Positions 1 through 27,572 of a stretch of 27,572 bases of DNA are shown here, in pieces. The translations under genes were made by a program, and so were the position numbers. Source of the stretch: a virus. Lineage: Duplodnaviria > Heunggongvirae > Uroviricota > Caudoviricetes. The stretch spans positions 1 through 27,572 of the IMG/VR virus record IMGVR_UViG_2639762873_000006; one strand, given 5' to 3'. Under the pieces are notes generated by a model. That model made no database searches. It was not told where the DNA came from and was given only the letters and a program-made list of their open reading frames with translations. Within the stretch, counting starts at the first letter, position 1, and the number at the start of each line of letters is the position of its first letter.

Positions 1-294
1 ATGTCTAAGGGTGTATCTACTGATTTGATCATTAAGGCACATGATTTAGGATTCAAGATTAACGAGATTGATAATCGTGTAACGGGAATGTTTCATGTAG
101 TAATTAGTTCCCGTCATAATGAGCGTGAATTATTCAGTATGTTTCTTATGTCTGGTGGCTTGTTCCATTGGGAAAAGAACATCAATTTACCCAAGAGTGT
201 AACCGATAAGATCACTATTGCCCGATTCGATGGTGAACGTGCTTTCACTTCATTACTAGAAGTAGTATCCGAAGAAATTACTAACGTACATTAA
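1..294 (+). CDS. hypothetical protein (ATG at window position 1; may extend upstream of the window)
   Basis: 97-aa ORF from the six-frame track; followed by a hairpin at 299-337; no recognisable motif. Confidence 0.4.
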   Translation: MSKGVSTDLIIKAHDLGFKINEIDNRVTGMFHVVISSRHNERELFSMFLMSGGLFHWEKNINLPKSVTDKITIARFDGERAFTSLLEVVSEEITNVH

Positions 295-298
295 TCAA

Positions 299-337
299 TT
301 AACACTACTAGTACCGGAAATATACTGGTAGTGTTAA
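299..337 (+). terminator. imperfect hairpin after first ORF (about 13-bp stem, one mismatch)
   Basis: TTAACACTACTAG ... CTGGTAGTGTTAA inverted repeat directly after the stop at 292-294; no clear T-run. Confidence 0.3.
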
Positions 338-615
338 TATGGACACTCTATGAAAAAATTAACCTTTACTTACCTTGCGGCTGCAAATTTCTTTTTCTTC
401 ATTGCTGGGATCTTTACATGCGTATTAGTTGTATTGCAGGTGGACTTATAACCGAAGTTTTCGACGATCACGACCGAAAGGTAGGGGCGGTCACTATGTC
501 TAAGCATCCCCGACACATCAACAAGCCTTTTAGTGATGGTAAGAAGTGGCACACTACCTATAACGAAGCACTATTGAGCTTACTTACTAGAAAACGCGTC
601 AACATTAAGCTATGA
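331..615 (+). CDS. hypothetical protein, start uncertain (GTG at 331; internal ATG at 496 would give a 39-aa basic peptide)
   Basis: ORF whose stop overlaps the next start as ATGA (612-615), suggesting translational coupling; N-terminal half is Cys/Trp-rich and looks unlike protein. Confidence 0.3.
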   Translation: MLIWTLYEKINLYLPCGCKFLFLHCWDLYMRISCIAGGLITEVFDDHDRKVGAVTMSKHPRHINKPFSDGKKWHTTYNEALLSLLTRKRVNIKL

Positions 616-833
616 ATGATCTACATGAGCTAAACGTACTCTATATAGATACAGTACGGAAACTTACCGAAGAAGATCTACTAGGTGAATTTGGTCTTAC
701 CAGTGAGATGATAAACACTTTGAAGGAGATCCCACTTGCAAATATAGTTAAACTAACCGATTGTACTCAGTTACTGTTAAAACCAAATGAGGCTGTATTA
801 TGGGAAGCATTAAAAGCATTACCGCAAAAATGA
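612..833 (+). CDS. hypothetical protein (73 aa)
   Basis: ORF with ATGA overlap to both the upstream and downstream genes. Confidence 0.5.
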   Translation: MNDLHELNVLYIDTVRKLTEEDLLGEFGLTSEMINTLKEIPLANIVKLTDCTQLLLKPNEAVLWEALKALPQK

Positions 834-1483
834 TCAGTACGATTCTGAATGATGATTTTAATGTAGGTATGTTGACTGCCGACGCAACAGGCCGCAATGC
901 ACTGGCAAACGTCAACGAAGAAGATATAGATACACTTATTCAACGCCTGGGCGAAGTGAAGGACTATGTAAGCACACTACGTACCGAGCGACTAAACGAA
1001 GCTAAGAAGCTATTAGAATCACTTGTACAAGAGTCTGGTAGCTTCTCTAGTGTAGAGGAACTGCTTTCTACACTTGCCGTATCTTCTCCTGCTTCCATAC
1101 CACAAAAAGCATCGAAGCCAAACGGTAATAAGATATTCGAAGTAGTCATAGTTGATAGCAAGAAGGACGAAAGAAGAACCTATAATGTAATCAATAAGAA
1201 GTTACCAGCGGCATTACTCAAGGATGAAGTATACATTCAGTTGGTTAAGAAGAATCCCGAACTATCGGACGTTGACGAGTTTTTACGGGCGTATAGTGAG
1301 GACTATCGCAAAAAATACCCGCTTAATGCGAAGTGGAACGGTCATGAGTTCCATCTAAACCAGAAAGGGAAGATGAACGCGAAAGCACAAGAATACTACG
1401 CCGAGTACAAGCAGCAGTATCCTAAACAGGCCGACGAGCAAGACTTTAAAGAACTTGTTACTAAAGCGTATAAGGTAGTATAA
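830..1483 (+). CDS. hypothetical protein with Lys-rich C-terminal half
   Basis: ORF 800-1483 in the track; ATG at 830 overlaps the upstream stop (ATGA), so 830 is preferred. Confidence 0.5.
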   Translation: MISTILNDDFNVGMLTADATGRNALANVNEEDIDTLIQRLGEVKDYVSTLRTERLNEAKKLLESLVQESGSFSSVEELLSTLAVSSPASIPQKASKPNGNKIFEVVIVDSKKDERRTYNVINKKLPAALLKDEVYIQLVKKNPELSDVDEFLRAYSEDYRKKYPLNAKWNGHEFHLNQKGKMNAKAQEYYAEYKQQYPKQADEQDFKELVTKAYKVV

Positions 1484-1490
1484 GAATAAC

Positions 1491-1523
1491 AATAGCTACT
1501 ACACAAATAAAGTAGTAGCTATT
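1491..1523 (+). terminator. perfect 12-bp stem hairpin (AATAGCTACTAC / GTAGTAGCTATT, 9-nt loop)
   Basis: Inverted repeat read directly from the sequence just after the stop at 1481-1483; no T-run, so it may be a processing or attenuation site rather than an intrinsic terminator. Confidence 0.45.
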
Positions 1524-1591
1524 ACTAAATATCATAGCTATAATAATTCACATCAAACATCACCTCACACAATCACTACAAGGATTTACTA

Positions 1592-1972
1592 ATGAAAAAT
1601 CTCTTTACCCTAGCTGTACTCGCTACGGCTACAATCACTACTGGCTGTACTACTATAACGCCTGCTTTTATGAATGAAGCCGTAGTAGGTGATATTAACG
1701 GTCGTACACTAGTATTATTCCCCGTAAATGGTGGTAAAGAGTATCGCCCACAATTCAGTAGTGATTGTCAGCCTATGCTATTGGGTGAAGAACGCCCATC
1801 TACTGGTAGCTGTATTATTGCCGCCGACCGACTTACAAATATTCATAGCTTCGAAGAACATAAAGCCCACGGCCCCCACAAAAACACCACTAAGATAGTT
1901 GATCGTTCAAATAATTACGGTACAGAATTTGAGTTATCGAAACCAACTAATTATATAGACGATAATCTGTGA
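1592..1972 (+). CDS. putative lipoprotein (126 aa)
   Basis: N-terminus MKNLFTLAVLATATITTGC: basic residue, hydrophobic core, lipobox-like TTGC with Cys at about position 19; RBS AAGGA 8 nt upstream. Confidence 0.6.
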   Translation: MKNLFTLAVLATATITTGCTTITPAFMNEAVVGDINGRTLVLFPVNGGKEYRPQFSSDCQPMLLGEERPSTGSCIIAADRLTNIHSFEEHKAHGPHKNTTKIVDRSNNYGTEFELSKPTNYIDDNL

Positions 1973-2151
1973 TGAAGAAAACAATATTTGCCGTACTTTT
2001 AGTTATGGGGACTGCATATTACTATGATATAATAAAATACATTAACCCTACTTATTAAATTGCAGTCGCCGTAATCAAAAACACTGTCATTATCTGGCAT
2101 CAACAATGCCATTGATTCTGATAAAGTAGATAATCCCGAATGGATGAATTT

Positions 2152-2532
2152 ATGAAAAAGATTGTACTGTCTGCATTACTGTTAGTAGCCCCTTCGGTAC
2201 TGGCAGTAAATGTAATACTCCCTGATGATGGTTTATATCGTTGCGGTGTTGAATCGTGGGAACAGGTAGGAAAGCGAGTAGTAAAGACTGGTTATTATGG
2301 TATGACTGGTTATGTGAGTATTGATAACCGTGCTGTTAGTGTGAAGTTTAGGGATATGAATATTTCATTCAGCCCTGTTTCAAAACTTAAAAGCGGTCGC
2401 CTGATGGCCTATGCCGTAGATACTGACCAGTACGATATTATTATTAGTGCAATCAATGGTAAAACACAGTATATGGTCAGCAATGAGAATAATCCCGTAT
2501 TTTTGAACTTCTCCAATTGTATTATTGAATAA
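2152..2532 (+). CDS. secreted protein, paralog A (signal peptide MKKIVLSALLLVAPSVLA)
   Basis: Start at MKK chosen by alignment to paralog B; shared GLY(R/Q)C motif and C-terminal (F)(S/Q)NC(I/V) motif. Confidence 0.6.
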   Translation: MKKIVLSALLLVAPSVLAVNVILPDDGLYRCGVESWEQVGKRVVKTGYYGMTGYVSIDNRAVSVKFRDMNISFSPVSKLKSGRLMAYAVDTDQYDIIISAINGKTQYMVSNENNPVFLNFSNCIIE

Positions 2533-2541
2533 GGAATAGAA

Positions 2542-2928
2542 ATGAAAAAGGTTATCGTATCTGCATTACTGTTAGTAGCTCCTTCGGTACTGGCTAACAC
2601 TCACTCTCTACCAGAGCAGGGATTGTATCAATGTGATGTGAAAGTAGTTGAAATGCTGGGTGATACTCCAGTAGAAAAATCTTCTTATTCTGGTGCAGGT
2701 CACGCTAAAGTTAATAGTGATGGTTTTATCCTTAACTTCGGTGCAATGACTCACGCCACCGGACCAATAGAATCTAATGATTCAATGACAATGGCTTATG
2801 ATAATGATAAGCAGCGATACTTCCTTGCAACAATGGGAAGTAAAGAGCAAAACGATATTACTTTTATCTTCTTATTGAGATCTGATACTCGTAATTACTA
2901 CTTTCAAAACTGCGTTAAAATAAAATAA
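2542..2928 (+). CDS. secreted protein, paralog B (signal peptide MKKVIVSALLLVAPSVLA)
   Basis: RBS AAGGAA upstream; signal peptide nearly identical to paralog A at nucleotide level; mature part diverged. Confidence 0.65.
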   Translation: MKKVIVSALLLVAPSVLANTHSLPEQGLYQCDVKVVEMLGDTPVEKSSYSGAGHAKVNSDGFILNFGAMTHATGPIESNDSMTMAYDNDKQRYFLATMGSKEQNDITFIFLLRSDTRNYYFQNCVKIK

Positions 2929-2937
2929 GGGATATAT

Positions 2938-3147
2938 ATGTCAGAGAAACTAATTAAAGCAATCCGTAATATCACGGAATATAATATGAGTATTGAGCGT
3001 ATCATTGTTAGTACCGAAGACCAGCAACACTATTATAGTATTAATCCTTATAAGGAAACTGTAATAAAGGTAGCAGACCAATACGGCAAACCAATTGAAG
3101 GGGAAGTAGAAATACCACAAATACCGCCATTATTCGATACTAACTAA
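2938..3147 (+). CDS. hypothetical protein (69 aa)
   Basis: ORF with RBS AAGGGA; followed by an intrinsic terminator. Confidence 0.5.
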   Translation: MSEKLIKAIRNITEYNMSIERIIVSTEDQQHYYSINPYKETVIKVADQYGKPIEGEVEIPQIPPLFDTN

Positions 3148-3153
3148 TAATAT

Positions 3154-3180
3154 AGCCCACTAATAAAAGTGGGCTTTTTA
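3154..3180 (+). terminator. rho-independent terminator (AGCCCACT / AGTGGGCT stem, then TTTT)
   Basis: 8-bp perfect stem, 6-nt loop, T-run, directly after the stop at 3145-3147. Confidence 0.7.
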
Positions 3181-3198
3181 ATCTAATAAGGAAAGTAA

Positions 3199-3672
3199 AT
3201 GAAAATTATAAAAAACATTCCTTCACTTCCAGATGTAGAAGTGACACTAAGTAGCCGTACTAATGAAATTGTATTAGTACACAATACTAAAACTGGTCAT
3301 ACAGTAGTAGAGAATAATGATTCATGGTATGAGGGAAACACCGATAAAAAATCACATTGGGGTGATCATATCGATGATGCAGCAGCTTTTCATAGCTTCG
3401 CACAGAATCGCTGTACTAATCCCACTACTAAACCAGATCAAATTAGTGATTTAGCATTAGGTACGTTTTGCTTTCATAATGTATTAGAAGAAGATCTTGT
3501 ATTTGAAAACACTGATTACCATGCTGCAAGGTTATCCGGTATAGGTCGTGTAGTACCCACTGATTATAATAGTGTGACGGTATATGATCCAAATAATAAC
3601 CCACCAACCACTATTACAGGCGATGCAGCAGAAATTATAGTTCGCCTTCTATCAATGACAGTAACCAACTAA
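3199..3672 (+). CDS. hypothetical protein (157 aa)
   Basis: ORF with RBS AAGGAAA; no recognisable motif. Confidence 0.55.
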   Translation: MKIIKNIPSLPDVEVTLSSRTNEIVLVHNTKTGHTVVENNDSWYEGNTDKKSHWGDHIDDAAAFHSFAQNRCTNPTTKPDQISDLALGTFCFHNVLEEDLVFENTDYHAARLSGIGRVVPTDYNSVTVYDPNNNPPTTITGDAAEIIVRLLSMTVTN

Positions 3673-3678
3673 TAATCT

Positions 3679-3700
3679 AGCCCACTACTCACAGTGGGCT
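3679..3700 (+). repeat. second copy of the AGCCCACT / AGTGGGCT hairpin (different loop, no T-run)
   Basis: Same 8-bp stem as at 3154-3175 with conserved flanks (TAATAAT.TAG upstream, AATCTAA..AGGAAA downstream). Confidence 0.5.
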
Positions 3701-3725
3701 ATTCAATCTAACGAGGAAAAATATA

Positions 3726-4382
3726 ATGACAGGTAAAGAACTATTTGAAGAATTTATTATGCACGATCACCGCAAAGGACTTACATGTACTATTGATATT
3801 CGTCCTTCCAGTAAGCCGGGATTCGAACTAATCGGGGTAGGTCATTTCAATTTAGGTAAAGGTTATCGTTTCTATCTCAGCGAAGACTGCGTAGAAATCC
3901 GTGATAATCTATCCCGCTTACGTCATGAACATCGTAAAATAGTATCAGAACGGTTAGACGATCCAATAGAGGCACTAGATTCAATTATCTATTCTTCTCT
4001 ATATGGTGATTATCATGGCTGTACTAATCGTTATTTTGGCGGTGTATTAGTTCACTACGCATTAGAACTAAAATCAAAGATAACCGTAACTATATCTACT
4101 GATGAAAACTTATTGTTCAAAGATCTACCGCCAGATGTACAGGAAGAAATGAAGTATGATGTATATCTAAAAGATCGCAAACGTGTAGTAGCTTATGACT
4201 CATTACAATATAGTGATAATAAAGAATTTATCCTACAACACTATAAACCATGTGCCCCACATCCAAATCGTGTAGTATTCACAGATGGAACGGCAGAACA
4301 GCTACAAGATCAATCACCAGTACATATACCTGGCTATACTGAATACGTAACTAGCTATACTGGTAAACGCCACTTCAAGTAA
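3726..4382 (+). CDS. hypothetical protein (218 aa)
   Basis: ORF with RBS GAGGAAAA; no recognisable motif. Confidence 0.6.
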   Translation: MTGKELFEEFIMHDHRKGLTCTIDIRPSSKPGFELIGVGHFNLGKGYRFYLSEDCVEIRDNLSRLRHEHRKIVSERLDDPIEALDSIIYSSLYGDYHGCTNRYFGGVLVHYALELKSKITVTISTDENLLFKDLPPDVQEEMKYDVYLKDRKRVVAYDSLQYSDNKEFILQHYKPCAPHPNRVVFTDGTAEQLQDQSPVHIPGYTEYVTSYTGKRHFK

Positions 4383-4395
4383 TCCCATCCCCTAA

Positions 4396-4422
4396 ATACT
4401 CCTATACATGCTATAGGAGTAT
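4396..4422 (+). promoter_or_regulatory. perfect 11-bp stem hairpin whose 3' arm contains the GGAG Shine-Dalgarno of the next gene
   Basis: ATACTCCTATA catgc TATAGGAGTAT; GGAG at 4416-4419 lies in the right arm, 9 nt before the ATG at 4429. Confidence 0.4.
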
Positions 4423-4428
4423 CACACC

Positions 4429-4815
4429 ATGAATACAATCTACCTACACTTCCCTGATGGAACGTATAAGGCCATAGAAAGCACCACAGGCCGACAGGAA
4501 TCAGGATACATACCATCACGCAAGGATAAGCTAATAACCGCTCATATCATCACACAGGACGGTTACGAGCTATTCATAGATACCTATACACTAACGCTTA
4601 AGTATAAATACATTACATTAAACTACTCACGCTTCACCATAGGCCGTACTAATTACCCTATCAATGCACTAGATACATTCAGCGGTAGTGAGCTACCACA
4701 CTTAACCCGACTAAGGGAACTACGCGACGAGATCTTACAGTACCGTACCGTAGATGGTCTGCCTATCTCTTATCGTTGTGATGTAATCGTTAGTAATATG
4801 GTGATACTCAAGTAG
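4429..4815 (+). CDS. hypothetical protein (128 aa)
   Basis: ORF; its RBS is embedded in the upstream hairpin. Confidence 0.55.
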   Translation: MNTIYLHFPDGTYKAIESTTGRQESGYIPSRKDKLITAHIITQDGYELFIDTYTLTLKYKYITLNYSRFTIGRTNYPINALDTFSGSELPHLTRLRELRDEILQYRTVDGLPISYRCDVIVSNMVILK

Positions 4816-4991
4816 ATTGCATAGACAATGCATAAACAGTGAATAATAGAATGATGGTATACTTCGGTACTGATAGGTGAAACATATCAACATTATGTGC
4901 AATTTGTGCGATTTTATCGAAAAATGATGAAATAAATCAAAATAAAGGTTGACAGTCCAAAATTATCATAGGTTCTCCCAAAAATGGCAAA

Positions 4992-5013
4992 GAGGGCGAG
5001 TTTTCGCCGCGAG
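4992..5013. other. GC-rich island in an AT-rich non-coding region; candidate cos/terminase recognition element
   Basis: GAGGGCGAGTTTTCGCCGCGAG is the only GC-rich stretch in the 4816-5132 intergenic region, about 120 bp upstream of the terminase small subunit; contains a GGCGA/TCGCC hairpin and elements like those I recall from lambda cos (GGGCG, GTTTTCGC). Confidence 0.25.
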
Positions 5014-5132
5014 TTATAATAAAAATACGTGAGAAATTTTACATAAAACAAACAAATATATAGATAAAACCTATTAGTACCGAAATAGATAGAAAATACC
5101 AATCAATGGAAAATGAATAGGAATTGCATAAA

Positions 5133-5702
5133 ATGGCAAAAAATAAAGACGATGGAACCCGCTATTCCTGGCAAGAAATCGCCGACCGATTCGGCGTAGA
5201 ACATTCCACAGTATCGCGTATCTGGTCGGGGAAAGGATTAGATATTAGCTGGCCTAAGAAATTAGTAGACGACTGGTTACTAGCGAACGTAATCGAACCA
5301 ATGCGTAATGGTGATGTGAAGGGAATGATCCATAAAGCCACACTACGCAAACTAGAAGCAGAAGCAGACCTAAAAGAATTAGAACTACGACAGCAATCTG
5401 GTGAACTAATTCCGGTAGCAGTAGTACAGCAAACATTATCACAATATTTCTATCAACTACGTCAGGTACTAAGAAGTATACCGGCAGCAAGTTACGTAGA
5501 ACTATTTGAATCACAGGACGCTTTAGAATTAAAAATTAAATTACAGGACAAGATAGACCGCCAGCTAGAGGAAATAGGCGGCTATGAATATGAGGGAACA
5601 TATGAAGAACAACTACCAGAAGATGATGAAGATCCTAACGAGGGCGGCGAAGTCGATCCTACCTCCGAAGAAACAACTACCCGCAGAGTGGGTAGAGAGT
5701 AA
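5133..5702 (+). CDS. terminase small subunit (HTH DNA-binding, acidic C-terminus)
   Basis: Immediately upstream of the large terminase; helix-turn-helix-like SWQEIADRFGVEHSTVSRIW near the N-terminus; track start 5124 is TTG, so the first ATG at 5133 (RBS AGGAA) is preferred. Confidence 0.6.
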   Translation: MAKNKDDGTRYSWQEIADRFGVEHSTVSRIWSGKGLDISWPKKLVDDWLLANVIEPMRNGDVKGMIHKATLRKLEAEADLKELELRQQSGELIPVAVVQQTLSQYFYQLRQVLRSIPAASYVELFESQDALELKIKLQDKIDRQLEEIGGYEYEGTYEEQLPEDDEDPNEGGEVDPTSEETTTRRVGRE

Positions 5703-7497
5703 CCTAGTCTTCCCCGATGGCGAACTACAAGGGCAACGCGTCAAATTATTTGCCTTTCAACATAAGCCCATCAACGATATAGTTAATCCACGTGTACGTA
5801 AAGTGGTACTAATGAGTAGTGCTCAACTTCTCAAGACAACGGTACTACAGAATAGTATGTACTACTTCCTCGCCAATGATCCTAGTAACATGATATTTGG
5901 CGGTGCTACTGGTGGTACTACTAGTAAATTTAGGACTGGTAAATGGCAAGCAGTCATCGAAGCATGTTCGGTACTGAAAAATCTCGTTAGTAATAAGAAC
6001 GACAAGAACTATACGAACAATGACAAGACACAACAAAATTTAGATGGTACGTTTACCTACTTCCTGTCATTGGGTAGTAGTGCTTCACTACGTGGTCTAA
6101 CGGCCCCTCGCGTATTTTTGGATGAGATATCCAATGTCAACGCCGACGGCGAAGAAGGCAATCCCTTGAAGCTGGCAGAACAGAGAACGAAAGCATTCAG
6201 TAACCCCCTTATTATGTGCTGTTCTACTCCACTTGATGAACATGACCTGATTACCCAACAGTACGAACAAAGTAATAAACAAAAGTTTTATGTACCTTGC
6301 CCTCACTGTAACCACTCACACGAAATGGTATTTGAAAATGTTAAATTCGAATGGAAGATTATTGAAGGCGGTCGCCGTCGTATTCCTGATGCAGACACTG
6401 CAAGGCTAGAATGTCCTAAGTGTAATAATGTAATAACAGAAGCAGAACGTGTACGAATGATCCGTAGGGGTGAATGGATAGTAACAGCACCAGAAGTAAC
6501 CGATATAATGGGCTATCACATATCTAGACTCTATTCCCCTATCAACTCGATCAAATCGATTGTAGCAGACTTTGCCGAAGCACATTATACCTTTGACCTT
6601 GCATCATTCTATAACAACGTCTTAGGACTACCATATATTGATAAAGAGAATACCGACCATGATTTAGTATTATTGGAGAACCTAAGAGATAGTGAAATAG
6701 ATATTAATAATATACCCGACGATGTACTAGGGGTGGTATACGGCGTCGATCAGCAGCTCGACAGGTTGGAGGTAACTACACTAGGAGTAAGTGAGAAGAA
6801 TCTCTATGTTTTAGATCATCGCAGTATATACGCAATTGACTGTACTAAAATCGAAGCCCCAGCATGGAATAAACTAACGGCCTTTGCCAATGCACCATTG
6901 AAAACACATTCGGGTAAACCACTTAAAGTATTAGCCGGATTCGTCGATAGTAGTAATGGCAACGCAACCAGTACCGTATATCGTTATTGCAGTAACTCTA
7001 CTATCTTTAAACCTATTAAGGGTGGTACGTCTAACTCAAACCCACTATTCAAAGGTAGTACCGCTGGTGGTCACTCCCTGATTAACCTTAATGTAAACTT
7101 AGGTAAAACGAACGTTAGACAATTACTAAACCGTGCTGTATCCGATAGTGAAAATAGTAAGGAAGTACAAATACATTTCAGCCATTCATTACCAGATGAT
7201 TACTTTATTCAGATTACATCCGAGAAACGAGTGATAAAGGCTGGTGCCTGGGTATGGGTGAAAAAGGTTAGTAGTGCGAGGAATGAAACTCTCGATTGTC
7301 TTAATTACTCGCTTATATGTTTCCAGTGGTATCTATCTAAATTGGGTAGTCAACCATTCCGACAACTAAGGGAATATAACGCGAAACAAAAAGAGAAAGC
7401 AGGACTAAATAAAGAAGTAAATACAGAAGAAGCACCAACTAAGCCAACTCCAAAACGAGTAATAAGGCCGCGTAAAGGTGGTGGATTCTTTAAATAA
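5584..7497 (+). CDS. terminase large subunit, lambda gpA-like family
   Basis: 637 aa, close to lambda gpA length; N-terminal LPAEWVESN...FP motif resembles the gpA N-terminus; zinc-ribbon-like CPHC ... CPKC; C-terminal ETLDC motif. The 5' end overlaps the small subunit by about 119 nt; alternative start ATG 5602 has a GAGGGA RBS. Confidence 0.85.
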   Translation: MNMREHMKNNYQKMMKILTRAAKSILPPKKQLPAEWVESNLVFPDGELQGQRVKLFAFQHKPINDIVNPRVRKVVLMSSAQLLKTTVLQNSMYYFLANDPSNMIFGGATGGTTSKFRTGKWQAVIEACSVLKNLVSNKNDKNYTNNDKTQQNLDGTFTYFLSLGSSASLRGLTAPRVFLDEISNVNADGEEGNPLKLAEQRTKAFSNPLIMCCSTPLDEHDLITQQYEQSNKQKFYVPCPHCNHSHEMVFENVKFEWKIIEGGRRRIPDADTARLECPKCNNVITEAERVRMIRRGEWIVTAPEVTDIMGYHISRLYSPINSIKSIVADFAEAHYTFDLASFYNNVLGLPYIDKENTDHDLVLLENLRDSEIDINNIPDDVLGVVYGVDQQLDRLEVTTLGVSEKNLYVLDHRSIYAIDCTKIEAPAWNKLTAFANAPLKTHSGKPLKVLAGFVDSSNGNATSTVYRYCSNSTIFKPIKGGTSNSNPLFKGSTAGGHSLINLNVNLGKTNVRQLLNRAVSDSENSKEVQIHFSHSLPDDYFIQITSEKRVIKAGAWVWVKKVSSARNETLDCLNYSLICFQWYLSKLGSQPFRQLREYNAKQKEKAGLNKEVNTEEAPTKPTPKRVIRPRKGGGFFK

Positions 7498-7507
7498 GGA
7501 AAATAAA

Positions 7508-7999
7508 ATGGCAATAGTTCGCAAAGTAACTTTAAAAGGCGATATCTTTAAAGGCGAGACTATTACATTCGATTACCCCGCAGGGTCAGAAGTAGACTTG
7601 ATTGATCCAAACGGGGTAAAGACCTCATATACATATCCCTTCCCAGATATTGATACTAGTAACTGGGTAGCGGGTGTATGGACTGCAATTATTAACAGTA
7701 CCGTAGCATATGGTGTACAACAATTCGAAGTAATAGATCCAACTTCTAAAGCGTCAGAATATAACGACCTGATGCAAATCATCAAAGATATTGACCAGAT
7801 CATCATGGATAGAATTAAGGGCGGTGGTGTATTAAGTCAATCAATTCAAAATAAATCATTAACATATGAAAGTAGTGAAATACTTATGAAACTACGCCCT
7901 GTATATGTCAGTCGTGCAAATGATTTACTTTCGGATATGAAAGGATTCAATACTGGATGTCCTATCAAATCAATTACTACATTTAGGAGATCTCGCTAA
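7508..7999 (+). CDS. hypothetical protein between terminase and portal (163 aa)
   Basis: ORF with RBS AAGGAAA; occupies the position of lambda W but is larger and shows no similarity I can recognise. Confidence 0.5.
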   Translation: MAIVRKVTLKGDIFKGETITFDYPAGSEVDLIDPNGVKTSYTYPFPDIDTSNWVAGVWTAIINSTVAYGVQQFEVIDPTSKASEYNDLMQIIKDIDQIIMDRIKGGGVLSQSIQNKSLTYESSEILMKLRPVYVSRANDLLSDMKGFNTGCPIKSITTFRRSR

Positions 8000-9495
8000 T
8001 GTTCGGATGGAATAAAAAGAAAGTAGAAGAACCAAAACAAAAAGTATTAGTACAGAAGCCAGTGAAGCTAATGAAGAATAACCCGATGAAACGTGCAATG
8101 ACTTCCCTTAATTTGGGATCATCTAGCCCTGTTATCTCATTTGGCTTCACTGGCGGTAATCAGGCTGGCAATATTAACGCCATCATTAACCGTAATCTAC
8201 CTGTTATGGTTGCAGTAAGTCGTGAACTCTCAATTAAGAACGGTATTGTAAAGAAATATGTCAGTACGAATAGTGCGGGTGTAACGGGTGCAGATGGCCT
8301 ATATATTCGTCCTTGTACCCATAGCTCCGACGACGAACAAGTTAACCAGTCAATCGATAAACAGATTGAAGATGCATTCTATGCATGGGCCGAAGATCCT
8401 AAAGCGTTTTCCCGCTGCGGTACTCTAGATATCAGTACCTTCCAACGTCTGGTAGAACGTACTCGATCAGTAGATGGTGATTGTTTCATTCGCGTTCACA
8501 GTAAGCCAGGAGAGCTACCACAGATTGAGATTATCGATTCTATGCGTATCTCGACCTATGAGAACCAATTACTACCGTCGGGAAACTTTATCAGCAATGG
8601 TATTGAATTTGATATCAATACAAACCGTCCTGTAGCGTACTGGGTAACACGTTATAACCCCATCATGTACAACTATATGATTGGTGAGCGTGAGCGAGTA
8701 CCAGCAGACGAGATCCTACACCTATTCCAGCAGGACTACCCAACACAGCAACGCGGTATTCCAGATGTGCATTCCGGTACTGAAAAGTTAAAAGAGTTAG
8801 AGGAATTTATGGCGGCGGCAATTACTTCCCGTAAGGTTGCAGCGTCCGCAATGGCCTTTATCACTAATCCAGATAGTGACGATGTACAGCTACTGACTGA
8901 TGACAGTGTATCATACTATGATCAGGACTATCTAAATCCGGCTGCAATCGTAGAACTACAGGCAGGTCAGGATATTAAAACAGTAAACCCATCTCAGACT
9001 ACCGACGGTATTCAGGAGTTTATTGATAACCAAATGATGATGATTGCAATGGGATTAGATATTACAAAACAATCTCTAACTTCTGATACTAGTAATGCTT
9101 CATTCAGTGCTGCAAAGTTAACTGATAAATTACAGCAATCAACATTTAAAAGCCGTACTAATGCTTTAATTGTATCTGTACTAAAACCTCTTTATATTGC
9201 ATGGTTAAAATCTGCAATGCTAAATAGTAGTACATTAAGCAATTTAAATTTTAGTGATTTTAATAAATTGACTCATGCACAATATGTACAGACGCGTCAA
9301 ATCTCCCTAGATCCATATAAAGACCTTCAAACCGAAGTATTGGCAATTGATAACGGTTTAAAGAGTAAGGCAATGGTAATTTCGGAGATGGGATACGATC
9401 CGGTTATTGTCATGGAAGAAATCAACAAGGAAAATAAAGAAAATGGAATTGAACAAGAACCAGACGAGGGCGATCAATCTAACACAAATCAATAA
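7999..9495 (+). CDS. portal protein
   Basis: 498-aa ORF immediately after the terminase module, strong AGGAG RBS, acidic C-terminal tail; assignment is by position and size, not by a recognised motif. Confidence 0.65.
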   Translation: MFGWNKKKVEEPKQKVLVQKPVKLMKNNPMKRAMTSLNLGSSSPVISFGFTGGNQAGNINAIINRNLPVMVAVSRELSIKNGIVKKYVSTNSAGVTGADGLYIRPCTHSSDDEQVNQSIDKQIEDAFYAWAEDPKAFSRCGTLDISTFQRLVERTRSVDGDCFIRVHSKPGELPQIEIIDSMRISTYENQLLPSGNFISNGIEFDINTNRPVAYWVTRYNPIMYNYMIGERERVPADEILHLFQQDYPTQQRGIPDVHSGTEKLKELEEFMAAAITSRKVAASAMAFITNPDSDDVQLLTDDSVSYYDQDYLNPAAIVELQAGQDIKTVNPSQTTDGIQEFIDNQMMMIAMGLDITKQSLTSDTSNASFSAAKLTDKLQQSTFKSRTNALIVSVLKPLYIAWLKSAMLNSSTLSNLNFSDFNKLTHAQYVQTRQISLDPYKDLQTEVLAIDNGLKSKAMVISEMGYDPVIVMEEINKENKENGIEQEPDEGDQSNTNQ

Positions 9496-11305
9496 TGCAA
9501 TTGATGAAACTGATAGAACCGTAGAACTCTCTTTTGCCTCCGAAATTCCAGTAGTACGCGATATTAAAGGGACTCTCTACAATGAGATCCTTTTATGTAG
9601 TCCAGAAAACGTAGATTTAAGCCGTCTAAATGACGGTGCACCTGTACTAGTAGAACATGATGCAATGCGTCAAGTTGGTATAGTTGAAAATGCTCGCGTA
9701 GATATGGATAAGGTATGTCGTGCTACTGTACGTTTTAGTGCACTAGGAACCGCAAATACTATCTTCGGTATGATCGTAGAAGGTATTCGCCCTAAAGTAT
9801 CCGTAGGTTATAACATTCTAGATTACTACCTAGACGGTAATGATCTAATCGTTTCAAAATGGCAACCCTACGAAGTATCTAGCGTATCCACTCCGGGAGA
9901 TAATAGCGTAGGTGTGGGAAGATCACTAAATAGTAATGATGAAATTACTTTAGAGGATCAACCCCAAATGGAACCAGAACAAAAAGAAGAACTAGTACCG
10001 GAAGTAGAAATTATTGAAGAAGCACCAGTAGAAGAAGTGCAACCAGAAGTAATTGAAGAATCCGTAGTAGTCGAAAGTGAAGAATCAGTAGAAGTAGTAG
10101 AAGAACCCGAAGTGATCGAGGAAGTACAAGAAGAAGTACAACCGGAATTAGTAGAAGAACGTTCTATTGCAGTAACTGATATTCAAGAAAGTATAAATAA
10201 AGAAGTAGAAGCAAATCGTATTCGCGAACTTCAATCTATCTCTTCGGTACTAGGTGTTAGTACAGAAGAAGCAATTAAAAACGGTGTAAGCGTAGAAGAC
10301 TTTAAACGCTCACTAAATACAGATAATAAATCAATTGATAAGGATATCAAAAAAATGGAAAAGAAATCTCTAATTAACGAAGGTCTACGCAGTCTAAAAG
10401 GTGAAGCACACGATCTAGAAACTTTCGAAAAAGGTGCTCGCGGTTATAATGCAGACCTAAACGCAATGGTACGTAGCACCGCTGATACCACTTCTACCGT
10501 AACTGCGGCAGGTCTAGTAAAAGAAGAACTATCCGACGCGTATATTCGCCAACTACTAGCACAAACCGTACTAGGTCAACTACCAGTGACTGTATTTGGT
10601 GGCCTTGCTGGTCGTGGCAACTTCTCTATCCCGCGTGCTAAAGGTATGAACCCAGCAGCTAAATTCTATAACGAAGATGAAGCAGTAACCGACGGCTTCG
10701 AAACCTTTGATAAGATCACTCTAAAGCCTCGCATGTTCGCAGCAGGTATCAAGATCACTAAAGCAATGCTACTAAGCAACGCAGCAACCGAACGTTATGT
10801 TACCGACGAGCTACTACGCCAATGTTCTAACGGTCTAGAATCAGCAGTATTTGCACAAATCGCTACTACCGTTCCAGTACAACAAACCGCAGTATCTGGT
10901 CAAGTATCCGAAGCAGACGTACAGAAAGCTATCGAAGTTATCTCCGCTAAAAACGTAGATATCAATCGTTGTGTAGCTATCGTGCATCCTTCTATGCTTG
11001 CAAAACTACGTCAAACCGCAGTATTGAATAACACCGCAGCCGTAGCAATGGTAGCAGGTCATCGTTATGACATGTGGTTGAATGACGAAGTACGTGTAAT
11101 TGAATCTACTTTCGTAGCAGCAGATACCATTCTAATCGGTGATTTCTCTGAGCTAATCTTTGCTAACTGGAATGAAGGCCAAGAACTAGATTTTGATGAT
11201 ACTACCTACCGTGCAGCACAAACTATTGCAATTCGTAGTTTCCAATACCTAGATGTAGCTATCGCACACGAAGAAGCATTTGTACAACTACAACTAAAAC
11301 CATAA
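9443..11305 (+). CDS. prohead protease (HK97/S78-type) - acidic linker - major capsid protein (HK97 fold) fusion
   Basis: N-terminal about 170 aa carry protease-like motifs (GAPVLVEHD, SVGYNILDY, EVSSVSTPGD); Glu/Val-rich repeat linker; C-terminal about 300 aa look like an HK97-family capsid protein. Track start 9407 is TTG; ATG 9443 with an AAGGAAA RBS is preferred. Confidence 0.8.
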   Translation: MELNKNQTRAINLTQINNAIDETDRTVELSFASEIPVVRDIKGTLYNEILLCSPENVDLSRLNDGAPVLVEHDAMRQVGIVENARVDMDKVCRATVRFSALGTANTIFGMIVEGIRPKVSVGYNILDYYLDGNDLIVSKWQPYEVSSVSTPGDNSVGVGRSLNSNDEITLEDQPQMEPEQKEELVPEVEIIEEAPVEEVQPEVIEESVVVESEESVEVVEEPEVIEEVQEEVQPELVEERSIAVTDIQESINKEVEANRIRELQSISSVLGVSTEEAIKNGVSVEDFKRSLNTDNKSIDKDIKKMEKKSLINEGLRSLKGEAHDLETFEKGARGYNADLNAMVRSTADTTSTVTAAGLVKEELSDAYIRQLLAQTVLGQLPVTVFGGLAGRGNFSIPRAKGMNPAAKFYNEDEAVTDGFETFDKITLKPRMFAAGIKITKAMLLSNAATERYVTDELLRQCSNGLESAVFAQIATTVPVQQTAVSGQVSEADVQKAIEVISAKNVDINRCVAIVHPSMLAKLRQTAVLNNTAAVAMVAGHRYDMWLNDEVRVIESTFVAADTILIGDFSELIFANWNEGQELDFDDTTYRAAQTIAIRSFQYLDVAIAHEEAFVQLQLKP

Positions 11306-11318
11306 GGATATAACCACT

Positions 11319-11639
11319 ATGAGGCATTTTACTAGCAATCAAATTGATTCTACTTTCTTAAATGCCTTTGGTGAACCTATCACAATTAACGGGGCGAGTT
11401 TTACGGCAATCGTAGATCATCGCCCCGTTGTCGTTGATTCTAGCACTGAAGGACTAGTAGAAAGTACAGAATCATTCTTATCAGTAAAGACTGATGACCT
11501 ATCTACTTACAATATCGCTATTGATTCAGTGGTAGGCGTACAGGGTACTACATACACTGTATATAATATCTATAATGATTTGAGTGGTATTAGTGAAGTA
11601 TTCATTAGACCGTCAGCAATTAATAATTACGGGTGGTAA
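11319..11639 (+). CDS. head-tail attachment protein (lambda FII-like)
   Basis: 106 aa, directly after the capsid gene; pattern ITINGASFTAIVDHRP ... SFLSVKTDDL ... GTTYTVYNIYND resembles lambda FII as I recall it. Confidence 0.45.
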   Translation: MRHFTSNQIDSTFLNAFGEPITINGASFTAIVDHRPVVVDSSTEGLVESTESFLSVKTDDLSTYNIAIDSVVGVQGTTYTVYNIYNDLSGISEVFIRPSAINNYGW

Positions 11640-11640
11640 T

Positions 11641-12033
11641 ATGAATCTTCTAACTCAAGTACAGAAAACATTAAGAGACAGTTTAAATAATATCATCCCA
11701 ATTCGCAAAGCAATGAATATTGCAGCAGGTCGTGATCTCTTTATTCTCGTTTCAACCAATCAAACCTACCAATCAGTAAACTATAATAATCAAAATCAAA
11801 TGGGTAATTTTACCTTTCAATTCCTATTAGTACCAGAACCTTCAATTACATTACCCGCTGATACCTTCGGTACTATTTTTGATTACTTCCGTACTAATAC
11901 GATCATGGAATTTGGTAATAATGGCGTACAACTCCATAGCTATGACGTAGCTGACAGTGAACTAGTAACTGATCCGTCAACTGGTTATCAATCGCTATCT
12001 TTTGCAATAAATATTGTAGCAACTTTAAAATAA
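11641..12033 (+). CDS. putative tail terminator/neck protein (U-like by position)
   Basis: 130 aa starting at ATG 11641 (overlaps the upstream stop); sits where a tail terminator is expected; similarity to lambda U is weak. Confidence 0.35.
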   Translation: MNLLTQVQKTLRDSLNNIIPIRKAMNIAAGRDLFILVSTNQTYQSVNYNNQNQMGNFTFQFLLVPEPSITLPADTFGTIFDYFRTNTIMEFGNNGVQLHSYDVADSELVTDPSTGYQSLSFAINIVATLK

Positions 12034-12046
12034 AAGGAATTAAAAG

Positions 12047-15000
12047 ATGGCAGATCAAATTTTTACAGGGAGTGGTTTTAAATTATTTTATAATGACGAT
12101 ACCGCAAACCGTATCCCCGATAACGCAGGGAACGAGCTAGTAAATGAATTGGCGGCTATGCCTTCATTCGGTATTGATAGCCAAGTACAAACTATTGAAG
12201 TATATAACAGTGAATTTTCAGAGAAACTACTCGCAGAACAGAACGTAAACGATATTGATATTGTTGTTAACTACGTACCAGATTGCACCGCTCACGCATT
12301 TTTAGATCAAGCGACCGAAGATCAGACCGAGTTCCAGCTAACACTACAGTACGCCGTAACTGATGGTATCATCTCCTACAGTATGGTGAATGGTATGATT
12401 AGTTCCGCTCGCCTTGCTGGTGATAAAGACTCAGTAGTTACTAAATCATATACCTTTACCCCTACCGACGTTCTAGTACGTGATGGACAGGCACCATTGA
12501 GTACCGGACTAGTTGTAGGATCATATGGCGTAGGTAGTAACGGCGTAGACGTACCACAGTACGAACCACAGTTACCAAATGGCAACAGTTTTATCAAAGT
12601 ACCAGCAGCACGCAATGATAACCCAGCTAGTGCGGATCTAATGGGTATTGGTCTTATCGATTCCGGTACATTCTCCAGTATTGCAATGACTAAATCCGGT
12701 ACATTGGCAATCTATGCAAAGAACCAGAATACAGCATGGACGCGTATACTTACTGCAACTCAGATTAGTGATCAGTATGTACCACTTACGCGTAAGGTTA
12801 ATGGTAAAGCACTAAATGCAGATATTACTATTACTAAAGTAGATGTAGGACTAGGTAACGTAACTAATGATGCACAATTGAAAATAGCTAGTAACCTTTC
12901 TGATTTAAATAACGTCAACACAGCCCGTACTAACTTAAAAGTAGCTCGTTTTGAAGAAACTAGACCAGACCTAAGTACAATTTATTCTACTGATGATAAG
13001 TCTGGATATAAAGTAGTAGTACGTAGTGATGGCTATTGGGGTGCAATGAATGCAGACGGCACAGTCACTAAAGGTCTATCGATTGACATGGGCGGTACTG
13101 GTGCAAATACATTAGCACAAGCTCAAGCTAATCTAGGTATTGTAACTAGTGCGGCACAGGATGGAAAATATCTAGCTAAGGCAAGTAACCTTTCTGATTT
13201 ACCAAGTAAACCAACAGCCCGTACTAACTTAGGATTAGGTACAGCAGCTACATATAATGTAAGTAGTTCCGGTGCAAACGTTCCATTAATGAGTAGTGCA
13301 AATACGTGGACTGGAATACAATATTTTGGCAATGCACAATTTACATCTACCTATGTTAACCCGTTATTGATTCATAGTCCTACACCTACAATCTATTTGA
13401 AAGATACAGATACAAACGGCTTAGGGATGAAATTAATTGCAGATGGTAGTGTATTCCGTATGCAAGATGATACCTCCGCTGAAACGTGGGCTTTTTCTTA
13501 TAATTACAGTACGAAAGTAGTTACAATGCCATCCTTGCAACTTGCAACTAAACTACAAGTAGCAGAAGGCGGTACGGGTGCAACAAATTGGAAACAGGCA
13601 GCATATAACCTTAACGTTATGCCATATAACCGCAATAGTTTAACTGCAAGTGATAATCTCAATAATTTTGGTGGTCTTAATGCTGGTGTATATTTTTGTG
13701 CTTCAAGTGCTTATGCAACCCCTGCAAATAACTACCCAGAAGCTAACGCAGGTACAGTAATAGTTTATCAGAACGCCGCAAATAGTAGTGATGGTTGTAC
13801 ACAATTTTACTATCCATTCAATACTAACAAAGCATATAAACGTATTCTAAGATTTACCAGTCCAACTACTTCTACGTGGTCATCATGGGCAGAGATCCTA
13901 ACCTCCGAACATATTACCCCCGGTAATATCCCTCGTTTAAATGGTGGTAATACGTGGAATGGTAACCAATCTATTGATACTGGTTATCTAACACTAGGTT
14001 TAAAAAATACCAATGCAACCGCATTTGAAATTGGTAGCCAAACTACAAAAAACTCAGCTTATATTGACTTCCATACAAGCGGTTTAACTAATGACTATGA
14101 TACACGTATTATTGCAGAAACTACTACATCCACTGCAAATGGACAAGGTAAATTATCCTTCGTTGGTGGTGAGTTTAACTTTAATAATAATATTACAGGT
14201 CAGGGAAATATTACGGCTAATGCCTTTATCTCTAAAACTGTAGTTAGTGCAACTGGTGCTATCACTGGTGCAAGCCTCAATACTGGATCTGGTGCTATCA
14301 CTGGTGGTGCAATTAGCGGTACTACATTGACTACAACAGGAGCGGCGAAAGTAGGTAGTATTGATTCTACTGGTGGTCTATATGGGACTGGTGTAGTACA
14401 GGCAGATTCAGCCACTACTGGTACTTATATTAGAATGGGTAATGGTACAACTGATAACTATATCACAAGTAACAACTTCCCAGCAGGCGGTACACAACGC
14501 TATCTACAGTTCAAGAATGACGGTACTGTTAGAATCTCCGACCAGTTGATTATGCACAATAACTTAGATGCAAGTGGTAGCGACTTCCAAGTTACGGCTA
14601 ATAACTTCCGTATAGTAACTGGTGGTAATGGTCTACAGATCAAAAACAATTCAGGATCTGTATCATCTTATCTATCTGGCATTGGGTCTACTAACGTTCG
14701 CGAATGGTACATAGGTAAAGGTGGATCAGGTAAAGGGATTGCATGGTGGAACGATATGTCAGGCGGTCACGGTGTTGATTTAGGGGCAGATGGTAACATC
14801 ACATTAAATACCCTTGCCAGTACCGGAAACGTTAACATACGCGGTACTATGTCAACTACTGGTAGATTATCCGTAACAGGTGATGTAACAGCTTCCGGTA
14901 TAGTTAGAGCTAATACTACTTTTTCAGTTAATGGTACTAGTGGAACTTCTAACGCCCACCTATGGTACTACGGTCACACTGGAGCAAGTCGCGGCGTAAT

Positions 15001-15481
15001 CTATGCGGGAAGTGGCGGTACTATTAACTTCCGACCGGATCGTAATGATGCTGGGGGAGCTAATGGATACTCCGCAGCACTAGATTATACTGGTAAATTT
15101 ACTTGTATGTCGTTATCTCAAACATCCGACCAACGAGCTAAATATGATGCCGCTGATATTAGTGATTCACTAGGTAAGGTACTACAGCTAACTGGTAAGA
15201 CTTATAAAATGAAAGTTACACCAGAAGTAGAAGTAGATGGCGTGGGATTCTTTGCTCAGGAAGTAGAAAAATTCTTCCCAGAAGCTGTATCATCCGTTGG
15301 TAGTGCATATACTCAAGAAGGCGAAGAAATCGAAAACCCACTAGGTCTAGATTATCAGGCTATTTCTGTACTATATGCTGGGGCTATTAAAGAGCTAAAT
15401 GCTAAAGTAGAAGACCAACAATTACAACTCGATGAACTACGTGCTGTAGTAACTCAATTACTAATCGCACAGAATAAATAA
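12047..15481 (+). CDS. tail-tube-domain / tail-fibre fusion protein with C-terminal S74-type intramolecular chaperone domain
   Basis: Residues 1-150 align along their length with the 152-aa tube protein (15538-15996), roughly one-third identical by eye; two phage tail-fibre repeats (NLSDL...ARTNL); Gly/Thr/Ser/Asn-rich fibrous middle; C-terminal SDQRAKYD ... GFFAQEVEKFFPEAV ... coiled coil matches the S74 autoproteolytic chaperone pattern. Confidence 0.75.
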   Translation: MADQIFTGSGFKLFYNDDTANRIPDNAGNELVNELAAMPSFGIDSQVQTIEVYNSEFSEKLLAEQNVNDIDIVVNYVPDCTAHAFLDQATEDQTEFQLTLQYAVTDGIISYSMVNGMISSARLAGDKDSVVTKSYTFTPTDVLVRDGQAPLSTGLVVGSYGVGSNGVDVPQYEPQLPNGNSFIKVPAARNDNPASADLMGIGLIDSGTFSSIAMTKSGTLAIYAKNQNTAWTRILTATQISDQYVPLTRKVNGKALNADITITKVDVGLGNVTNDAQLKIASNLSDLNNVNTARTNLKVARFEETRPDLSTIYSTDDKSGYKVVVRSDGYWGAMNADGTVTKGLSIDMGGTGANTLAQAQANLGIVTSAAQDGKYLAKASNLSDLPSKPTARTNLGLGTAATYNVSSSGANVPLMSSANTWTGIQYFGNAQFTSTYVNPLLIHSPTPTIYLKDTDTNGLGMKLIADGSVFRMQDDTSAETWAFSYNYSTKVVTMPSLQLATKLQVAEGGTGATNWKQAAYNLNVMPYNRNSLTASDNLNNFGGLNAGVYFCASSAYATPANNYPEANAGTVIVYQNAANSSDGCTQFYYPFNTNKAYKRILRFTSPTTSTWSSWAEILTSEHITPGNIPRLNGGNTWNGNQSIDTGYLTLGLKNTNATAFEIGSQTTKNSAYIDFHTSGLTNDYDTRIIAETTTSTANGQGKLSFVGGEFNFNNNITGQGNITANAFISKTVVSATGAITGASLNTGSGAITGGAISGTTLTTTGAAKVGSIDSTGGLYGTGVVQADSATTGTYIRMGNGTTDNYITSNNFPAGGTQRYLQFKNDGTVRISDQLIMHNNLDASGSDFQVTANNFRIVTGGNGLQIKNNSGSVSSYLSGIGSTNVREWYIGKGGSGKGIAWWNDMSGGHGVDLGADGNITLNTLASTGNVNIRGTMSTTGRLSVTGDVTASGIVRANTTFSVNGTSGTSNAHLWYYGHTGASRGVIYAGSGGTINFRPDRNDAGGANGYSAALDYTGKFTCMSLSQTSDQRAKYDAADISDSLGKVLQLTGKTYKMKVTPEVEVDGVGFFAQEVEKFFPEAVSSVGSAYTQEGEEIENPLGLDYQAISVLYAGAIKELNAKVEDQQLQLDELRAVVTQLLIAQNK
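12890..12937 (+). repeat. tail-fibre repeat unit, copy 1 (48 nt)
   Basis: AGTAACCTTTCTGATTTA + 12 nt + ACAGCCCGTACTAACTTA; both 18-nt blocks identical to copy 2. Confidence 0.8.
13184..13231 (+). repeat. tail-fibre repeat unit, copy 2 (48 nt)
   Basis: Same two 18-nt blocks as copy 1 with a different 12-nt spacer; encodes SNLSDL....ARTNL. Confidence 0.8.
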
Positions 15482-15488
15482 ATAAACG

Positions 15489-15510
15489 GTAGGGAAAAGG
15501 CTTTCCCTAC
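15489..15510 (+). promoter_or_regulatory. perfect 9-bp stem hairpin between the fibre-fusion gene and the tube gene
   Basis: GTAGGGAAA aggc TTTCCCTAC, 8 nt after the stop at 15479-15481; no T-run. Confidence 0.45.
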
Positions 15511-15537
15511 TAATCCAACTTATATAAGGAAATAAAA

Positions 15538-15996
15538 ATGGCTTTTTCAATTATGACTGGTGCTAACCTAAAGGTAGAGTTAGGCACTTATACAGCAGGT
15601 AGTGATACCCCAGCAATCGATTTTAAAGAGATTCCAGAAGTGGCAACCTTTGCTACTAGTGGTTTTGAATCTACTGTAATTGACGTAGTTACTTACAACA
15701 GTAGTTTTAACCGTAAGCTACTAGGTACTAAATCCATCCCAGATATCGAACTAACTGTAAACTACCTAGCAGACAACGCAGTACACCAACAGTTAGAAAA
15801 ACTTGCAGACGATCAAGTACGTACTCAGGTTAAAATCACCTACTACGAAAACGCAACCCGTACTACTGGCTTCTTTGTAATCTATAATGCTTTCGTATCT
15901 GCTAACTTGATTGCAGGTAGTAAAGATGAAGTAGTAACTAAGGCATTCACCCTAGCGGTAGATGGCGGTCCTCTTTCTTCTGGCGTTAACCCATAA
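15538..15996 (+). CDS. major tail (tube) protein
   Basis: 152 aa, strong RBS, directly upstream of the chaperone pair and tape measure gene; followed by a strong intrinsic terminator. Confidence 0.7.
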   Translation: MAFSIMTGANLKVELGTYTAGSDTPAIDFKEIPEVATFATSGFESTVIDVVTYNSSFNRKLLGTKSIPDIELTVNYLADNAVHQQLEKLADDQVRTQVKITYYENATRTTGFFVIYNAFVSANLIAGSKDEVVTKAFTLAVDGGPLSSGVNP

Positions 15997-16008
15997 TCAC
16001 AATAAATA

Positions 16009-16042
16009 AGAGTGATGGAGTAATCCACACTCTTTTTTTTTA
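16009..16042 (+). terminator. rho-independent terminator after the tube gene
   Basis: AGAGTG(a)TGG agtaat CCACACTCT stem followed by a 9-T run. Confidence 0.75.
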
Positions 16043-16063
16043 TTTTACACAGGAATTATAAAC

Positions 16064-16366
16064 ATGAATCTACAAAACATTCTAAAAAAACTATCTCCAA
16101 AGAAACACGCTTTCGAAATCGAAGGTGAAACTATCTATATTCATCGTGCACGTTCAAAGGATATCGAAGCTCTAAACACTCCACTAAAAGCAGTAGTAGT
16201 ATGTACTTGTGATGAAAATGGTGATCCAATTTTCAGTACCGAAGATATCGAAGGACGTATTAACCTCAATGCGTTAGATTCCGAACACGTATCAAAAATC
16301 TATCTCGCTATCATCGAACTCTATAAAGATCCCGAAGATATTCAGGACGAAATCGAAAAAAAATAA
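16064..16366 (+). CDS. tail assembly chaperone (G-like)
   Basis: 100 aa between the tube and tape measure genes; ends ...EIEKK* with an A8 run immediately before the stop. Confidence 0.75.
   Translation: MNLQNILKKLSPKKHAFEIEGETIYIHRARSKDIEALNTPLKAVVVCTCDENGDPIFSTEDIEGRINLNALDSEHVSKIYLAIIELYKDPEDIQDEIEKK

Positions 16367-27572: not shown

What the first reader, a model, noticed from the sequence alone, without database searches (positions are those of the whole stretch)
1..4815. Block of eleven small unknown genes next to the putative genome end
Left of the cos candidate lie eleven + strand ORFs of 69-218 aa with no motif I recognise, apart from the export signals. Several are translationally coupled (ATGA overlaps at 612, 830) and others are insulated by strong hairpins. 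This layout is typical of accessory/moron or anti-defence regions and is the most likely place for an undescribed function in this window.
Basis: inference. Interest (0 to 1): 0.55.

Follow-up and report, generated by a model that had tools for sequence, protein, structure and literature searches.

The report
Prophage cargo slot beside the terminase
The eleven small genes are real and have no named relatives; they are the non-structural arm of a rare E. coli prophage, in which phage-lineage genes flank a slot where cell-envelope and orphan genes are swapped at a conserved hairpin, which is an ordinary kind of phage region.

Summary
Eleven + strand ORFs, plus a twelfth of 28 aa, fill 1-4815, and strong intergenic hairpins are present. 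Corrections: ORF4 most likely starts at 800, not 830, and ORF2 is 65 aa.

The window is the right 27.5 kb of a ~32.5 kb prophage inserted in E. coli yegD by a large serine recombinase. The block lies just upstream of a lambda-type terminase.

None of the ORFs reaches a curated cut-off in Pfam, NCBIfam, PHROGs or PADLOC, or matches any of 50,697 phage or 72,556 plasmid records.

Comparison with relatives splits the block:
- ORF1-5 and ORF11 recur in the same order in prophages of other genera whose terminase is only 44-54% identical. They are lineage genes, not morons.
- ORF6-10 is a cargo slot with four arrangements among near-identical E. coli prophages. Junctions fall at a conserved hairpin (AGCCCACT…AGTGGGCT).

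ORF6 and ORF7 belong to a tiny new family of periplasmic disulfide-stapled β-barrels. The fold resembles PliC/MliC, and some relatives are fused to an LprI domain.

I found no evidence for anti-defence. This is a new member of a known kind of region, and interest is modest.

The parts
1..294 (+). ORF1, 97 aa, cytoplasmic, function unknown; semi-conserved lineage gene
   Evidence: pN/pS 0.18. 45% identical homologue at the same position in the Enterobacter hormaechei prophage L029/L030. Weak full-length match to phrog_6147, function unknown, E 0.005. Replaced in L099.
298..338 (.). 16-bp-arm palindrome/hairpin between ORF1 and ORF2, overlapping a promoter-like pair of hexamers
   Evidence: Inverted repeat I13, 94% complementary. 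RNA fold -19.7 kcal/mol, z -5.8. TTAACA-16-TATACT, 10 of 12 matches, at 299-326. Absent from the Enterobacter relative, where the two genes are 8 nt apart.
418..615 (+). ORF2, 65 aa, basic (pI 10.0); the most conserved gene of the block
   Evidence: 82% identical in L029/L030, where TerL is 45% identical. pN/pS 0.16. pI. Its stop overlaps the ORF3 start as ATGA at 612.
612..833 (+). ORF3, 73 aa, acidic helical protein with weak FlhD-like / sigma-70 region-4-like similarity
   Evidence: Pfam FlhD E 0.003, 18.1 bits against a cut-off of 27. NCBIfam FlhD E 0.001. Profile search of PDB: FlhD E 0.09-0.6, sigma-70 region 4 E 0.13. 52% homologue in L029.
800..1483 (+). ORF4, 227 aa: acidic helical N-domain, disordered linker, basic α/β C-domain with no known fold match; conserved lineage gene
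1491..1523 (+). 12-bp perfect stem-loop after ORF4
   Evidence: -15.4 kcal/mol, z -7.6.
1592..1972 (+). ORF5, 126 aa, predicted outer-membrane lipoprotein
   Evidence: Lipobox ITTG|C with Thr at +2. Only credible lipobox ORF in the window. 52% homologue in L029 and 39% in L018. pN/pS 0.39. No family or PDB match.
1972..2058 (+).
   Evidence: TGATG overlap with the ORF5 stop. Protein sequence identical in every close relative that carries it; the one variant allele has 3 synonymous and 0 non-synonymous changes.
2152..2532 (+). ORF6, 126 aa, periplasmic 9-stranded β-barrel with Cys in the first and last strands; start of the variable slot (breakpoint at 2370)
2542..2928 (+). ORF7, 128 aa, diverged tandem paralogue of ORF6
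   Evidence: 31% identical to ORF6 as protein, with both Cys invariant. The 53 nt that encode the signal peptide are 89% identical between the two genes (D3). Replaced in L004/L019/L099.
2938..3147 (+). ORF8, 69 aa, acidic, function unknown; cargo
   Evidence: 31% homologues at the same position in L011/L012/L014. Absent from L004/L019/L099.
3139..3194 (+). Junction element copy 1: stop, hairpin AGCCCACT-6-AGTGGGCT, U-run, then the ribosome-binding site of the next gene
   Evidence: Direct repeat D1. Bidirectional terminator-like site. The L007 deletion breakpoint is at 3182. Alignment of junctions.
3199..3672 (+). ORF9, 157 aa orphan; single-gene cassette flanked by the 56-nt repeat
   Evidence: No relative in IMG/VR. 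Absent from L007 and L099. GC3 0.21. pN/pS 0.63.
3664..3719 (+). Junction element copy 2 (84% identical to copy 1)
3726..4382 (+). ORF10, 218 aa near-orphan; cassette that also occurs without ORF9
   Evidence: Only 3 other clusters among 5.8 billion (96%, 84%, 39% identity). In L099 it follows a 152-aa lipoprotein gene and one hairpin copy. GC3 0.24. No PDB match.
4396..4422 (+). Hairpin whose 3' arm holds the AGGAG ribosome-binding site of ORF11; it belongs to the ORF11 module
   Evidence: -12.9 kcal/mol, z -5.4. Kept next to ORF11 in L007 and L099, which lack ORF9+ORF10 and ORF9 respectively. Its outer arms are recognisable in Cronobacter L027.
4429..4815 (+). ORF11, 128 aa, conserved gene that lies next to or close upstream of terS/cos
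   Evidence: 43-68% homologues upstream of terS in L011-L015, L017, L022 and L027-L030, and 33% in L101. In L011, L012 and L017 a T5orf172-like gene lies between it and terS; in L100 a 71-aa gene does. pN/pS 0.14. No family or PDB match.

Best explanation
The block is the non-structural arm that precedes cos and the terminase in a temperate, cos-packaging, siphovirus-like prophage that integrates into yegD with a large serine recombinase. It has two layers.

(1) Lineage genes: ORF1-ORF5 and ORF11. They are kept in order across genera and are under purifying selection.
- ORF2 (basic), ORF3 (acidic, weakly FlhD/HTH-like) and ORF4 (acidic helical N-domain plus basic C-domain) have overlapping reading frames.
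- They most likely act together in the cytoplasm on DNA or transcription as part of the phage's own programme.
- ORF11 travels with the packaging module.

(2) A cargo slot between ORF5 and ORF11, here holding ORF6-ORF10.
- Single genes are inserted, lost or swapped by recombination at a conserved ~56-nt junction: stop codon, hairpin AGCCCACT…AGTGGGCT, then a ribosome-binding site. This junction probably also terminates or insulates transcription.
- In this phage the recognisable products of ORF5-ORF7 are envelope proteins: an outer-membrane lipoprotein with a coupled 28-aa membrane peptide (ORF5 itself is semi-conserved), and two diverging periplasmic disulfide-stapled β-barrels.
- These most likely serve the lysogen, by superinfection exclusion or by binding and inhibiting an incoming cell-wall hydrolase.

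What is shown: gene reality, conservation pattern, breakpoints, hairpins, the fold of ORF6, and periplasmic targeting signals. What is inferred: every biochemical function and the timing of expression.
For: Context:
- yegD is split by the element, and a 532-aa serine recombinase sits at the left end.
- A GpA-type TerL and a terS lie immediately downstream of the block.

Two layers:
- The tblastn matrices show ORF1-5 and ORF11 retained at 43-82% identity where TerL is 44-54% identical.
- ORF6-10 are present or absent among prophages with TerL 96-99% identical.
- Four arrangements exist: the window; L007, which lacks 3183-4390; L004/L019, which replace 2371-3186; and L099, which has ORF10 without ORF9.
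- pN/pS is 0.07-0.18 for ORF1, 2, 4 and 11, against 0.21-0.63 for ORF6-9; ORF3 (0.67) and ORF5 (0.39) are exceptions.
- GC3 is ~0.44 for ORF2, 4 and 11, against 0.21-0.24 for ORF9 and 10.

Junction element:
- A 56-nt direct repeat flanks ORF9.
- The same hairpin lies after the 152-aa lipoprotein gene in L099 and just before the ORF11 homologue in Cronobacter.
- It gave 0 matches in 100 shuffles of the window.

Cargo nature of the slot: relatives carry there a type-IV-restriction-like HNH protein (PADLOC E 1.6e-9), an EAL-domain protein, T5orf172, DUF726 and unrelated lipoproteins.

Envelope products:
- Lipobox in ORF5.
- Signal peptides, two invariant Cys and a confident β-barrel model for the ORF6/7 family.
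- Other family members are anchored by a transmembrane segment or fused to LprI, always with the barrel outside the cytoplasm.
- PliC, PhiA and ACP lysozyme inhibitors are among the closest folds with the lowest rmsd.

Precedents:
- Prophage morons that serve the lysogen (PMC3594210).
- The periplasmic lysozyme inhibitor Spackle of T4, which acts in exclusion (PMC7677548).
- The T5 lipoprotein Llp (PMC9586334).
Against: - There are no expression data, and promoter-like sites are no more frequent than chance (24 found, 21.9 expected).
- Only one hairpin has a U-run, so the others may not terminate transcription.
- The PliC/MliC motifs are absent.
- The LprI domain itself has no proven link to lysozyme (PMC7933661).
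- ORF1 and ORF2 are replaced in one close relative (L099), so 'lineage gene' is a matter of degree.
- ORF3's similarity to FlhD is below every curated cut-off.
- ORF4 has no fold match, so a DNA-related role rests only on charge and architecture.
Confidence: 0.55

Rival explanations
1. Anti-defence locus: the small genes encode inhibitors of host immune systems, expressed early in infection.
For: Small, fast-changing orphan genes clustered near a genome end are typical of anti-defence regions. ORF8-10 are cytoplasmic orphans with no homologues. ORF1 has a non-significant match to a PHROG named anti-restriction protein (E 0.15).
Against: - No significant match to any known protein.
- The recognisable products of ORF5-7 are exported (lipoprotein, periplasmic barrels), which cannot inhibit cytoplasmic immune systems.
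- Relatives carry defence-like cargo, not anti-defence cargo, in the same slot.
- The block lies at the far end of the non-structural arm, directly upstream of the terminase genes, rather than next to the recombinase and RHH genes at its start.
Confidence: 0.1
2. The whole block is essential phage machinery of an unrecognised kind: a late-gene activator, replication functions or packaging accessory factors. The variation among relatives is module replacement by analogues, not cargo.
For: - This prophage has no recognisable replication or late-regulation genes anywhere.
- ORF1-4 and ORF11 are conserved and constrained.
- ORF2-3-4 have overlapping frames, and ORF3 is weakly FlhD/HTH-like.
- FlhDC-family activators drive other mobile elements (PMC4207636, PMC4542580).
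- ORF11 always sits near terS.
Against: - ORF9 and ORF10 are simply absent, not replaced, in L007, whose TerL is 97% identical.
- ORF6-8 are exported or swapped for lipoproteins.
Confidence: 0.2
3. ORF5 and ORF5b (and perhaps ORF6/7) are lysis genes, that is an outer-membrane spanin lipoprotein with a membrane partner, placed away from the endolysin.
For: - ORF5 is the only lipoprotein candidate in the window.
- Most of the relatives examined carry some lipoprotein gene in this region.
- An 88-aa protein with a transmembrane segment and a coiled coil lies beside the endolysin without a lipoprotein partner.
Against: - ORF5 is 23 kb from the endolysin at 25453-25905.
- Its mature part is ~108 aa, which by my own recollection of lambda Rz1 (~40 aa mature, 10 Pro) is larger and less proline-rich than known o-spanins.
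- ORF5b, at 28 aa, is too short for an inner-membrane spanin.
- The lipoproteins of relatives are unrelated to each other and vary in number (up to two per slot in those examined), as cargo does.
Confidence: 0.07

Closest known systems
Moron / accessory regions of temperate phages (HK97 gp15, lambda bor and lom; PMC3594210)
   Same: Genes are present or absent between near-identical phages. They are bounded by hairpins and encode membrane or envelope proteins of the kind that protect lysogens. They lie next to the late operon.
   Different: No independent promoter could be shown. The GC difference is slight. Half of the block (ORF1-5, ORF11) is conserved across genera and so is not 'more DNA'. 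Expression from the repressed prophage was not tested.
Hyperplastic regions of T4-type phages with PeSL junction motifs (PMC2839356, PMC4122927)
   Same: Small orphan genes are shuffled one at a time. Breakpoints fall at a conserved intergenic stem-loop that recurs at each junction and is duplicated around an inserted gene.
   Different: This is a temperate siphovirus-like prophage. The junction motif here is a hairpin plus a ribosome-binding site with no recognisable early promoter. Only a few copies are known, all within one prophage family.
MliC/PliC, PhiA and Neisseria ACP periplasmic lysozyme inhibitors (PDB 3OE3, 4MIR, 7DPY, 6GQ4; PMC5507604)
   Different: - No PF09864 match.
- The SxSGAxY and YxxxTKG motifs are not conserved.
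- Nine predicted strands instead of eight.
- Equally good or better structural matches to unrelated barrels (Cap15, designed barrels, GrlR).
- Activity untested.
FlhD, and FlhDC-family activators of mobile elements (SetCD, AcaCD; PMC4207636, PMC4542580)
   Same: ORF3 is a ~70-aa helical protein that aligns with FlhD residues 8-65. It is followed by an overlapping ~200-aa gene, as flhD is followed by flhC.
   Different: Scores are below the curated cut-offs. ORF4 has no Cys cluster and no FlhC-like fold. In relatives ORF3 and ORF4 can be separated by other genes.

Membership tests
Moron (as defined in PMC3594210) | Extra DNA compared with closely related phages | tested here: met
   Met for ORF9-10 (absent from L007), ORF9 alone (absent from L099), and ORF7-8 plus the C-terminal half of ORF6 (replaced in L004/L019). 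Not met for ORF1-5 and ORF11, which persist across genera.
Moron (as defined in PMC3594210) | [quoted passage not shown] | tested here: inconclusive
   ORF9 and ORF10 have GC3 0.21-0.24, against 0.26-0.37 in structural genes and ~0.44 in ORF2, 4 and 11. Overall GC of the block is 0.379, against 0.390 for the rest.
Moron (as defined in PMC3594210) | Own promoter and terminator | tested here: inconclusive
   Hairpins are enriched (10 found, 2.9 ± 1.9 expected) but only one has a U-run. Promoter-like sites are at chance level (24 found, 21.9 expected).
Moron (as defined in PMC3594210) | Expressed from the repressed prophage | not testable with these tools
   Needs RNA-seq or reporter fusions in a lysogen.
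MliC/PliC lysozyme inhibitors (PF09864) | Match to the family profile | tested here: not met
   No PF09864 match for ORF6, ORF7 or seven other family members and profile-search hits. A family profile finds no MliC or PliC chain in PDB at E ≤ 10.
MliC/PliC lysozyme inhibitors (PF09864) | Eight-stranded antiparallel β-barrel with a β1-β8 disulfide | tested here: met
MliC/PliC lysozyme inhibitors (PF09864) | Conserved motifs SxSGAxY (loop 4) and YxxxTKG (β6) (PMC5507604) | tested here: not met
   ORF7 alone has SYSGAGH, in the β2-β3 loop. ORF6 has YYGMTGY there and other members differ. No YxxxTKG is present.
MliC/PliC lysozyme inhibitors (PF09864) | Inhibits c-type lysozyme | not testable with these tools
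   Needs purified protein and a lysozyme assay.
FlhD (PF05247) | Score above the curated cut-off | tested here: not met
   ORF3 scores 18.1 bits against a cut-off of 27 (Pfam), and 19.2 against 90 (NCBIfam). The profile search of PDB finds FlhD at E 0.09-0.6.
FlhD (PF05247) | FlhC-type partner with a zinc-binding Cys cluster | tested here: not met
H-NS family | Sequence or profile similarity to H-NS | tested here: not met
Bacterial lipoprotein | Signal peptide ending in a lipobox with an invariant Cys | tested here: met
   ORF5 begins MKNLFTLAVLATATITTG|C. This was the only credible hit of a lipobox pattern scan of both strands. The L018 homologue has LSTG|C.
Known anti-phage defence systems (PADLOC) | Match to a defence protein model | tested here: not met
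   Ten of the ORFs (ORF2 was not scanned against PADLOC) give no match better than E 0.015. A relative's 241-aa HNH cargo gene does match a type IV restriction model (E 1.6e-9).
Anti-defence proteins | Homology to a characterised inhibitor of a defence system | not testable with these tools
   No dedicated library was available. PHROGs gives only E 0.15 to an 'anti-restriction' family for ORF1.

The most novel reading that the evidence does not exclude
ORF6 and ORF7 would found a new, fast-diversifying family of prophage-borne periplasmic β-barrel proteins that bind and inhibit cell-wall hydrolases, such as tail lysins of incoming phages, lysozymes or secreted muramidase toxins. They would give the lysogen exclusion or immunity, be analogous in fold to PliC/MliC and in role to T4 Spackle, and be shuffled as cassettes, even as half-genes, at a dedicated hairpin junction.
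Probability: 0.2. Interest if true: 0.55.

Novelty: new member of a known kind. Interest (0 to 1): 0.3.

Why it matters
The result turns a list of eleven unknown genes into a map. It says which genes belong to the phage lineage and should be tested for regulation or packaging: ORF2-4 and ORF11. It says which are exchangeable cargo and should be tested for effects on the lysogen's envelope: ORF5-7.

It also yields three concrete leads:
- A new periplasmic barrel family found only in enterobacterial prophages.
- A conserved protein domain (ORF4 C-terminus) with no known fold match.
- A junction hairpin that marks where cassettes are exchanged.

The prophage family itself integrates by a serine recombinase and has no recognisable replication or regulatory genes. 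It has no close relative among sequenced isolated phages, where TerL is at most 37% identical.

Tried and rejected

2. ORF6/7 as true MliC/PliC members. There is no profile match, and the motifs are absent or misplaced. Foldseek gives only generic barrels. Kept as fold-level resemblance only.

4. Profile search of 1.84 billion representative proteins with the ORF6/7 family. It gave only 12 hits. The two multi-domain ones are spurious Ig matches, and there is no link to a named family.

5. DNA and protein searches of all eleven ORFs against phage and plasmid records found nothing.

6. A scan of species-representative genomes for ORF4 relatives found nothing.

7. PDB matches of ORF3 to designed armadillo repeats, and of ORF9 to designed propeller and trefoil proteins, are artefacts of summed repeats.

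8. The junction hairpin as a widespread repeat family. The 68 hits in IMG/VR are, by my rough estimate, about what chance gives for 17 fixed bases, so it is specific to this prophage family.

9. The AlphaFold-database fold library was not available.

Full report
**What the window is.** ORF10's exact protein is encoded on many E. coli contigs (126 index blocks). Its neighbours are always the same: a 532-aa serine recombinase about 9 kb upstream of ORF10, then small genes, then the block, then terS, a GpA-type TerL (PF05876/PF20454), portal, capsid and tail genes. In the complete genome NZ_CM135810.1 the element splits the host gene yegD (record positions 117,656 and 150,157). That gives a ~32.5 kb prophage. 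The window runs from the ORF1 start codon to the last ORF before the right-hand junction. GC is 38-39%, which by my own knowledge is well below the ~51% of the E. coli chromosome. Only 2 of 5,426 complete E. coli genomes carry the block. No isolated phage matches it at DNA level, and the best TerL match among 50,697 phage records is 37%. The block therefore sits at the end of the non-structural arm, directly before the packaging genes. I did not test the cos site itself.

**Checking the observation.** The eleven ORFs are there, all on the + strand, with no tRNA or Rfam element. They are genes:
- pN/pS against near-identical alleles is 0.07-0.67.
- Diverged homologues exist for all except ORF9.
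- Most have good ribosome-binding sites.

Three corrections apply:
- ORF2 starts at 418 (65 aa).
- ORF4 most likely starts at 800, not 830. There is a GAGG 8 nt upstream of 800, and all but one of the 26 aligned homologues extend upstream of 830. The ORF3/ORF4 overlap is therefore 34 nt rather than ATGA.
- A 28-aa membrane peptide gene (1972-2058) overlaps the ORF5 stop. It varies only synonymously.

The ATGA at 612 is genuine. Five intergenic stem-loops are much more stable than shuffled sequence (z -3.1 to -7.6). Terminator-like sites are enriched (10 found, 2.9 expected), although only the one after ORF8 has a U-run. No ORF reaches a curated threshold in Pfam, PHROGs, NCBIfam or PADLOC. A concatenate of all eleven proteins finds nothing by tblastn in phage or plasmid records.

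**The block has two layers.** I compared the ORFs with 30 related loci.

Among E. coli prophages whose TerL is 96-99% identical there are four arrangements:
- The window type: ORF5-6-7-8-9-10-11.
- L007, which lacks 3183-4390 (ORF9 and ORF10).
- L004/L019, in which 2371-3186 (the C-terminal half of ORF6, ORF7 and ORF8) is replaced by a different half-gene plus a 152-aa lipoprotein gene.
- L099/L100, which have that lipoprotein followed by ORF10 without ORF9, and also lack ORF1-2.

More distant members of the same TerL clade (82-93%) carry quite different genes here. These include a 241-aa HNH protein that matches a type IV restriction model (E 1.6e-9), a T5orf172/MUG113 protein, a DUF726 hydrolase and assorted lipoproteins.

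In contrast, prophages of Enterobacter hormaechei with TerL only 45% identical keep ORF1 (45%), ORF2 (82%), ORF3 (52%), ORF4 (49%), ORF5 (52%) and ORF11 (54%) in the same order. Cronobacter prophages (TerL 44-54%) keep ORF4 and ORF11, with an EAL-domain gene and three minus-strand genes between them.

ORF1, 2, 4 and 11 have the lowest pN/pS (0.07-0.18). ORF2, 4 and 11 share a higher GC3 (~0.44) than ORF9 and ORF10 (0.21-0.24).

I conclude that ORF1-5 and ORF11 are lineage genes, and that ORF6-10 occupy a cargo slot between ORF5 and ORF11.

**The junction element.** ORF9 is flanked by a 56-nt direct repeat (3139-3194 and 3664-3719, 84% identical). It consists of the preceding stop codon, the hairpin AGCCCACT-6-AGTGGGCT, and the ribosome-binding site of the next gene. 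The L007 deletion begins right after the first copy and ends at the next hairpin. In L099 one copy separates the lipoprotein gene from ORF10. The same hairpin sequence lies just before the ORF11 homologue in Cronobacter, where the proteins are only ~43% identical. The pattern gave 0 matches in 100 shuffles of the window. It is not a widespread repeat: the 68 IMG/VR hits are, by my rough estimate, near chance.

The hairpin at 4396-4422 belongs to ORF11. Its 3' arm contains ORF11's AGGAG, and it stays with ORF11 when the cassettes are absent.

The simplest reading is that the conserved junction serves both as a transcript end or insulator and as the short homology at which cassettes are exchanged. 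This is what PeSL motifs do in the hyperplastic regions of T4-type phages (PMC2839356, PMC4122927). The function of the hairpin is inferred, not shown.

**What the products are.**

*ORF5* has a lipobox and is the only credible lipoprotein in the window.

*ORF6 and ORF7* are tandem paralogues. They are 31% identical as proteins, but the DNA encoding their signal peptides is 89% identical.
- Their family is tiny: 18 clusters among 5.8 billion, and 12 representatives among 1.84 billion. Every member that a source assigns to an organism comes from Enterobacteriaceae.
- Members carry a signal peptide, an outward-facing membrane anchor, or an N-terminal LprI (PF07007) domain.
- The AlphaFold2 model of mature ORF6 is confident (pLDDT 93.8, pTM 0.86). 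It is an all-β barrel with the two invariant Cys in the first and last strands.
- A β1-β8 disulfide is the hallmark of that group (PMC5507604). M. tuberculosis LprI is PF07007 + MliC (PMC7933661), which parallels the fused relatives.
- Against membership: there is no PF09864 match, the two motifs are not conserved, and Foldseek finds only generic barrels at E > 0.01. I therefore do not file them as MliC/PliC. 'Periplasmic binder or inhibitor of a cell-wall hydrolase' is a hypothesis, at about 20%.

*ORF3* is repeatedly but weakly FlhD-like.

*ORF8, ORF9, ORF10 and ORF11* gave nothing.

**Mechanism.** I commit to the two-layer model stated under the best explanation, with confidence 0.55. The mosaic structure, the junction hairpin and the envelope targeting are well supported. 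All biochemical roles and the timing of expression are inferred.

The rivals are:
- An anti-defence locus (0.10). No evidence supports it, and the exported products argue against it.
- Essential but unrecognised machinery for the whole block (0.20). This is plausible for ORF1-4 and ORF11 only.
- A displaced spanin or lysis pair for ORF5/5b (0.07).

**Novelty and score.** Variable accessory regions with morons next to the late operon are a known kind of phage region, so this is a new member of it. Three things are new in detail: a periplasmic barrel family, a conserved domain with no fold match, and a family-specific junction hairpin. Interest is 0.3.

Noticed in passing
Outside the window: L001 1082-2680; L019 14034-16360; L020 11986-12657: The prophage is inserted in the host chaperone gene yegD and carries a 532-aa large serine recombinase at its left end. 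Relatives in Cronobacter and Enterobacter use a 597-600-aa serine recombinase and a different site, next to a PHP-domain gene.
   Followed up: partly
L001 2803-6067 (the ~3.5 kb upstream of window position 1): The rest of the non-structural arm holds a 61-aa membrane protein, a 50-aa RHH protein, an HNH-like 199-aa protein and four unknown genes. There is no recognisable repressor, replication or late-regulator gene. Some relatives carry a 645-954-aa helicase or primase-like gene there instead.
   Followed up: partly
window 4816-5123: The AT-rich intergenic region before terS holds a GC-rich island (GGGCGAGTTTTCGCCGCGAG, about 4993-5012) and a 19-nt inverted repeat (4860-4878 / 5069-5087). It was not tested here.
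   Followed up: no
window 5584-5702: The longest TerL ORF overlaps terS by 119 nt. Gene callers in different assemblies give TerL 561-637 aa, so the true TerL start is uncertain.
   Followed up: no
window 12047-15481: A 1144-aa protein, annotated in a relative as a 'pyocin knob domain-containing S74 family peptidase', lies between the head-tail joining genes and the tail tube gene. That is an unusual place for a fibre-like protein.
   Followed up: no
window 25159-25905 and 27279-27572: The 150-aa endolysin (glycoside hydrolase) is the only sizeable minus-strand gene. It is flanked by an 88-aa protein with a transmembrane segment and a coiled coil. The last ORF has two C-terminal hydrophobic segments (holin-like). 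No lipoprotein partner lies nearby.
   Followed up: partly
window 2370 (breakpoint); L004 8614-9003; L019 22152-22547: Recombination inside ORF6 produces chimeric barrels: the N-terminal half is shared, up to …NISFSP, and the C-terminal half is different. Diversification thus works at the level of half a domain.
   Followed up: partly
L010 4151-5297; L015 4972-6121; L018 4831-5734: Relatives carry a 241-aa HNH protein (intact in L010 and L015) that matches a type IV methyl-directed restriction model. In L010 and L015 a 139-140-aa secreted protein follows it in the same slot. In L018 the HNH gene is broken into fragments.
   Followed up: partly
L027/L028 9504-10187: Cronobacter prophages of this family carry an EAL-domain (c-di-GMP phosphodiesterase) gene in the cargo slot. 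It is a likely lysogenic-conversion gene.
   Followed up: no
window 418-615 versus L029 6619-6813: ORF2 is 82% identical between prophages whose TerL is only 45% identical. This means either unusually strong constraint on a 65-aa basic protein or a recent exchange.
   Followed up: no

Follow-up and report, generated by a model that had tools for sequence, protein, structure and literature searches.

What do three genes for exported proteins do in a temperate phage, just ahead of its packaging genes? The locus belongs to a ~33-kb prophage whose right 27.5 kb make up the window, the whole stretch of DNA analyzed here (27,572 nt). The prophage is inserted in E. coli yegD, has a large serine recombinase as its integrase, and is carried by gut isolates. 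It is of a rare kind, a temperate siphophage family with a serine integrase in Enterobacteriaceae, and our literature search found no description of a yegD prophage of this kind. Three ORFs lie at 1592-2928, where a preliminary description had located them and had proposed a module for host-envelope modification or exclusion, an interpretation that our analysis supports in part. We tentatively favor an accessory envelope-protection cassette of the exclusion type, recombinationally swappable, that places envelope-targeted proteins in a fixed slot. This is a plausible reading, which we hold with somewhat less than even confidence.

A lipoprotein and two secreted paralogues

The first gene (1592-1972, plus strand) encodes a 126-aa protein with a signal peptide at residues 1-18 and a predicted lipidated Cys at position 19. 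Its N-terminus, MKNLFTLAVLATATITTG followed by C19, has K2, then a hydrophobic stretch without charge, then the lipobox ITTGC, and so shows the basic n-region, the uncharged h-region and the A, G or S before a Cys within the first ~35 residues that characterize PS51257-type lipoproteins. The lipobox fits a relaxed PROSITE PS51257-type pattern, the Thr at -3 falling outside the strict L/V/I consensus. G18-C19 is invariant in all seven members of the family, at identities as low as 50%, while the lipobox itself varies (ITTGC, VLVGC, LITGC), and the lipoprotein assignment of the preliminary description is thereby borne out. The +2 residue is T or S in the family and never D, from which outer-membrane sorting is predicted; we infer a lipidated protein that would reside in the outer membrane. 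Two more Cys, C59 and C74, are also invariant, and the C-terminal ~30 residues are predicted to be disordered.

The second and third genes, also on the plus strand, encode paralogues A (2152-2532, 126 aa) and B (2542-2928, 128 aa), which are 33% identical (BLASTP, E 6e-20). An alternative start at 2140 would give A 130 aa, but the ATG at 2152 is the likelier start, by analogy with B and because of the GGA(T)GA spacing. Both proteins begin with an 18-residue signal peptide, MKKIVLSALLLVAPSVLA in A (cleaved between VLA and VNV, leaving a mature protein of 108 aa) and MKKVIVSALLLVAPSVLA in B (cleaved between VLA and NTH, leaving 110 aa). These have the form MKK, IVLSALLLVAPS, VLA, with classic n, h and c regions, a KD9 maximum of 3.2-3.3, and V-x-A as the small residues at -3/-1 of a Sec-type signal. 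The signal is kept in all family members, and A and B are probably periplasmic. Export of all three proteins was judged by rule-based criteria plus conservation. The conserved Cys-containing C-terminal motif that had been claimed is F-x-N-C; together with a mature N-terminal G-L-Y-x-C-x-V it is kept in every member of the family, both distant relatives included.

The predicted barrel and the lysozyme inhibitors

Structure prediction of the mature domains, proposed in the preliminary description, succeeded for the paralogues and failed for the lipoprotein. The AlphaFold model of the paralogues is a small, all-beta meander barrel (pLDDT 92). The AF2 model of the lipoprotein has a pLDDT of 55, with residues 78-108 below 50, which is too poor for a fold search; a PDB profile search with this protein returned only noise and a GTDB scan found nothing. 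Two Cys, Cys13 and Cys105, are invariant in the barrel family, including the distant P0016 and P0018, and by strand assignment the model places one in the first strand and the other in the last. A disulfide may clamp these two strands together. The conserved part of the barrel is its N-terminal third, which, with the invariant Cys pair, indicates purifying selection on a folded protein.

It is conceivable that such barrels confer immunity, by lysogenic conversion, against attacks on the envelope that do not come from phages. They would then be periplasmic inhibitors of peptidoglycan hydrolases, functionally like PliC, MliC, Neisseria ACP or Brucella PhiA or like T6SS or bacteriocin immunity proteins. 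Their targets would be animal lysozyme, lysozyme-like bacteriocins, or amidase or muramidase effectors of a T6SS, and the lipoprotein could play a corresponding part at the membrane. The model can be read as the eight-stranded antiparallel beta-barrel of MliC and PliC (DSSP counts nine strands), and the disulfide of MliC, PliC and ACP joins the first and last strands, as predicted for A and B (PMC5507604, PMC2267010). ACP, moreover, is such a barrel that inhibits lysozyme without the family motifs (PMC5507604). The gut origin of the hosts also speaks for this possibility, and so does the allele diversity described below, which does not follow the proteins of the phage itself and would match a range of external effectors. 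The likeness to MliC, PliC and ACP is, however, at the level of the fold only and no better than to unrelated barrels (Cap15, de novo designed barrels), and Foldseek ranks FABP and lipocalin folds first, rather than MliC/PliC. We rejected homology to MliC/PliC (PF09864, COG3895), since there is no Pfam match, hhalign against the MliC/PliC alignment gives a probability of 0.35%, and the family motifs, SxSGAxY in loop 4 and YxxxTKG on beta6 (PMC5507604), are not conserved in the A/B family alignment. A PDB profile search with the barrel family did not find MliC/PliC either. The similar SYSGAGH is present in B only, in the beta2-beta3 loop and not in loop 4. E. coli, moreover, is already equipped with Ivy, MliC and PliG. 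We regard immunity of this type as unlikely.

Two other matches were set aside. The barrel profile matched the beta-trefoil of botulinum HA33 (E 0.001), but the domain i-Evalue is only 0.08, the match spans the junction of both trefoil domains, the composition is N/I/Y-rich, and a trefoil is incompatible with the confident barrel model. Matches of paralogue A to CBASS cyclases are weak (E 0.014-0.15) and far below cut-offs.

A conserved slot with exchanged alleles

The cassette sits in a fixed slot that has a conserved 227-aa gene on its upstream side and the packaging genes on the other, ~3 kb upstream of terS. In the prophage, attL is ~9 kb away. Were cos next to terS, as it is in lambda, the cassette would be near one end of the packaged genome. 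The preliminary description had taken the proteins as exported, non-structural and accessory, and this view is supported. The slot is conserved even where TerL identity is just 41-47%, and each lineage fills it with its own mix of exported proteins. In one sister element (L018) it carries a P2 Old-type defense nuclease (PADLOC E 1.4e-74) that is unrelated to the three proteins. A hypervariable slot that holds a bona fide Old gene in a sister element fits a role in exclusion or defense.

The three genes had been taken for one module, and an obligate three-gene unit is contradicted by the sister elements, in which lipoprotein and barrels are found separately or in other combinations. The lipoprotein is missing from L014, L016/L017 and L018 and the barrels from L020, so that neither is core.

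Related phages share a backbone at 95-100% identity, while allele A reaches 53% and a different lipoprotein takes the place of B. DNA identity to L013 is 100% up to ~2200 and 40-70% thereafter, and the break falls exactly at the junction of signal peptide and mature domain. The signal-peptide DNA is itself repeated: a 53-nt direct repeat encodes the signal peptide of A (copy 1, 2152-2204, plus strand) and again that of B (copy 2, 2542-2594, plus strand; 89% identity to copy 1). Alleles have been replaced by recombination, with the signal-peptide DNA of A as the left arm. The alleles of the locus form a series of 28-98% identity on a near-identical backbone, and P0005 is a mosaic allele.

Receptor masking had been suggested; if it were matched to the phage's own proteins, the barrel alleles should track the phage. 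Among three complete prophages they do not co-vary with its own J, tape-measure or endolysin alleles, and the endolysin is 100% identical where barrel alleles differ. This independence speaks against self-matched masking and suggests that the target is external.

The lipoprotein, A and B have no match in Pfam, PHROGs, NCBIfam or PADLOC, and their neighbors yielded nothing meaningful in these searches, including that with the PADLOC-DB 2.0 defense HMMs. GenBank phages and plasmids gave no DNA or tblastn match. When 1.84 billion proteins were searched exhaustively with HMMs, only four core clusters and two distant membrane-anchored relatives emerged, and both of these relatives occupy the same syntenic slot in distant sister elements. 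The lipoprotein and the barrels thus constitute previously undescribed families. That no family assignment was obtained would suit non-defensive periplasmic proteins, such as calycin or YceI-like binders of small hydrophobic ligands or factors for adhesion or fitness, or ORFan cargo, effectively neutral, at a hot spot of recombination. Yet the slot is kept, consistently with exported proteins, across deep divergence; conservation within the barrel indicates purifying selection; and allele replacement of this pattern is typical of conflict loci. We find a non-defensive role or neutral cargo quite improbable.

Boundaries and expression of the cassette

Directly 3' of the 227-aa gene lies a perfect inverted repeat (1491-1523, plus strand) whose 12-bp arms flank a loop of 9 nt. 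Its fold (dG -15.8 kcal/mol, z -4.87) was equaled in 0 of 200 shuffles, and as it lacks a U-tract we read it as a hairpin, or perhaps an operator, that marks the left cassette boundary. A -10-like hexamer, TATAAT (1539-1544, plus strand), stands 47 nt 5' of the lipoprotein start behind a poor -35 (TAGCTA); it is a candidate read by eye that the promoter scan did not report. At the right boundary, an intrinsic-terminator-like hairpin (3154-3175, plus strand) of 8 bp, 5 of them G-C, is followed by TTTTTAAT (z -2.9). It forms part of a 56-nt boundary repeat with copies at 3139-3194 and 3664-3719, and a partial copy of its 5' part is found within the 3' end of the lipoprotein gene (1941-1958, plus strand). 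Upstream of paralogue A, a weak hairpin (2095-2111) overlaps a promoter-like ATGCCA-17-GATAAT (2106-2134; whole element 2095-2134, plus strand); the hairpin folds no better than shuffles (z -0.9), which is weak support. A moron would be expected to have its own promoter and terminator, an atypical composition and expression in the lysogen. In the cassette we see the terminator-like element, the left hairpin and one weak promoter-like -10 hexamer, and a GC content (0.36-0.41) like that of the flanks. Rfam and tRNA scans found nothing.

Two further ORFs lie inside these boundaries. A previously unannotated 28-aa ORF (1972-2058, plus strand; MKKTIFAVLLVMGTAYYYDIIKYINPTY) has a hydrophobic N-terminal segment, and its start overlaps the lipoprotein stop (TGATG). 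The product is a candidate small membrane peptide. It is identical in 13 of 13 close relatives (12 loci and the window), which is weak evidence as these loci are very similar; no homologue was found, and the L016/L017 slots hold analogous small TM ORFs. A frameshift fusion of the lipoprotein with this ORF was rejected, because a TAA at 1963-1965 stands in the frame of the 28-aa ORF. A 69-aa cytoplasmic ORF (2938-3147, plus strand) lies between B and the terminator and is thus probably co-transcribed; it is a variable allele, with 63% identity in L004 and absent in L013.

All cassette genes point the same way as the upstream and packaging genes and the lytic operon, and in L022 and L028 a gap of just 1 nt separates the lipoprotein gene from the conserved gene before it (L028: stop 4221, start 4223). 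Expression in the prophage state is therefore uncertain, and the arrangement would suit an envelope role in the lytic cycle. The proteins might act in lysis or its timing, with the lipoprotein as a spanin-like partner of an 88-aa TM and coiled-coil protein or as periplasmic regulators of the endolysin, or, expressed as part of a rightward lytic operon, they might block re-adsorption of progeny to debris. No o-spanin was found beside the i-spanin-like 88-aa gene (25159-25425), and lambda carries its lysis genes and bor just upstream of cos/nu1. T5 Llp is an early lytic gene (PMC9586334). The lipoprotein gene, however, is ~23 kb away from the i-spanin-like gene and the GH24 endolysin (25453-25905), and the mature protein is long (108 aa), has ~6% Pro and lacks a C-terminal TMD, so that we rejected an o- or u-spanin identity on position, composition and distribution. 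As neither lipoprotein nor barrels are core, and as the endolysin stays identical where barrel alleles differ, a lytic role appears very unlikely.

A possible envelope-protection role

We favor the envelope-protection cassette because export signals are conserved across divergent homologues, the Cys pair is invariant and the slot is kept; because alleles are replaced at the signal/mature junction independently of the phage's own proteins, and Old occupies the L018 slot; and because T5 Llp (PMC9586334) and T4 Spackle (PMC7677548) offer precedents. We weighed against it that there is no PADLOC or PHROGs match, that the lipoprotein is not RBP-adjacent, that the genes are co-oriented with the lytic operon, that the flanks do not differ from it in GC content and that the lipoprotein model is poor.

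How might such a cassette work? A and B would be exported via Sec, cut after VLA and oxidized by DsbA to give small beta-barrels with disulfide-clamped first and last strands, while the 28-aa peptide may reside in the inner membrane. Within the cell envelope, the cassette proteins would act as stoichiometric binders or inhibitors that shield the lysogen or infected cell from envelope-crossing agents, superinfecting phages above all. The lipoprotein could act at an outer-membrane component, and the barrels could neutralize a periplasmic step, for example the action of a peptidoglycan hydrolase associated with the tail, or of an ejection protein. New specificity would be gained by replacing the segment that codes for the mature domain, the conserved signal-peptide DNA providing one homology arm. 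Binding or inhibitor activity, an anti-phage effect and the timing of expression are, in this scheme, extrapolated from the features above.

It is tempting to speculate further that A and B found a new family of phage-borne periplasmic inhibitor or immunity proteins, disulfide-stapled beta-barrels whose mature domains are exchanged as cassettes with signal-peptide DNA as the recombination arm. With the lipoprotein and the mini peptide they would form a multi-layer shield (outer membrane, periplasm and inner membrane) against heterologous phages or periplasm-acting toxins, by undescribed mechanisms. We consider this extended version rather doubtful. The locus offers three or four exported proteins, a small set open to testing, whose families no annotation resource includes, and the natural allele series could map specificity directly. 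Should no phenotype emerge, it would be a plain ORFan accessory region in a rare prophage.

Comparison with known systems

To our knowledge, no layer of prophage-encoded defense is catalogued less fully than exclusion at the envelope, since its proteins are small, evolve fast and escape HMM libraries. Llp, Cor, Sp/Imm and SieA are among the known cases. Llp of T5 and Cor of T1 and phi80 likewise serve an accessory function in E. coli siphophages. Llp binds the receptor FhuA from the periplasm, and Llp/Cor genes immediately follow the RBP/gpJ gene (PMC9586334). The lipoprotein described here has no sequence similarity to them (no Pfam or PHROGs match at E<=1), is larger when mature (108 aa versus ~61 aa for Llp) and, unlike them, is encoded ~19 kb upstream of J, before terS; the genes that follow J (20595-23897) encode proteins of 82, 98 and 215 aa without a lipobox.

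The closest functional analogy for A and B may be T4 Spackle (gp61.3), a small, Sec-exported, disulfide-bonded periplasmic protein that protects the cell as a stoichiometric inhibitor of the tail lysozyme of an incoming phage (PMC7677548). Spackle folds as an alpha-helical bundle, in contrast to the all-beta barrels modeled for A and B, and there is no sequence relationship (no PHROGs match). Spackle is also highly conserved in T-even phages, whereas the mature domains of A and B are hypervariable and swapped. If the barrels are periplasmic inhibitors, they would be a second structural solution, beside the helical bundle, for stopping an incoming agent in the periplasm, and they would exemplify signal-peptide-anchored recombination as a route to diversify secreted proteins.

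In its position the cassette resembles lambda Bor and other prophage morons and the hot-spot cargo of P2 (Old, Tin, Fun), which are accessory genes in a fixed slot near packaging genes or cos of a temperate phage. Bor has no homology to the cassette proteins, and the GC content of the cassette is not atypical. As with the P2 hot spot, the content of the slot varies between relatives and includes a true Old nuclease in one of them. Here, though, most of the cargo consists of exported proteins, not of cytoplasmic nucleases.

Results

The preliminary description of positions 1592-2928, which had proposed a lipoprotein followed by two exported paralogues with a common Cys-containing C-terminal motif, agrees well with our analysis: the ORFs, lipobox, Sec-type signals, paralogy and cysteine motifs are all present. 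The lipoprotein gene, the first of three consecutive plus-strand genes (1592-1972, 126 aa), begins with MKNLFTLAVLATATITTG directly before the lipobox C, and its basic residue, uncharged hydrophobic stretch and lipobox fit a relaxed PROSITE-type rule. In an alignment of seven family members, with identities down to 50%, the lipobox G-C is invariant while the residues before it vary (ITTGC, VLVGC, LITGC), two further cysteines are invariant, and the +2 residue is T or S throughout. By the Lol sorting rule the +2 residue sets the membrane destination of a lipoprotein, so outer-membrane sorting is predicted. The AlphaFold2 model of this protein is weak (pLDDT 55), with its 30 C-terminal residues predicted to be disordered, and was set aside.

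Paralogues A (2140/2152-2532, plus strand; 130/126 aa, ATG 2152 being the likelier start) and B (2542-2928, plus strand; 128 aa) are 33% identical (E 6e-20) and begin with what look like typical Sec signals, MKKIVLSALLLVAPSVLA before VNV in A and MKKVIVSALLLVAPSVLA before NTH in B. Two motifs are kept by every member of their family, G-L-Y-x-C-x-V close to the start of the mature protein and F-x-N-C at its C-terminal end. A putative, unannotated 28-aa hydrophobic ORF (1972-2058, plus strand; MKKTIFAVLLVMGTAYYYDIIKYINPTY), identical across all close relatives, overlaps the lipoprotein stop with its start (TGATG). A comparable tiny transmembrane ORF (47 aa) occurs in the sister element L016/L017.

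The lipoprotein gene is preceded by a strong hairpin that lacks a U-tract (1491-1523, z -4.9) and by a TATAAT (1539-1544), and a good intrinsic terminator is predicted 3' of the 69-aa gene (3154-3175). The arrangement resembles an autonomous transcription unit, with a putative promoter weakly indicated by sequence. The GC content of the cassette is not atypical. In the related loci L022/L028 the lipoprotein gene starts almost at once after the upstream stop (stop 4221, start 4223 in L028). Elsewhere, the first ORF of the window is followed by an inverted repeat of 16 bp around a 9-nt loop (298-338; dG -19.4, z -4.4), and just 3' of this repeat is a very hydrophobic 33-aa ORF (350-451).

The AlphaFold2 model of the paralogues, from a 7-sequence mature alignment, is confident (pLDDT 92, pTM 0.84): an up-and-down beta-meander of nine strands, the first and last of which carry the invariant cysteines. 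The MliC/PliC/ACP inhibitors likewise are barrels, with a first-to-last-strand disulfide (PMC5507604, PMC2267010), and the cysteines of A and B may form the same bond. Unlike in MliC/PliC, the defining motifs SxSGAxY (loop 4) and YxxxTKG (beta6) are not conserved in the A/B family; the Pfam MliC model does not match the barrels, and hhalign against an alignment of verified MliC/PliC PDB sequences gives a probability of 0.35%. We therefore reject membership and regard the barrels as PliC-like in architecture but outside the PliC family. Immunity against non-phage peptidoglycan hydrolases, whether lysozyme or T6SS/bacteriocin effectors, is rather unlikely when the shared architecture is set beside these negative comparisons. 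Botulinum HA33 was also rejected as a relative, its marginal sequence match being compositional.

Neither the lipoprotein nor A or B matches Pfam, PHROGs, NCBIfam or PADLOC, and GenBank holds no DNA or tblastn match to the cassette. Paralogue B falls in a single cluster, all E. coli, in a database of 5.8 billion proteins. An exhaustive HMMER profile search with the mature-domain alignment against 1.84 billion representatives recovered only four core clusters and two distant relatives, P0016 (E 8e-8) and P0018 (E 2e-4). Judged by these searches, no annotation resource contains the lipoprotein or barrel families, whose distribution is extremely narrow. P0016 and P0018 retain both cysteine motifs, but an N-terminal membrane anchor and a linker of about 40 aa replace the cleavable signal. 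Their genes occupy the same syntenic slot, upstream of terS and immediately after the homologue of the 227-aa gene, in sister elements whose TerL is only 41-42% identical.

Contigs with paralogue B and two of 5426 complete E. coli genomes, the only ones with the prophage, place the window as the right 27.5 kb of a prophage of about 33 kb in yegD, an HSP70-like gene, inserted by a 532-aa serine recombinase. As L011/L012, the prophage spans 1811416-1844641 of NZ_CM151386.1. Its genes run in the order int, an RHH protein, small ORFs, the 227-aa protein, the cassette, proteins of 69, 157, 218 and 128 aa, TerS, gpA-type TerL, portal, capsid, tail, GH24 endolysin (minus strand), GIY-YIG nuclease, a two-TM protein and attR; no repressor or replication genes are recognisable in it. 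The best TerL match among GenBank phages is 37% identical, so the phage is remote from everything there. In E. coli and further Enterobacteriaceae, sister elements occupy yegD, ybhA or a site adjacent to msyB; L016/L017, one of the elements that encode P0016 or P0018, lies in an Enterobacteriaceae chromosome that is not E. coli, and the distant L022 likewise has a non-E. coli host. The 227-aa protein (800-1483) is the conserved left anchor of the slot where detectable. L014, L016/L017 and L022 have homologues of it at 31-43% identity, while L018 and L020 show no match, nor do Pfam and PHROGs; it may regulate the downstream genes. Directly after the head-tail connector genes, a 1144-aa protein (12047-15481) begins with a segment resembling a major tail protein (phrog_158) and also has tail-fibre repeats and an S74 chaperone end; each of the three complete prophages compared has a different C-terminal part of this protein.

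The slot is conserved and its content is hypervariable, differing from lineage to lineage. The window has the lipoprotein, the 28-aa ORF, A and B. L013 (strain WGI31CT) shares its lipoprotein with the window and has an A allele at 53% identity; B and the 69-aa gene are replaced there by another lipoprotein of 152 aa (13151-13609, beginning MKKVILSAIVAISLSG before C), which has no family assignment, its weak NCBIfam matches spanning the signal peptide only. In L018/L019/L024/L025 a lipoprotein of 225 aa is found together with a multi-TM protein and an A allele at 44% identity; immediately after the barrel gene, but on the other strand, comes a P2 Old-type nuclease (minus strand, 10795-12615 in the msyB-associated L018; PADLOC Old E 1.4e-74; Pfam AAA_15 and OLD-like_TOPRIM, ATPase/TOPRIM). 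L020 has just the lipoprotein; in L027 the lipoprotein accompanies a 95-aa secreted protein and a possible remote barrel (hhalign E 0.007, both cysteines aligned); L022/L028 have the lipoprotein and an unrelated 109-aa secreted two-Cys protein; L014 has the TM-anchored barrel alone; and L016/L017 have a 113-aa secreted two-Cys protein, the TM-anchored barrel and the 47-aa TM peptide. The earlier view of the three genes as one module thus gives way to frequent but independent cargo, separate or differently combined across sister elements. That the proteins bind a ligand or are neutral cargo is distinctly unlikely, in our estimate, given a slot that recurrently holds exported proteins.

Against a backbone of 95-100% identity, the A allele can be as little as 53% identical. 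Between the window and L013 the DNA is 100% identical to about 2200 and then collapses exactly at the junction of signal peptide and mature domain; the signal-peptide DNA of A and B is a 53-nt direct repeat (89% identity), and the P0005 allele is a mosaic drawn from two alleles. A 56-nt direct repeat (84% identity; 3139-3194 and 3664-3719), with a terminator-like hairpin inside, flanks the 157-aa gene, and a partial copy (1941-1958) lies within the 3' end of the lipoprotein gene. Each 56-nt copy comprises the last codons of the preceding gene, a AGCCCACT...AGTGGGCT hairpin and the RBS of the next gene, and the repeats resemble sequences that mark cassette boundaries or serve recombination. The 157-aa and 218-aa genes are swapped for a 232-aa gene in L004/L009 and missing in L011. 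The junction break, both repeats and the mosaic point to recombination at conserved boundary sequences as the route of cassette exchange.

In a prophage with other barrel cargo (A 53% identical, B absent), J (98-99.6%), TMP (98.6%) and endolysin (100%) are nearly or fully identical to those of the window; in one with identical barrels, TMP differs (66%), as does the C-terminal end of J. Each of the three has a different side fibre. With n=3 complete prophages, this weakly argues that the barrels are not matched to the phage's own receptor-binding protein, TMP or endolysin, and would have an external target instead. A lytic-cycle role appears very unlikely beside this comparison. The lysis region has an unusual layout, the GH24 endolysin (25453-25905) lying on the minus strand beside a SegE-like GIY-YIG nuclease (25895-26383), with a 97-aa two-TM holin candidate (27279-27572) as the last gene before attR. 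No o-spanin was found next to the i-spanin-like 88-aa TM and coiled-coil gene (25159-25425). The lipoprotein is unlikely to act as a spanin, given where its gene lies, how long it is, its low content of proline and its patchy distribution.

Discussion

We tentatively favor an accessory envelope-protection cassette as the best-supported explanation, held with less than even confidence. The lipoprotein would sit in the outer membrane, A and B would be two periplasmic, disulfide-clamped barrels, and the 28-aa peptide is possibly a small inner-membrane component. These proteins may act on agents that cross the envelope, binding or inhibiting their components, with superinfecting phages the most plausible, and new specificities might arise by cassette exchange. 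What the analysis shows is export, the paralogy of A and B, their fold, a conserved slot and the replacement of alleles; where the proteins reside, the disulfide, binding and any phenotype are inferred. The cassette lends itself well to a simple plating experiment.

Phage accessory genes that act on the envelope from a variable slot are already well known in kind, and nothing so far is mechanistically surprising. The twists are the beta-barrel architecture, an allele replacement anchored in the signal peptide, and slot content that is recurrently all exported. Precedents for such exclusion are T5 Llp (PMC9586334) and T4 Spackle (PMC7677548), to which the cassette may be analogous in logic.

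Follow-up and report, generated by a model that had tools for sequence, protein, structure and literature searches.

The stretch of DNA analysed here, hereafter the window (27,572 nucleotides), is phage DNA and corresponds to a rare, low-GC, siphovirus-type prophage of E. coli. The GC content over positions 1-8800 ranges from 0.32 to 0.45, which is low for E. coli. A conserved 227-aa gene on one side and the terminase genes on the other delimit the variable accessory region in which genes A and B lie; the portal, major head, tail tube, tape measure, distal tail and central fibre genes are located downstream. The features referred to in the text are as follows (window coordinates).

1592-1972, + strand: upstream gene of a predicted 126-aa lipoprotein, leader ending in ...TTGC
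2152-2532, + strand: gene A ("slot 1"), from the ORF list, 126-aa precursor of a predicted small exported beta-barrel protein
2152-2205, + strand: leader of A, codons 1-18 (MKKIVLSALLLVAPSVLA), from sequence inspection
2170-2204, + strand: patch copy 1, codons 7-18 of A minus the last base
2206-2529, + strand: mature domain of A, 108 aa, with a Cys near each end (GLYRC ... FSNC)
2524-2559, + strand: left junction of slot 2, comprising the 3' end of A, a ribosome-binding site and codons 1-6 of B
2542-2928, + strand: gene B ("slot 2"), paralogue of A, 128 aa, leader of the same type
2560-2594, + strand: patch copy 2, codons 7-18 of B minus the last base
2596-2925, + strand: mature domain of B, 110 aa
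2938-3147, + strand: 69-aa gene, which accompanies B in every locus bearing B
3154-3175, + strand: terminator-like hairpin AGCCCACT-N6-AGTGGGCT with a T-run behind it, closing the A-B-69aa cassette on the right
5124-5702: small terminase subunit gene, with a TTG start in the ORF list
5584-7497: large terminase subunit gene

An in-frame ATG located upstream of gene A, at position 2140, is an alternative start for some gene callers, and a weakly promoter-like sequence is present at 2106-2134. Slot 1 is preceded by the 126-aa lipoprotein gene, a conserved left neighbour, in most of the related prophages of E. coli, loci L009 and L010 being exceptions. A 73-aa variant of the 69-aa gene occurs in L019 and L020.

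The first-pass annotation reported that 34 of 35 nucleotides are identical between positions 2170-2204 and 2561-2595. The match is present and its first interval is correct, but the second was placed one base too far downstream and lies at 2560-2594. The only mismatch is a C/T difference at the third position of an Ala codon, and both copies are in frame within the first 18 codons of A and B. The repeat is longer than the 35-nt patch, since 53 nt are 89% identical (2152-2204 vs 2542-2594) starting from both ATG codons. Shuffling the window 100 times with dinucleotides preserved never gave a 35-mer match at three or fewer mismatches, and no further copies of the patch were found within the window.

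The prophage family is rare and undescribed. Neither megablast of positions 1500-4500 nor tblastn of A and B provided matches among 50,697 phage records, and the nearest large terminase subunit, from Escherichia phage DCP80, is 37% identical. The leader was present in 2 of 5,426 complete E. coli genomes, both of which are carriers of this prophage, and this disfavours a host origin of the leader.

Several other features of the window and of its relatives were recorded. The small and large terminase ORFs overlap by 119 nt in different frames, and the large subunit is called at 561 to 637 aa on related contigs, its true start being uncertain. In the 1144-aa ORF (12047-15481), residues 1-144 form a domain resembling a major tail protein (phrog_158), whereas the remainder is tail-fibre-like and ends in a C-terminal Peptidase_S74 chaperone domain; this fusion of a tube protein to a fibre is unusual. 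It is followed by the gene of a 152-aa tail tube protein of the same family (15538-15996). A phage lysozyme gene (PF00959) occupies positions 25453-25905 on the minus strand, opposite to nearly all the other genes of the window, and abuts a gene for a SegE-like GIY-YIG homing endonuclease (PF19835; 25895-26383, plus strand). In L009, which is more distantly related, a nuclease gene of the OLD family (AAA_15/AAA_21 plus OLD-like TOPRIM; 4795-6615 of that locus, opposite strand) separates the family member from the small terminase gene, indicating that the pre-terminase region is also home to a known type of defence gene.

Predicted export and fold of the A and B proteins

By inspection, the leaders of A and B consist of MKK, IVLSALLLVAPSV and V-L-A, followed by V in A or by N in B; the leader of B reads MKKVIVSALLLVAPSVLA. 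They display a positively charged n-region, a hydrophobic h-region of about 10-15 residues, small uncharged residues at positions -3 and -1 (A-x-A type) and no Cys at +1, as in substrates of Sec and signal peptidase I. Export of A and B by Sec with cleavage after VLA is predicted from this pattern. Processing as lipoproteins by signal peptidase II was discarded, because there is no Cys in or just after the leader. The lipobox Cys is present in the upstream 126-aa gene (...TTGC) and in the alternative slot-2 gene (...LSGC/LTGC).

The AlphaFold2 model of A (pLDDT 86, with residues 1-11, in the disordered leader, below 50) has 9 strands, and the family is modelled with good confidence as a putative eight-stranded beta-barrel. 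According to this model A would be an all-beta soluble barrel, and the predicted fold of the family may resemble that of PliC/MliC. In both A and B a disulfide linking the first strand to the last probably closes the barrel. A Y-x-C in strand one and an N-C in the final strand are common to the family and to E. coli MliC. Membership of PliC/MliC (PF09864) was tried and rejected at the sequence level: hhalign against E. coli MliC gave a probability of 2.8% over 10 columns, and none of the 9 family members matched any Pfam entry, PF09864 included, at E values up to 10. The loop motifs SxSGAxY and S/T-K-G, which serve in lysozyme binding in MliC, were read from the E. coli protein and are not conserved in the family. 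B alone contains SYSGAGH (residues 48-54; window 2690-2710), similar to the MliC loop SASGARY of E. coli; this is probably a coincidence, since the motif lies elsewhere along the barrel and its column varies within the family. The family is at best described as a small periplasmic binder barrel, not as a demonstrable PliC/MliC member.

A, B and five neighbours gave no credible match in Pfam, PHROGs, PADLOC or NCBIfam. A PDB sequence profile search pointed to HA33 haemagglutinin components (best E = 0.003), a weak hit that was judged spurious. Only 6 proteins were retrieved by an exhaustive profile search of 1.84 billion representative proteins, which added two distant 165-aa relatives with an N-terminal membrane anchor. 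One of them is likewise encoded just upstream of terminase genes, so the position of the family is conserved beyond the E. coli lineage. A lysis-cassette or spanin reading of the three exported proteins was also rejected, given that the lysozyme gene is located elsewhere (25453-25905) and that A is modelled as an all-beta soluble barrel. Most plausibly, though this is weakly inferred, A and B would be binders or inhibitors that alter the envelope of the lysogen, for example in the exclusion of other phages.

Divergence of the leader and of the mature domains

It had been proposed that the mature parts of A and B are far more diverged than their leader, and this was borne out by the comparison of the two genes. 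In a six-sequence alignment, 15 of 18 amino acids are identical between A and B in the leader vs 20 of 108 in the mature part. A sliding window over the codon-aligned genes gave a nucleotide identity of 0.80-0.90 in codons 1-20 and of 0.33-0.57 elsewhere, which is not the uniform identity over the gene pair that had been named as evidence against a special history of the 5' end. Homology of the mature domains can still be recognised (BLASTP E = 3e-10, 26% identity over 84 residues).

The contrast extends to silent positions. Residues identical in A and B are encoded by the same codon in 13 of 15 cases in the leader vs 7 of 20 in the mature part (Fisher p = 0.005). Every one of the 12 leader-core residues has four or six possible codons, and 10 of the 12 codons are identical. 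Third positions agree in 10/12 codons of the leader core vs 21/57 of the mature part, this last value (0.37) being near the 0.30 expected from composition. In the conserved L-P-x-x-G-L-Y-x-C stretch, located right after the leader, the codons already differ in 5 of 6 cases. The Nei-Gojobori dS was 0.19 for the leader core vs 1.87 (saturated) for the first 57 mature codons. Silent-site divergence is thus far lower in the tract than in its flanks, as expected from recombination, and a dS of about 0.2 against saturation indicates that the leader DNA is young and the mature DNA old. Taken by itself, the silent-site test between A and B covers only 12-18 codons (p about 0.001-0.01).

Alleles, cassettes and chimeras at related prophage loci

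The comparison with homologues in related genomes, which had been suggested as a check, was carried out on some 24 related prophage loci of E. coli. Among 5.8 billion proteins, the homologues of A form eight clusters, all of E. coli where the source is named, and they were found only in E. coli prophage contigs. B forms one 90%-identity cluster in the public protein collection and is nearly invariant over 24 contigs. The backbone of the related loci agrees with the window at 95-99% identity as far as the interior of gene A (slot 1), where similarity is lost, to return at window position 3187 or 4391. The arrangement of cassettes was mapped in 14 loci (the window and L001-L013). Slot 1 is always occupied by a family member, in three deeply diverged forms, and the contents of slot 2 vary.

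Slot-1 forms: the A of the window; the "KEVKVD" form (P0005); the "NVELP" form (P0007)
Slot-2 contents: B plus the 69-aa gene; or a 152-aa lipoprotein gene; or a 232-aa gene

The three slot-1 forms have the same upstream DNA and leader DNA (54/54 or 52/54 nucleotides of the leader), the leader being shared by every slot-1 allele of the E. coli prophage lineage, whereas the mature parts show a nucleotide identity of 0.45-0.57. The forms first diverge at the last codon of the leader, after ...CTGGC, that is, at the signal-peptidase site. The slot-1 genes of L008 and L009 (L008A and L009A) show the reverse pattern, with an identity of 0.87 in the mature part and of 0.75 in the leader; their leaders differ because L009 has a different backbone. 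The leader of L008A groups with that of the window and its mature domain with that of L009A. This discordance indicates that leader and mature domain have different histories.

Chimeric alleles are present as well. P0004 (L011-L013) follows A up to residue 68 and P0005 thereafter, and the allele of L019 and L020 joins the N-terminus of P0005 to the rest of A. Their crossovers coincide with the patches of retained similarity LPDDGLYRCGV and SVK..NISFSP, and slot-1 forms are linked through their 3' halves to particular slot-2 genes. The loci compared are mostly short-read assemblies, in which collapsed repeats could in principle make chimeras; the same chimeras recur in independent samples, which argues against an assembly artefact. 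Comparison of alleles thus revealed both the incongruence of tract and flanks and the chimeras that recombination leaves in related genomes.

The first-pass annotation had put forward recombination or gene conversion at the 5' end, or an exchange of mature cassettes behind a fixed export leader. The shared leaders, the L008/L009 discordance and the chimeras support this proposal, and the set of about 24 loci agrees with an exchange of mature cassettes behind a shared leader. One refinement is required: the cassettes exchanged are variants of one protein family and not unrelated cargo. A search for the same leader in front of unrelated cargo, using the exact nucleotide pattern, returned one IMG/VR contig of the same phage and none in metagenome and genome collections. 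With a degenerate amino-acid pattern, only unrelated and mostly high-GC generic signal peptides were retrieved, with no enterobacterial phage and no beta-barrel domain among them.

A second recurrent element was observed at the ends of the cassettes. The hairpin core GCCCACT-N-GTGGGC occurs in the window at 3155-3174 and 3680-3699, and elsewhere at about 5126-5148 in L007 and L008 and at 5389-5408 in L012, with upstream copies in most loci. It follows the 69-aa, 157-aa, 232-aa and 167-aa genes, which are the right ends of cassettes, and also the upstream 174-aa gene. No match to the core was obtained in 100 shuffles. These hairpins are probably terminators doubling as mosaic joints.

Origin of the shared leader

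The question is why the leader DNA of two old paralogues is nearly identical. We consider it likely that the 35-nt identity is the footprint of homologous recombination, in which the signal-peptide stretch acts as the joint between the phage backbone and old divergent alleles. Phages that are co-infecting or resident would exchange DNA repeatedly and homogenise it up to the last stretch kept alike by amino-acid constraint, which would be the leader, and the survivors would be only those recombinants in which leader and mature domain are both intact. Survival restricted to recombinants with both parts intact would account for the boundary being located at the cleavage site. In the phages compared, at least three deeply diverged mature domains of slot 1, and that of B as well, stand behind the same leader DNA. 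A point against this explanation is that a length of 35 nt is near the lower limit for efficient RecA-type pairing.

The alternatives differ in what they leave unexplained. Without recombination, purifying selection on the signal peptide together with codon preference could have preserved the leader while the mature parts drifted or were driven apart. The (A/V)PSVLA motif is invariant in the whole family, distant members included, and the sample tested is small (12-18 codons), which leaves some room for this reading. It is nevertheless very unlikely, since the codons of the leader core are degenerate and yet 10 of 12 are the same, against 7 of 20 for identical residues of the mature part; the same leader residues are written with other codons in L025 (three synonymous changes) and in L009; the leader of the L008A/L009A pair is more diverged than its mature part; and chimeric alleles exist. 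Equally improbable is that a function of the DNA or mRNA conserves the 35 nt, be it a structure involved in translation or export, a small-RNA target, a protein-binding site or a site-specific recombination site. In A the patch does pair with sequence downstream of it in a longer hairpin (111-nt fold, z = -2.5), and the two copies are repeated in the same orientation 390 nt apart, an arrangement open to use by a site-specific system. However, the hairpin is missing in B (z = +1.4), the isolated 35-mers are no more stably folded than shuffled sequences (z = -0.1 and -0.5), Rfam gave no match at the patch and the window holds only these two copies. In addition, silent changes occur inside the patch in the divergent lineages L025 and L009, the B copy of L002 is altered at the 5' edge, and none of 24 contigs contains the product of an A-to-B deletion or inversion.

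A recent tandem duplication in place, followed by fast divergence of the mature parts through diversifying selection or targeted hypermutation that left the leader untouched, appears the least probable of these explanations. It would fit the tandem arrangement, the equal size and the same predicted strand pattern of the two genes, and exported phage accessory proteins are often engaged in arms races. Against it, the silent sites of the mature parts are saturated (dS 1.87; third-position identity 0.37 vs 0.30 by chance), so protein-level selection cannot explain the mature divergence. B is nearly invariant in 24 contigs, and its ribosome-binding site and first six codons are unlike those of A. 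Moreover, the differences affect all bases instead of being adenine-specific, as they would be in diversity-generating retroelements. For the same reason, and because the window holds no second copy of either mature region, A and B were rejected as targets of such an element.

Under the preferred explanation, homologous recombination at the leader, gene B requires a route of its own. From position -18 to +18, B matches the junction of the alternative slot-2 lipoprotein gene at 27 of 36 positions vs 16 of 36 for the region before A; part of this likeness lies in a ribosome-binding site and an MKK start that are generically alike. From +19 to +53 it matches the slot-1 leader, at 34/35 positions for A and 35/35 for the variant of L007 and L008, while the lipoprotein gene matches it at 14/35. 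The switch falls at TCTGCA, which is common to both leader types and corresponds to codons 7-8 of the leader of the lipoprotein gene. As judged by these matches, the leader of B is a hybrid of a slot-2 lipoprotein-type start and the slot-1 leader. Such a hybrid might have arisen if slot 2 captured, in a single past event, an allele of slot-1 type together with its leader, the left crossover being at the shared TCTGCA in the leader of the slot-2 lipoprotein gene, or else by a short conversion tract between co-resident A and B. The polymorphic codon is GCC in A and GCT in B in every locus with both genes, and this fixed difference gives no sign of continuing homogenisation between them. The patch of B equals the leader of other phages (L008, 35/35) and not that of its own neighbour A (34/35), which slightly favours capture. 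B was always found in slot 2, its mature domain was not found in slot 1 among the related loci and no deletion product between the two 35-nt repeats was found in 24 contigs, so the capture route has no direct witness. The data fit both routes, with capture slightly preferred.

A more far-reaching reading would make the leader the selected joint of a "periplasmic effector cassette" system, in which a fixed Sec leader and terminator hairpins allow PliC-like beta-barrel binders to be swapped or stacked rapidly. We regard it as rather doubtful. If it were true, each variant would neutralise a different periplasmic threat, such as a tail-associated or secreted muralytic enzyme, a colicin or an effector, and A and B would be two specificities held together. 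Independently of this, the locus offers a mosaic border that coincides at base resolution with a functional boundary of the protein, the signal-peptidase site, which is unusually clean and occurs twice in tandem. The natural chimeras document additional crossover points and provide a worked case of short coding stretches guiding the exchange of modules. What seems most worth pursuing is the unannotated family of exported beta-barrels itself, whose pre-terminase position is kept even in distant relatives: it is a candidate for exclusion or inhibitor activity, and its variants are possibly specificities in a periplasmic conflict.

Comparison with known systems places these observations in context. 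As in the internal proteins of T-even phages, a short cleaved N-terminal targeting leader is followed by diverse accessory proteins. Recombination at a conserved motif, reportedly described by Repoila et al. in 1994, is said to shuffle the T-even internal-protein genes. In those phages a conserved capsid-targeting sequence precedes highly diverse cargo, whose diversity is thought to be shaped by conflict with the host (PMC3012670). The T-even leader, however, directs unrelated cargo to the prohead and is cut by the head protease, whereas here a Sec signal precedes members of one fold family. A second parallel is the lpl cluster of tandem lipoprotein-like genes of S. aureus, in which every ORF contains a short conserved nucleotide stretch proposed as a recombination site (PMC2568036). 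The 5' and 3' parts of one lpl ORF are incongruent, and the 3' part is linked to the next downstream gene (Tsuru and Kobayashi 2008, PMC2568036). Likewise, A and B are tandem paralogues of exported proteins, and the 3' half of a slot-1 allele goes with a given slot-2 gene. The conserved stretch of lpl is central in the ORF and belongs to a many-copy chromosomal island, whereas the joint described here is at the leader, in two slots of a prophage.

The locus also resembles the mosaics of temperate phages, for which homeologous recombination is an established source according to work on lambda Red and a survey of mosaic borders (PMC2327257), and in which exchange takes place at short conserved stretches and involves Rad52-like recombinases (PMC3945230). 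The locus shares with them a 95-99% identical backbone broken by segments of 40-57% identity with sharp borders and conserved gene order, crossovers at short patches of retained similarity, and accessory genes lying between conserved modules. Unlike in the usual mosaics, the border is intragenic, at the site of signal-peptide cleavage, and the joint is found in both tandem genes. The locus is thus a tidy case of known phage gene mosaicism, which calls for no new mechanism.

Follow-up and report, generated by a model that had tools for sequence, protein, structure and literature searches.

The window analysed here is the whole stretch of 27,572 nucleotides (27.6 kb), and it covers most of a prophage-like element of ~32.5 kb. 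In E. coli strain WGI31CT a relative of ~32.5 kb lies inside yegD, where one of its ends carries a large serine recombinase and its genes are almost all transcribed one way. The role of this recombinase as yegD integrase is obvious; a GIY-YIG protein is also encoded by the element. In the neighbourhood of the repeat described below all genes are on the + strand, and those upstream of 5100 are small ORFans, three of which (a 69-aa ORF, geneA and geneB) surround the two repeat copies. Farther on, the downstream module encodes a small terminase subunit, a large terminase of the lambda gpA type (5584-7497), a head-tail joining protein and a portal of the lambda family (7999-9495), followed by the rest of the virion module. 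Relatives are scarce: the best relative of the terminase is 37% identical, and megablast of region 2500-6500 against 50,697 phage records gave no match, nor did a protein-alignment scan of genome contigs. For the 69-aa, geneA, geneB and 128-aa ORFs and their neighbours, searches in Pfam, PHROGs, PADLOC and NCBIfam gave no match. Among 5.8 billion proteins geneA has only three 90%-identity clusters, and geneB is also rare, with only 6 clusters in an exhaustive HMMER search; the AlphaFold models of both proteins were unusable (pLDDT 41.6 for geneA and 36.3 for geneB).

The coordinates of the features are collected in Table 1. The conserved 128-aa gene is preceded by a leader with a hairpin of its own (MFE -12.9 kcal/mol, z -5.5). 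Across eight variants of this hairpin ten pairs are retained, and one compensatory change and four U-G cells were counted. The sequence AAATACTCCTAT in this leader was considered as a repeated promoter-like motif and discarded, its 5 near-matches against 2.6 expected being not significant.

Table 1. Features at the two repeated gene boundaries and in the adjoining leader, in positions of the window
Feature	Position	Strand	Description
69-aa ORFan	2938..3147	+	upstream of C1; ends Thr-Asn
Cassette copy 1 (C1)	3139..3194	+	last two codons and TAA of the 69-aa ORF, TAATAT, hairpin 1
C1, 3' part	within 3139..3194	+	T-run, AATCTAA, geneA Shine-Dalgarno
Hairpin 1	3154..3175	+	8-bp stem AGCCCACT/AGTGGGCT, loop AATAAA, GGGC then T5 (3175-3179)
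Segment geneA-C2-geneB missing in type I	3183..4390	+	BLAST of L020/L028 and L035 against the window
geneA, 157-aa ORFan	3199..3672	+	flanked by C1 and C2
Cassette copy 2 (C2)	3664..3719	+	last two codons and TAA of geneA, TAATCT, hairpin 2
C2, 3' part	within 3664..3719	+	ATTCAATCTAA, geneB Shine-Dalgarno
Hairpin 2	3678..3701	+	9-bp stem TAGCCCACT/AGTGGGCTA, loop ACTCAC, GGGC-TATTC, without T-run
geneB, 218-aa ORFan	3726..4382	+	downstream of C2
Leader hairpin	4396..4422	+	ATACTCCTATA-CATGC-TATAGGAGTAT; contains the Shine-Dalgarno of the 128-aa gene (4429-4815)

The original prediction was that about 50 bp are common to two successive gene boundaries, with identical hairpin stems; C1 and C2 are indeed copies of a direct repeat of 56 nt, identical at 47/56 positions (84%; repeat family D6 of the whole window). 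The inverted repeat AGCCCACT-N6-AGTGGGCT has two exact matches in the window (3154-3175 and 3679-3700), counted with the pattern AGCCCACT-N(3-12)-AGTGGGCT without mismatches, against an expectation of 0.00 in 100 dinucleotide-preserving shuffles. The stems are the same in both copies at 16/16 positions, as claimed, whereas the loops, AATAAA in copy 1 and ACTCAC in copy 2, differ at 3/6. Both copies fold as hairpins at the RNA level, with MFE of -13.6 kcal/mol (z -2.6) for copy 1, whose stem of 8 bp (5 GC) carries a 6-nt loop, and of -15.0 kcal/mol (z -4.4) for copy 2, with a stem of 9 bp. The two hairpins start 6-7 nt past the TAA stop, on the coding strand, and each repeat copy starts 6 nt inside the upstream ORF. 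The termini are ACT AAC TAA for the 69-aa ORF and ACC AAC TAA for geneA, so that both proteins end, as had been noticed, in Thr-Asn, followed by TAA TAA. In each copy the order of the elements is TAATAAT, hairpin, AATCTAA, AGGAAA and the next ATG. A T-run is found at the first boundary only (GGGC-TTTTT vs GGGC-TATTC), also as predicted. The further claim that the repeat extends into the downstream ribosome-binding sites held in part: the similarity reaches AGGAAA, but this motif is probably the own Shine-Dalgarno of each downstream gene and not homologous repeat, because geneA keeps AAGGAAA(C)AAATG also where no hairpin precedes it (L034, L038).

About 40 related loci were drawn from viral contigs, complete E. 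coli genomes and public assemblies. The stretch that separates the accessory genes from the conserved 128-aa gene has four arrangements in E. coli elements with 90-99% identity to the window. In type I (L020/L028, L035, L062, L063, L066-L069 and L071) only one hairpin comes after the 69-aa gene, and GGGC-TTTTTT-ATTCCTG links it directly to the leader of the 128-aa gene, CCTAAATACTCC; NZ_CM151386.1 is a lysogen of this type. The homology of L020/L028 and L035 to the window covers, by BLAST, positions 1-3182 and begins again from 4391; the left edge of the missing segment lies directly after the T-run of hairpin 1 and the right edge directly before the packaging-module leader. In type IV (L051-L055) a different gene, of 152 aa and ending in TTTCTAA, is followed by CAATCT, a hairpin with loop AATTAC, GGGC-TTTT, CAATCTAGCGGGGTAATATAATG and geneB (84% identical). 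This hairpin, AGCCCACT-AATTAC-AGTGGGCT with GGGC-TTTTC, is the orthologue of hairpin 2, and the junctions, marked here by a slash, are GGGC-TTTT/CAATCTAGCGGGG on the left of geneB and TAATACCCCCTCC/TTTATTCCTG-leader on its right. As TTTATTCCTG directly follows the hairpin of type I and lies here beyond geneB, geneB seems to have been inserted inside the T-run. In type II (L034, L045, L047, L057 and L058) the 152-aa gene stops with the same TAA as in type IV, and then come GGAAAACAAATG, geneA (ending in AACTAA), TAATCT, a hairpin with loop ACTCAC and geneB; compared with type IV, the stop codon and the hairpin are separated precisely by geneA with its own ribosome-binding site. The window itself represents type III, with two hairpins. 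This type was found in at least 11 independent assemblies (L040-L044, L046, L048, L049, L064, L065 and L070), therefore it is not an assembly artefact; one strain that carries it is that of GCA_011751205.1. In other assemblies, what comes next after the 69-aa ORF is the packaging-module leader in type I and geneA in type III; relatives of types I and IV lack geneA.

Three insertion points can be recognised in these loci, one before the stem, one inside the T-run and one after it, and all breakpoints of insertion, deletion or replacement among close relatives lie no more than ~40 nt from this hairpin. This distribution supports the suggestion that the repeated boundaries mark recombination-mediated module exchange. 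Further copies of the element, for which a search had been proposed, are present in related prophages, both at the corresponding boundary and downstream of unrelated genes, so that the refuting case of no copies elsewhere does not apply.

In the more distant relatives L030-L033, with ~75% nucleotide identity in the packaging genes, AGCCCACT-AATCAC-AGTGGGCT and T7 are found after an unrelated 77-aa gene and directly before the leader common to the window, and the homology of L029-L033 to the window begins at 4392-4393. L038 and L039 have AGCCCAC-AATCAC-GTGGGCT and T6 after an unrelated 146-aa gene; in their stem the innermost pair is gone, both bases together. L029 possesses another stem (CCAGC/GCTGG) with an identical T6-ATT tail at the equivalent position, from which it follows that the hairpin and the T-run are conserved rather than a specific sequence. 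At the last boundary before the packaging module, a hairpin with T-run is conserved in the family and most members have this particular hairpin, although copies were recognised partly by stem search and the apparent conservation of the stem is therefore inflated. From AATCAC, a loop retained in one type I locus (L069), the loops AATTAC, ACTCAC and AATAAA each differ by one or two substitutions. Since the loops derive from AATCAC and distant relatives share the hairpin, the two copies of the window can be considered descendants of one ancestral terminator.

Concerning the origin of the two-copy arrangement, positions 3139-3179 of C1 are identical to the single cassette of type I (L028, L035), while C2 is identical to the cassette of the type II loci, which do not have C1. 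The geneA-geneB block is 99.8-100% identical across loci whose adjacent packaging genes show 5-8% divergence, which indicates a recent lateral spread of the block on diverged backbones. Because its left half matches type I and its right half type II, the two-copy state would be a recombinant and not the product of an in-place duplication; the simplest reading is that a type I-like left arm was joined, just after the T-run, to a right arm made of geneA, hairpin and geneB. The expected parent would have the structure X-hairpin-AATCTAATAAGGAAAGTAAATG-geneA. The 19 nt AATCTAATAAGGAAAGTAA at the joint between C1 and geneA were found in neither of the sampled parent types, and the predicted product of a deletion between C1 and C2 (69-aa gene, cassette, geneB) was not seen among the ~40 loci, examined in the contexts of the 69-aa gene, geneA and geneB. 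A short sequence, TCTAA, is found at every junction (...TTTCTAA/, AATCTAA/ and TCTAAATAC in L030), and it may have acted as microhomology.

A local tandem duplication or slippage in one genome, or alternatively the convergence of look-alike terminators, could also produce two similar boundaries. Stems of the GCCCAC/GTGGGC type are in fact common in unrelated phage terminators, and when viral contigs were scanned for the stem, 26 of the 27 loci found were unrelated terminators with other flanks, so that the stem sequence alone is not diagnostic. However, the copies remain similar beyond the stem, over 15 nt on its upstream side and 11 nt on its downstream side, exact matches of C1 and of C2 exist in two different sampled lineages, and the loops share their derivation from AATCAC. 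Moreover, the 69-aa gene and geneA are not paralogues, and a difference of 16% between C1 and C2 does not fit a recent in-place duplication. Duplication or convergence is consequently highly improbable.

We also evaluated the role that the hairpins may have in transcription. Hairpin 1 and its orthologues have a GC-rich stem of 7-9 bp, a 6-nt loop and a run of T4-T7, are co-oriented with the genes and are located 3-12 nt past the stop codon. A scan of the + strand for terminator-like structures reported hairpin 1 and did not report hairpin 2. The T-run counts 4 nucleotides in type IV, 5 in hairpin 1 of the window, 6 in type I and 7 in L030-L032, and every copy that directly abuts the packaging leader has T6-T7. 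The proposal of a shared terminator signal is therefore supported at the level of sequence, copy 1 having the anatomy of an intrinsic terminator, and hairpin 1 probably terminates or attenuates the transcription coming from the accessory genes. With respect to intrinsic terminators, hairpin 1 is similar in stem, loop, T-run and position after the stop codon, while hairpin 2 differs because it lacks the U-tract. In the lineage of hairpin 2 this tract passes from T6-T7 to T4 (type IV) and to T-A-TT (types II and III): the insertion of geneB into the T-run would have cost hairpin 2 its U-tract, which would then have decayed further, and its loss would suit the transcription of geneB and of the packaging genes through hairpin 2. 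As no T-run follows hairpin 2, transcription probably reads through into these genes, and its stem may be an intercistronic stabiliser of the 3' end or a mere remnant.

A promoter scan of the + strand found no sigma-70-like promoter in 3139-3198 or 3664-3725, the nearest candidate (3613-3641) being outside the repeat, and the two spacers of the window measure only 51 and 53 nt. Nor does such a promoter fit in the 25-51 nt that lie between any of these hairpins and the next start codon. Given that promoters are absent from the spacers, the downstream genes should need read-through or a regulated antitermination. This is a difference from a simple intrinsic terminator, since the packaging operon has no evident downstream promoter and termination would have to be partial or overridden.

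It is also conceivable that the stem-loops are mainly signals of RNA processing or stability, an RNase III site or a barrier to 3'-exonucleases, and that their coincidence with indels is incidental. Both hairpins are stable as RNA folds, and hairpin 2, even without the U-tract, keeps its stem perfectly conserved in types II, III and IV, where the flanks and geneB diverge up to 16%. RNase III, however, needs ~20 bp, about two helical turns, and stems of 8-9 bp, with no longer alternative in 60-nt folds, make such a site unlikely. The presence of T6-T7 on every copy abutting the packaging leader is a hallmark of intrinsic terminators, and Rfam gave no match at gathering thresholds, with weak sub-threshold matches to terminator-shaped leader families only. 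A stabilising role of hairpin 2 would in any case be compatible with the terminator reading and not opposed to it. As the main function of the stem-loops, RNA processing or stability is thus judged unlikely.

Taking these results together, the explanation that we favour, with a probability of about 0.7, is that both hairpins would descend from one ancestral Rho-independent terminator, that this would be a preferred site for the gain, loss and swap of ORFans, and that the window would be a recombinant in which hairpin 1 attenuates transcription and hairpin 2 is read through. In the prophage-like elements of Enterobacteriaceae, the ancestral terminator would close the integrase-proximal accessory operon, immediately before the packaging and structural operon, and the stretch made of stop codon, hairpin, T-run and leader would be the place preferred by the family for gaining, losing and swapping ORFans. 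The conserved cassette of ~45 nt could offer a patch of homology for recombination between co-infecting or co-resident relatives, and the hairpin itself may induce breakage or template switching, in possible agreement with the loop inversions described below. Selection would then retain only the intergenic junctions, and the two-hairpin recombinant of the window would have kept one terminator from each parent. It should be noted that the clustering of junctions at the hairpin could also reflect selection for harmless intergenic insertions, with no mechanistic preference.

The loop AATAAA of hairpin 1 is replaced by its exact reverse complement, TTTATT, in 11 sister loci that share the gene order. 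Judging from these sequences, such exact loop inversions show the hairpin to be an apparent site of intramolecular rearrangement. Minute inversions at hairpin loops have been described for plastid spacers such as trnH-psbA (PMC2903610). Here too a loop between perfect inverted arms is exactly flipped, in sequences that are nearly identical elsewhere, and both orientations recur across lineages, although the structures involved are a prophage terminator and a leader hairpin.

The same inversions might suggest that the hairpin is a recombination site for a dedicated enzyme (the serine recombinase, the GIY-YIG nuclease or another protein) and that geneA and geneB are captured cassettes. Two perfect 8-bp inverted arms around a 6-bp spacer resemble an operator, three independent insertion points are located within ~40 nt of it, and the element does encode a large serine recombinase and a GIY-YIG protein. 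But the insertion points are at differing positions, without a common cut site or core sequence; L029 has another stem sequence in the same place; neither a tyrosine IntI nor an attC-like site of 57-141 nt is present; and the serine recombinase already has its evident role at yegD. Moreover, the cassette pattern was found nowhere else, with 0 matches in JGI metagenome contigs and, in 185,579 species genomes, only 3 unrelated ones (in Celerinatantimonas and beside an Aeromonas rRNA operon). We consequently consider a site for a dedicated enzyme very unlikely. Another possibility, also quite unlikely, is that the hairpin would be an active, structure-driven site of gene capture and not a passive patch of homology. 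Its extrusion in the course of replication, or its cleavage by a nuclease or recombinase of the element, would repeatedly produce breaks or template switches, at which foreign ORFans would be inserted, and flanked genes such as geneA could leave as circles. If this were true, the site would be a promoter-less counterpart, in a temperate phage, of the mini-circles of T4-type phages or of integron cassettes, and this activity would also have generated, as a side effect, the exact loop inversions that recur.

According to the terminator reading that we favour, the locus is a case of ordinary but clear phage mosaic evolution, in which a terminator serves as joint and insertion site in a temperate phage, as is known in kind. 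One terminator would have received at least three separate insertions and would also be the joint between lineages, giving a sequence-resolved example of how ORFans may enter and move between temperate phage genomes; an insertion, furthermore, can disarm a terminator by parting the stem from its U-tract. The practical use is modest and consists of module boundaries for annotating the family and of a tolerated insertion site for engineering.

Finally, the cassette was compared with known systems. Integron attC sites are 57-141 nt long, have R''/L''-L'/R' cores and are recognised by the tyrosine integrase IntI. The hairpin is instead a perfect 22-nt palindrome without a GTTRRRY core, in an element whose sole recombinase is a large serine recombinase, and this identity was rejected. 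A dispersed repeat of the REP/BIME or MITE type was also rejected, as the cassette of hairpin 2 is present in 1/5,426 complete E. coli genomes, in a search that needs an 11-nt exact word.

Morons are defined as independent transcription units of deviant base composition (as summarised in PMC3594210). Similarly to the morons of lambdoid phages, geneA and geneB are extra ORFans that some members possess and close relatives lack, between otherwise contiguous genes and near a terminator hairpin. Unlike morons, they have no promoter of their own, are oriented like their neighbours and probably depend on read-through, and no hairpin was found downstream of geneB. Their GC, 36-38%, is the same as that of the surroundings (0.36 at 3001-4000 and 0.36-0.40 in neighbouring windows), and the hairpin belongs to the recipient site and not to the cargo, since type I has the hairpin without the cargo.

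The closest similarity is with the PeSL cassettes of T4-type phages, which go from a stop codon to a ribosome-binding site, contain a stem-loop and flank ORFans, and for which recombination and the release of mini-circles have been demonstrated; ORF192 of RB49 is flanked by two PeSL cassettes where phi1 has one (Arbiol et al. 2010, PMC2839356; Comeau et al. 2014, PMC4122927). In the same way, the cassette that contains the stem-loop here extends from the stop codon of one gene to the SD/ATG of the next, an ORFan stands between two cassettes in one phage where a close relative has a single cassette, and the cassettes coincide with the indel and replacement junctions of near-identical phages. 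Differently from PeSLs, which carry -35, N17 and -10, the cassette has no sigma-70-like promoter; it is also smaller (~45-56 nt vs ~100 nt), it is present in two copies per genome instead of ~50, which in PeSLs occupy hyperplastic regions, and the element that harbours it is small, temperate and prophage-like, with a terminase of the lambda gpA type, and is not a T4-type myovirus. Being promoter-less and present in two copies per genome, it is neither a PeSL nor a moron. By analogy, it would work like a promoter-less PeSL from outside the PeSL family, which would extend the linker-cassette idea, supported by experiments for the PeSLs of T4-type phages, to a small and otherwise uncharacterised family of E. 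coli prophages.

In hairpin 1, the terminator-type hairpin upstream of geneA, the window has the loop AATAAA, as do six loci of type I, the arrangement that has a single hairpin and lacks geneA and geneB. The exact reverse complement of this loop, TTTATT, occupies the same position in 11 loci of type III, which share the two-hairpin arrangement of the window, and also in two type I loci (L068 and L071). When the window is compared with its sister type III loci over about 1.6 kb around hairpin 1, the four-base change in the loop and one SNP are the sole differences. Each orientation of the loop is found in each of the two gene arrangements, so it was either flipped more than once or reshuffled.

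A second loop inversion was found in the leader hairpin that precedes the 128-aa gene, with which the conserved backbone begins: the loop reads CATGC in the window vs GCATG in L045, a type II locus (152-aa gene, geneA, hairpin, geneB), while the arms are identical. This hairpin is retained in all relatives; in L056 one pair has changed in a compensatory way from U-A to C-G, and the variants include several U-G pairs, which on the opposite strand would be mismatches. The leader hairpin may serve to control translation or stability where the packaging operon begins. Additional independent insertions are present at the same terminator/leader joint in the distant relatives L033 and L038, each carrying inverted repeats. 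The coordinates of these and of the other features are collected in the table.

Table. Coordinates of the hairpins, insertions, genes and non-coding gaps, in the window unless a related locus (L0xx) is named
Feature	Position	Location	Remark
Loop of hairpin 1	3162-3167	upstream of geneA	
Leader hairpin, 11 bp	4396-4422	upstream of 128-aa gene	encloses Shine-Dalgarno GGAG of 128-aa gene
Loop of leader hairpin	4407-4411		
Leader hairpin with inverted loop	L045 9192-9233		
Insert, ~95 nt	L033 1197-1292	terminator/leader joint	inverted-repeat ends AAAGATGACAAAT...ATTTGTCATCTTT
Insert, ~125 nt	L038 9332-9440	terminator/leader joint	16-bp inverted repeats CTAAAAGTGCATCTTT...AAAGATGCACTTTTAG
Related stem	L028 305-321; L040 4349-4365	~650 nt upstream of window start	A6 on left side
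ORF	1592-1972	accessory region	lipoprotein-like signal at start (…ITTGC)
Paralogous ORFs	2140-2532; 2542-2928	adjacent	repeat family D7
Replacement breakpoint, type II relatives	2370/2371	within first paralogue	
Non-coding stretch, 308 nt	4816-5123	128-aa gene to small terminase gene	several short palindromes
Lysozyme-like gene	25453-25905 (minus strand)		divergent from next plus-strand gene
Gap, 41 nt	25906-25946	between the divergent genes	inverted repeat AAATAACCTTA...TAAGGGTATTT

The accessory region has just one small gene on the minus strand, and a related stem, GCCCAC-TTAAT-GTGGGC, is located at its 3' end. The stem looks like the terminator of that gene, and it may represent a third member of the family formed by hairpin 1 and hairpin 2.

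Concerning the accessory region itself, the two paralogues have in common a 53-nt stretch, 89% identical, that encodes an N-terminal signal peptide. Secreted or envelope proteins may be among the products of this region. Elsewhere in the window, both ribosome-binding sites of the divergent gene pair lie inside the 41-nt gap, where conventional divergent promoters would not fit. The 308-nt stretch is the most divergent segment between otherwise near-identical type III loci, and is a candidate cos/packaging region or regulatory region.

The whole element is just ~32.5 kb long and is inserted in yegD (L050, NZ_CM135810.1 117657-150156). It carries a large serine recombinase, almost all its genes point in the same direction, and its tail genes are annotated as DUF2163 and DUF6950, with a fibre bearing an S74-peptidase. 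Its annotation includes no replication or repressor genes other than one for a small ribbon-helix-helix protein, and no close relative was found among deposited phages. It could be a small temperate phage that is as yet uncharacterised, or else a particle element derived from a phage.

Follow-up and report, generated by a model that had tools for sequence, protein, structure and literature searches.

How is a small gene expressed when its ribosome-binding site lies inside a hairpin? The question is raised by an ORF of 128 codons (4429–4815, + strand) in the stretch of viral DNA analysed here (27,572 nucleotides; the window), where it is the last gene before a 308 bp gap that is followed by terS/terL. 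The window is part of a low-GC element of ∼33 kb (32.9 kb) that is inserted in yegD of E. coli. This element is rare, integrated and prophage-like, and it encodes a serine recombinase, complete head, tail and lysis functions of the lambda type, with a lambda-type terminase and portal and a siphovirus-like tail, and HNH and SegE-like endonucleases. Genes for replication or regulation could not be recognised in it. The closest large terminase shares only 37% identity, and a near-identity DNA search of 3000–8000 against 50,697 phage records returned nothing. The 128-residue protein has 18 homologous protein clusters and yields a confident AlphaFold2 model (pLDDT of 88.8) for which there is no significant fold match; Pfam and PHROGs likewise give no match. 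Nothing was found in either database for the 157- and 218-residue proteins encoded upstream. A protein-based scan of species-representative bacterial genomes recovered no homolog.

The first-pass annotation of this DNA described a perfect 11 bp stem with the GGAG of the downstream gene in its 3′ arm, and both features are present. In the sequence and in the inverted-repeat listing all 11 base pairs are formed (100% complementarity) between the 5′ arm ATACTCCTATA (4396–4406, + strand), which contains the anti-Shine–Dalgarno (anti-SD) CUCC, and the 3′ arm TATAGGAGTAT (4412–4422, + strand). The two arms are connected by the five-nucleotide loop CATGC (4407–4411, + strand), and four of the 11 pairs are G–C. 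The Shine–Dalgarno (SD) sequence GGAG occupies 4416–4419, 9 nt from the ATG at 4429–4431. RNA folding of 4380–4440, one of the checks proposed with that annotation, returns exactly the 4396–4422 hairpin with a minimum free energy of −12.9 kcal/mol (z = −4.70), and none of 200 dinucleotide shuffles folds equally well. Counting stems of 11 bp or more with loops of 3–8 nt, 200 dinucleotide shuffles of the whole window contain on average 0.04 perfect hairpins each. The hairpin is unlikely to be a chance structure. As the arm sequence by itself is not over-represented within the window, what counts is that the repeat is inverted, covers the SD and is conserved.

To assess this conservation, homologous loci were retrieved via the 128-residue protein and not via the hairpin, giving 13 distinct loci with 41–100% amino-acid identity. 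The hairpin stands directly before the gene in all 13 of them, despite differing upstream genes. Stem lengths range from 8 to 12 bp and hairpin energies from −7.8 to −12.9 kcal/mol. The upstream four nucleotides, the SD–ATG spacer and the loop are variable, the latter differing in both length (3–8 nt) and sequence (CATGC, ACATGCA, CAG, ATGGC, ACGAC, CACGT, TACACC, ATACAC and CAACACGT). In the most divergent copy, L039, GAGG has replaced AGGAG as the SD, and the 5′ arm has changed to match, with CCTCA in place of CTCCT. Across the alignment 85.7% of the cells are paired and two pairs are changed on both sides, values that are matched by one of 500 shuffles, and an independent RNAalifold run gives an identical core of nine pairs. 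In the MAFFT alignment the inner 3′ arm of L039 is misplaced, so that the counts for the inner helix understate the pairing in this copy; checked directly outside the alignment, its stem is 12 bp long. The covariation depends on this one divergent sequence, with arms that are nearly invariant in the other copies, partly because the 3′ arm must be an SD.

Arms that are almost invariant across homologs also suggest a sequence-specific site, and the site heads the packaging and morphogenesis genes. The palindrome could therefore be read as an operator in the DNA, bound by a dimeric protein such as an activator or repressor of late genes, with no role for RNA structure. We consider this very unlikely. 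The distance between the half-sites follows the variable loop, even among close homologs, and is hard to fit to a fixed dimer geometry. In L043 a T stands opposite a G, which is a mismatch in terms of DNA symmetry but a U·G wobble in RNA, and is paired only in that of the + strand. The arms of L039 change along with the SD. Finally, the same ATAGGAGTA context serves as a plain ribosome-binding site, with neither partner arm nor hairpin, before three other genes (those at 20595 and 27279 and one left-arm gene of the element).

The surroundings of the hairpin tie it to the gene that follows. At least five different genes are found upstream of it, while the downstream gene is always the same. In the window, the upstream neighbour is an ORF of 218 codons (3726–4382, + strand), the stop codon of which (4380–4382) lies 13 nt before the stem. 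This ORF and the one at 3199–3672 are missing at this position in L001 and L050, which encode an identical or near-identical 128-residue protein; there, the cassette comes right after a terminator. To judge from these arrangements, the cassette moves together with the downstream gene, whatever lies upstream. In most relatives an intrinsic terminator ends 10–15 nt 5′ of the cassette, leaving at most 45 nt up to the ATG. This would be too little room for a −35/−10 promoter but enough for an 8 bp late promoter of the T4 type. The window, L039, L040 and L041 have no terminator between the upstream ORF and the hairpin, and in the window transcripts of the 3726–4382 ORF should consequently continue into it.

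Given its short distance from the upstream stop codon, the hairpin might instead form the 3′ end of the upstream message, as a terminator or as a stabiliser against exonucleases, with an incidental overlap with the SD. Several genes in the first 4 kb are indeed followed by hairpins (298–338, 1491–1523, 3154–3175 and 3678–3701), and in L039 a run of seven T follows the stem. We nevertheless judge this highly improbable. A rho-independent terminator consists of a G+C-rich stem with a U-tract directly behind it, but here only four of the 11 pairs are G–C, and a U-tract is absent from the window, where CACACC comes next, and from 12 of the 13 homologs, which have ACCCA and the like; the terminator scan does not list 4396–4422. 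The changing upstream genes and constant downstream gene argue in the same direction, as does the separate bona fide terminator just upstream in most relatives.

The first-pass annotation also offered a processing site as an alternative. T7-like phages are known to have RNase III sites between cistrons, and a perfect duplex between an upstream and a downstream message would be a fitting place for cleavage by RNase III or a similar enzyme. Typical RNase III substrates, however, contain a duplex of roughly 20 bp, well above the 8–12 bp of the present stems. No Rfam covariance model overlaps 4380–4440 at E-values up to 5, and processing leaves unexplained why the 5′ arm tracks the SD. This suggestion thus finds no support, and we regard it as barely credible.

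The hairpin is immediately preceded by a second conserved feature. The sequence CTAAATA (4392–4398, + strand) resembles positions −12 to −6 of a T4-type late promoter and overlaps the first three nucleotides of the 5′ arm. TAAATAC is invariant in all 13 homologous loci. It is preceded by C in 12 of them and by A in one (L002), where TATAAATA results. Base pairing does not account for this invariance: T5–A7 of the motif are never required for pairing and A8 is paired in just three of the 13 copies. The T4-type late promoter TATAAATA occupies −13 to −6, while the consensus of Aeromonas phage Aeh1 is CTAAATA, starting at −12; a C at −12 is rare in the other four T4-like phages compared, RB69, RB43, RB49 and 44RR (PMC1524935). 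The window motif thus deviates from the consensus of T4 itself and is identical over 7 nt to that of Aeh1, although the host here is E. coli and Aeh1 infects Aeromonas. Spaced as in TATAAATA, A4398 would be −6 and the predicted +1, if the promoter works, would be A4404 (+ strand). At the level of the sequence, the motif therefore puts a putative start within or after the 5′ strand of the hairpin, and a transcript from A4404 would retain only AUA of the 5′ arm.

Other types of promoter are less apparent. A σ70 consensus scan (−35/−10 with 16–18 bp spacing) of the + strand from 3753 to 5107 found none, and the flanks at the would-be −35 position show no conservation among the homologs. Scanning for MotA-box middle promoters produced a single match, about the level expected by chance. 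A resemblance to T7-type promoters (AATAC...TATAGGAG) was considered and rejected, as the would-be specificity region coincides with the loop, and even close homologs differ in how long the loop is and how it reads. Among the window ORFs scanned, none was noted as a candidate gene for a phage RNA polymerase.

The arrangement of motif and hairpin is almost that of a known family of T4 switches. A mechanism combining a late promoter with a hairpin has been described for the T4 genes e (lysozyme), soc, 49, I-TevI, I-TevII, I-TevIII and segB and for mobE of Aeh1 (PMC3014915, PMC2988022). For gene e, soc, the I-Tev genes, segB and mobE, early or middle transcripts that read through form the hairpin and yield no protein, while late transcripts, initiated within or beyond the 5′ strand, are translated (PMC3014915, PMC2988022). 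Gene 49, which encodes endonuclease VII, is one of those listed for T4 as having an inhibitory structure in the mRNA where translation begins (PMC3014915). The anatomy of the window cassette is that of T4 soc, of I-TevII (CCTCGTATAAATAtgaATACGAGG) and of gene 49 (ATAATAAATACCCTTATC-tatttaa-GGTAAGGGTTTATTATG). The order of elements can almost be superimposed on that of gene 49, which reads ATAAATAC-CCTTATC-loop-GGTAAGG-GTTTATT-ATG, where the window reads CTAAATAC-TCCTATA-loop-TATAGGA-GTATcacaccATG. In both, the last bases of the late-promoter motif, a putative one in the window, are also the first of the 5′ arm; next comes the anti-SD, the 3′ arm contains the SD and the ATG follows a few nucleotides on. 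In L039 the pairing even extends over AAATAC/GTATTT, as it does in gene 49. The two sequences are nevertheless non-homologous and the downstream proteins are unrelated, and the T4 motif is (T/A)ATAAATA while that of the window is CTAAATA. The genomic settings also differ. The T4-type switches belong to virulent T4-like genomes in which experiments have established an early-to-late cascade, whereas the cassette studied here resides in an integrated element with lambda-type virion genes. T4 encodes gp55, gp33 and gp45, while the element has no detectable gp55: when all ORFs of the 32.9 kb element were searched by phmmer with this late σ factor, the best E-value was 0.3. No regulator or σ-like family turned up among the left-arm proteins and those window proteins that were scanned against PHROG and Pfam.

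On these grounds we favour, as moderately probable, a model in which the hairpin is a translational mask of the T4 late-promoter/hairpin style, with read-through transcripts silent and promoter-initiated transcripts translated. Transcripts entering from upstream, either those of the 3726–4382 ORF in the window or terminator read-through in most relatives, would carry both arms, fold the stem of 9–12 bp and bury the SD, and should be essentially untranslatable. CTAAATA would act as a −35-independent late-type promoter of the TATAAATA or Aeh1 kind, with a start ∼6 nt downstream, near A4404. The resulting mRNA would have a leader of ∼25 nt that lacks the anti-SD arm and leaves the SD free, such that the 128-residue protein would be made only while the late-type promoter is active. 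The factor that reads CTAAATA could be an unrecognised one encoded by the element or gp55 from a co-infecting T4-like phage.

Folding predictions are consistent with these two transcript forms. In every long-form transcript the SD has a mean probability of 0.000–0.001 of being unpaired; in transcripts starting at the predicted +1, where weak pairing of the SD with CUUCC in codons 7–9 is still possible, the value is 0.04–0.72. The first-pass annotation had proposed repression of translation until the structure is opened. Its first half is well supported, given these SD probabilities, the presence of the hairpin in all 13 loci and the two compensatory pairs. For relief, in contrast, the anatomy favours an alternative start that omits the 5′ arm over melting of the stem. 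Why a mask would be needed is less obvious in most relatives, where the terminator lies before the cassette, unless read-through or antitermination is common.

Next to the homologous loci, the same cassette occurs in other viruses. An arms-only search of IMG/VR revealed the layout TAAA, arms, N4–12 and ATG before unrelated genes. Among the arm-only matches with a downstream ATG, 13 of 18 carry the TAAA flank, versus one of 32 in other orientations (p ∼ 3 × 10^−7). The TAAA-extended pattern has a single occurrence in 596 Gb of bacterial species genomes. Three of the viral contigs (L031, L034 and L038) have T4-type neighbours (tail sheath, T4-type portal, clamp loader and sheath stabiliser), and in these a cassette with arms identical to those of the window precedes homing-endonuclease-like genes. 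The T4-likeness is less clear in L023 and L012, which carry a DNA polymerase and a ribonucleotide reductase, respectively, while L008 is a further element with a serine integrase and has a large terminase of the gpA type.

Within the element the motif also recurs without a hairpin. The overall frequency of TAAATA is not above that expected from the A-rich composition, and TATAAT is equally enriched in intergenic DNA. Of its 29 copies in the element, however, six end 28–38 nt before a start codon, versus 0.4–1.4 expected for this distance window, which was picked post hoc. Five of the six genes concerned have no hairpin. A perfect TATAAATA is further found within the 128-codon ORF itself (4603–4610, + strand; codons Tyr59-Lys60-Tyr61). 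This 8-mer is kept in 11 of the 13 distinct homologs, including the copy with 41% identity, while flanking synonymous sites vary, and is a candidate for a second promoter of the late type, directed towards the cos/terS region.

These observations bear on a simpler alternative, in which the hairpin masks the SD with no internal promoter and translation takes place only from long transcripts. The stem would then keep expression permanently very low, or be opened by a trans factor that binds the conserved single-stranded CUAAA immediately 5′ of it, or be bypassed through ribosome standby. The conserved and covarying hairpin is equally expected here, long transcripts must exist in the window, L039, L040 and L041 for lack of an upstream terminator, no gp55-like factor was detected in the element, and the conserved unpaired 5′ flank could bind a protein or the ribosome. 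There is precedent in phage Mu, where the Com protein activates mom translation by opening a hairpin. As in mom, the translation start is hidden in a hairpin with a conserved single-stranded sequence just 5′ of it, but no zinc-finger protein of the Com type turned up in the element, and the analogy accounts for neither the promoter-like motif nor the parallels in T4-like contigs. More generally, a mask without a promoter does not account for the TAAA flank that accompanies the same arms before unrelated genes, including those of T4-type contigs, where TATAAATA is the established late promoter. Nor does it account for the terminator 10–15 nt upstream in most relatives or for the 28–38 nt spacing of TAAATA before the five hairpin-free genes. 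No candidate RNA-binding activator was identified among the element proteins scanned, and with the upstream stop codon at its distance of 13 nt a terminating ribosome would barely reach the stem. We therefore hold this alternative to be possible but rather unlikely.

If the late-type promoters are real, the element may depend on T4-like late machinery that it lacks itself. They would fire only when a co-infecting T-even phage supplies gp55, gp33 and gp45, making the element a satellite or hitch-hiker, or alternatively an anti-T-even sensor, and the hairpin would silence the gene preceding the terminase during read-through from the prophage. Hints in this direction are the TAAATA copies at 28–38 nt before six genes and the conserved TATAAATA inside the 128-codon ORF. 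A third comes from record PQ671644 of Escherichia phage DCP80, the first 26 kb of which are the sole cultured-phage relative of the virion module. In this syntenic module at least two genes (13211 and 13777) are preceded by a perfect TATAAATA that closely follows a terminator-like hairpin, and two other genes (1287 and 5789) also have a TATAAATA motif in front of them. The module was assembled together with T4-like sequences, and the record also holds a T4-type gp33, a sliding clamp (gp45) and motA. No relatives of the DCP80 module were found in other phage records, complete E. coli genomes or IMG/VR. We consider such a dependence unlikely.

A hairpin that hides a ribosome-binding site is textbook control, of which the present locus is another well-conserved and covarying example, and a cassette with identical arms recurs in many uncultured phages. 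What is unusual is the context, a T4-style cassette in a rare integrated E. coli element with lambda-type virion genes and no detectable T4-type late σ factor. If the motif is a working promoter, then either a temperate-type element contains an unrecognised factor with gp55-like specificity or its late genes rely on a co-infecting T-even phage. The latter, if true, would be a new kind of phage–phage dependence. As regards the 128-codon ORF itself, it is intact but left unannotated in one RefSeq genome.

The upstream ORF ends with a TAA stop codon at 4380–4382 on the + strand, and reading of the sequence over 4200–4620 places a hairpin between this codon and the gene at 4429–4815, which encodes a 128-amino-acid protein. 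Its 5' arm ATACTCCTATA (4396–4406), loop CATGC (4407–4411) and 3' arm TATAGGAGTAT (4412–4422) lie on the same strand, and CACACC connects the 3' arm to the ATG at 4429. The perfect 11 bp stem described in the first-pass annotation is confirmed, with 11 of 11 positions paired and the same arms returned by a repeat search, as is the location of GGAG within the 3' arm (4416–4419, 9 nt from the ATG). RNA folding of 4380–4440, which had been proposed as a check, gives a structure identical to this hairpin (−12.9 kcal/mol, z = −4.70), and none of 200 shuffles folds as well. Dinucleotide shuffling of the window produces on average 0.04 perfect hairpins per shuffle with stems of 11 bp or more and loops of 3–8 nt. 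A chance origin is ruled out by the conservation of the hairpin.

Homologs of the 128-amino-acid protein were gathered independently of the hairpin from six IMG/VR loci, 18 protein clusters and ten further contigs, and comprise 13 distinct sequences. At every homologous locus the hairpin is found directly ahead of the ATG. The arms are usually TACTCCTAT and ATAGGAGTA, and the loops vary (CATGC, ACATGCA, CAG, ATGGC, ACGAC, CACGT, TACACC, ATACAC and CAACACGT). The stem is 8 pairs long in one locus (L042), and in another (L043) a C-to-T change creates a U·G pair that is a wobble pair only in the + strand RNA. The most distant copy (L039, 41–43% protein identity) reads AAATACCTCATA-CAACACGT-TATGAGGTATTT; here the Shine–Dalgarno (SD) sequence is GAGG instead, with a matching change in the 5' arm. 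In the alignment of the 13 sequences 85.7% of cells pair and two pairs have both sides changed, values that are matched by one of 500 shuffles; the covariation depends on L039 alone, the arms being nearly invariant elsewhere, as expected where one arm must remain an SD sequence. RNAalifold independently returns the same 9-pair core.

The hairpin belongs to the downstream and not to the upstream gene, because the upstream context varies between loci. In two of these (L001 and L050) the protein is identical or near-identical, but the window ORFs within 3199–4382 are absent at this position and the hairpin, with the motif that adjoins it, lies next to the terminator of the preceding gene. That the hairpin serves the upstream gene, by terminating its transcripts or stabilising their 3' ends, is thus disfavoured: it lacks a U-tract, it moves with the downstream gene and separate terminators are located upstream. 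The two ORFs (3199–3672 and 3726–4382) are each preceded by a near-repeat module (3148–3198 and 3673–3725) of the form TAAT-(A)TAGCCCACT-loop-AGTGGGCT-(T)AATCTAA-AGGAAA and, from their absence in L001 and L050, look like inserted moron-type cassettes.

The gene at 4429–4815 is always located just ahead of a non-coding gap and terS/terL. Neither its product nor those of ORFs 3199–3672 and 3726–4382 have a match in Pfam or PHROG. It is clearly under selection, as evidenced among others by the 18 protein clusters and by a confident AlphaFold2 model (pLDDT 88.8). An intact ORF differing by one amino acid is present at 17243–17629 of a homologous locus (L053, RefSeq NZ_CM135810.1), where PGAP left it unannotated and the annotation table has no CDS between a 218-amino-acid gene and terS. 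In L002 a small deletion near codon 6 (around 4990–5010) shifts the frame, and this homolog is therefore likely to be a pseudogene; it retains the hairpin, with TATAAATA in place of CTAAATA.

In transcripts starting 60 nt upstream, the mean probability that the SD sequence is unpaired is 0.000–0.001 in all 13 homologs. From the relation between hairpin stability and translation established by de Smit and van Duin, an SD sequence covered by a stem of −8 to −13 kcal/mol should be translated less by orders of magnitude. Together with the conservation and covariation, this supports the earlier proposal that the SD sequence is sequestered and translation repressed, and we are confident that the hairpin is a translational mask. 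The alternative offered there, a processing site, finds no support, as the stem is too short for RNase III. A DNA operator is also disfavoured, since the spacer length varies from 3 to 8 nt, a G·U pair is present and the arms change along with the SD sequence. As the gene is selected and the stem covers its SD sequence, some route around the stem is needed.

On its 5' side the stem is adjoined by TAAATAC, which is invariant in all 13 sequences and preceded by C in 12 and by A in one (L002, giving TATAAATA). The variable parts of the alignment are the four bases 5' of this motif, the loop and the spacer between SD sequence and ATG; pairing never requires T5–A7 of the motif, and A8 is paired in only three of 13 copies. 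A T7-type promoter was rejected because its specificity region would coincide with the variable loop. Most relatives have an intrinsic terminator (for example AGCCCACT...AGTGGGCTTTTTT) whose end lies 10–15 nt 5' of the motif, and the roughly 45 nt left up to the ATG offer too little room for a −35/−10 promoter; a σ70 promoter scan of the region found none. The late promoters of phage T4 consist of the 8-mer TATAAATA at −13 to −6 without a −35 element, and in the T4-like phage Aeh1 the corresponding motif is CTAAATA from −12 onwards, a sequence that differs from the T4 consensus and is rare in four other T4-like phages compared (PMC1524935). By analogy, CTAAATA at 4392–4398 would direct initiation at A4404, the third nucleotide from the end of the 5' arm. 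In transcripts from this predicted start the SD sequence is unpaired with a mean probability of 0.04–0.72, its alternative pairing, with CUUCC of codons 7–9, being no more than weak.

Reviews describe a mechanism of this kind for T4 genes e, soc, 49, I-TevI/II/III and segB and for Aeh1 mobE: folding keeps early and middle read-through transcripts from being translated (a reduction of about 100-fold for gene e), and late transcripts lacking the 5' strand are translated (PMC3014915, PMC2988022). We retrieved T4 positions 1–50,000 and inspected the stretches 5' of known cases. In the leaders of gene 49 (aaaATAATAAATACCCTTATCtatttaaGGTAAGGGTTTATTATG), I-TevII (CCTCGTATAAATAtgaATACGAGGtgaaacgATG) and soc (TATAAATAatcATGTAATTtaaataaaggagAATTACATG) the 5' arm contains or adjoins the late promoter and the 3' arm carries the SD sequence or AUG, and the gene 49 arrangement is nearly superimposable on that of the window.

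The combination of motif and hairpin is not confined to one gene family. Scanning IMG/VR for the arms alone (TACTCCTAT-N1-9-ATAGGAGTA) gave 32 loci. TAAA abuts the 5' arm in 13 of the 18 distinct orientations with an ATG 4–12 nt past the 3' arm, against just one of 32 other orientations (p about 3e-7; 9/14 against 0/31, p about 2e-6, in a conservative recount). Eight of these 13 cassettes head genes unrelated to the 128-amino-acid protein. T4-type neighbours are clear in three contigs: in L031 the cassette lies between a tail sheath gene and a homing endonuclease gene followed by a T4-type portal gene, in L034 it lies some way after a clamp loader gene and precedes a GIY-YIG-like gene, and in L038 it separates a head–tail adaptor gene from the same endonuclease-like gene, followed by a sheath stabiliser gene. 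Evidence for a T4-like origin is thinner for a DNA polymerase contig and its relative (L023 and L022), a ribonucleotide reductase contig (L012) and L009, where the linked gene has no assigned function. The eighth cassette, in L008, belongs to another element, which has a gpA-type large terminase besides a serine integrase. The flank reads TATAAATA, CATAAATA or CTAAATA, and of the homologous genes in L034 and L038 one has TATAAATA and the other CTAAATA. Across 596 Gb of species-representative bacterial genomes there is a single match to the TAAA-extended pattern, and the cassette is thus a recurrent, virus-associated unit.

Similar motifs are found elsewhere in the element that contains the window. 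Total TAAATA counts are uninformative because the strand is A-rich. Six of 29 copies end 28–38 nt 5' of a start codon where 0.4–1.4 are expected (p = 4e-6 to 3e-3), a distance range picked after the data were seen. These are a copy at about 6453–6459 of L049 (the locus covering the left arm of the element), ahead of the first gene after the integrase; that of the hairpin cassette, ahead of gene 4429; xxTAAATA motifs at 12006–12013 and 25115–25121, ahead of genes 12047 and 25160; a perfect TATAAATA at 18978–18985, directly behind a terminator and ahead of gene 19014; and CATAAATA at 25903–25910, ahead of gene 25946. A further perfect TATAAATA lies within the 128-amino-acid ORF (4603–4610) and spans codons Tyr59-Lys60-Tyr61 (TAT AAA TAC, within the almost unchanging peptide LKYKYITL). 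Eleven of 13 homologs, among them L039, retain this 8-mer, whereas synonymous sites around it vary; it may be an embedded promoter directed at cos/terS.

Read-through transcripts would thus fold and hide the SD sequence, and a promoter in the 5' arm would start transcripts that bypass the mask. We somewhat favour this complete model, with its late-type promoter and predicted start. Of the proposal that translation is repressed until the structure opens, repression stands; relief most likely occurs through an alternative transcript start rather than through melting of the stem. A mask lacking an internal promoter, with the stem melted by some factor or expression just fixed at a very low level, is less likely: it leaves unexplained the TAAA flank shared with unrelated genes, including those of contigs with T4-type neighbours, the terminator just 5' of the cassette and the spacing of TAAATA ahead of other element genes. 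The window feature has the sequence hallmarks of the T4 late-promoter/hairpin switches but, unlike in T4, late transcription factors were not found in the same genome: gp55, the T4 late σ factor, is not detectable in the element (phmmer, best E-value 0.3), and scans of left-arm proteins and of a set of window proteins found no σ-like or regulator family. These negative results, and the rarity of CTAAATA in the other T4-like phages compared, count against the promoter step. The proposed switch is therefore of a kind already known from T4, in an unusual genomic setting. It is doubtful that the late genes of the element rely on a co-infecting T-even phage for the gp55 machinery.

The window is identical to contig JWKM01000004 of NCBI assembly GCA_000812785.1. 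On one side it is flanked by Escherichia coli mdtA/B, ibsA, yegL, pphC, yegI and a truncated yegD, and on the other by the remainder of yegD followed by alkA, yegE, udk, dcd and asmA; the feature thus lies within an element of about 32.9 kb and 38.8% GC inserted into yegD (L049 4705–10000 plus window 1–27572). Its left end encodes a 532-amino-acid serine recombinase. The element has a complete lambda-type set of head, tail and lysis genes, and the window includes lambda-type terS (5133–5702) and terL (5584–7497) and genes for a portal protein, a protease–capsid fusion, tail and lysis proteins; replication, repressor and σ genes are not recognisable in the element. It is rare (two of 5,426 complete E. 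coli genomes), and a set of 50,697 phage records contains nothing closely related to it, the best large-terminase match being 37% identical.

Two other intergenic hairpins lack a U-tract, one at 298–338 with 16 nt arms of 94% complementarity and one at 1491–1523 with a perfect 12 bp stem (AATAGCTACTAC/GTAGTAGCTATT), the latter conserved in sequence in L040, L041, L047 and L050, where a TAAATA motif follows it at variable distance. In the left arm, a 481 bp non-coding stretch (L049 8244–8724) with repeated iteron-like units TTAGCCC, ATGGGCTA and ATTGGGAT is a candidate replication origin. Just 5' of window position 1, a divergent regulatory region (L049 9760–10000) between a 60-amino-acid − strand gene and the first window gene holds palindromes (TTGACGTTAGATACTAATGATCCTAGTATCAGTGGTGTCAA) and one MotA-box-like site (TTTGCTTCA-N12-TACACT), which is at chance level. 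The lysozyme gene (25453–25905) is the sole clear − strand gene of the window; its immediate neighbour is a gene for a SegE-like GIY-YIG endonuclease (25946–26383, + strand), which is preceded by CATAAATA, and an HNH endonuclease is encoded at L049 7074–7679.

Among cultured phages the virion module has a single relative, namely the first 26.3 kb of the record of Escherichia phage DCP80 (L056, PQ671644), which is syntenic with the window through large terminase (37%), portal, capsid, tail tube (46%), tape measure, tail tip, lysozyme and small terminase; searches of the phage records, of complete E. coli genomes and of IMG/VR revealed no relatives of this module. The record is labelled Tevenvirinae and its remainder is T4-like (motA, gp33, sliding clamp, gp44, rIIA), with inverted duplications such that rIIA, the exonuclease subunits and spackle occur twice each, which suggests that a T4-like phage and a small entity distinct from it were probably joined in a chimeric assembly. 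The module carries an endonuclease VII gene and a perfect TATAAATA ahead of four genes, two of which (13211 and 13777) have the motif shortly 3' of a terminator-like hairpin.

Follow-up and report, generated by a model that had tools for sequence, protein, structure and literature searches.

A probable cos site of the lambda/N15 type, distinct in sequence, ahead of the terminase genes of an uncharacterised prophage family

The window (the whole stretch of viral DNA that was analysed, 27,572 nucleotides) is part of the bacterial genome GCA_000812785.1. It contains a pair of terminase genes preceded by a long non-coding gap. The first gene encodes a Nu1-like small terminase subunit (TerS). Its Pfam match, to HTH_23, is weak, as is its similarity to lambda Nu1 (residues 14–117 in BLASTP, E 4e-4), and sequence similarity to gp1 of N15 was not found. 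The N-terminal 50 residues of TerS are nearly invariant across the family. The second gene encodes a large subunit (TerL) whose BLASTP alignment with lambda gpA spans the full length of the protein at 22% identity (E 4e-24), and Pfam places the portal in the lambda family. An initial annotation of this DNA had described the terminase as gpA-type, a description borne out by matches to both the ATPase and the nuclease domain of GpA (Table 1). Membership of the cos class is established for the gpA-family terminases of lambda-like phages, not for proteins just 22% identical to gpA.

Two E. coli chromosomes carry a near-identical element in yegD, where it forms a prophage of ~32.5 kb that has a large serine recombinase at one of its ends. 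The gap lies inside this prophage, 10 kb away from the end with the recombinase and 22 kb from the opposite one. Such an internal position fits a permuted prophage map of the lambda type, in which the virion chromosome would start at the terminase genes. The TerS family is limited to Enterobacteriaceae and was found in E. coli, Salmonella, Citrobacter, Klebsiella, Raoultella, Pluralibacter and Pseudocitrobacter. Searches of the cultured phages in INPHARED, in near and distant modes, gave no DNA matches. The best TerL match in that collection, from DCP80, is 37% identical and has an unrelated upstream region; no literature on DCP80 was found. The prophage family is uncharacterised and has no cultured member in INPHARED.

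The open reading frame upstream of the terminase genes ends with a TAG codon at 4813–4815 and the small terminase gene begins with an ATG at 5133, which leaves a gap of 317 bp (4816–5132). The gap had been singled out as the largest in the window and as lying directly upstream of the terminase genes. The exact coordinates bear this out: it is the largest between co-directional reading frames, the runner-up measuring 167 bp. It had also been described as AT-rich with one GC-rich island, and here too the composition agrees. The GC content is 0.30 for the gap, or 0.27 with the island excluded, while the window as a whole has 0.388. Among 317-bp segments, just 0.1% are equally AT-rich, the gap being the stretch of lowest GC in the window. 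The island (GAGGGCGAGTTTTCGCCGCGAG, 4992–5013) has a GC content of 0.68, which places it in the top 0.5% of 22-mers.

Several other features of the gap were examined and set aside. The sequence AAAATGGCAAA is indeed found at 4981 and 5130, as first noted, and a further exact copy lies at 16745. Its proposed role as a terminase-binding repeat did not survive: at 5130 and 16745 it spans the start of a gene (ATG GCA AA, encoding Met-Ala-Lys), and the left copy (4981–4991) is unconserved, occurring only in the window and partly in one relative (L024). A mini-ORF of 11 codons that starts at 4983 was rejected as unconserved. Rfam covariance models run over 4300–5700 gave sub-threshold chance matches only, and a search for tRNA and tmRNA genes found none.

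To place the gap in its family, the DNA preceding TerS was compared in about 20 distinct versions. They were drawn from IMG/VR, metagenomes, genomes and Logan assemblies, and all come from prophages of Enterobacteriaceae. Identities are mean pairwise values over 21 relatives, and box spacing was judged on 22 sequences. The relatives share three elements at fixed spacing, which together with the DNA between them make up a block of 87 bp (4970–5056; Table 1). To the left of ~4965 and to the right of ~5057, identity falls to 35–42%, which is the background level. The gene upstream of the block differs among relatives and is sometimes on the opposite strand; the block stays in front of TerS.

Table 1. 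Coordinates of the terminase genes and of the features identified in the gap upstream of them
Feature	Position	Strand	Evidence or conservation
Three 11-bp-phased TGMATA units at the left edge of the gap; sub-lineage-specific	4818..4845	+	
19-nt inverted repeat bracketing the core	left arm 4860-4878, right arm 5069-5087		
Operator-like palindrome TGATAGGT-GAA-ACATATCA, overlapping the left arm of the inverted repeat	4871-4889	+	
cosQ-like box AGGTTCTCC	4970..4978	+	family consensus AGGT[T/A]CTCC
Spacer of free sequence and kept length; holds the left AAAATGGCAAA copy (4981-4991)	4979..4996	+	identity 0.39
Core CGAGTTTTCGCCGCGAG, candidate cosN nicking site	4997..5013	+	identity 0.90
AT-rich spacer, 31 nt; degenerate inverted copy of the right half of the core (5024-5032) and T-run (5037-5040)	5014..5044	+	
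Second box (AAAC box) AAAACAAACAAA, 12 bp, candidate TerS-binding site	5045..5056	+	identity 0.87
Variable leader to the TerS start	5057..5132	+	identity 0.42
Two 11-bp-phased TGMATA units just before the TerS start	5114-5130		
TerS, small terminase subunit, Nu1-like, N-terminal helix-turn-helix, 189 aa	5133..5702	+	phrog_57, E 1e-18
TerL, large terminase subunit, gpA family, ATPase and endonuclease, 637 aa	5584..7497	+	Pfam GpA_ATPase, E 7e-50; GpA_nuclease, E 1e-41

The central element, which we refer to as the core, corresponds to the right two-thirds of the GC-rich island; the GAGGG at the left end of the island (4992–4996) is unconserved. The family consensus of the core is CGAGTTT[T/C]CGCCGCGAA, with invariant columns at G2, T6, T7, C11 and G13–A16. 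It contains two small palindromes, CGA-GTTT-TCG and CGC-C-GCG, the latter centred on 5008. The identity of the core matches that of the first and second codon positions of TerS (0.89), as does that of the second box, whereas the 21 nt to the left of the core are at background (0.39). Purifying selection on this short block is as strong as on the terminase protein. The core is single-copy in the window. Its 16-mer has 19 exact matches in IMG/VR, of which ten belong to this prophage family; the other nine lie within coding sequence, on unrelated GC-rich contigs that carry neither TerS nor TerL. Ahead of genes of this TerS family, and nowhere else in IMG/VR, the 16-mer lies in AT-rich intergenic DNA.

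The distances between the elements are kept as well. In the 18 sequences that a script matched, exactly 31 nt separate the core from the second box, and the 62-nt block could be aligned without gaps in all 20 distinct sequences. The identity of the 31-nt spacer (0.64) is close to that of the third codon positions of TerS (0.60). No second copy of the AAAC box was found nearby, including in inverted orientation inside the TerS gene, where the rR2 site of N15 would be the counterpart. TerS starts 76 nt past the end of this box. On the left side of the core, the motif GG[T/G]N[C/A][T/C] ends 22–23 nt before the AGTTT of the core in 18/22 sequences; the count comprises 18 printed rows plus L024, which was added by inspection, minus L037, whose regular-expression match at 11 nt is not the box. 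Four sequences (L018, L019, L037 and L063) have GATTCT 20 nt before the core. One relative, L035, has GGGTCCT as its box, which is identical to the cosQ word of lambda. The window contains one further copy of the cosQ-like box, on the minus strand at 6675.

Strong selection thus acts on two or three short words and on their spacing and spares the intervening DNA, which is the signature of a DNA site used by several proteins. One metagenome contig (L033) has lost 72 bp, including the core, by deletion between 11-bp direct repeats. The core is thus dispensable for prophage carriage, as a cos site would be. Another sequence, L037, was considered as a satellite that borrows the site and turned out to be a decayed prophage remnant. 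We also looked for contigs that end at the core, covering 13 IMG/VR loci, 10 metagenome loci, 1 genome locus and Logan contigs, with two motif scans. There were none among the related contigs in IMG/VR, JGI metagenomes, Logan and NCBI, an outcome that is expected for integrated prophages and neither supports nor refutes a cos site. The contig of L038 does start near TerS, owing solely to the amplification primer.

Further repeats in the gap are restricted to sub-lineages. The pattern TGMATA-N5-TGMATA has three matches in the window, all in the gap, against 0.04 expected, and in the whole E. coli prophage (L028) TGMATA arrays are unique to this gap. In that prophage the palindrome is a perfect 8-3-8 repeat (TGATATGT-GAA-ACATATCA) and single-copy. 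The repeats in the leader (5057–5132) are absent from relatives such as L017, L024, L025 and L026. A strong predicted fold over 4855–5092 (z = −3.5 on both strands) is owed to the sub-lineage-specific 19-nt inverted repeat alone; Rfam being empty as well, a structured RNA was rejected. Since the repeats and the palindrome are restricted to a sub-lineage even though the DNA-binding domain of TerS is nearly invariant, we place them outside the minimal packaging site. A regulatory role is more likely for the TGMATA arrays, the palindrome and the 19-nt inverted repeat than a role as parts of that site.

The arrangement of the three conserved elements was compared with the cos sites of lambda and N15. 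In the sequence records of both phages, GGGTCCT ends 23 nt before the top-strand nick. Wieczorek and Feiss are said to have defined, in 2001, GGGTCCT (an EcoO109I site) as the cosQ of lambda, separated from cosN by a 17-bp spacer that is reportedly free in sequence and fixed in length. Published accounts describe cosQ as a conserved 7-bp element, note that a conserved CG flanks each nick in lambda-like phages, and assign to N15 a simple cosB whose one critical TerS site, the 12-bp R3, spans bp 48–59 (PMC4669245). The order in lambda and N15 is thus cosQ, 23 nt, nick, 47 nt, R3; in the present family it is box, 22 or 23 nt, CG^A, 46 nt, 12-bp box. If A4999 is taken as bp 1, the 12-bp box occupies bp 47–58, against bp 48–59 for R3 of N15. 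The distance from the first to the last box is 68–69 nt, compared with 70 in lambda and N15, an agreement to within 1–2 bp.

The sequences themselves are unrelated. The initial annotation had pointed to short elements shared with the lambda cosN neighbourhood. One such match is present, GCGAGTTTTCGC agreeing with lambda GCGGGTTTTCGC at 11/12 positions, but in local alignment with the lambda cos junction the top score is 19–21 against a mean of 21.7 for shuffled sequences and is no better than chance, so that the claimed resemblance was dropped. The consensus of the cosQ-like box matches GGGTCCT at 5/7 positions, which is not significant alone (estimated P ~0.1–0.2 when registers are allowed for). 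The core (AGTTTTCGCCGCG) has no clear identity to the 12-nt 5′ extension (GGGCGGCGACCT) of the strict lambda-like group (lambda, 21, phi80, N15 and Gifsy-1). Judged from sequence, the likeness to the cos sites of lambda and N15 is one of architecture, without demonstrable homology.

Taken together, these comparisons suggest that the segment from ~4970 to 5056 is probably a lambda-type cos site with a simple, N15-like cosB, and would serve as the packaging and cleavage site of a temperate phage of ~32.5 kb. We base this reading on a block that is found only with a pair of Nu1-like TerS and gpA-type TerL, at a fixed place, and with a spacing like that of cosQ, cosN and R3. A cos site had been proposed in this gap at the outset. 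What stands of that proposal is a conserved signal in front of TerS and TerL with the character of a packaging site; the left part of the island (GAGGG), the AAAATGGCAAA repeats and the sequence similarity to lambda do not belong to it.

The arrangement suggests how such a site might work. The Nu1-like TerS would bind the AAAACAAACAAA box (5045–5056) through its invariant N-terminal helix-turn-helix, and the box would be, as in N15, the one critical site of a simple cosB. Binding of TerS would position the gpA-type TerL on the core (CGAGTTTTCGCCGCGAG, 4997–5013), and the endonuclease of TerL would then introduce staggered nicks in the core, giving rise to cohesive ends. Packaging would run rightwards, with the terminase genes entering first. 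At the end of packaging, the AGGTTCTCC box (4970–4978) would act like cosQ when the next cos is cut. The 31-nt AT-rich spacer may take the role of I2, which in lambda is an AT-rich segment at ~bp 18–50 with A and T tracts (PMC4856287). From the spacing in lambda and N15 and the conserved CG at 4997–4998, the top-strand nick is predicted, with low confidence, to lie near 4998^4999, and the 5′ overhang would be ~11–12 nt long (AGTTTTCGCCG[C]).

Three other explanations for the block were weighed against a cos site. It could be an intrinsic terminator that stops early or read-through transcripts ahead of the late operon, with CCGCGAAT and ATTCGTGG forming the stem, followed by a T-run, and with the packaging site elsewhere; it could belong to an antitermination switch like that of lambda tR′, and the core would be kept as a portion of the terminator or of a regulator site. 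The right half of the core (CCGCGAAT) does recur in inverted form 8–12 nt downstream, followed by a T-run, in most relatives, and the hairpin predicted in most of them (−7 to −17 kcal/mol) leads into GATTTTT or GGTTTTTT. The 9-bp stem pairs in 80.6% of cells, against 24–48% for slid controls. The block also sits between the early-gene module and the first late gene, in a gap that holds operator-like palindromes and phased repeats. By its GC-containing stem, its T-run and its place at the boundary of early and late genes in most relatives, it resembles the Rho-independent terminators found before phage late operons, lambda tR′ among them. It departs from such terminators in the extra boxes at fixed distances and in a stem that is weak or absent in the window, conserved on one side and free of covariation. 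None of the nine base pairs (0/9) has changed on both sides, RNAalifold returned no consensus structure, and the right arm of the stem drifts against a left arm that hardly varies. Although the core is intact in the window, L028, L015/L016 and L018/L063, their hairpin is weak or lost; in the window itself the stem has ~4 bp and is followed by 4 T, and a terminator scan of the window returned nothing at the position of the block. A stretch of 17 nt at 90% identity is unusual for a terminator, and termination leaves unexplained the two further conserved boxes at fixed distances of 22–23 and 31 nt. Nor was there a convincing sigma-70 promoter for the late operon on the + strand of the gap, and none that precedes the conserved block; a TTGACA at 4949 does not keep its position among relatives. 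We therefore regard a terminator in place of a packaging site as unlikely. Termination is possible as a secondary role on top of that of a cos site.

The conservation and position of the block would apply equally to a pac site for headful packaging, or to a site that generates terminal repeats, where the initial cut would be made here and the virion DNA would be terminally redundant. With a TerL just 22% identical to lambda gpA, the chemistry by which ends are generated is not guaranteed, and the phased repeats that flank the core in some relatives recall pacL and pacR of SPP1 (PMC4856287). Those flanking repeats are, however, unconserved in a family whose TerS DNA-binding domain is nearly invariant, and a conserved element at a fixed distance beyond the cut, like cosQ, is required for a sequence-specific termination that headful phages do not perform. 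Where characterised phages combine a lambda-family portal with a Nu1-type TerS and a gpA-type TerL, they are cos phages (PMC4669245), and headful packaging or terminal repeats appear quite improbable for the present family. The gap could also be a replication origin or the operator of a phage regulator, its GC-rich core being bound by a replication or regulatory protein. It is the lowest-GC stretch of the window, its TGMATA arrays and 8-3-8 palindrome are unique to it in the whole prophage, and no replication genes are recognisable in the early region, which leaves the position of the origin free. Against this, the iteron-like units and palindromes are missing from many relatives that have the core, and the conserved part always travels with TerS and with no early gene. 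The phasing of A-tracts to the right of the core, considered also as a source of intrinsic curvature, was not significant. An origin or operator as the explanation of the gap strikes us as very improbable.

A cos site, the reading we prefer, would come as no surprise to phage biologists in a genome with a gpA-type terminase next to it; of most interest is the presence of lambda spacing at 22% identity to gpA. The family may have retained the cos geometry of lambda, and possibly the cosQ word RGGTNCT, along with a terminase at this distance from gpA and an unrelated cosN, and its 60-bp element may double as a transcriptional stop; we put this combined proposal forward tentatively and consider it doubtful. 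If it is true, the spacing would be dictated by the architecture of the gpA-type holoenzyme, cosQ would be read by a conserved part of TerL, and a single 60-bp element would serve both as cos site and as transcriptional stop before the late genes. How cosQ is used is a step that the lambda literature calls unresolved (PMC4856287). The present family would offer a second, sequence-independent case of the spacing of cosQ, cosN and R3 and could help to test the use of cosQ by gpA-type terminases. The analysis also predicts, precisely and in testable form, where the packaging site and the genome ends lie in this prophage family of E. coli, Salmonella, Citrobacter, Klebsiella and related genera, which would be useful in orienting the genome, in telling complete from defective copies and in spotting satellites that borrow the site.

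What lies in front of these terminase genes is thus a probable cos site of the lambda/N15 type that has its own sequence and belongs to an uncharacterised prophage family. It differs from the cos site of N15 in the sequence of cosN, which in N15 is GGGCGGCGTCCG and dissimilar, in being accompanied by a TerS unrelated to gp1, and in having no inverted second site (rR2) in the TerS gene. It is like N15 in the order and spacing of three short elements, in having one candidate TerS site of 12 bp instead of three R sites, in its TerL of the gpA family, and in the start of TerS soon after the site (bp 89 in N15, ~bp 135 here). The differences from lambda, where cosB has the order R3-I1-R2-R1, are the lack of repeated R sites and of a recognisable IHF site, a distance from cos to TerS of ~135 nt in place of 190 nt, and the inverted copy of the right half of the core with a T-run after the core, which is absent in lambda. 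As in lambda, a Nu1-like TerS and a gpA-like TerL lie directly to the right of the site and a lambda-family portal is present; a 7-bp left box is followed by a spacer free in sequence and constrained in length; the segment on the right side of the core is AT-rich and includes A and T tracts (PMC4856287); and the core is partly two-fold symmetric.

The gap upstream of the terminase genes carries two kinds of repeated element in addition to the conserved core (the candidate cosN). Units of the form TGMATA are present at each of its edges with an 11-bp phasing and in one shared orientation. Such phased units do not occur outside the gap across the window (expected 0.04) or the entire Escherichia coli prophage copy, L028. 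Some relatives have GTGAATA units, three plus three, the last overlapping the ATG of the small terminase subunit (TerS), and other relatives lack units altogether. A possible role for the phased units is that of an array through which a regulator acts on the late operon. The second element is an operator-like palindrome, TGATAGGT-GAA-ACATATCA, which in L028 is a perfect 8-3-8 arrangement. Right of the core there is a related half-site arrangement; the palindrome, these half-sites and flanking bases together make up a 19-nt inverted repeat.

Positions of features in the window and in the E. coli prophage copy (L028)
Feature	Window	L028	Remarks
Early half of prophage	1-4815	10644-20083	
TGMATA units, left gap edge	4818-4845		3 units
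TGMATA units, right gap edge	5114-5130		2 units
Operator-like palindrome	4871-4889	20572-20590	
Related half-sites	5058-5076		right of core
19-nt inverted repeat	4860-4878 / 5069-5087		
Overlap of TerS and TerL ORFs	5584-5702		119 nt
1144-aa ORF	12047-15481		pyocin-knob/S74-peptidase tail fibre (annotation in L028)

The start of TerS is placed differently by automatic gene calls in two Logan assemblies, where the ORF is lengthened upstream to 243 aa (L061, 10001-10732) and 208 aa (L063, 9651-10277). The former runs through the conserved core; the latter has 17 added codons, beginning about 50 nt downstream of the core. The true start is the conserved methionine of MAK/MSK..DDGTRY. As listed, the ORF of the large subunit (TerL) begins before TerS ends, with a 119-nt overlap; an alternative gene call (L060) puts its start 18 nt further downstream.

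In a metagenome contig with the same prophage type (L033, PPYF01375696.1), a 72-bp deletion relative to L018 (3830-3910) and L063 removes the core, and both of its end points lie within 11-bp direct repeats (AGTATATTAAA). This contig is either a natural variant without the site or an assembly artefact. In contig L037 (OGJN01000019.1, 2860-3081) the core region and the HNH gene upstream are still present, but TerS is cut down to its first 27 codons, after which unrelated genes follow. It is a decayed prophage remnant rather than a satellite that uses the site. Two relatives (L025, about 3690-3760; L035, 1-55) have at least eight tandem copies of the hexamer TACCCT ~150-250 nt upstream of the core, and the break of contig L035 falls within the array. 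Contig L038 (OGVR01000321.1) begins with GTTTCCCAGTCACGATA (1-17), a random-amplification (SISPA-type) primer remaining in the assembly.

The prophage has a GC content of 0.39 and its insertion site is yegD; enterobacterial chromosomes have a GC content of about 0.5 or above. Throughout the early half (~10 kb, >15 ORFs), no Pfam or PHROG match was found, except for a large serine recombinase and a ribbon-helix-helix protein annotated in L028. The fibre-annotated ORF has the head-tail joining genes on one side and the tail tube gene on the other, an unusual place for a fibre gene. Among cultured phages, the closest TerL (37% identity) is that of Escherichia phage DCP80 (PQ671644.1). Its 141-kb genome is labelled Straboviridae/Gaprivervirus, but the terminase is gpA-type, and the taxonomic label looks doubtful.

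Follow-up and report, generated by a model that had tools for sequence, protein, structure and literature searches.

In bacteriophage lambda, the genes for the two terminase subunits overlap out of frame. The small-subunit gene nu1 occupies positions 191-736 and the large-subunit gene A, which begins with GTG, positions 711-2636, so that 26 nt are shared, with A in the +1 frame. Annotated terS/terL overlaps elsewhere measure 47 nt (CRP-701), 8 nt (PPpW-3), and 4 nt (KLER1-1). The ends of the two proteins that lie near such an overlap have been implicated in their contact. The C-terminal region of lambda TerS binds TerL, and P22 TerL carries its TerS-binding site at the N-terminus; within TerS, variability and flexibility are greatest in the C-terminal moiety (PMC9611059). 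Overlap is also relevant to how a downstream gene is translated. Coupling by termination and reinitiation works at spacings of about -4 to +3 nt, loses efficiency faster with growing overlap than with growing spacing (reviewed by Brown and Wade, PMC12548453), and in one systematic study was no longer seen at -25 nt (PMC12548453).

The DNA analyzed here, termed the window, is a stretch of 27,572 nucleotides from a virus of the Caudoviricetes (IMG/VR record IMGVR_UViG_2639762873_000006, positions 1 to 27,572). Its terminase genes have the lambda layout with a much longer overlap. The features that enter the comparison are as follows, with window coordinates.

5133..5702, + strand: terS, small terminase subunit, 189 aa (phrog_57; RefSeq names of orthologs)
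5520..5579, + strand: last modelled TerS helix, residues 130-149 (AF2), ending just before the terL frame opens
5592..5596, + strand: Shine-Dalgarno-like GAGGG for terL, 5 nt 5' of ATG 5602 (6 nt from the GAGG core), inside terS
5602..7497, + strand: terL, gpA-type large terminase, 631 aa from the best-supported start (PF05876, PF20454, Shine-Dalgarno site, periodicity)
5602..5702, + strand: putative dual-coded overlap, 101 nt, TerS residues 157-189 and TerL residues 1-34
5686..5691, + strand: "EW" codons of terL, with the invariant W at 5689-5691, the anchor for comparing loci
5700..5702, + strand: terS stop TAA, made of the last base of the terL codon AGT (Ser) and the first two of AAC (Asn), in a conserved VE(S/N)N segment

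The terL frame is open from 5578, lies +1 relative to terS, and contains an open reading frame from ATG 5584 to 7497. Its product matches PF05876 (GpA ATPase; E = 7e-50, residues 58-298) and PF20454 (GpA endonuclease; E = 1e-41, residues 309-579), both far above the gathering score, as well as phrog_15 (2e-129). The N-terminal motif of gpA proteins, P-P-x-x-x-x-x-S-E-W at about 28-35 residues from the start, reads PPKKQLPAEW in the window, where the final pair is E35 W36 when counted from 5584. The tryptophan is invariant in eight diverse TerLs that include lambda gpA (alignment A1), and it was found in all 92 loci with an alignable column, of 96 surveyed. Downstream lie a phrog_5774 head-tail joining protein (gpW-like, 7478-7999) and a lambda-family portal (PF05136, 7999-9495), which completes the lambda-type packaging order terS, terL, gpW-like, portal. 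Judged by domains, motif, and synteny, TerL is a gpA-type (lambda-like) large terminase, with only 22% identity to lambda gpA.

TerS is assigned as a small terminase (phrog_57; DUF1441/Nu1-like) by profile, model, and position, and this family assignment holds. A profile search matches residues 4-176 to phrog_57 at 6e-19, a weak N-terminal HTH_23 match falls short of the Pfam cutoff (E = 0.0011), and PF07278 is precomputed for the homologs P0001 and P0006. The gene sits directly upstream of terL, and its E. coli orthologs are named "terminase small subunit" in RefSeq. The start at ATG 5133 is common to relatives, whose proteins open with MAK/MSK..DDGTRY; the mechanical open reading frame begins at TTG 5124. 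An AlphaFold2 model built from an alignment of 16 family members has modest to low overall confidence (mean pLDDT 58) and shows short N-terminal helices followed by the long helices of a helical core. Residues 151-189 have a pLDDT of about 35 and no secondary structure, and this low-confidence tail is the same stretch in which the terL frame is open. Sequence searches of the PDB with TerS and TerL gave nothing usable, so there is no structural template for a TerS-TerL interface.

Resemblance to lambda thus extends to the TerL family (gpA ATPase and nuclease with an N-terminal ..EW..), to gene order, and to a terL start that directly follows the last TerS helix. TerS itself, whose homologs carry PF07278, is set beside Nu1 by gene position and layout rather than by homology. 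The difference lies in where the small-subunit gene ends. Nu1 stops at gpA codon 9, whereas terS in the window reaches terL codon 34, past EW, which adds an acidic tail of ~30 residues. The initial annotation had named both terminase genes at these coordinates, placed EW at about residue 35, and described a long overlap in another frame that exceeds the one in lambda; the profile matches (phrog_57; PF05876, PF20454) and the comparison with lambda bear out each of these points.

Upstream of terS, positions 4816-5132 form a 317-nt AT-rich non-coding gap. The arms of a 19-nt inverted repeat, 89% complementary, lie in it at 4860-4878 and 5069-5087, along with short direct repeats of the TGCATAnACA type. 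By analogy with lambda cosB, these repeats are candidate cos or TerS-binding elements.

Comparison of relatives confirms, at the level of sequence, that the out-of-frame overlap is real and conserved, at about 101 nt with bounds of 77-119 nt. The overlap and its +1 frame relation are kept in every relative of the clade in IMG/VR, GTDB, and RefSeq, which amounts to at least 13 prophages with TerS identity down to 58%, and the 11 distinct relatives scored have overlaps of 83-101 nt. Since it is kept in all clade relatives and its codon usage is unlike that of the rest of the window, the overlap is more than a chance arrangement. Most relatives have the terS stop at the same position, within the terL codons for V-E-(S/N)-N; in L006 and L011, terS ends 15 nt earlier at TGA and loses its last five residues. 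Indels inside the overlap leave both frames open, and those whose size can be told (a 36-nt duplication and 3-nt insertions) are multiples of three. The duplication is a tandem one in L005 (2965-3036) and in the same region of L008, equivalent to about 5590-5625 of the window, so that GTYEEQLPEDDE occurs twice in the TerS tail and KEHMKNNYQKMM twice in the terL frame. The ATG of the second copy has the same Shine-Dalgarno energy (-5.7 kcal/mol), and should terL begin there in these two relatives, only TerS would be lengthened.

The relatives comprise 12-13 IMG/VR contigs (TerL 73-97% and TerS 58-94% identical), a Pseudocitrobacter faecalis prophage in GTDB (88%), and orthologs in two of 5426 complete E. 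coli genomes (90-92% DNA identity). TerS homologs come from E. coli, Salmonella, Citrobacter, Klebsiella, Raoultella, and Pluralibacter. Because the relatives and the TerS homologs come from such hosts, the window is assigned to a lambda-like prophage lineage of Enterobacteriaceae. Its G+C content is only about 0.36-0.43, even though all relatives have Enterobacteriaceae as hosts. As the E. coli count indicates, this is a rare lineage, and it has no close relative among GenBank phages: neither blastn with 4900-7600 nor tblastn with TerS found anything in 50,697 phage records, and all TerL matches there are distant, at 37% identity or less. The closest of these (37%) is L027, Escherichia phage DCP80 (PQ671644.1, record positions 1734-3716). 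This 141-kb record is classed as T4-like Straboviridae, an odd home for a lambda-type gpA terminase with gpA-style neighbors, and it may be chimeric or mis-assembled. Another irregularity is found in L012, where a 1-nt deletion (GCCGG-GCAACG, record positions about 3330-3370, window about 5895-5905) breaks the terL frame; it reflects either a sequencing error or a decaying prophage.

To place the window among gpA-type operons, 80 GTDB loci and phage loci were anchored on the TerL tryptophan, and the overlap was estimated from the start nearest 29 codons upstream of it. The 69 non-redundant loci outside the clade of the window have overlaps with a median of 20 nt and quartiles of 4 and 50, reaching at most 152 nt. 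Overlaps of at least 75 nt occur in 13 of these loci (about one in five) and overlaps of at least 100 nt in nine, and the frame relation is +1 in 44 of 56 overlapping pairs. The overlap in the window therefore falls in the upper 13-19% of the gpA-type distribution and is not unique.

Other long overlaps are found in prophages of Alphaproteobacteria (L041, L042, L084, and L057), in L040, L037, L033, L103, and L092, and in L110 from Photobacterium. These loci, which were picked for having long overlaps, share with the window the layout, the frame relation, and a terS stop at or beyond the invariant tryptophan, with estimated overlaps of 101-152 nt. They differ from it in being unrelated in sequence beyond the family motifs and in having tails that are not uniformly acidic. 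A TerS segment of the form "..EAL.EL.." directly precedes the terL start in lambda, in CRP-701, and in the long-overlap loci that were inspected; beyond it, terS extends for a variable distance. How little separates a short overlap from a long one is seen in two Photobacterium prophages that are 98% identical in this region (L106:3030-3035 and L110:1410-1415). They differ by a TTT/TTC change that is synonymous in terL and turns the terS stop TAA into CAA, and this single base gives TerS of L110 an additional 28 residues and extends the overlap from 17 to 101 nt.

The locus as a whole is probably to be explained by a conserved, dual-coded overlap of ~101 nt with independent initiation of terL at 5602 and selection in both frames, where the start and the translation of the tail are deduced from the sequence. 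Within the overlap, substitutions in the terL frame show third-position periodicity, and terL dominates the sequence constraint. The choice among terL codons is nevertheless displaced relative to the rest of the gene. In the 11 relatives, G at the third position of terL codons has a frequency of 0.31-0.48 in the overlap versus 0.08-0.14 elsewhere in the gene, and T has a frequency of 0.03-0.19 versus 0.31-0.39. A T-ending terL codon before AA, AG, or GA would make a stop in terS. The same displacement stands out against the other genes of the phage. Among 1286 windows of 33 codons taken from 20 other open reading frames, none reaches the overlap G3 of 0.467 (mean 0.10, maximum 0.364), and only 0.2% have a T3 as low as that of the overlap.

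Composition of the terS-frame peptide gives a second signature. When terL codons were redrawn among synonyms from the usage of the gene itself in each of the 11 relatives, the resampled peptide had a mean charge of -1 to +3, versus an observed charge of -9 to -13. The observed charge was reached in no more than 0.06% of resamplings in each relative, including L010 and L011, in which the tail sequence is different. The probability that the terS frame stays open under this resampling is 0.03-0.31 per sequence. Openness of the terS frame alone is weak evidence, because such probabilities are not small for one sequence; composition is the stronger evidence. With both frames open and conserved and an independent signature of selection in each, the overlap is supported as a dual-coded segment. 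Selection would act on the amino-acid sequence of TerL and, in TerS, on the openness and acidic composition of the tail, and the constraint of the terS frame would be paid for by pushing terL third positions toward G and away from T.

In overprinted viral frames, one frame is commonly described as constrained and the other as compositionally biased and modelled as disordered. The locus resembles such overprinting and stop-loss overlaps in that the terL frame carries the constraint and the terS frame encodes a biased segment modelled as disordered. It differs in that no new gene arises: the 3' end of an existing gene is extended over the 5' end of its neighbor, and the products are subunits of one enzyme.

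The alternative that survives best is neutral drift of the stop codon, under which terS once stopped near the terL start and then lost that stop codon, the TerS tail is functionless read-through, and only terL is selected. Several observations fit this account. A terL-synonymous TTT/TTC change toggles the overlap between 17 and 101 nt in the two Photobacterium prophages; overlap lengths among gpA-type loci range from none to 152 nt; and the terS stop shifts by 15 nt within the clade. The tail, furthermore, varies at first codon positions of terS and is modelled at very low confidence and without secondary structure. Drift does not, however, account for a G3 of 0.467 in the overlap when none of 1286 control windows exceeds 0.364, nor for an acidic charge that is nearly unreachable by resampling (P <=0.0006 in 11 of 11 relatives), nor for the persistence of the tail down to 58% TerS identity. 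A purely neutral origin of the present tail is accordingly considered unlikely.

The length of the overlap depends on where terL begins. In-frame ATG codons are present at 5584, 5590, 5602, 5623, and 5626, and the next starts are GTG 5803 and ATG 5812, either of which would remove the conserved TerL N-terminus with its invariant tryptophan. No start beyond 5626 is usable, so the overlap is 77-119 nt whichever ATG is real. Within these bounds, ATG 5602 is the best-supported start, in preference to 5584 or 5590, because upstream ATGs have been lost in relatives, substitution periodicity switches at this point, and the strength of the Shine-Dalgarno site is conserved. ATG 5584 is ACG in L005-L009 and L012, and ATG 5590 is ACG in L012. 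These changes are synonymous in terS (TAT to TAC), and the four sites that vary within 5584-5601 among closer relatives are all synonymous in terS and non-synonymous in the terL frame. Pairwise diversity follows the same boundary. Third positions of terS and terL have values of 0.38 and 0.18 upstream of the overlap, 0.27 and 0.11 in 5584-5601, 0.14 and 0.33 in 5602-5702, and 0.06 and 0.42 downstream, so that the terS pattern flips to the terL pattern at about 5602.

Initiation signals point the same way. The anti-Shine-Dalgarno duplex for ATG 5602 has an energy of -6.1 kcal/mol in the window, and the equivalent sites, with a start 28-29 codons before the tryptophan, have energies of -5.6 to -6.5 kcal/mol in 11 of 11 relatives. 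Sites for the other candidate ATGs are weak, inconsistent, or absent across these relatives. The distance of 28-29 codons is also that of L010, L011, and the candidate starts of several distant loci.

A different start is quite unlikely, whether at 5584 or 5590 (overlap 119 or 113 nt) or at 5623 or 5626 (80 or 77 nt). The upstream pair has some points in its favor: in the window alone, 5584 and 5590 have Shine-Dalgarno energies about as good as that of 5602, and the GTGAATAT start of lambda aligns with ATGAATAT at 5584. These are outweighed by the loss of both codons in several relatives through terS-synonymous changes. For ATG 5623 and ATG 5626, no Shine-Dalgarno site was found (-0.6 and +0.2 kcal/mol), and both lie beyond the periodicity flip at 5602. 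RefSeq annotates the terL starts of two E. coli orthologs at the equivalents of 5584 (119-nt overlap) and 5626 (77-nt overlap); these starts, L111:3085 and L112:3134, disagree with each other, and neither agrees with the comparative call of 101 nt. The initial annotation had put the start at 5584-5602, of which the downstream limit is the best-supported position, while 5584 and 5590 are not conserved in relatives.

Grouped with a different start, and no more probable, is the reading of the two-frame layout as an artefact. A frameshift introduced by sequencing error is excluded on comparative grounds, since more than 13 independent assemblies, as well as distant loci, show the same layout. A programmed +1 frameshift producing a TerS-TerL fusion is judged unlikely; slippage by -1 out of terS would not lead into the terL frame.

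On this reading both products would be made, with TerL initiated independently at ATG 5602 from the Shine-Dalgarno site inside terS rather than by ribosomes that end at the terS stop 100 nt downstream. The RNA around this start is purine-rich and less structured than its shuffles. Positions 5561-5650 have a minimum free energy of -8.6 kcal/mol, whereas shuffled versions average -12.0 (z = +1.4) and fold equally well or better in 186 of 200 cases. RNAalifold found zero consensus pairs around the terL start in seven relatives. Structure of the kind that could inhibit initiation is thus not found, and an unstructured initiation region leaves nothing for terS ribosomes to unmask. Tight coupling, in which terL would depend on terS ribosomes through termination-reinitiation or the melting of an inhibitory structure, is very improbable even though co-oriented overlapping genes for subunits of one complex are a class in which coupling is common (PMC12548453), as the terL start lies at a spacing of -101 nt from the terS stop when coupling is lost by -25 nt in the studies reviewed (PMC12548453), terL has its own conserved Shine-Dalgarno site, and the region folds less well than its shuffles with no consensus structure in seven relatives. 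If terS ribosome traffic has any effect under independent initiation, it would probably be to lower initiation of terL and thereby keep TerS in excess, as it is in the 2:1 protomer of lambda. The initial annotation had offered tight coupling or a dual-coded segment and had suggested comparing both frames in relatives. That comparison, with both frames open and conserved and a signature in each, upholds the dual coding; the coupling is disfavored by the spacing, the separate Shine-Dalgarno site, and the unstructured RNA.

What the acidic tail does may be sought in the contact between the subunits. In the model, folded TerS would end at about residue 150 and the last ~39 residues would form a very acidic tail predicted at very low confidence. 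From residue 157 on, this tail would be encoded by the same DNA as the basic N-terminal 34 residues of TerL, read one base later. TerS 157-189 is YEEQLPEDDEDPNEGGEVDPTSEETTTRRVGRE, with a net charge of -10, and TerL 1-34 is MKNNYQKMMKILTRAAKSILPPKKQLPAEWVESN, with a net charge of +5. By analogy with lambda and P22, it is plausible that the acidic tail contacts the basic TerL N-terminus. An alternative candidate role would be to modulate the DNA-binding domain of TerS.

A more far-reaching proposal is that the overlap encodes both sides of the TerS-TerL contact, as a self-complementary overprinted interface whose faces co-evolve. The charge complementarity would follow from the frame relation, because GAR (Glu) in terS reads AAG/ARG (Lys/Arg) one base later. 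In its favor, both segments sit where lambda and P22 place interacting regions, and their charges are -10 and +5. Against it stand the labile length of the tail and the neutral or basic tails at other long-overlap loci, where net charge ranges from -8 to +9 and includes 0, +3, +4, and +9. Since tails elsewhere are not always acidic, a general role in charge complementarity is not supported, and a co-encoded interface is a doubtful prospect for the window as well. If true, a single DNA stretch would create and co-evolve both faces of a protein-protein interface.

No long-standing question is opened here. The overlap is an extended case of the lambda-type terS/terL overlap that is already known, recurrent in the family, and already present in RefSeq with inconsistent starts. 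The analysis adds an assignment of the terL start, numbers for the two-frame signature, and a survey of how long such overlaps are. In annotation practice, gene callers disagree (119 vs 77 nt), and comparative evidence places the start at the equivalent of 5602. Long terS/terL overlaps of up to about 150 nt recur in gpA-type operons and are not to be trimmed as annotation errors. The window also offers a small, clean case of what appears to be two-frame selection, in which terL third positions are 47% G versus 10% elsewhere in the phage. Because one terL-synonymous base change truncates the TerS tail, the locus provides a genetic handle on the acidic C-terminal tails of small terminases.

What the first reader, a model, noticed from the sequence alone, without database searches (positions are those of the whole stretch)
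9443..11305. Single ORF fusing prohead protease, acidic repeat linker and major capsid protein
Protease-like motifs in the N-terminal 170 aa, then about 70 aa of Glu/Val/Pro-rich near-tandem repeats, then a capsid-like domain of about 300 aa, all in one frame. In lambda and HK97 these are separate or nested genes. The fusion implies self-processing and fixed protease-to-capsid stoichiometry. The repeat linker is also repetitive at DNA level (GAAGAAGT.CAACC.GAA units) and may vary in length between relatives.
Basis: partly seen in the sequence, partly recalled or inferred. Interest (0 to 1): 0.6.

Follow-up and report, generated by a model that had tools for sequence, protein, structure and literature searches.

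The report
Protease–scaffold–capsid fusion gene of a prophage
This is a real but already well-known type of phage gene that joins the head-maturation protease, a scaffold and the major capsid protein in one reading frame; the one fresh point is a conserved internal ribosome-binding site suggesting it also makes a second, protease-less product.

Summary
The ORF at 9443-11305 (620 aa) is real. The identical protein is in NCBI as an E. coli "phage major capsid protein", and hundreds of enterobacterial genomes keep it as one ORF, so it is not a sequencing artefact. It has four parts, not three:
- an HK97-type (S78, assemblin-fold) prohead protease, aa ~20-163, with invariant H72 and S120;
- a disordered acidic linker, aa ~166-243;
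- a helical scaffold segment resembling the HK97 delta domain, aa 244-344;
- an HK97-fold capsid domain, aa 345-620.

The linker varies in length between relatives, but it is low-complexity sequence, not a tandem repeat.

The architecture is common and already catalogued: 4,865 protein clusters, PHROG 617 and 4523, NCBIfam NF045541, and the actinophage label "capsid and protease fusion". In a solved relative (roseophage R4C, PDB 8GTA) the virion model holds only the C-terminal 268 of 629 residues. HK97's cleavage residue K103 aligns with conserved R344, which predicts a 276-aa mature protein.

In 68 of 74 relatives an in-frame ATG with a gene-start-like Shine-Dalgarno follows the protease domain (here M176, ATG 9968). 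That implies nested products, as in lambda C/Nu3.

The parts
9443..11305 (+). Whole fusion ORF (620 aa, 68.4 kDa precursor): protease, linker, scaffold and major capsid protein. Its first 53 nt overlap the 3' end of the portal gene.
   Evidence: phrog_617 end-to-end at 1.8e-89; identical protein P0001 in NCBI
9427..9431 (+). AAGGA Shine-Dalgarno for the full-length start (ATG 9443). Anti-SD duplex energy -5.4 kcal/mol.
9500..9931 (+). HK97-type (S78, assemblin-fold) prohead protease domain, aa ~20-163. Candidate catalytic His72 (codon 9656-9658) and Ser120 (codon 9800-9802), plus invariant Glu144 (codon 9872-9874).
9953..9970 (+). Putative internal ribosome-binding site (GAGGA, 9953-9957) and in-frame ATG 9968-9970 (Met176). 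Predicted start of a nested 445-aa (49.1 kDa) linker-scaffold-capsid product without the protease.
   Evidence: SD energy -5.8, equal to real gene starts in the window. M176 invariant in 118 of 118 close homologs. Family-wide Met peak. SD enrichment p = 5e-15 and 1e-36.
9938..10171 (+). Disordered, acidic, length-variable linker (aa 166-243). It contains two dispersed copies of an 18-nt unit, at 10031-10048 and 10130-10147.
   Evidence: pLDDT ~42; composition and shuffle test; indels confined here
10172..10474 (+). Helical scaffold segment resembling the HK97 delta domain (aa 244-344). It ends at conserved Arg344, the predicted maturation cleavage site R344|S345.
   Evidence: Helices H245-270 through H339-343. 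Family profile aligns to HK97 gp5 from residue 17. HK97 K103 shares the column of R344. R in 86 of 95 relatives.
10340..10357 (+). Second possible internal start: AAGGA (10340-10344) plus ATG 10355-10357 (Met305). Weak candidate.
   Evidence: SD energy -6.0. M305 invariant in close homologs only. Secondary family-wide peak 300-315 aa from the C-terminus, possibly confounded by conserved Lys-Glu codons.
10475..11302 (+). Predicted mature major capsid protein, HK97 fold (aa 345-620, 276 aa, 30.0 kDa).
   Evidence: Pfam PF05065. Foldseek top hits are R4C, phiXacJX1, D3, HK97 and GTA capsids. PDB 8gta at 7.9e-75 to the family profile. Mass.
5124..9495 (+). Upstream head-module context: TerS (5124-5702), lambda gpA-type TerL (5584-7497), gpW-like head-tail joining protein (7478-7999), lambda-family portal (7999-9495). 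There is no separate protease or scaffold gene.
11319..11639 (+). Downstream head-tail attachment (gpFII-like) gene, starting 13 nt after the fusion's stop codon. There is no decoration or scaffold gene in between.

Best explanation
The gene encodes a capsid-assembly polyprotein of a siphovirus-type prophage. From N to C it has four parts: an HK97-family (MEROPS S78, assemblin-fold) serine protease; a disordered acidic spacer of variable length; a helical scaffolding segment equivalent to the HK97 delta domain; and an HK97-fold major capsid protein.

Proposed mechanism. The capsid and scaffold parts drive co-assembly into a procapsid around the lambda-type portal. The N-terminal parts, including the protease, would lie inside the shell, by analogy with the internal delta domain of the HK97 prohead. 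Because the protease is covalently attached to a capsid subunit, it needs no separate targeting signal. Once assembled, the protease cuts after Arg344, and probably at other sites in the scaffold, linker and itself. This releases everything N-terminal and leaves a 276-aa (30 kDa) mature shell protein.

Most likely the ORF is also translated from an internal Shine-Dalgarno and ATG at Met176, giving a 445-aa linker-scaffold-capsid protein without protease. The protease:capsid ratio would then be set by relative initiation, as in lambda C/Nu3 and herpesvirus UL26/UL26.5, and would not be fixed at 1:1.

Shown here: the domain identities, the conservation of the fusion, the conserved catalytic His and Ser, and the conserved internal SD+ATG. 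Inferred: protease activity, the exact cleavage site, use of the internal start, and the ratio of the two products.
Against: Pfam Peptidase_S78 does not detect this protein's own N-terminus even at E <= 10, and TIGR01543 scores 16 bits against a cut-off of 59. The direct profile-to-gp4 alignment is statistically weak (8.3 bits; hhalign probability 3%). That H65 and S114 are the catalytic residues of HK97 gp4 rests on my recollection of Duda et al. 2013, which I could not retrieve. No protein-level data exist for this gene. The 8GTA chain boundary shows what was modelled or deposited, not a measured N-terminus. SD-like sequences can arise from conserved codons: a spurious-looking peak of SD+ATG 30-45 aa from the C-terminus may come from the conserved Trp-Gly-Gly codons, which I did not verify. 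The loci are phylogenetically related, so the p-values are optimistic. Six of 74 loci lack a boundary ATG, and no relative was found with the gene cleanly split at this boundary.
Confidence: 0.75

Rival explanations
1. Only the full-length 620-aa polyprotein is made, so every capsid subunit carries its own protease (strict 1:1). The internal SD+ATG is unused, or is a relic of an ancestral gene boundary.
For: The ORF is continuous and no relative is split at the boundary. Six of 74 loci have no boundary ATG. No protein data are available.
Against: A relic RBS should have decayed at the observed divergence (24-59% protein identity). Instead, SD strength at the boundary ATG nearly equals that of real starts and is highly position-specific. 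M176 is invariant in 118 of 118 close homologs while its neighbours vary.
Confidence: 0.2
2. The internal SD-like element acts as a translational pause that helps the protease domain fold before the linker and capsid parts emerge. It would not be an initiation site.
For: The SD-like motif lies right after a folded domain.
Against: A pause model does not explain the co-occurring, correctly spaced in-frame ATG, nor the Met enrichment at this position.
Confidence: 0.04
3. The long ORF is an artefact: a sequencing error or frameshift has merged a separate protease gene and a separate capsid gene.
For: None found.
Against: The identical 620-aa protein and more than 500 homologs come from independent assemblies. 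76 of 85 viral loci keep the frame open. The same architecture occurs in the isolated phages VP882, ECO1230-10, PT1, DCP80 and R4C. Indels in the linker are all in-frame.
Confidence: 0.01
4. The N-terminal domain is a catalytically dead protease-like module that serves only as an internal core or scaffold protein. Maturation would be done by a host enzyme or not at all.
For: The Pfam S78 model does not detect this particular sequence.
Against: The His, Ser and Glu positions are invariant across the family. The fold is a confident match to active capsid proteases. No other protease is encoded in the module. The mature R4C capsid model lacks the N-terminal 361 residues.
Confidence: 0.03

Closest known systems
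Prohead protease / major capsid protein fusion proteins (PHROG 617 and 4523; NCBIfam NF045541 'scaf_prot_MCP2'; the SEA-PHAGES label 'major capsid and protease fusion protein' in Arthrobacter clusters AM, AU, AN, Microbacterium cluster EE, and Rhodococcus phage RRH1)
   Same: A single ORF with an N-terminal S78-type protease and a C-terminal HK97-fold capsid protein, placed directly after the portal gene with no separate scaffold gene (PMC5513430; PMC9671004 and PMC6606914).
   Different: The window protein belongs to the phrog_617 lineage. It matches NF045541 and phrog_4523 only over the protease and early scaffold part (aa 17-290) and is far below the NF045541 cut-off (116 bits against 525), so its capsid half is a different lineage from that curated subfamily. 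The actinophage fusions are described as sharing little or no sequence similarity with one another (PMC5513430); I did not compare them with this protein.
HK97 gp4 (protease) plus gp5 (delta-domain scaffold fused to the capsid protein)
   Same: The protease family and fold, a helical scaffold fused N-terminally to the capsid protein, and a maturation cut after a basic residue at the homologous position (HK97 K103 = window R344). Mature sizes are 282 and 276 aa.
   Different: In HK97 the protease is a separate gene that is recruited non-covalently. Here it is covalently joined through a ~78-aa disordered acidic spacer. The HK97 chainmail cross-link residues K169, N356 and E363 are not conserved: the aligned window residues are V415, Q593 and F600.
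Nested protease/scaffold genes: lambda C/Nu3, HSV-1 UL26/UL26.5, HFTV1 gp17/gp17.5
   Same: An in-frame internal start downstream of the protease domain would give an abundant protease-less assembly protein alongside a full-length protease-bearing form. In lambda both starts have Shine-Dalgarno sequences (bioRxiv 10.64898/2026.09.13.751334; window and family evidence).
   Different: In those systems the capsid protein is a separate gene. Here the nested product would be scaffold plus capsid protein. From my own knowledge, lambda gpC belongs to a different protease family (S49, ClpP/SppA-like). Use of the internal start is only inferred here.
Roseophage vB_DshS-R4C major capsid protein (vBDshSR4C_006; PDB 8GTA)
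   Same: A member of the same fusion family, with the same gene order (TerL, head-tail joining, portal, fusion). The family profile matches it at 7.9e-75. It is the only solved structure of the family.
   Different: Its linker is Pro/Ala/Thr-rich and not acidic. Identity to the window protein is low: the local alignment covers only the capsid part at E = 4e-7, with 19% identity in the structural alignment. The structure paper (PMC10276861) does not mention the protease or the processing.

Membership tests
MEROPS S78 / Pfam PF04586 (HK97-type caudovirus prohead serine protease) | Sequence match to the family profile above the curated threshold | tested here: not met
   No PF04586 hit on the window N-terminus even at E <= 10. 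TIGR01543 scores 16.3 bits against a cut-off of 59. By transitivity, however, homologs 41-47% identical in this domain pass the threshold (ECO1230-10 38.6, DCP80 36.1 and VP882 23.5 bits, against 21), and 64 of 75 family representatives hit S78 at E <= 0.01.
MEROPS S78 / Pfam PF04586 (HK97-type caudovirus prohead serine protease) | Herpesvirus-assemblin / phage prohead-protease fold | tested here: met
MEROPS S78 / Pfam PF04586 (HK97-type caudovirus prohead serine protease) | Conserved catalytic His and Ser, equivalent to HK97 gp4 H65 and S114 | tested here: met
   H72 and S120 are invariant in 96 and 107 sequences. They align with gp4 'FFNH65K' and 'MS114VGF' (the alignment statistics are weak). 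That these are the gp4 catalytic residues is from memory of Duda et al. 2013, not verified here.
MEROPS S78 / Pfam PF04586 (HK97-type caudovirus prohead serine protease) | Proteolytic activity on scaffold and capsid precursors | not testable with these tools
   Only indirect evidence: the mature R4C capsid model lacks the N-terminal 361 residues.
HK97-fold major capsid protein (Pfam PF05065 / TIGR01554) | Profile match above threshold, and the HK97 fold | tested here: met
   PF05065 scores 62.9 bits against 24.2. TIGR01554 scores 66.2 against 27.5. Foldseek top 50 hits are all HK97-fold shells, mostly phage and GTA capsids plus a few encapsulin-type nanocompartments, at E down to 9e-15.
HK97-fold major capsid protein (Pfam PF05065 / TIGR01554) | HK97-type covalent chainmail cross-link residues (K169, N356, E363) | tested here: not met
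   The aligned residues are V415, Q593 and F600, and the family consensus is not K/N/E. This defines HK97 itself, not the fold family.
HK97-like N-terminal delta (scaffolding) domain | A helical segment of ~100 aa N-terminal to the capsid fold, removed at a conserved site | tested here: inconclusive
   Helices at aa 245-343. The profile aligns to gp5 from residue 17 or 39. K103 aligns with R344. Removal is inferred from R4C and not measured.
NCBIfam NF045541 (scaf_prot_MCP2, prohead protease/major capsid fusion) | Whole-protein score at or above the curated cut-off of 525 bits | tested here: not met
   116.7 bits, and only aa 20-290 match profile positions 1-247 of 634. The architecture is the same, but the subfamily is different.
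PHROG 617 (major head protein) | End-to-end profile match | tested here: met
   E = 1.8e-89, with aa 5-616 matching profile positions 7-621 of 626.
Nested protease/scaffold genes (lambda C/Nu3 type) | An in-frame internal start codon with a ribosome-binding site downstream of the protease domain | tested here: met
   Window: GAGGA 9953-9957 and ATG 9968, -5.8 kcal/mol. Family-wide enrichment.
Nested protease/scaffold genes (lambda C/Nu3 type) | Two protein products actually made from one ORF | not testable with these tools
   Needs Ribo-seq, Western blot or mass spectrometry.

The most novel reading that the evidence does not exclude
Across this very large family of protease-scaffold-capsid fusion genes, a conserved internal ribosome-binding site and ATG just after the protease domain (Met176, nt 9968 here) drives synthesis of a second, protease-less scaffold-capsid protein. 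The single ORF would then be a three-in-one nested gene that combines the lambda C/Nu3 (or herpesvirus UL26/UL26.5) strategy with the HK97 scaffold-capsid fusion, and it would set the number of proteases per procapsid by relative translation initiation. I found no description of this for protease-capsid fusions in the searchable literature.
Probability: 0.55. Interest if true: 0.55.

Novelty: new member of a known kind. Interest (0 to 1): 0.35.

Why it matters
The fusion itself is ordinary, and its main practical value is for annotation. PGAP and most phage records call these ~620-aa ORFs simply "major capsid protein". That label hides the protease and scaffold and overstates the size of the shell protein: about 276 aa end up in the virion. 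Even the paper on the one solved family member does not mention the missing 361 residues.

The internal start, if real, would explain how such fusions avoid loading hundreds of proteases into each procapsid (415 capsid subunits in the T=7 R4C head). It would also extend the nested-gene logic shared by lambda, herpesviruses and an archaeal tailed virus to a gene that includes the capsid protein itself. It is directly testable in an E. coli prophage.

Tried and rejected
- Tandem Repeats Finder on 9800-10400 found nothing. The imperfect 31-nt 'family' from the repeat finder is not above the codon-shuffle expectation, so I rejected the repeat reading.
- Pfam on the isolated N-terminus gave no protease hit.
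- Pairwise BLASTP against HK97 gp4 gave nothing.
- The family profile against gp4 gave only a weak alignment, though it is in register.
- The PDB sequence search found no protease; the fold search was needed.
- Megablast of 10 kb against the phage collection found no match, so there is no close isolated relative.
- The afdb50 fold library was not available.
- Duda et al. 2013 on HK97 gp4 could not be retrieved by DOI or PMC id, and a text search for His65/Ser114 found nothing.
- The BPP-1 capsid paper turned out to be irrelevant, because its capsid protein is uncleaved and not fused.
- The CBASS-escape preprint concerns a protease-scaffold fusion, not a capsid fusion.
- I looked for relatives in which the gene is naturally split at the protease/linker boundary. 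There were none: the early-ending ORFs were contig truncations or uninformative.
- Met305 as a second internal start has support in close relatives only, and the family-wide signal may be caused by conserved Lys-Glu codons. I keep it only as a weak candidate.
Full report
OBSERVATION

The window has one open frame from TTG 9407 or ATG 9443 to the stop at 11303-11305. Read from ATG 9443 it gives 620 aa. That start has an AAGGA 11 nt upstream and lies 53 nt inside the 3' end of the portal gene.

The identical 620-aa sequence is already in NCBI as "phage major capsid protein [Escherichia coli]". More than 500 homologs of 585-621 aa occur in Escherichia, Shigella, Citrobacter, Salmonella and Enterobacter assemblies. 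Among 118 close homologs every indel is in-frame and confined to aa ~172-246, and both flanks are gap-free. A read-through caused by a sequencing error is therefore excluded.

The gene is rare in E. coli. Only 2 of 5,426 complete genomes carry it at 89-93% nucleotide identity, where PGAP also calls it "phage major capsid protein".

ANATOMY

An AlphaFold2 model built on 96 diverse relatives (mean pLDDT 83) divides the protein into four parts, not three.

(1) Residues ~20-163 form a compact beta-rich domain with pLDDT 95-98.

(2) Residues 165-243 are disordered, with pLDDT ~42.

(3) Residues 245-343 are helical.

(4) Residues ~361-620 form a confident alpha/beta domain.

Part 4 is an HK97-fold capsid protein. 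Pfam Phage_capsid scores 62.9 bits and TIGR01554 scores 66.2 bits, and the top Foldseek hits are the R4C, phiXacJX1, D3, HK97 and GTA capsids.

Part 1 is a capsid-maturation protease.
- In the viral structure library it matches dozens of annotated HK97-family prohead proteases.
- By sequence, Pfam does not see it, and TIGR01543 gives only 16 bits.
- NCBIfam NF045541 ("prohead protease/major capsid protein fusion protein") matches aa 20-290 at 1e-33, and phrog_4523 ("major head and protease protein") matches at 6e-39.
- Homologs 41-47% identical in this domain (ECO1230-10, DCP80, VP882) pass Pfam's Peptidase_S78 threshold. So do 64 of 75 diverse family representatives at E <= 0.01, and 72 of those 75 also hit Phage_capsid.
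- Across 96-107 sequences at 24-59% identity the only invariant residues are E48, L50, H72, G79, S120, Y123, E144, D153 and R160, all in this domain.
- A profile alignment to HK97 gp4 is statistically weak. It does put H72, S120 and E144 in register with gp4's FFNH65K, MS114VGF and REISVCTFPANE. That H65 and S114 are the catalytic residues of gp4 is my recollection of Duda et al. 2013; I could not retrieve that paper.

Part 2, the linker, is 36% Glu, 21% Val and 9% Pro, with net charge -27. It is not a tandem repeat.
- TRF finds nothing.
- The best self-match is typical of codon-shuffled linkers (p = 0.33).
- It does vary in length: there are 55 variants among 118 close homologs, with the aa 165-255 stretch spanning 64-91 residues in the variants listed.
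- In relatives the spacer can be Pro/Ala/Thr- or Gln/Thr/Gly-rich instead of acidic. Disorder seems to be the conserved property, not charge.

Part 3 corresponds to the HK97 delta (scaffolding) domain. The family profile aligns to full-length HK97 gp5 from residue 17.

PROCESSING

The family profile matches PDB 8gta_A at 7.9e-75. That entry is the capsid of roseophage vB_DshS-R4C (PMC10276861).

R4C's capsid gene (vBDshSR4C_006) is 629 aa and sits in the same order: TerL, head-tail joining, portal, fusion. The deposited chain is exactly residues 362-629, so the N-terminal 361 residues are not in the virion model. The paper does not comment on this.

When HK97 gp5, R4C and the window protein are aligned to the family profile, HK97 K103 falls in the same column as window R344 and R4C R352. 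K103 precedes the known K103|S104 maturation cut; that is my knowledge, and it is consistent with the 282-residue 1OHG chain. The position is Arg in 86 of 95 relatives.

I therefore predict cleavage at R344|S345, giving a mature protein of 276 aa and 30.0 kDa. The HK97 cross-link residues are not conserved: the aligned residues are V415, Q593 and F600.

CONTEXT

The window is a siphovirus-type prophage. The gene order is:
- TerS;
- lambda gpA-type TerL;
- gpW-like protein;
- lambda-family portal;
- the fusion;
- a gpFII-like attachment protein;
- tail tube;
- chaperone;
- tape measure;
- distal tail;
- a J-like fibre.

There is no separate protease, scaffold or decoration gene. The same head module is found in VP882, ECO1230-10, PT1, DCP80 and R4C.

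HOW COMMON IT IS

The N-terminal domain alone finds 4,865 clusters (at 50% identity) with E <= 1e-3 among 1.84 billion representatives. Of the best 150, 117 are at least 500 aa long, and in the hit table most carry the domain at the N-terminus.

Of 85 loci examined (80 viral contigs plus the window and four phage genomes), 76 keep at least 397 aa in frame after the protease. Only two complete ORFs end earlier.

The literature already describes capsid-protease fusions in Arthrobacter clusters AM, AU and AN and in Rhodococcus phage RRH1 (PMC5513430). "Major capsid and protease fusion protein" is a routine annotation (PMC9671004 and PMC6606914). So the architecture is known and widespread.

THE NEW POINT: A CONSERVED INTERNAL START

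Met176, at the boundary between protease and linker, is invariant in all 118 close homologs although its neighbours vary. Across 96 diverse relatives Met frequency peaks 10-19 residues after the protease domain: 45 of 960 positions against a background of ~18, the highest bin in the protein.

At the DNA level, 68 of 74 non-redundant fusion ORFs have an in-frame ATG 3-45 codons after the protease, usually exactly one.

| Codon set | n | Mean anti-SD duplex energy (kcal/mol) | Share <= -4 |
|---|---|---|---|
| Boundary ATG (first in window) | 68 | -5.5 | 81% |
| Other internal in-frame ATGs, same ORFs | 918 | -2.6 | 24% |
| Non-ATG codons, same boundary window | 3,101 | -2.2 | 22% |
| ORF's own start (best candidate, so optimistic) | 73 | -6.9 | 89% |

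The boundary ATGs differ from the other internal ATGs at p = 5e-15 and from the non-ATG codons at p = 3e-16.

A core SD motif lies at -16..-5 in 50 of 66 boundary ATGs, against 68 of 898 other internal ATGs (odds ratio 38, p = 1e-36). The strong-SD ATGs are concentrated 0-45 aa after the protease. The amino acids encoded over the SD differ between phages, so a conserved peptide motif is unlikely to explain it.

In the window, only M1 (-5.4), M176 (-5.8; GAGGA at 9953-9957, ATG at 9968) and M305 (-6.0) have the SD energies of real gene starts, which range from -5.4 to -7.3.

I infer a nested 445-aa (49 kDa) linker-scaffold-capsid product, analogous to lambda C/Nu3, HSV-1 UL26/UL26.5 and HFTV1 gp17/gp17.5 (bioRxiv 10.64898/2026.09.13.751334).

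Caveats:
- The loci are related, so the p-values are optimistic.
- SD-like strings can come from conserved codons. A peak 30-45 aa from the C-terminus may be such an artefact of the conserved Trp-Gly-Gly codons (I did not verify this), and the M305-like peak may reflect conserved Lys-Glu codons.
- Six loci lack a boundary ATG.
- There are no protein data.

VERDICT

It is probably wrong about stoichiometry, and wrong in implying that the arrangement is unusual. The gene is a new member of a known, very large family. The conserved internal start is a modestly novel, directly testable hypothesis.

Noticed in passing
window 12047-15481 and 15538-15996 (+): The 1,144-aa ORF has an N-terminal ~145 aa matching the major tail (tube) protein family phrog_158, fused to ~1,000 aa of tail-fibre-like sequence. 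The next ORF (152 aa) matches the same phrog_158 positions. So there are two tube-protein paralogs, one carrying a very long fibre extension.
   Followed up: no
window 800-4815 (+): Seven consecutive ORFs of 126-227 aa upstream of the terminase genes have no PHROG match at all.
   Followed up: no
window 10340-10357: A second internal SD+ATG (AAGGA, then Met305 at 10355; -6.0 kcal/mol) lies inside the scaffold segment. It is invariant in close homologs. A family-wide secondary cluster of strong-SD ATGs lies 300-315 aa from the C-terminus, but conserved Lys-Glu codons may cause it.
   Followed up: partly
L007 (MK882925) 5455-7344; PDB 8GTA: The R4C 'major capsid protein' gene encodes 629 aa, including an S78-like protease domain, but the deposited capsid chain is residues 362-629. 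The structure paper does not mention the protease or the processing.
   Followed up: yes
L004 (PV211014, Roseobacter phage CRP-831) 1903-4827: The annotated 'major capsid protein' is 974 aa. It has ~350 extra N-terminal residues ahead of the protease domain and overlaps the end of the portal gene. This is either a mis-called start or an even larger fusion.
   Followed up: no
L005 (PQ671644, Escherichia phage DCP80) 1-4941: A 141-kb record classified as Straboviridae/Tevenvirinae carries a TerL, portal and protease-capsid fusion module near its left end, with the same gene order as the window's head module. That is unexpected for a T4-like phage and may indicate a chimeric assembly.
   Followed up: no
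window 9443-11305 versus E. coli genomes: This prophage capsid gene is rare in E. coli: only 2 of 5,426 complete genomes carry it at 89-93% nucleotide identity. No isolated phage matches 10 kb of the region by megablast.
   Followed up: partly
window aa V415, Q593, F600 of the fusion (nt ~10685, 11219, 11240): The HK97 chainmail cross-link residues (K169, N356, E363) are not conserved in this protein or in its family, so capsid stabilisation must work differently. No decoration gene is present in the head module.
   Followed up: partly
window 11584-12033 (+): The GTG start listed for this 149-aa ORF has no SD (+0.6 kcal/mol) and overlaps the preceding gene by 56 nt. The real start is probably the downstream ATG (MNLLTQ...).
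   Followed up: no

Follow-up and report, generated by a model that had tools for sequence, protein, structure and literature searches.

How might a tail fibre be held on a phage virion when its chains begin with what looks like a copy of the tail tube protein? The question is raised by a locus in a 27,572-nucleotide stretch of caudoviral DNA (IMG/VR record IMGVR_UViG_2639762873_000006; here, the window). Siphophages are known to attach their receptor-binding proteins by docking on the distal tail protein (Dit) or on baseplate proteins, by a collar into which they are threaded (T5, DT57C), or as small adhesin domains carried by the tube protein. A first-pass annotation, made from the letters of the window, described a gene whose product joins a tube paralog to a long fibre with an S74 chaperone, and suggested that the fibre is anchored on the tube or at the neck ring. 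The reading favoured here, with a probability of about 0.6, is that a temperate lambda-like siphophage of E. coli uses this fusion protein as its side (lateral) fibre, anchored by a tube-protein copy in the tube wall.

Gene order and the neighbouring tail genes

The fusion gene exists as described (ORF 12047-15481, 1144 aa) and lies just upstream of the tube gene (ORF 15538-15996, 152 aa), which begins 56 nt downstream of it. The features of the region are as follows.

11319..11639, plus strand: head-tail joining protein, gpFII-like (PF05354 Phage_attach, 28.8 bits, cut-off 26; phrog_82, head closure Hc1)
11641..12033, plus strand: tail terminator, gpU-like fold, 130 aa (AF2 pLDDT 88; Foldseek)
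12047..12496, plus strand: tube-like domain, fusion aa 1-150 (BLASTP 33%, phrog_158, AF2 and Foldseek, dN/dS 0.24)
12497..12781, plus strand: domain 2, fusion aa ~151-245 (family-wide conservation; dN/dS 0.21)
12782..15127, plus strand: fibre shaft and receptor-binding region, fusion aa 246-1027 (PHROGs, tblastn, repeats)
15128..15481, plus strand: S74 intramolecular chaperone, fusion aa 1028-1144 and stop codon (PF13884; SDQRAK motif)
15489..15510, plus strand: 9-bp stem-loop in the 56-nt spacer between fusion and tube genes (terminator scan)
15538..15996, plus strand: major tail tube protein, 152 aa (PF08813, phrog_158, NCBI "phage tail tube protein"), followed by the chaperones and the tape measure
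16064..16366, plus strand: first tail assembly chaperone ORF, G/T-like (phrog_344)
16432..16746, plus strand: second tail assembly chaperone ORF, G/T-like (assigned by position alone)
16748..18946, plus strand: tape measure protein, 732 aa (position and size; synteny kept in all loci)
19014..19568, plus strand: distal tail protein, Dit-like, a second tube-related ring (phrog_1302, E 8e-16)
20595..23897, plus strand: J-like central tip protein with FN3 and Phage_Tail_Tip (PF09327, PF00041; phrog_31, central tail fiber J)

The fusion and tube genes stand in one operon with similar AAGGA ribosome-binding sites, and, as a separate gene, the fusion has a start and a site of its own. The stem-loop in the spacer scored as terminator-like on the minus strand; on the plus strand no T-run follows it. 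Database entries call the protein no more than "tail fiber domain-containing protein" or "pyocin knob domain-containing S74 family peptidase" and miss the tube domain.

Gene position would suggest that the fusion protein is the tail terminator. This identification is rejected because the 130-aa protein encoded upstream has the terminator fold: its top Foldseek matches in the PDB are the E217 gateway, A-1(L) gp7, lambda gpU, T5 p142 and the Chi neck, and it has no sequence-level family match in Pfam, PHROGs or PDB sequences. NCBI calls this protein at 130 aa and the ORF list starts it at GTG 11584; the true start is probably ATG 11641. No NCBIfam model matched any of the eight proteins searched. 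The fusion protein is not Dit either, since it is encoded ahead of the tube gene, and the tape measure is followed by a distinct Dit-like gene. With both a gpU-fold gene and a Dit-like gene encoded separately, the fusion is a third tube-like protein. It is the gene of the 152-aa protein that stands immediately ahead of the G/T chaperones, as expected of the major subunit; the fusion gene is one gene upstream. The terminator fold of the 130-aa protein narrows the earlier choice between tube and neck ring: the neck or terminator ring is not the fusion itself, and a tube anchor stays the best reading.

No fibre gene follows the J-like gene, either in the window or in a whole related prophage, which bears out the earlier observation, and the fusion gene is the only side-fibre gene of the prophage. 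In general annotation by Pfam and PHROGs, no tail ORF in the window is named as a collar.

A tube paralog at the N-terminus

Pairwise alignment by BLASTP places the similarity of the two N-termini well above chance, with 52 identities in 159 positions (33%; 51% positives; E 1e-21) between residues 1-168 of the fusion and the 152-aa tube protein. The alignment runs collinearly over the tube protein from Met1 to its last residues, takes in both stretches that had been quoted as examples of the match, and spans the N-terminal arm, the hairpin segment (ETYNSEF..KLL) and the GDKD.VVTK strand. Both proteins match phrog_158 "major tail protein" (E 5e-18 for the fusion, 1e-18 for the tube protein) over nearly the same profile positions (12-157 and 13-158, respectively). 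The 152-aa protein also passes Pfam PF08813 Phage_tail_3 (31.1 bits, cut-off 24.2), a family not reported for the fused domain at E <= 0.01.

The AF2 model of residues 1-150 is confident (pLDDT 80-90) and leaves the hairpin disordered, as it is in unassembled tube proteins (the comparison is from lambda gpV). Foldseek against the PDB ranks siphophage tube proteins first (YDC107, lambda gpV, 80alpha, NF5 and Sf11; E 3e-6 to 5e-5) and Hcp next; terminators are not the match. The BFVD matches are likewise major tail proteins. By sequence and by predicted fold, the beta-sandwich of tube proteins with its flanking helix and long hairpin, residues 1-150 are a true paralog of the tube protein, as the lengthwise alignment in the first-pass annotation had indicated.

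The fibre, its chaperone and domain 2

The rest of the protein is also much as first described, with fibre repeats, a long fibre of about 780 aa and a C-terminal S74 domain. The fibre region matches tail-fibre PHROGs 6578, 5481, 1980 and 2282, contains the repeats (A/S)RTNL and GGTGA, and over residues ~280-1139 is 27-33% identical to fibres from T5-like, Dhillonvirus and Seuratvirus phages (tblastn matches include T5-like pb1, Dhillonvirus and Greed fibres). Pfam PF13884 Peptidase_S74 matches residues 1027-1081 (43.2 bits, cut-off 22), and the SDQRAK motif begins at Ser1027 (...LSQTS/DQRAKYD), which, as in other members of the S74 family, would be both cleavage site and nucleophile. The chaperone is predicted to be cut off after this residue.

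Relatives carry varied C-terminal modules, including S74, a Caudo_TAP-assisted end, Phage_tail_C_2, gp53-like_C and a T4 gp36-like segment. In two E. coli prophages the N-terminal 245 aa are 79-83% identical and the fibre only 37%. A conserved anchor with a variable tip is a pattern typical of receptor-binding proteins, and such comparisons indicate that the fibre region (aa 246-1027) is exchanged between relatives.

Between tube-like domain and fibre lies domain 2, a 95-aa segment with the signature GSYGVGSNG..PQY..GNSFIKVP..MGIGL..AMTKSG.LAIYAKN..TAWTRI. It is kept across the fusion family, including a distant subfamily, and among the best 150 representatives it occurs only with a tube-like domain, N-terminally cut proteins excepted. 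AF2 confidence for this domain is low (pLDDT ~40, from 9 sequences), and a profile search against PDB sequences returned fibre repeats only.

An old and widespread family

About 90 clusters at 50% identity combine a tube-like domain, domain 2 and a fibre of 600-1560 aa, and the family is represented both in prophages of Enterobacterales and in metagenomes. The order terminator, fusion gene, tube gene and chaperones recurs at eight further loci on prophages or contigs. Continued to the tape measure, it is found in Pseudocitrobacter, Phytobacter, Enterobacter, Pantoea, Serratia, E. coli and one metagenome contig, and a further four loci end at a contig edge before the tube gene or the fusion gene. 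A local artefact or fused ORF is rejected, since the architecture is conserved in many genomes.

Mean identity is 45% among fused domains, 63.5% among tube proteins and 27% between the two, and fusion-tube identity does not rise inside one genome, which excludes gene conversion or a recent duplication. In all genomes compared the fused domains form a clade apart from the tube proteins, and the duplication is therefore old. Nor is the fusion a frameshift-extended tube protein of the gp17.1* or TpeX type, given its own start, the 33% identity and the separate clades.

An old duplication bears on the suggestion that the fusion co-polymerises with the tube protein at random positions, so that fibres would stand all over the tail, in parallel to SPP1 gp17.1* and lactococcal MTP-TpeX with a separate paralogous gene in place of a frameshift. 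We consider this unlikely. The N-terminal arm, hairpin and C-terminal strand are all kept, so the fused domain could stack on both faces; the two genes share an operon and similar AAGGA sites; and phages of the 936 type do carry host-binding extensions on a fraction of their tube subunits (PMC6669499). Yet a specialised interface fits the old duplication and the mean 27% identity to tube proteins better than free mixing does. A trimeric fibre, moreover, needs three adjacent subunits, an arrangement that single chains inserted at random would not supply. The extensions known so far each consist of a monomeric Ig or CBM domain, not of a trimeric fibre with an S74 chaperone.

Estimates of dN/dS (0.24 for the tube-like domain, 0.21 for domain 2, 0.14 for the tube gene) indicate that the fused domains are under purifying selection. 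The fused domain nevertheless diverges faster than the tube protein (45% versus 63.5% mean identity), so some tube contacts may be lost. Faster divergence would suit a domain that stays outside the tube wall, either acting as a handle for docking or assembly, for instance on the tube exterior, the G/GT chaperones or the Dit ring, or surviving as a remnant with no structural role, and without a ring the mismatch of six-fold and three-fold symmetry vanishes. Such a role is nonetheless very improbable: the full-length tube fold is kept, including segments that order only upon assembly, under purifying selection (dN/dS 0.24) and in about 90 diverged clusters, and a mere docking peptide needs no whole fold.

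Some copies sit in decaying prophages: in two relatives the fusion gene is interrupted by a single in-frame stop, and in one E. coli relative (L015) the tape-measure and J genes are split. Programmed readthrough at these stops is not supported, because they are of two kinds (TGA, TAA) and the position is a sense codon in a 96%-identical relative.

Mirror-tree correlations for the tube-like domain (six genomes, 15 pairs) are higher with the chaperone (r 0.84), the gpL-like protein (0.85) and Dit (0.76) than with the connectors (terminator 0.64, FII-like 0.56), a weak indication that a fusion ring would lean to the tail module. The alternative on which this bears is that the fusion forms the last tube-like ring under the terminator and bears collar- or whisker-like fibres near the head. 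The gene does lie between the terminator and tube genes, the ~780-aa fibre is likely shorter than the tail set by the 732-aa tape measure, and host-binding structures attached to the neck are known, e.g., the lactococcal NPS (PMC6669499). Against these points stand the mirror-tree values, a weak argument from 15 pairs, and the consideration that a sole side fibre at a distance from the tip would help less in positioning it; we regard a neck fibre as quite improbable.

Among 50,697 phage records no isolated phage of the fusion lineage was found: neither a DNA search with the region nor tblastn with the N-terminal 260 aa matched any of them. A member of the distant subfamily matched one phage record, DCP80, in which the genes are all "hypothetical". 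A search of complete E. coli genomes with the P0003 gene region likewise returned no match. No description of the tube-fibre architecture was found in the literature, in keeping with the first-pass annotation, which knew of none.

Proposed assembly of the side fibre

In the favoured reading, the tube-like domains are inferred to be built into the tube wall as a ring. Three fusion chains would trimerise, starting at the C-terminal chaperone, which would then cut itself off after Ser1027 and leave a fibre whose base carries three tethered tube-like domains. As genuine tube-wall subunits, the domains would join the growing tail, and in the simplest ring two trimers would supply six subunits. Their C-termini would face outward, as in lambda gpV, and the fibres would therefore project sideways. 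The fibre would make the first, reversible contact with the host and the J-like tip the final receptor binding. The ring would be distinct from the terminator and the Dit ring, each of which is separately encoded. A ring adjoining the tip has somewhat less than an even chance; subunits scattered along the tube are doubtful, a ring beneath the terminator is more doubtful still, and some other place is the least likely.

A trimeric fibre on a six-fold ring requires either a 2x3 arrangement or mixed rings, and we know of no solved precedent for such a pairing. Tentatively, and with distinctly less than even odds, two preformed fibre trimers with three tube folds each may close one tube hexamer, making the fibre part of the DNA conduit. 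To our knowledge, this 2x3 principle of attachment is unseen in any solved phage structure.

Comparison with known systems

Host-binding extensions of tube proteins are already known from the lambda gpV Ig domain, SPP1 gp17.1* and lactococcal TpeX. Like the fusion, gpV, gp17.1* and MTP-TpeX (PMC6669499) join a tube-fold N-terminus to an outward adhesion module, and in SPP1 and the 936 phages the extension is on only a fraction of the tube subunits. In those cases, however, a monomeric Ig or CBM domain extends the major tube protein or its frameshift product, with an identical N-terminus, whereas the fusion is a separate, anciently diverged paralog (27-33% identity) with a ~780-aa, putatively trimeric fibre and an S74 domain.

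The fibre and S74 region is similar to T5 pb1 and DT57C LtfA/LtfB (PMC10713586), at 29-33% over aa ~453-1139. T5-like lateral fibres, too, likely serve reversible first contact beside a central tip receptor-binding protein, and two relatives carry the fusion gene in two parts, which recalls LtfA/LtfB. In the T5-like phages a dodecameric LtfC collar encircles the tube, and nine LtfA chains are threaded into it by their N-termini (PMC10713586); the fusion differs in that its anchor is a covalent tube-fold domain, with no collar evident.

Sf11 gp17 (PMC12724387) and evolved Dits offer a further parallel to the proposed ring, a tube-related hexameric ring serving as platform for trimeric receptor-binding proteins. 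The gp17 ring bears six tailspike trimers, and one helix per Dit subunit holds a separate whole trimer non-covalently, giving six subunits to 18 chains (PMC12724387). The fusion, by contrast, has one tube-like domain per fibre chain (1:1), and its gene lies upstream of the tube gene rather than after the tape measure, with a separate Dit-like gene.

Tube domains are fused to other modules in contractile systems as well, Hcp with C-terminal toxin domains being one example. In the Milano baseplate centrepiece and the R-pyocin "Ripcord" (PMC10811340), an N-terminal tube domain continues the tube and a C-terminal domain does another job. The C-terminal domains of such fusions glue baseplate wedges or carry toxins; unlike the fusion described here, none is a receptor-binding fibre and none derives from a siphophage tube.

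Implications

The ways in which receptor-binding proteins can be exchanged, naturally or by phage engineering, depend on their mode of attachment to the virion. The novelty here is a whole family with a dedicated tube paralog as the covalent anchor of a full-length, exchangeable fibre. If the domain lies in the tube wall, it would represent a new way around the trimer-to-hexamer mismatch, a portable tube-anchor module with which siphophages or F-type tailocins could be retargeted, and a natural test case for side-fibre events passed on through the tube. Should the fibre also be part of the conduit, host binding could act directly on the tube wall, with neither adaptor nor collar, and fibre binding might position the tail or send a signal along the tube wall. 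Attachment by a tube paralog would be a widespread and hitherto uncharacterised way of carrying a fibre.

Late Region and Gene Order

The window is the late region of a lambda-like siphophage in which the listed structural genes all lie on the plus strand. In window order, its features are as follows:

First, plus strand: gpA-type large terminase
After the terminase, plus strand: lambda-type portal
9407-11305, plus strand: capsid protein of 632 aa with a long N-terminal extension
Ending at 11639, plus strand: gpFII-like joining protein, preceding the 130-aa protein
11641-12033, plus strand: 130-aa protein
12047-15481, plus strand: 1144-aa fusion protein
15538-15996, plus strand: 152-aa tube protein
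Downstream of the tube gene, plus strand: two chaperone ORFs, then a 732-aa tape measure
After the tape measure, plus strand: Dit-like protein and two small tip proteins
After the tip proteins, plus strand: J-like protein of 1100 aa
After the J-like gene: small ORFs, a lysozyme (minus strand) and a GIY-YIG nuclease

The HK97-type capsid domain is confined to aa 369-629 of the capsid ORF. Because the corresponding ORF of relatives carries Peptidase_S78 and Phage_capsid in one frame, this gene seems to combine protease, scaffold and capsid protein. The lysozyme gene (25453-25905) is the only clear minus-strand gene in the window; it adjoins the SegE-like GIY-YIG endonuclease gene (25895-26383, plus strand), and the two ORFs share 11 bases at their starts. 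A 9-bp perfect stem-loop (GTAGGGAAA/TTTCCCTAC) occupies 15489-15510 in the spacer between the fusion and tube genes, with no T-run following it on the plus strand. This element might set the ratio of fusion to tube transcripts or stabilize the mRNA.

Domains and Fold of the Fusion Protein

The first-pass annotation proposed, from sequence alone, that a paralog of the tube protein is fused to an S74-type fiber. The underlying alignment is real: residues 1-168 of the fusion protein match the entire 152-aa tube protein at 33% identity (51% positives, E 1e-21), and both proteins match phrog_158 (“major tail protein”) across identical profile columns. In an AlphaFold2 model of aa 1-260, the tube-like domain (aa 1-150) is confident, with pLDDT mostly 80-90; its low-confidence stretch, aa 47-60, corresponds in alignment to the long hairpin found in tube proteins, and aa 153-260 gave no usable model. 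The top Foldseek matches in the PDB are the siphophage tube proteins of YDC107, lambda (gpV), 80alpha, NF5, and Sf11 (E 3e-6 to 5e-5), followed by T6SS Hcp and the tubes of contractile systems; a comparison with predicted viral structures likewise gives major tail proteins. The tube-like domain thus has a tube fold, as the annotation had supposed, so the annotation's reading passes the structural check by which it could have been refuted. The domain retains the whole of that fold, including segments that become ordered only on assembly.

The remainder of the protein is fibrous. Residues ~280-1139 resemble tail-fiber PHROGs and are 27-33% identical to the fibers of T5-like, Dhillonvirus, and Seuratvirus phages. 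Peptidase_S74 (Pfam) lies at aa 1027-1081, with the SDQRAK motif beginning at Ser1027. The E. coli protein WP_038994369.1, identical to the fusion, is listed as “pyocin knob domain-containing S74 family peptidase”; close variants of this protein are named “tail fiber domain-containing protein,” and the neighboring 152-aa protein is named “phage tail tube protein.”

A Conserved Unit with Variable Ends

In a word-indexed search, E. coli, Salmonella, Serratia, and metagenomes yielded homologs 39-62% identical to aa 1-300. When 1.84 billion representatives were searched with a profile, ~90 clusters at 50% identity emerged, comprising proteins of 600-1560 aa, all of which align from residue 1 across the tube-like domain and the next ~95 residues. 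This second segment (domain 2, aa ~151-245) has the conserved pattern GSYGVGSNG..PQY..GNSFIKVP..MGIGL..AMTKSG.LAIYAKN..TAWTRI, and a more distant subfamily also retains both domains. Among the best 150 hits, the only proteins with domain 2 but no tube-like domain are truncated at the N-terminus; the conserved unit is therefore the tube-like domain together with domain 2.

The C-terminal parts vary widely across the family. They include the S74 chaperone, Phage_tail_C_2, gp53-like_C, a T4 gp36-like segment, and an end followed by a separate lambda-type tail-fiber assembly protein. When two E. coli prophages are compared, aa 1-245 of the fusion are 79-83% identical and the fiber only 37%; dN/dS is 0.21-0.24 for the first 245 aa and 0.14 for the tube gene. 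Receptor-binding proteins held on the virion by their N-terminus typically show this pattern of a conserved N-terminus joined to an exchangeable C-terminus.

In two relatives, one in-frame stop cuts the tube-fiber gene, and the frame stays open into a downstream S74-bearing ORF. Three metagenome samples have TGA as the stop (L001, 2535-2537; also L002 and L003), and a 96%-identical Phytobacter copy has Val at this position. In Serratia marcescens the stop is TAA (L004, 4053-4055), and 48 open codons precede the next ATG. It may be that a decaying prophage acquired a nonsense mutation, or that the fiber is made as two proteins; readthrough is unlikely, given that the two stop codons are not the same.

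Synteny and Age of the Duplication

Seven loci share one gene order, which runs from the joining protein through the ~130-aa protein, the fusion, the ~151-aa tube protein, and two chaperones to the tape measure. Five are prophages, two in Phytobacter and one each in Pseudocitrobacter, Enterobacter, and Pantoea; the other two lie on a 58-kb metagenome contig and a Serratia contig. A Citrobacter contig and one more E. coli contig stop just after or inside the fusion gene, and a Cedecea contig starts within it and continues through the tube gene into tail genes. Fused domains cluster apart from tube proteins, with mean identities of 45% among fusions, 63.5% among tubes, and 27% between the two groups, and no excess of fusion-tube identity is found inside one genome. 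The duplication is therefore older than the spread of the lineage, with both copies kept since. Both groups share a conserved N-terminal arm, hairpin segment, and GDKD.VVTK strand.

Prophage Origin and Distribution

A related copy lies in a ~33-kb prophage of E. coli NZ_CM151386.1 (L015, 3363-36586) that is inserted into yegD and adjoins a serine-type recombinase (532-aa “recombinase family protein”). No other fiber gene is present anywhere in this element. Most genes of its ~10-kb left arm are hypothetical, and none is annotated as a repressor or replication gene. The tape-measure and J-like genes are each in two pieces, so this copy looks degraded. A close relative occurs in only 2 of 5,426 complete E. 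coli genomes. The G+C content of lineage prophages (the window and L006-L012) is 37-40%; that of the hosts E. coli, Citrobacter, Enterobacter, Phytobacter, and Pantoea is ~50-55%.

Among 50,697 phage genome records, none matched the region or the N-terminal 260 aa, the best phage match of the portal being about 30% identical. One record, Escherichia phage DCP80 (PQ671644.1), contains a distant fusion member annotated as hypothetical. Although classified as Straboviridae/Gaprivervirus (T4-like), the record begins with 18 kb of siphophage-type module (L013, 1-18557), and is possibly a chimeric assembly. This module holds a terminase, portal-sized and capsid-sized ORFs, the distant tube-fiber member, a second large ORF, a 164-aa tube-sized ORF, and a tape-measure-sized ORF; every ORF except the terminase is annotated as hypothetical.

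Tube-Related Proteins and Proposed Attachment

No sequence-level annotation was found for the 130-aa protein. Its AlphaFold model (pLDDT 88) resembles tail terminators, matching the E217 gateway, A-1(L) gp7, lambda gpU, T5 p142, and Chi neck proteins. A mechanical ORF list starts this gene at a GTG (11584), which gives a 56-nt overlap with the preceding gene; the ATG at 11641, two bases past the preceding ORF end (11639), is favored both by the NCBI call and by comparison with aligned relatives. Since this neighbor has a predicted terminator fold, replacement of the terminator by the fusion is ruled out on the model; and since a Dit-like gene is also present downstream of the tape measure, the fusion is a third tube-related protein, besides tube and Dit.

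Folding of S74 fibers into trimers starts from the C-terminal chaperone, which is then released by self-cleavage; the base of a mature fiber would therefore bear three tube-like domains. On the simplest reading, the tube-like domain would enter the tail as a tube-wall subunit, with the fiber pointing outward from the wall as the lambda gpV Ig domain does, and two trimers would make up one hexameric ring. The overall reading of the first-pass annotation holds, and beyond the domain identities, conservation, and gene context we infer this mechanism. Across only 15 genome pairs, divergence of the tube-like domain correlates more closely with that of tail-module proteins (r 0.76-0.85) than with that of connector proteins (r 0.56-0.64). 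We lean toward a ring near the tip; the ring may instead lie beneath the terminator, or the protein may be incorporated at scattered points along the tube.

Comparison with Known Attachment Systems

Tube proteins with host-binding extensions include lambda gpV, SPP1 gp17.1*, and lactococcal TpeX; however, these extensions consist of monomeric domains carried by the tube protein or by its frameshift product (PMC6669499). The Dit of Sf11 is a tube-related ring holding trimeric spikes, yet the spike is a separate, helix-bound protein (PMC12724387). T5-like fibers are threaded into a collar, and the authors of the DT57C study noted that receptor-recognition devices attach via joint-like interfaces of globular domains in all available structures (PMC10713586). 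In the baseplates of myophages and pyocins, tube domains are joined to parts with other functions (PMC10811340). In open-access papers and preprints, no description was found of a separate tube paralog covalently bearing a full trimeric fiber. The architecture is a widespread, uncharacterized variant of tail-fiber attachment.

Follow-up and report, generated by a model that had tools for sequence, protein, structure and literature searches.

The tail fibre gene and its C-terminal domain

The window analysed here (27,572 nucleotides, IMG/VR record IMGVR_UViG_2639762873_000006) covers part of a roughly 32-kb prophage and contains a long tail fibre gene, the 3' end of which had been predicted from the letters of the DNA to encode an S74-like intramolecular chaperone that cuts itself off the fibre. 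The locus raises the question of whether the fibre truly ends in a self-cleaving chaperone and, at its other end, how such a fibre is mounted on the tail. The features required for the first part of the question are as follows.

12047..15481, plus strand: whole tail fibre gene, 1144 amino acids (aa), 120.9 kDa
15125..15289, plus strand: core Peptidase_S74 HMM match, residues 1027-1081, SDQRAK ... GFFAQEVEKFFPEAV
15140..15142, plus strand: codon aaa of Lys1032, the predicted general base of the Ser-Lys dyad (K81 of the fragment in the MAFFT alignment)
15353..15472, plus strand: C-terminal amphipathic helix, a predicted trimeric coiled coil, residues 1103-1142, AF2 pLDDT >90

The Pfam family PF13884 matched the fibre at residues 1027-1081 over profile positions 1-57 of 58 (E value of 4.7e-11), and the score of 43.2 bits exceeds the gathering cut-off of 22 bits, so that the HMM search was positive for the domain that had been called S74-like. 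The two motifs on which that call was based, SDQRAK (residues 1027-1032; Ser in 86 and Lys in all 90 of the homologues described below) and GFFAQEVEKFFPEAV (residues 1067-1081), both lie inside the match and together span it exactly. The extent of 15125-15478 given in the original prediction was also exact, running from Ser1027 (codon tcc, 15125-15127) to Lys1144 (15476-15478), the last sense codon before the stop codon TAA (15479-15481), and the opposite strand beneath this segment has no ORF of at least 60 aa. The S-x4-K spacing between Ser1027 and Lys1032 is that of the known catalytic dyad.

We found 629 homologues of the fibre ORF, and conservation was counted in the 90 sequences with an alignable C-terminal domain among the 120 best homologues. 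The position of Ser1027 is occupied by Ser in 86 of the 90 and by Cys in the other four; Asp1028 is kept in 87, Lys1032 and Gly1067 in all 90, and Q1071 in 86. A separate MAFFT alignment once more showed the Lys and the Gly to be invariant. The homologues with Cys at the position of the nucleophile (P0099, P0103, P0106 and P0108; 'NPNCDIKLK') have an otherwise intact domain and may represent a naturally occurring Cys-Lys form of the autoprotease; three other homologues (e.g. P0025 and P0033) have Gly instead of Asp directly after the Ser.

When the C-terminal 168 residues were compared with the sequences of solved structures, they matched the ICA domain of MyRF (7dc3, E value of 7e-7) and also the C-terminus of gp37 of Salmonella phage S16 (6f45, E value of 0.025). 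Both alignments cover the Ser-Asp-x-x-x-Lys motif, the G-x-x-A-Q-E-V motif and the terminal helix; in 7dc3, the structure of an S587A mutant, Ser1027 and Lys1032 are paired with A587 and K592, and the corresponding MyRF motif is 'SDLRAK'. The fold, a mixed alpha/beta body with a long C-terminal helix, matches four solved chaperone domains (Foldseek alone returned MyRF as its sole match, E value of 8e-7). The domain occupies the last 118 of the 1144 residues, and the part upstream of it matches tail fibre families among the PHROGs and the long tail fibres of T5-like phages. Four independent lines of evidence concur, confirming that residues 1027-1144 are a genuine S74 domain. The assignment is routine, as the family is well known and already recognised by annotation pipelines. 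A search of NCBIfam with the fibre gave no match; the RefSeq name for the fibre of a relative in E. coli WGI31CT is 'pyocin knob domain-containing S74 family peptidase', and this fibre is 93-95% identical to that of the window in the N-terminal half and differs in the distal half and the S74 domain.

The 'terminal coiled coil' of the original prediction corresponds to a helix modelled with high confidence at residues 1103-1142, in which a heptad register can be traced with I1114, V1121, L1128 and V1135 at the a positions and Y1110, L1117, Q1124, L1131 and L1138 at the d positions. The predicted helix thus has four to five heptads with I/V/L/V at a, in an AF2 model that is monomeric. A QQxQ[IL]DEL motif is conserved among the homologues, and the helix aligns with the alpha4 coiled coil of MyRF; the heptads resemble the four-heptad trimeric coiled coil of that protein, which also has a buried polar residue at a d position (PMC8326128).

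Predicted cleavage and its alternatives

15122..15127, plus strand: predicted scissile bond Thr1026|Ser1027 (codons aca tcc), by analogy with T5 pb1 and MyRF
15125..15478, plus strand: predicted released fragment, 118 aa, 12.9 kDa

Biochemical studies of solved homologues indicate how the domain would act. In the L-shaped fibre protein pb1 of T5 (PDB 4UW8), the bond Thr1263|Ser1264 is cut, the serine is activated by Lys1269 and departs with the chaperone, and the S1264A mutation blocks the cut (PMC4690869). In MyRF, the cut lies between Pro586 and Ser587 and is abolished by S587A and by K592A; the counterparts of Ser587 and Lys592 in endoNF are S911 and K916, and trimerisation of MyRF is driven mainly by its C-terminal coiled coil (PMC8326128). 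By analogy, a cut at Thr1026|Ser1027 is predicted to yield a mature fibre of 1026 residues (108.0 kDa) and a chaperone of 118 residues (12.9 kDa). The helices 1103-1142 would bring three chains together as a parallel three-helix coiled coil, which would nucleate the folding of the intertwined fibre tip in the direction from the C-terminus to the N-terminus. Once the trimer had formed correctly, Lys1032 would activate Ser1027 in each chain and the bond would be cut; the chaperone trimer of 12.9-kDa chains would then depart, leaving residues 1-1026 (108 kDa) as a stable fibre of three chains, the receptor-binding tip of which would be exposed.

The known chaperones differ from the present one in several respects. 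That of T5 has 133 aa, compared with 118 aa here. The chaperone of endoNF from K1F (PDB 3GW6), the founding member of S74 in MEROPS and Pfam, comes after a tailspike that contains a triple beta-helix and a sialidase domain, and the autocleaving chaperone of the phi29/GA-1 neck appendage (PDB 3GUD) belongs to a podovirus and has a pectin-lyase-type spike as its passenger, without a tube-like anchor. MyRF (PDB 7DC3) is a eukaryotic membrane-bound transcription factor, in which cleavage frees a DNA-binding trimer and not a virion fibre. A further difference concerns the arginine located 14 residues before the Ser, which acts as a folding sensor contributed by the neighbouring chain in endoNF (R897) and T5 (R1250) (PMC4690869). 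Arg897 couples cleavage to folding in endoNF and has no evident equivalent in the present fibre; the position -14 is Asp1013 here, and no Arg is conserved within the 30 residues before the Ser. This does not exclude membership in S74, because the feature is not universal: MyRF also lacks the folding-sensor Arg (PMC8326128). In the AF2 monomer, pLDDT is about 69 around the scissile bond (residues 1022-1031) and about 48-70 in the tip upstream of it (residues 952-1021).

From these results, we consider it very probable that residues 1027-1144 are an S74 intramolecular chaperone and autoprotease at the end of a side tail fibre encoded by an E. coli prophage of the siphovirus type, and the original interpretation was supported wherever computation could test it (HMM, conservation of the dyad and fold). 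An unlikely alternative is that the domain is genuine and aids trimerisation, but stays as the distal end of the fibre, with cleavage that is very slow or depends on a trigger. The absence of the Arg at -14, which endoNF and T5 use for coupling cleavage to folding, would fit such a fibre, as would the regulated cleavage of MyRF and the homologues with Cys for the Ser (four) or Gly for the following Asp (three), the substitutions in which indicate that the site tolerates change. However, the fibre has both Ser1027 and Lys1032, which are kept in 86 and 90 of the 90 homologues, MyRF cleaves despite the missing Arg, and all tested S74 fibres and spikes with an intact dyad cleave.

The other two alternatives are less probable still. 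It is very unlikely that the prophage is decaying, so that the fibre protein is never made and the domain has no present function, although the element is seldom encountered (in 2 of 5,426 complete genomes of E. coli), its G+C content is unusually low for E. coli (38.8% in the window, far below the roughly 51% of the E. coli chromosome) and the fibre gene is split in two in one relative. Against such decay, the frame of 1144 codons is intact, as are all adjoining head and tail genes, which are syntenic with those of relatives in Klebsiella and other hosts, and both the N-terminal module and the dyad are clearly conserved. The relative with the split gene is metagenomic (L005, 5001-8499), its fibre being encoded by two overlapping ORFs of 816 aa and 363 aa, the latter with the S74 domain; the split reflects either the decay of this copy or a frameshift or an error in sequencing. 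Least probable of all, to the point of being negligible, is a chance resemblance, with the C-terminus being a receptor-binding tip without any role as chaperone or protease. The six-residue pattern S-D-x-x-x-K, taken alone, is indeed common by chance, but the HMM match extends over 55 residues with an E value of 4.7e-11, the entire domain is conserved in the homologues with the Lys and Gly invariant, and the fold is that of the four solved chaperone domains, by which this alternative is effectively refuted.

The assignment of the S74 domain matters chiefly for correct annotation and for practical work. When the fibre is expressed, a mature chain of 108 kDa should be expected, the C-terminal 118 residues are needed in the construct for folding, and the receptor-binding tip should be sought just upstream of residue 1026.

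A tail-tube-like domain at the start of the fibre

The less ordinary feature of the fibre is a copy of a tail tube subunit at the start of the same chain, the order of which is tail-tube-like domain, shaft, knob, tip and S74 chaperone.

12047..12511, plus strand: domain with the tail tube protein (TTP) fold, a paralogue of the product of the next gene, residues 1-155
12512..12946, plus strand: conserved linker and small beta domain, then the first fibre repeats, residues 156-300
13553..13906, plus strand: knob domain common to T5-like long tail fibres, residues 503-620, phrog_6578
15538..15996, plus strand: bona fide tail tube protein, 152 aa, Pfam Phage_tail_3 (E value of 2.2e-7, above the cut-off), phrog_158

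Residues 1-155 of the fibre are 33% identical to the 152-aa tube protein (E value of 9e-22), and both proteins match phrog_158, 'major tail protein'; a relative of the 152-aa protein is named 'phage tail tube protein' in RefSeq. Residues 1-155 combine the beta-sandwich fold of tube proteins with sequence kinship to a bona fide tube protein. Together with residues 156-300, they form the module that defines the family: residues 1-300 are common to all of the 120 top homologues (40-100% identity), and G161, G163, G179, N180, F182, K184, P186, P193, D197, G200, W231 and R233 are invariant in 48 homologues. The distal parts, by comparison, are mosaic, and the S74 domains share only about 35% identity even where the N-termini are 99% identical. 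Some members of the family end in Phage_tail_C_2 (PF25670) in place of S74. We looked for a separate chaperone gene in two such members (L003 and L004) and found no extra gene between their fibre and tube genes, which therefore gives no support either way.

A search with residues 1-240 against 1.84 billion representative proteins returned 147 matches, of which about 96 had E values of <1e-30, and most of these strong matches are proteins of 600-1560 aa with the domain at their first residues. The fusion of tube protein and fibre thus appears as a compact family of about 100 clusters at 50% identity from prophages of Enterobacterales. Among 50,697 phage records, megablast with the fibre and tube genes gave no match, and tblastn with residues 1-300 matched only short fibre repeats from residue 184 on, leaving the tube-like domain unmatched. 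A sequence search of the PDB with residues 1-300 gave no match either, and in the literature we found no description of a tube protein fused to a fibre, the precedents being separate polypeptides only.

The comparison with T5 qualifies the original description of the fibre as 'T5-type'. T5-like phages are among the best tblastn matches of the fibre, and BLASTP against the long tail fibre of Tequintavirus ESCO30 gave three collinear segments covering residues 223-1139, in which the knob is 47% identical to residues 420-533 of the ESCO30 protein and CVTLNQSSDRDLK of the present fibre aligns with CMSLSQTSDQRAK of the Tequintavirus fibre. Since the two fibres are collinear from about residue 223, the label holds for the shaft, tip and chaperone; it does not hold for residues 1-222, which have no tblastn match in any T5-like phage and include the tube paralogue instead. 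The repeated 'ASNLSDL...ARTNLGLG' units of the proximal shaft (about 12880-13260, residues ~280-405) match the repeat units of gp92, the solved short tail fibre 9zd7, in four stretches (E value of 1e-9).

The attachment also differs from that of T5. In T5, about 50 N-terminal residues of pb1 are woven into a separate collar of p132 around a separate ring of the tube paralogue p140, which bears the collar and the fibres. Ring, collar and fibre are different polypeptides in T5, while in the present case the tube-like domain lies within the fibre chain itself, and we detected no counterpart of p132. Nocturne116, which has a mixed hetero-hexameric ring of DTP1 and DTP2, likewise has its ring proteins and its fibre on separate chains. 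We infer that the N-terminal domain anchors the fibre as a subunit within a ring of the tail tube. Whether a single polypeptide serves here as both tube subunit and side fibre, a hitherto undescribed anchoring without a collar or adaptor protein, seems to us an evenly balanced matter. In such an arrangement, residues 1-155 would occupy the six-fold ring of the tube, and the S74 residues would force the distal part into three-fold symmetry before cutting themselves off. A homo-hexameric ring could carry two trimeric fibres, or a 3+3 ring with the plain tube protein could carry one, and the ring might be adjacent to the tip or to the neck, or might be repeated along the tube. An AAGGAA ribosome-binding site precedes the ATG by 6-7 nt in both the fibre gene and the tube gene and, being identical, gives no clue to the stoichiometry of the two proteins. 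If the N-terminal domain truly integrates into the tail tube, it would be a minimal, adaptor-free mounting of three-fold fibres on a six-fold tube, and a clean system in which to study how C-terminally nucleated folding is made compatible with N-terminal assembly.

Prophage context and neighbouring genes

In E. coli WGI31CT, yegD is interrupted by a relative of the element (74% of a 9.6-kb query aligned, with 94.7% DNA identity in the aligned parts), which is one of the copies in the two E. coli genomes mentioned above and is located beside a large serine recombinase. Its fibre (1074 aa, row P0014) matches that of the window over the N-terminal part only, and the full-length homologue with 94% identity is from another record (P0001). 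Other relatives are found in Klebsiella, Enterobacter, Citrobacter, Kosakonia and other genera, and among sequenced phages no capsid protein is more than about 30% identical to that of the present element.

The gene order begins with the portal, a protease-capsid fusion, an FII-like head-tail joining protein, a 130-aa protein, the fibre and the tube protein, and continues with two chaperone-sized genes, the tape measure, a Dit-like protein (ORF 19014-19568), a hub-like protein, DUF6950 and a gpJ-like central fibre of 1100 aa. The same order is seen in the Klebsiella relatives and in metagenomic contigs. The spacer of 56 nt between the fibre and tube genes contains one further feature.

15488..15511, plus strand: hairpin with a 10-bp stem and a 4-nt loop, RNA fold of -14.6 kcal/mol, z of -2.5

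No U-tract follows this hairpin on the coding strand, and it is therefore not a classical terminator; a terminator-like call was obtained on the minus strand only.

Between the gene for the FII-like head-tail joining protein and the fibre gene lies an ORF of 130-149 aa (11584-12033, with a RefSeq-style start at 11641), and the upstream GTG start would make it overlap the end of the ORF at 11319-11639. The 130-aa form (11641-12033) matches no family in Pfam or PHROGs, a profile built from its homologues had no match in the PDB or PHROGs, and its homologues are limited to close relatives; it could be a tail terminator or completion protein. The 632-aa ORF at 9407-11305 has an N-terminal part resembling a prohead protease or scaffold fused to a major capsid protein of the HK97 type (partial match to NCBIfam NF045541, and TIGR01554), and its relatives have Peptidase_S78 and Phage_capsid on one chain.

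Follow-up and report, generated by a model that had tools for sequence, protein, structure and literature searches.

Gene organization around the stem-loop

The stretch of DNA analysed here (the window; 27,572 nt in full) is a siphovirus-type prophage with a terminase, a portal, a protease-capsid fusion and head-tail connectors among its genes, together with a tube-fibre fusion, a tube protein, chaperones, a tape measure and a lambda-J-like tip. For most of its extent the window is 94-96% identical to a prophage inserted in yegD of E. coli WGI31CT. The stem-loop under study lies between the tube-fibre fusion gene and the gene for the major tail-tube protein (Table 1). Residues 1-144 of the fusion protein constitute a tail-tube domain (phrog_158) that is 33% identical to the downstream tube protein, and beyond it lie fibre families and then a C-terminal Peptidase_S74 chaperone domain. 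The assignments to phrog_158, PF08813 and Peptidase_S74 uphold the labels that a first-pass annotation of this DNA had given to the two genes, a tube-fibre fusion upstream and a tube gene downstream. The perfect 9-bp hairpin that it described between them was reproduced in coordinates and arms. Its distances of 8 nt from the upstream stop and 28 nt to the tube start hold as position differences; 7 nt and 27 nt actually intervene.

Table 1. Features of the window around the intercistronic stem-loop.
Feature	Position	Strand	Description
Tube-fibre fusion gene	12047-15481	+	1144 aa; tail-tube domain, fibre and S74 intramolecular chaperone
A-rich tract	15473-15488	+	AATAAATAAATAAACG; last two fusion codons (N, K) and stop (15479-15481)
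Stem-loop	15489-15510	+	GTAGGGAAA (15489-15497), loop AGGC (15498-15501), TTTCCCTAC (15502-15510)
Spacer and tube ribosome-binding site	15511-15537	+	unstructured, U-tract-free
Tube SD core	15523-15534	+	TATAAGGAAATA (UAUAAGGAAAUA); SD GGA at 15528-15530, 7 nt before the ATG
Major tail-tube gene	15538-15996	+	152 aa; phrog_158, PF08813; stem-loop in its leader
Intrinsic terminator after the tube gene	16008-16046	+	bulged stem AAGAGTG(A)TGGA-gtaa-TCCACACTCTT, then T9-A-T4

Between the window and the E. coli WGI31CT prophage, the fibre portion of the fusion gene (12907-15411) has been swapped, homology stopping at 12906 and resuming at 15412. What the two fusion genes share is the coding sequence for residues 1-286 (the tube domain plus ~140 residues) and the last ~23 codons. 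With homology restored from 15412 onwards, a single conserved block takes in the hairpin, the tube gene and the final ~70 nt of the fibre gene.

The A-rich tract ahead of the stem-loop contains TAA in all three frames (15475, 15479 and 15483, as read from the sequence). A role for this three-frame stop as a module adaptor was rejected because nearly all relatives have the same stop register and most of the tract belongs to a conserved ...NK-stop end of the fibre protein. A frameshift or read-through stimulator, which would need a leaky or slippery site 5-9 nt ahead of it and an ORF extended past the stop or in another frame, was likewise rejected, given TAA in all frames at 15475-15485; read-through of the fusion stop would run only to 15533-15535, short of the tube ATG and in a different register.

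No sigma-70-like promoter site was found between the genes, near 15480-15537. A TACAAT-like hexamer present in many relatives was considered as a promoter and discarded, its last position not being conserved and the hexamer being absent from the window. The SD sequence of the fusion gene (AAAGGAAUUAAAAGAUG) is similar in strength to that of the tube gene. With two equally good SD sequences, making much more tube than fusion protein would need some post-transcriptional difference.

Structure of the hairpin in the window

The stem consists of 9 perfect base pairs, to which RNAfold adds an optional G15488-U15511 pair for a total of 10 bp. On its own the hairpin folds with -12.9 kcal/mol and includes 4 G-C pairs in its 9-10-bp stem. 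The folding free-energy check proposed in the first-pass annotation gave -14.6 kcal/mol for the 76-nt hairpin context (z = -2.5 relative to dinucleotide shuffles). Three distinct sites in the window form perfect hairpins with 9 bp or more and a loop of 3-8 nt, where ~0.9 would be expected, and all three are intergenic, in gaps that together account for ~4% of the window. The low z-score and this intergenic excess, together with the conservation and covariation in relatives described below, establish that the hairpin is real and not a chance fold.

No second copy of the hairpin sequence was found in the window, even with 3 mismatches allowed. This single copy, and the one covariance-model site per prophage reported below, led us to reject a REP/BIME palindrome. 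Rfam gave no window match at gathering thresholds, the best scores being 17-21 bits against cut-offs of 41-80; weak matches to cow-rumen-4 and DUF2815 RNA fall far below threshold and are at chance level.

Nearly all intergenic gaps of at least 36 nt in the window hold a stem-loop. Two near-duplicate intergenic cassettes at 3148-3198 and 3673-3725 read TAATAAT-N-TAGCCCACT...AGTGGGCT-(A/T)TT(T/C)AATCTAA(T/C)(A/G)AGGAAA, with stem-loops of 8 bp and 9 bp, respectively, a few nt after the stop, then AATCTAA and an SD. The tube leader carries AATCCAAC after its hairpin, similar to the AATCTAA motif of the cassettes. A perfect 11-bp hairpin (ATACTCCTATA-catgc-TATAGGAGTAT, 4396-4422) separates two early-region ORFs; no T-run follows it, and the next ATG stands 6 nt downstream without an obvious SD. 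The 308-nt non-coding gap upstream of the small terminase gene (4816-5123) has a predicted fold of -58 kcal/mol and holds a TTGACA-containing promoter-like stretch and a GGGCGAGTTTTCGCC hairpin; it may be the control region of the late operon.

Conservation and covariation of the tube leader

A megablast search of 12047-16000 against GenBank phages returned no matches, and a protein search recovered distant tube homologues only. Relatives were instead gathered with the tube protein from IMG/VR, GTDB genomes and metagenomes, which yielded ~78 loci and 60 distinct leaders for analysis; one locus (L007) was a false positive, a photolyase-like ORF. The relatives are prophages of Enterobacterales, with E. 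coli, Enterobacter, Serratia and Phytobacter as named hosts. Most of ~75 loci have a 780-1250-aa tube-domain fusion directly upstream of the tube gene; members of this prophage family as a rule pair a fusion of tube domain, fibre and S74 chaperone with a plain tube gene behind it.

In three relatives (L003, at 3910-4134, L020 and L074) a group I intron splits the tube gene after codon ~58; in L003 it matches Rfam RF00028 with 81.9 bits (E 2.5e-19). The leader hairpin of these three is atypical, with an 11-bp stem and the loop AATTCCATAC/AATTCCATAA. A distant homologue, Escherichia phage DCP80 (PQ671644.1, 13100-13800), is filed under Straboviridae (141 kb) but encodes capsid and tube proteins that are siphovirus-like and homologous to those of this prophage family; UUCG-loop terminators and T4-late-promoter-like TATAAATA motifs border its tube gene on both sides. 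Owing to this different arrangement (true terminators, TATAAATA), DCP80 was set aside as having no bearing on the hairpin.

The layout of the leader is constant in the 60 sequences: ...AAT AAA TAA ATA(C)AA, the hairpin, 5-12 nt, and CTTATATAAGGATATAAAATG. The upstream genes of the relatives accordingly end in ...NK and a stop, then ATA(C)AA. A hairpin of -5 kcal/mol or lower is found at the same place in 53 of the 60 distinct relatives, against 2.4% of shuffles, and one of -8 kcal/mol or lower in 78%, against 0.4% of shuffles. Stem lengths range from about 4 to 11 bp. The arm sequences are diverse yet complementary (GTAGGGAAA, GGGGTAAA, GAGGGATT, GTGGGGAA, GGGATAAA, GCGGTAC, GCTCTGAA and others).

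A covariance model built from 15 gaplessly aligned hairpins matches the window at 15486-15513 on the + strand. Across 878 kb, it finds one site per prophage, at the tube leader only, with a single exception inside a fibre gene (L035, 5385-5413, GGTGGATA-cggat-TATCCACC) that may be due to chance. In the model-based alignment, which was itself fitted to the modelled structure, paired cells amount to 98.5%, compared with 72.5% after shuffling and 35-61% after sliding the partner. Each of the 8 modelled pairs has changed on both sides, and none of 500 shuffles reached the covariation score of 0.638 (vs 0.17), a statistic that overstates independence because the relatives are related to each other. 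The result is nonetheless qualitatively robust, as many different stems are all complementary. A sequence-only analysis of the 60 leaders with MAFFT and RNAalifold returned no consensus structure, because the MAFFT alignment registers GGA rather than the stems. By these comparisons, the stem structure is under selection and is kept by compensatory mutations.

In seven relatives (L022, L024, L025, L030, L036, L039 and L045) the hairpin is kept behind small, unrelated ORFs of 76-152 aa. For this reason the hairpin belongs to the tube leader and not to the junction of two paralogs. The first-pass annotation had suggested that it sets the expression ratio between the two tube-domain paralogs: a role in tube expression at the RNA level remains a sensible reading, and the tie to the paralog junction does not survive.

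A strand-biased A-N-GGA motif in the loop

GGA is present in the loop in 51 of the 60 distinct relatives and in 31 of 34 stem classes, where ~2.2 would be expected from composition. The position two bases before it is A in 45 of these 51 loops, which defines the motif as A-N-GGA. The base directly before GGA is A in 34 and U or C in 17, and G never flanks GGA. Of the nine relatives without a loop GGA, three have inverted loops; the flipped TCC is seen in only 3 loops. In the control, the terminator hairpins that follow the tube gene in these genomes, loop sequence varies freely and GGA occurs in 7 of 58. Relatives with stems of only 4-5 bp (L025, L053 and L058) still keep AGGAA, so the loop is conserved more than stem strength. 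The strand-specific A-N-GGA points to sequence-specific recognition of the loop.

The loop reads AGGAC in L001 and L081, AAGGC in the closest relative (L080) and AGGC in the window. The A-N-GGA motif is thus degenerate in the window copy, which combines the strongest stem of the family with this degenerate loop.

Apparent loop inversions within the same stem (e.g. ATCCA for TGGAT) are seen in L031 (5949-5977), L021 and L003/L020, and the covariance model matches L031 on the minus strand. Inversions in L031, L003/L020 and L021 are a typical DNA-level event at palindromes and, with the position of the hairpin at the right-hand edge of the swapped fibre module, could suggest a palindrome that acts as DNA, whether as protein operator, recombination or mosaic-junction site, or cruciform, and has no function in RNA. 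Arms that vary widely yet remain complementary are the opposite of what a sequence-specific operator would show. Moreover, the module junction at 15412 lies ~75 nt upstream of the hairpin, and the loop motif is strand-biased. We regard a DNA-level palindrome as very unlikely.

Absence of a U-tract and the terminator question

The bases 3' of the stem are TAATCCAAC (UAAUCCAAC), which bears out the earlier remark that no T-run follows the hairpin. A G+C-rich stem-loop, the first hallmark of an intrinsic terminator, is present in the window; the second, a U-tract (~5 or more U in 8) 3' of the stem, is absent from the window and from the 60 relatives. A terminator scan did not call the window hairpin on the + strand. 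Real terminators with T7-T9 exist in the same genomes, one of them directly after the tube gene, where most relatives have a 10-14-bp stem with a T-run and freely varying loops. As no relative has a U-tract, the hairpin is not an intrinsic terminator. The first-pass annotation was right that it is not a canonical terminator, while its suggestion of a partial one finds no support on the same count (a U-tract in 0 of 60).

In Enterobacterales, efficient intrinsic termination needs a U-tract. A weak or partial + strand terminator that attenuates read-through into the tube gene would be in keeping with the perfect, G+C-containing stem right after a stop codon. Besides lacking the U-tract and a call in the scan, such a terminator would act in the wrong direction, with less major tube protein made per minor fusion protein, and all downstream tail genes depend on read-through. 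This makes attenuation a highly improbable function.

The same scan does list the hairpin on the minus strand, where the stem is followed by CGTTTATTTATTTATT, and the A-rich tract upstream on the + strand is conserved, as would suit a terminator of antisense transcription. In most relatives, however, 4-7 non-U bases (e.g. GAUUGUA) come between the stem and the U-rich run, and the conserved ...NK-stop codons account for the A-rich tract. The loop motif is also biased to the + strand (51 GGA vs 3 TCC), and no minus-strand gene or promoter nearby calls for an antisense terminator, an explanation to which we attach almost no probability.

Three terminator-like structures of the window stand apart from the hairpin. 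The terminator at 16008-16046 directly follows the tube gene, even though the chaperone, tape-measure and tip genes are located further downstream. At ~18949-18975 a terminator-like hairpin (AAAGGGGGC-ttag-GCTCCCTTT) follows the tape-measure gene, and at 25421-25447 the convergent genes 25159-25425 (+) and 25453-25905 (-, lysozyme-like) have a bidirectional terminator between them.

Candidate readers of the loop

The tube SD core TATAAGGA(T/A)ATA is 91-100% conserved; for the best-conserved tube peptide, third codon positions reach 68%. In relatives the spacing between the loop GGA and the SD GGA is ~20-33 nt, and in the window 29 nt separate the loop GG from the SD GGA. Two GGA sites of this kind are reminiscent of CsrA, whose dimer bridges sites 10-63 nt apart and for which a hairpin-loop site combined with an SD site is the glgC paradigm (PMC7652899). 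Scored against that pattern, the distance between the sites falls within 10-63 nt in the window and in relatives, and a second GGA overlaps the SD in the window (UAUAAGGAAAUA). The loop site, A-N-GGA in a hairpin loop, is lacking in the window (AGGC) and was scored as present in 51 of 60 relatives. CsrA SELEX ligands mostly have 4 or fewer stem pairs, and very stable stems may disfavour binding (PMC7652899).

A tblastn search found no CsrA homologue encoded in the prophages, and any CsrA reader would therefore be the host protein. Our literature search returned nothing specific on CsrA with prophage tail genes or on tube-fibre fusions, and no earlier account of the element. Against CsrA, AGGA is also SD-like and the SDs of this phage read AAGGAA, so that a ribosome-based reading fits too; nor is there an obvious reason for a phage to have one of its major structural genes repressed by CsrA. 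CsrA specifically is a doubtful identification of the loop reader.

Reading by the ribosome would take the form of a standby site or SD mimic, in which the 30S subunit binds the loop AAGG(A) and moves to the SD 29 nt downstream, boosting initiation for the most abundant tail protein. For a major structural gene an enhancer makes better sense than a repressor site, and two thirds of relatives have A-AGGA-A loops (A at N-1 in 34 of 51) that resemble the phage's own SDs (AAAGGAAUU at 12047 and 19014); even the AAGGC of the window keeps four anti-SD-complementary bases. The 17 of 51 loops with U or C before GGA would pair less well with the anti-SD, yet they fit A-N-GGA. GGAG is never found (G at +1 in 0 of 51), and the loop is not followed by a start codon. 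Unstructured stretches, not tetra- to hexaloops, are the usual form of standby sites. Standby binding is, in our estimation, distinctly unlikely.

Proposed function of the leader stem-loop

The fold and its covariation, the strand-biased loop motif, the missing U-tract and the linkage to the tube gene make it very probable that this is a selected RNA-level element of the tube-gene leader and not a terminator. More tentatively, we propose a conserved tube-leader stem-loop that acts on late mRNA as a two-site target of a GGA-reading factor and controls tube translation. In the scheme that follows, we infer that the element acts as RNA, what reads its loop and in which direction it works. The stem-loop would act on the late mRNA and not on RNA polymerase, with no termination of transcription. 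A stable stem forms directly after the three-frame stop of the preceding gene, and the family loop displays a single-stranded A-N-GGA ~20-33 nt before the tube SD, which holds a second GGA. A GGA-reading factor, most likely CsrA, would bind both sites, and the outcome would be control of translation initiation on the tube cistron and thereby of its mRNA lifetime. With the 3' end of the tube cistron closed by a canonical terminator, the amount of tube protein could be set apart from that of the tube-fibre fusion made from the same transcript. The loops of the window and of its closest E. coli relative have decayed to AGGC/AAGGC through loss of the A of GGA, while their stem is the longest of the family. 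The window copy probably keeps a structural role only, insulating and stabilising the tube cistron, with at most weak recognition of its loop.

Another account, close to the stabilising or processing element of the first-pass annotation, treats the stem as a physical barrier only, a passive element of mRNA stability or processing. In one version, the stem would block 3'-to-5' exonucleases and protect the upstream fibre message; in another, an endonucleolytic cut in the A/U-rich tract would produce a message running from hairpin through SD and tube gene to terminator, with the 5'-terminal hairpin protecting it from RNase E. Such segmental stability would raise the tube:fusion ratio, and the similar SDs of the two genes mean that a stability difference could set it. 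A stable, U-tract-free stem 7 nt after the stop agrees with a passive element, as do the bracketing of the tube cistron by this hairpin and a canonical terminator in the window and most relatives, the hairpins in nearly every window gap of at least 36 nt, and a window copy whose strongest stem and degenerate loop fit a purely structural role. A passive barrier leaves the strand-specific A-N-GGA unexplained, however, while terminator loops of the same genomes drift, and the relatives with 4-5-bp stems (L025, L053 and L058) keep AGGAA all the same. RNase E sites typically occur in a U-rich context, which the A-rich tract here does not offer, and that tract is largely a conserved ...NK-stop coding end. 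We consider a purely passive element somewhat unlikely.

Returning to the two-site leader element, its broader reading would be that the family places tube translation under host CsrA through the leader stem-loop and SD, or that the late mRNA serves as a CsrA sponge; both are speculative and unlikely. If true, production of virion tails would be coupled to the Csr physiological state of the host, a global post-transcriptional regulator would be wired into virion assembly, and the window lineage with its AGGC loop would be a natural escape or decay variant. If the reader is not CsrA, what remains is a clean case of an RNA motif of prophage tail modules that covaries and is unannotated.

Unequal amounts of co-transcribed structural proteins in phage late operons have mostly been explained case by case. 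Here a minor fusion and a major tube protein share a transcript and have similar ribosome-binding sites, and the stem-loop, with a loop motif under selection, is the only conserved feature between them. At ~60 nt this cis element is small and open to testing, and its loop varies naturally (A-N-GGA, AGGC and inverted). For annotation, the consequence is that the window hairpin should not be labelled a terminator.

Comparison with known elements

Several known element classes were compared with the hairpin and rejected. RNase III processing needs roughly 20 bp or more of mostly double-stranded RNA, and stems of 9-10 bp in the window and 4-11 bp in relatives are too short. As for the ops element of RfaH, the window alone contains CGGTAG. 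A lambda-type nut site has boxA (CGCUCUUA-like) upstream of a 5-bp boxB hairpin whose pentaloop is GNRA-like (GAAAA/GAAGA) and begins with G; it was rejected because no boxA-like sequence occurs in 15400-15540 and the loops here start with A, U or C. The hairpin resembles lambda boxB in its short stem and purine-rich tetra- to hexaloop recognised by loop sequence. It differs in its A-N-GGA loops, in having no boxA and in its place inside a late structural operon, and it is found also in relatives that lack the downstream terminator (the L005 group).

With Rho-independent terminators such as that at 16008-16046, the hairpin shares a perfect, G+C-containing stem a few nt after a stop and a preceding A-rich tract. 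It departs from them as a family without a U-tract and with a conserved loop where terminator loops are variable.

In the T7 gene 10 leader, a 5' stem-loop, an A/U-rich enhancer and an SD precede the major capsid gene. The tube leader is similarly built from a stable stem-loop, an A/U-rich tract (AACUUAUAUAAGGA vs T7 UUAACUUUAAGAAGGAG) and a good SD ahead of a highly expressed structural gene. The T7 hairpin, however, stands at the 5' end of a promoter-initiated or RNase III-processed transcript, and neither a promoter nor an RNase III-sized duplex is seen here.

Intercistronic stabilising stem-loops set operon stoichiometry in the Rhodobacter puf operon, in E. coli malEFG (REP) and in the pap operon. 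As in those cases, a U-tract-free hairpin lies between co-transcribed genes needed in very different amounts. The puf, malEFG REP and pap elements mainly protect the upstream segment from 3' exonucleases, whereas the abundant product here is encoded downstream. REP elements are repeated genome-wide, while this hairpin is unique in the window, and none of the puf, malEFG and pap elements has a conserved loop motif.

The remaining comparison is with glgC-type CsrA/RsmA leaders (E. coli glgC; RsmE-hcnA). Unlike these, the element described here is intercistronic in a prophage late operon and not the leader of a metabolic gene, its stems are 5-10 bp long vs 4 or fewer, the closing pairs are A-U and not C-G, and the window loop is without GGA; CsrA binding is putative. 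Like them, the relatives carry a short hairpin with an A-N-GGA loop upstream of a GGA-holding SD, in gammaproteobacterial hosts with CsrA and at a spacing within the range bridged by the dimer, and the SD context AUAUAAGGAUAU matches 10 of 12 positions of the CsrA SELEX consensus RUACARGGAUGU (PMC7652899).
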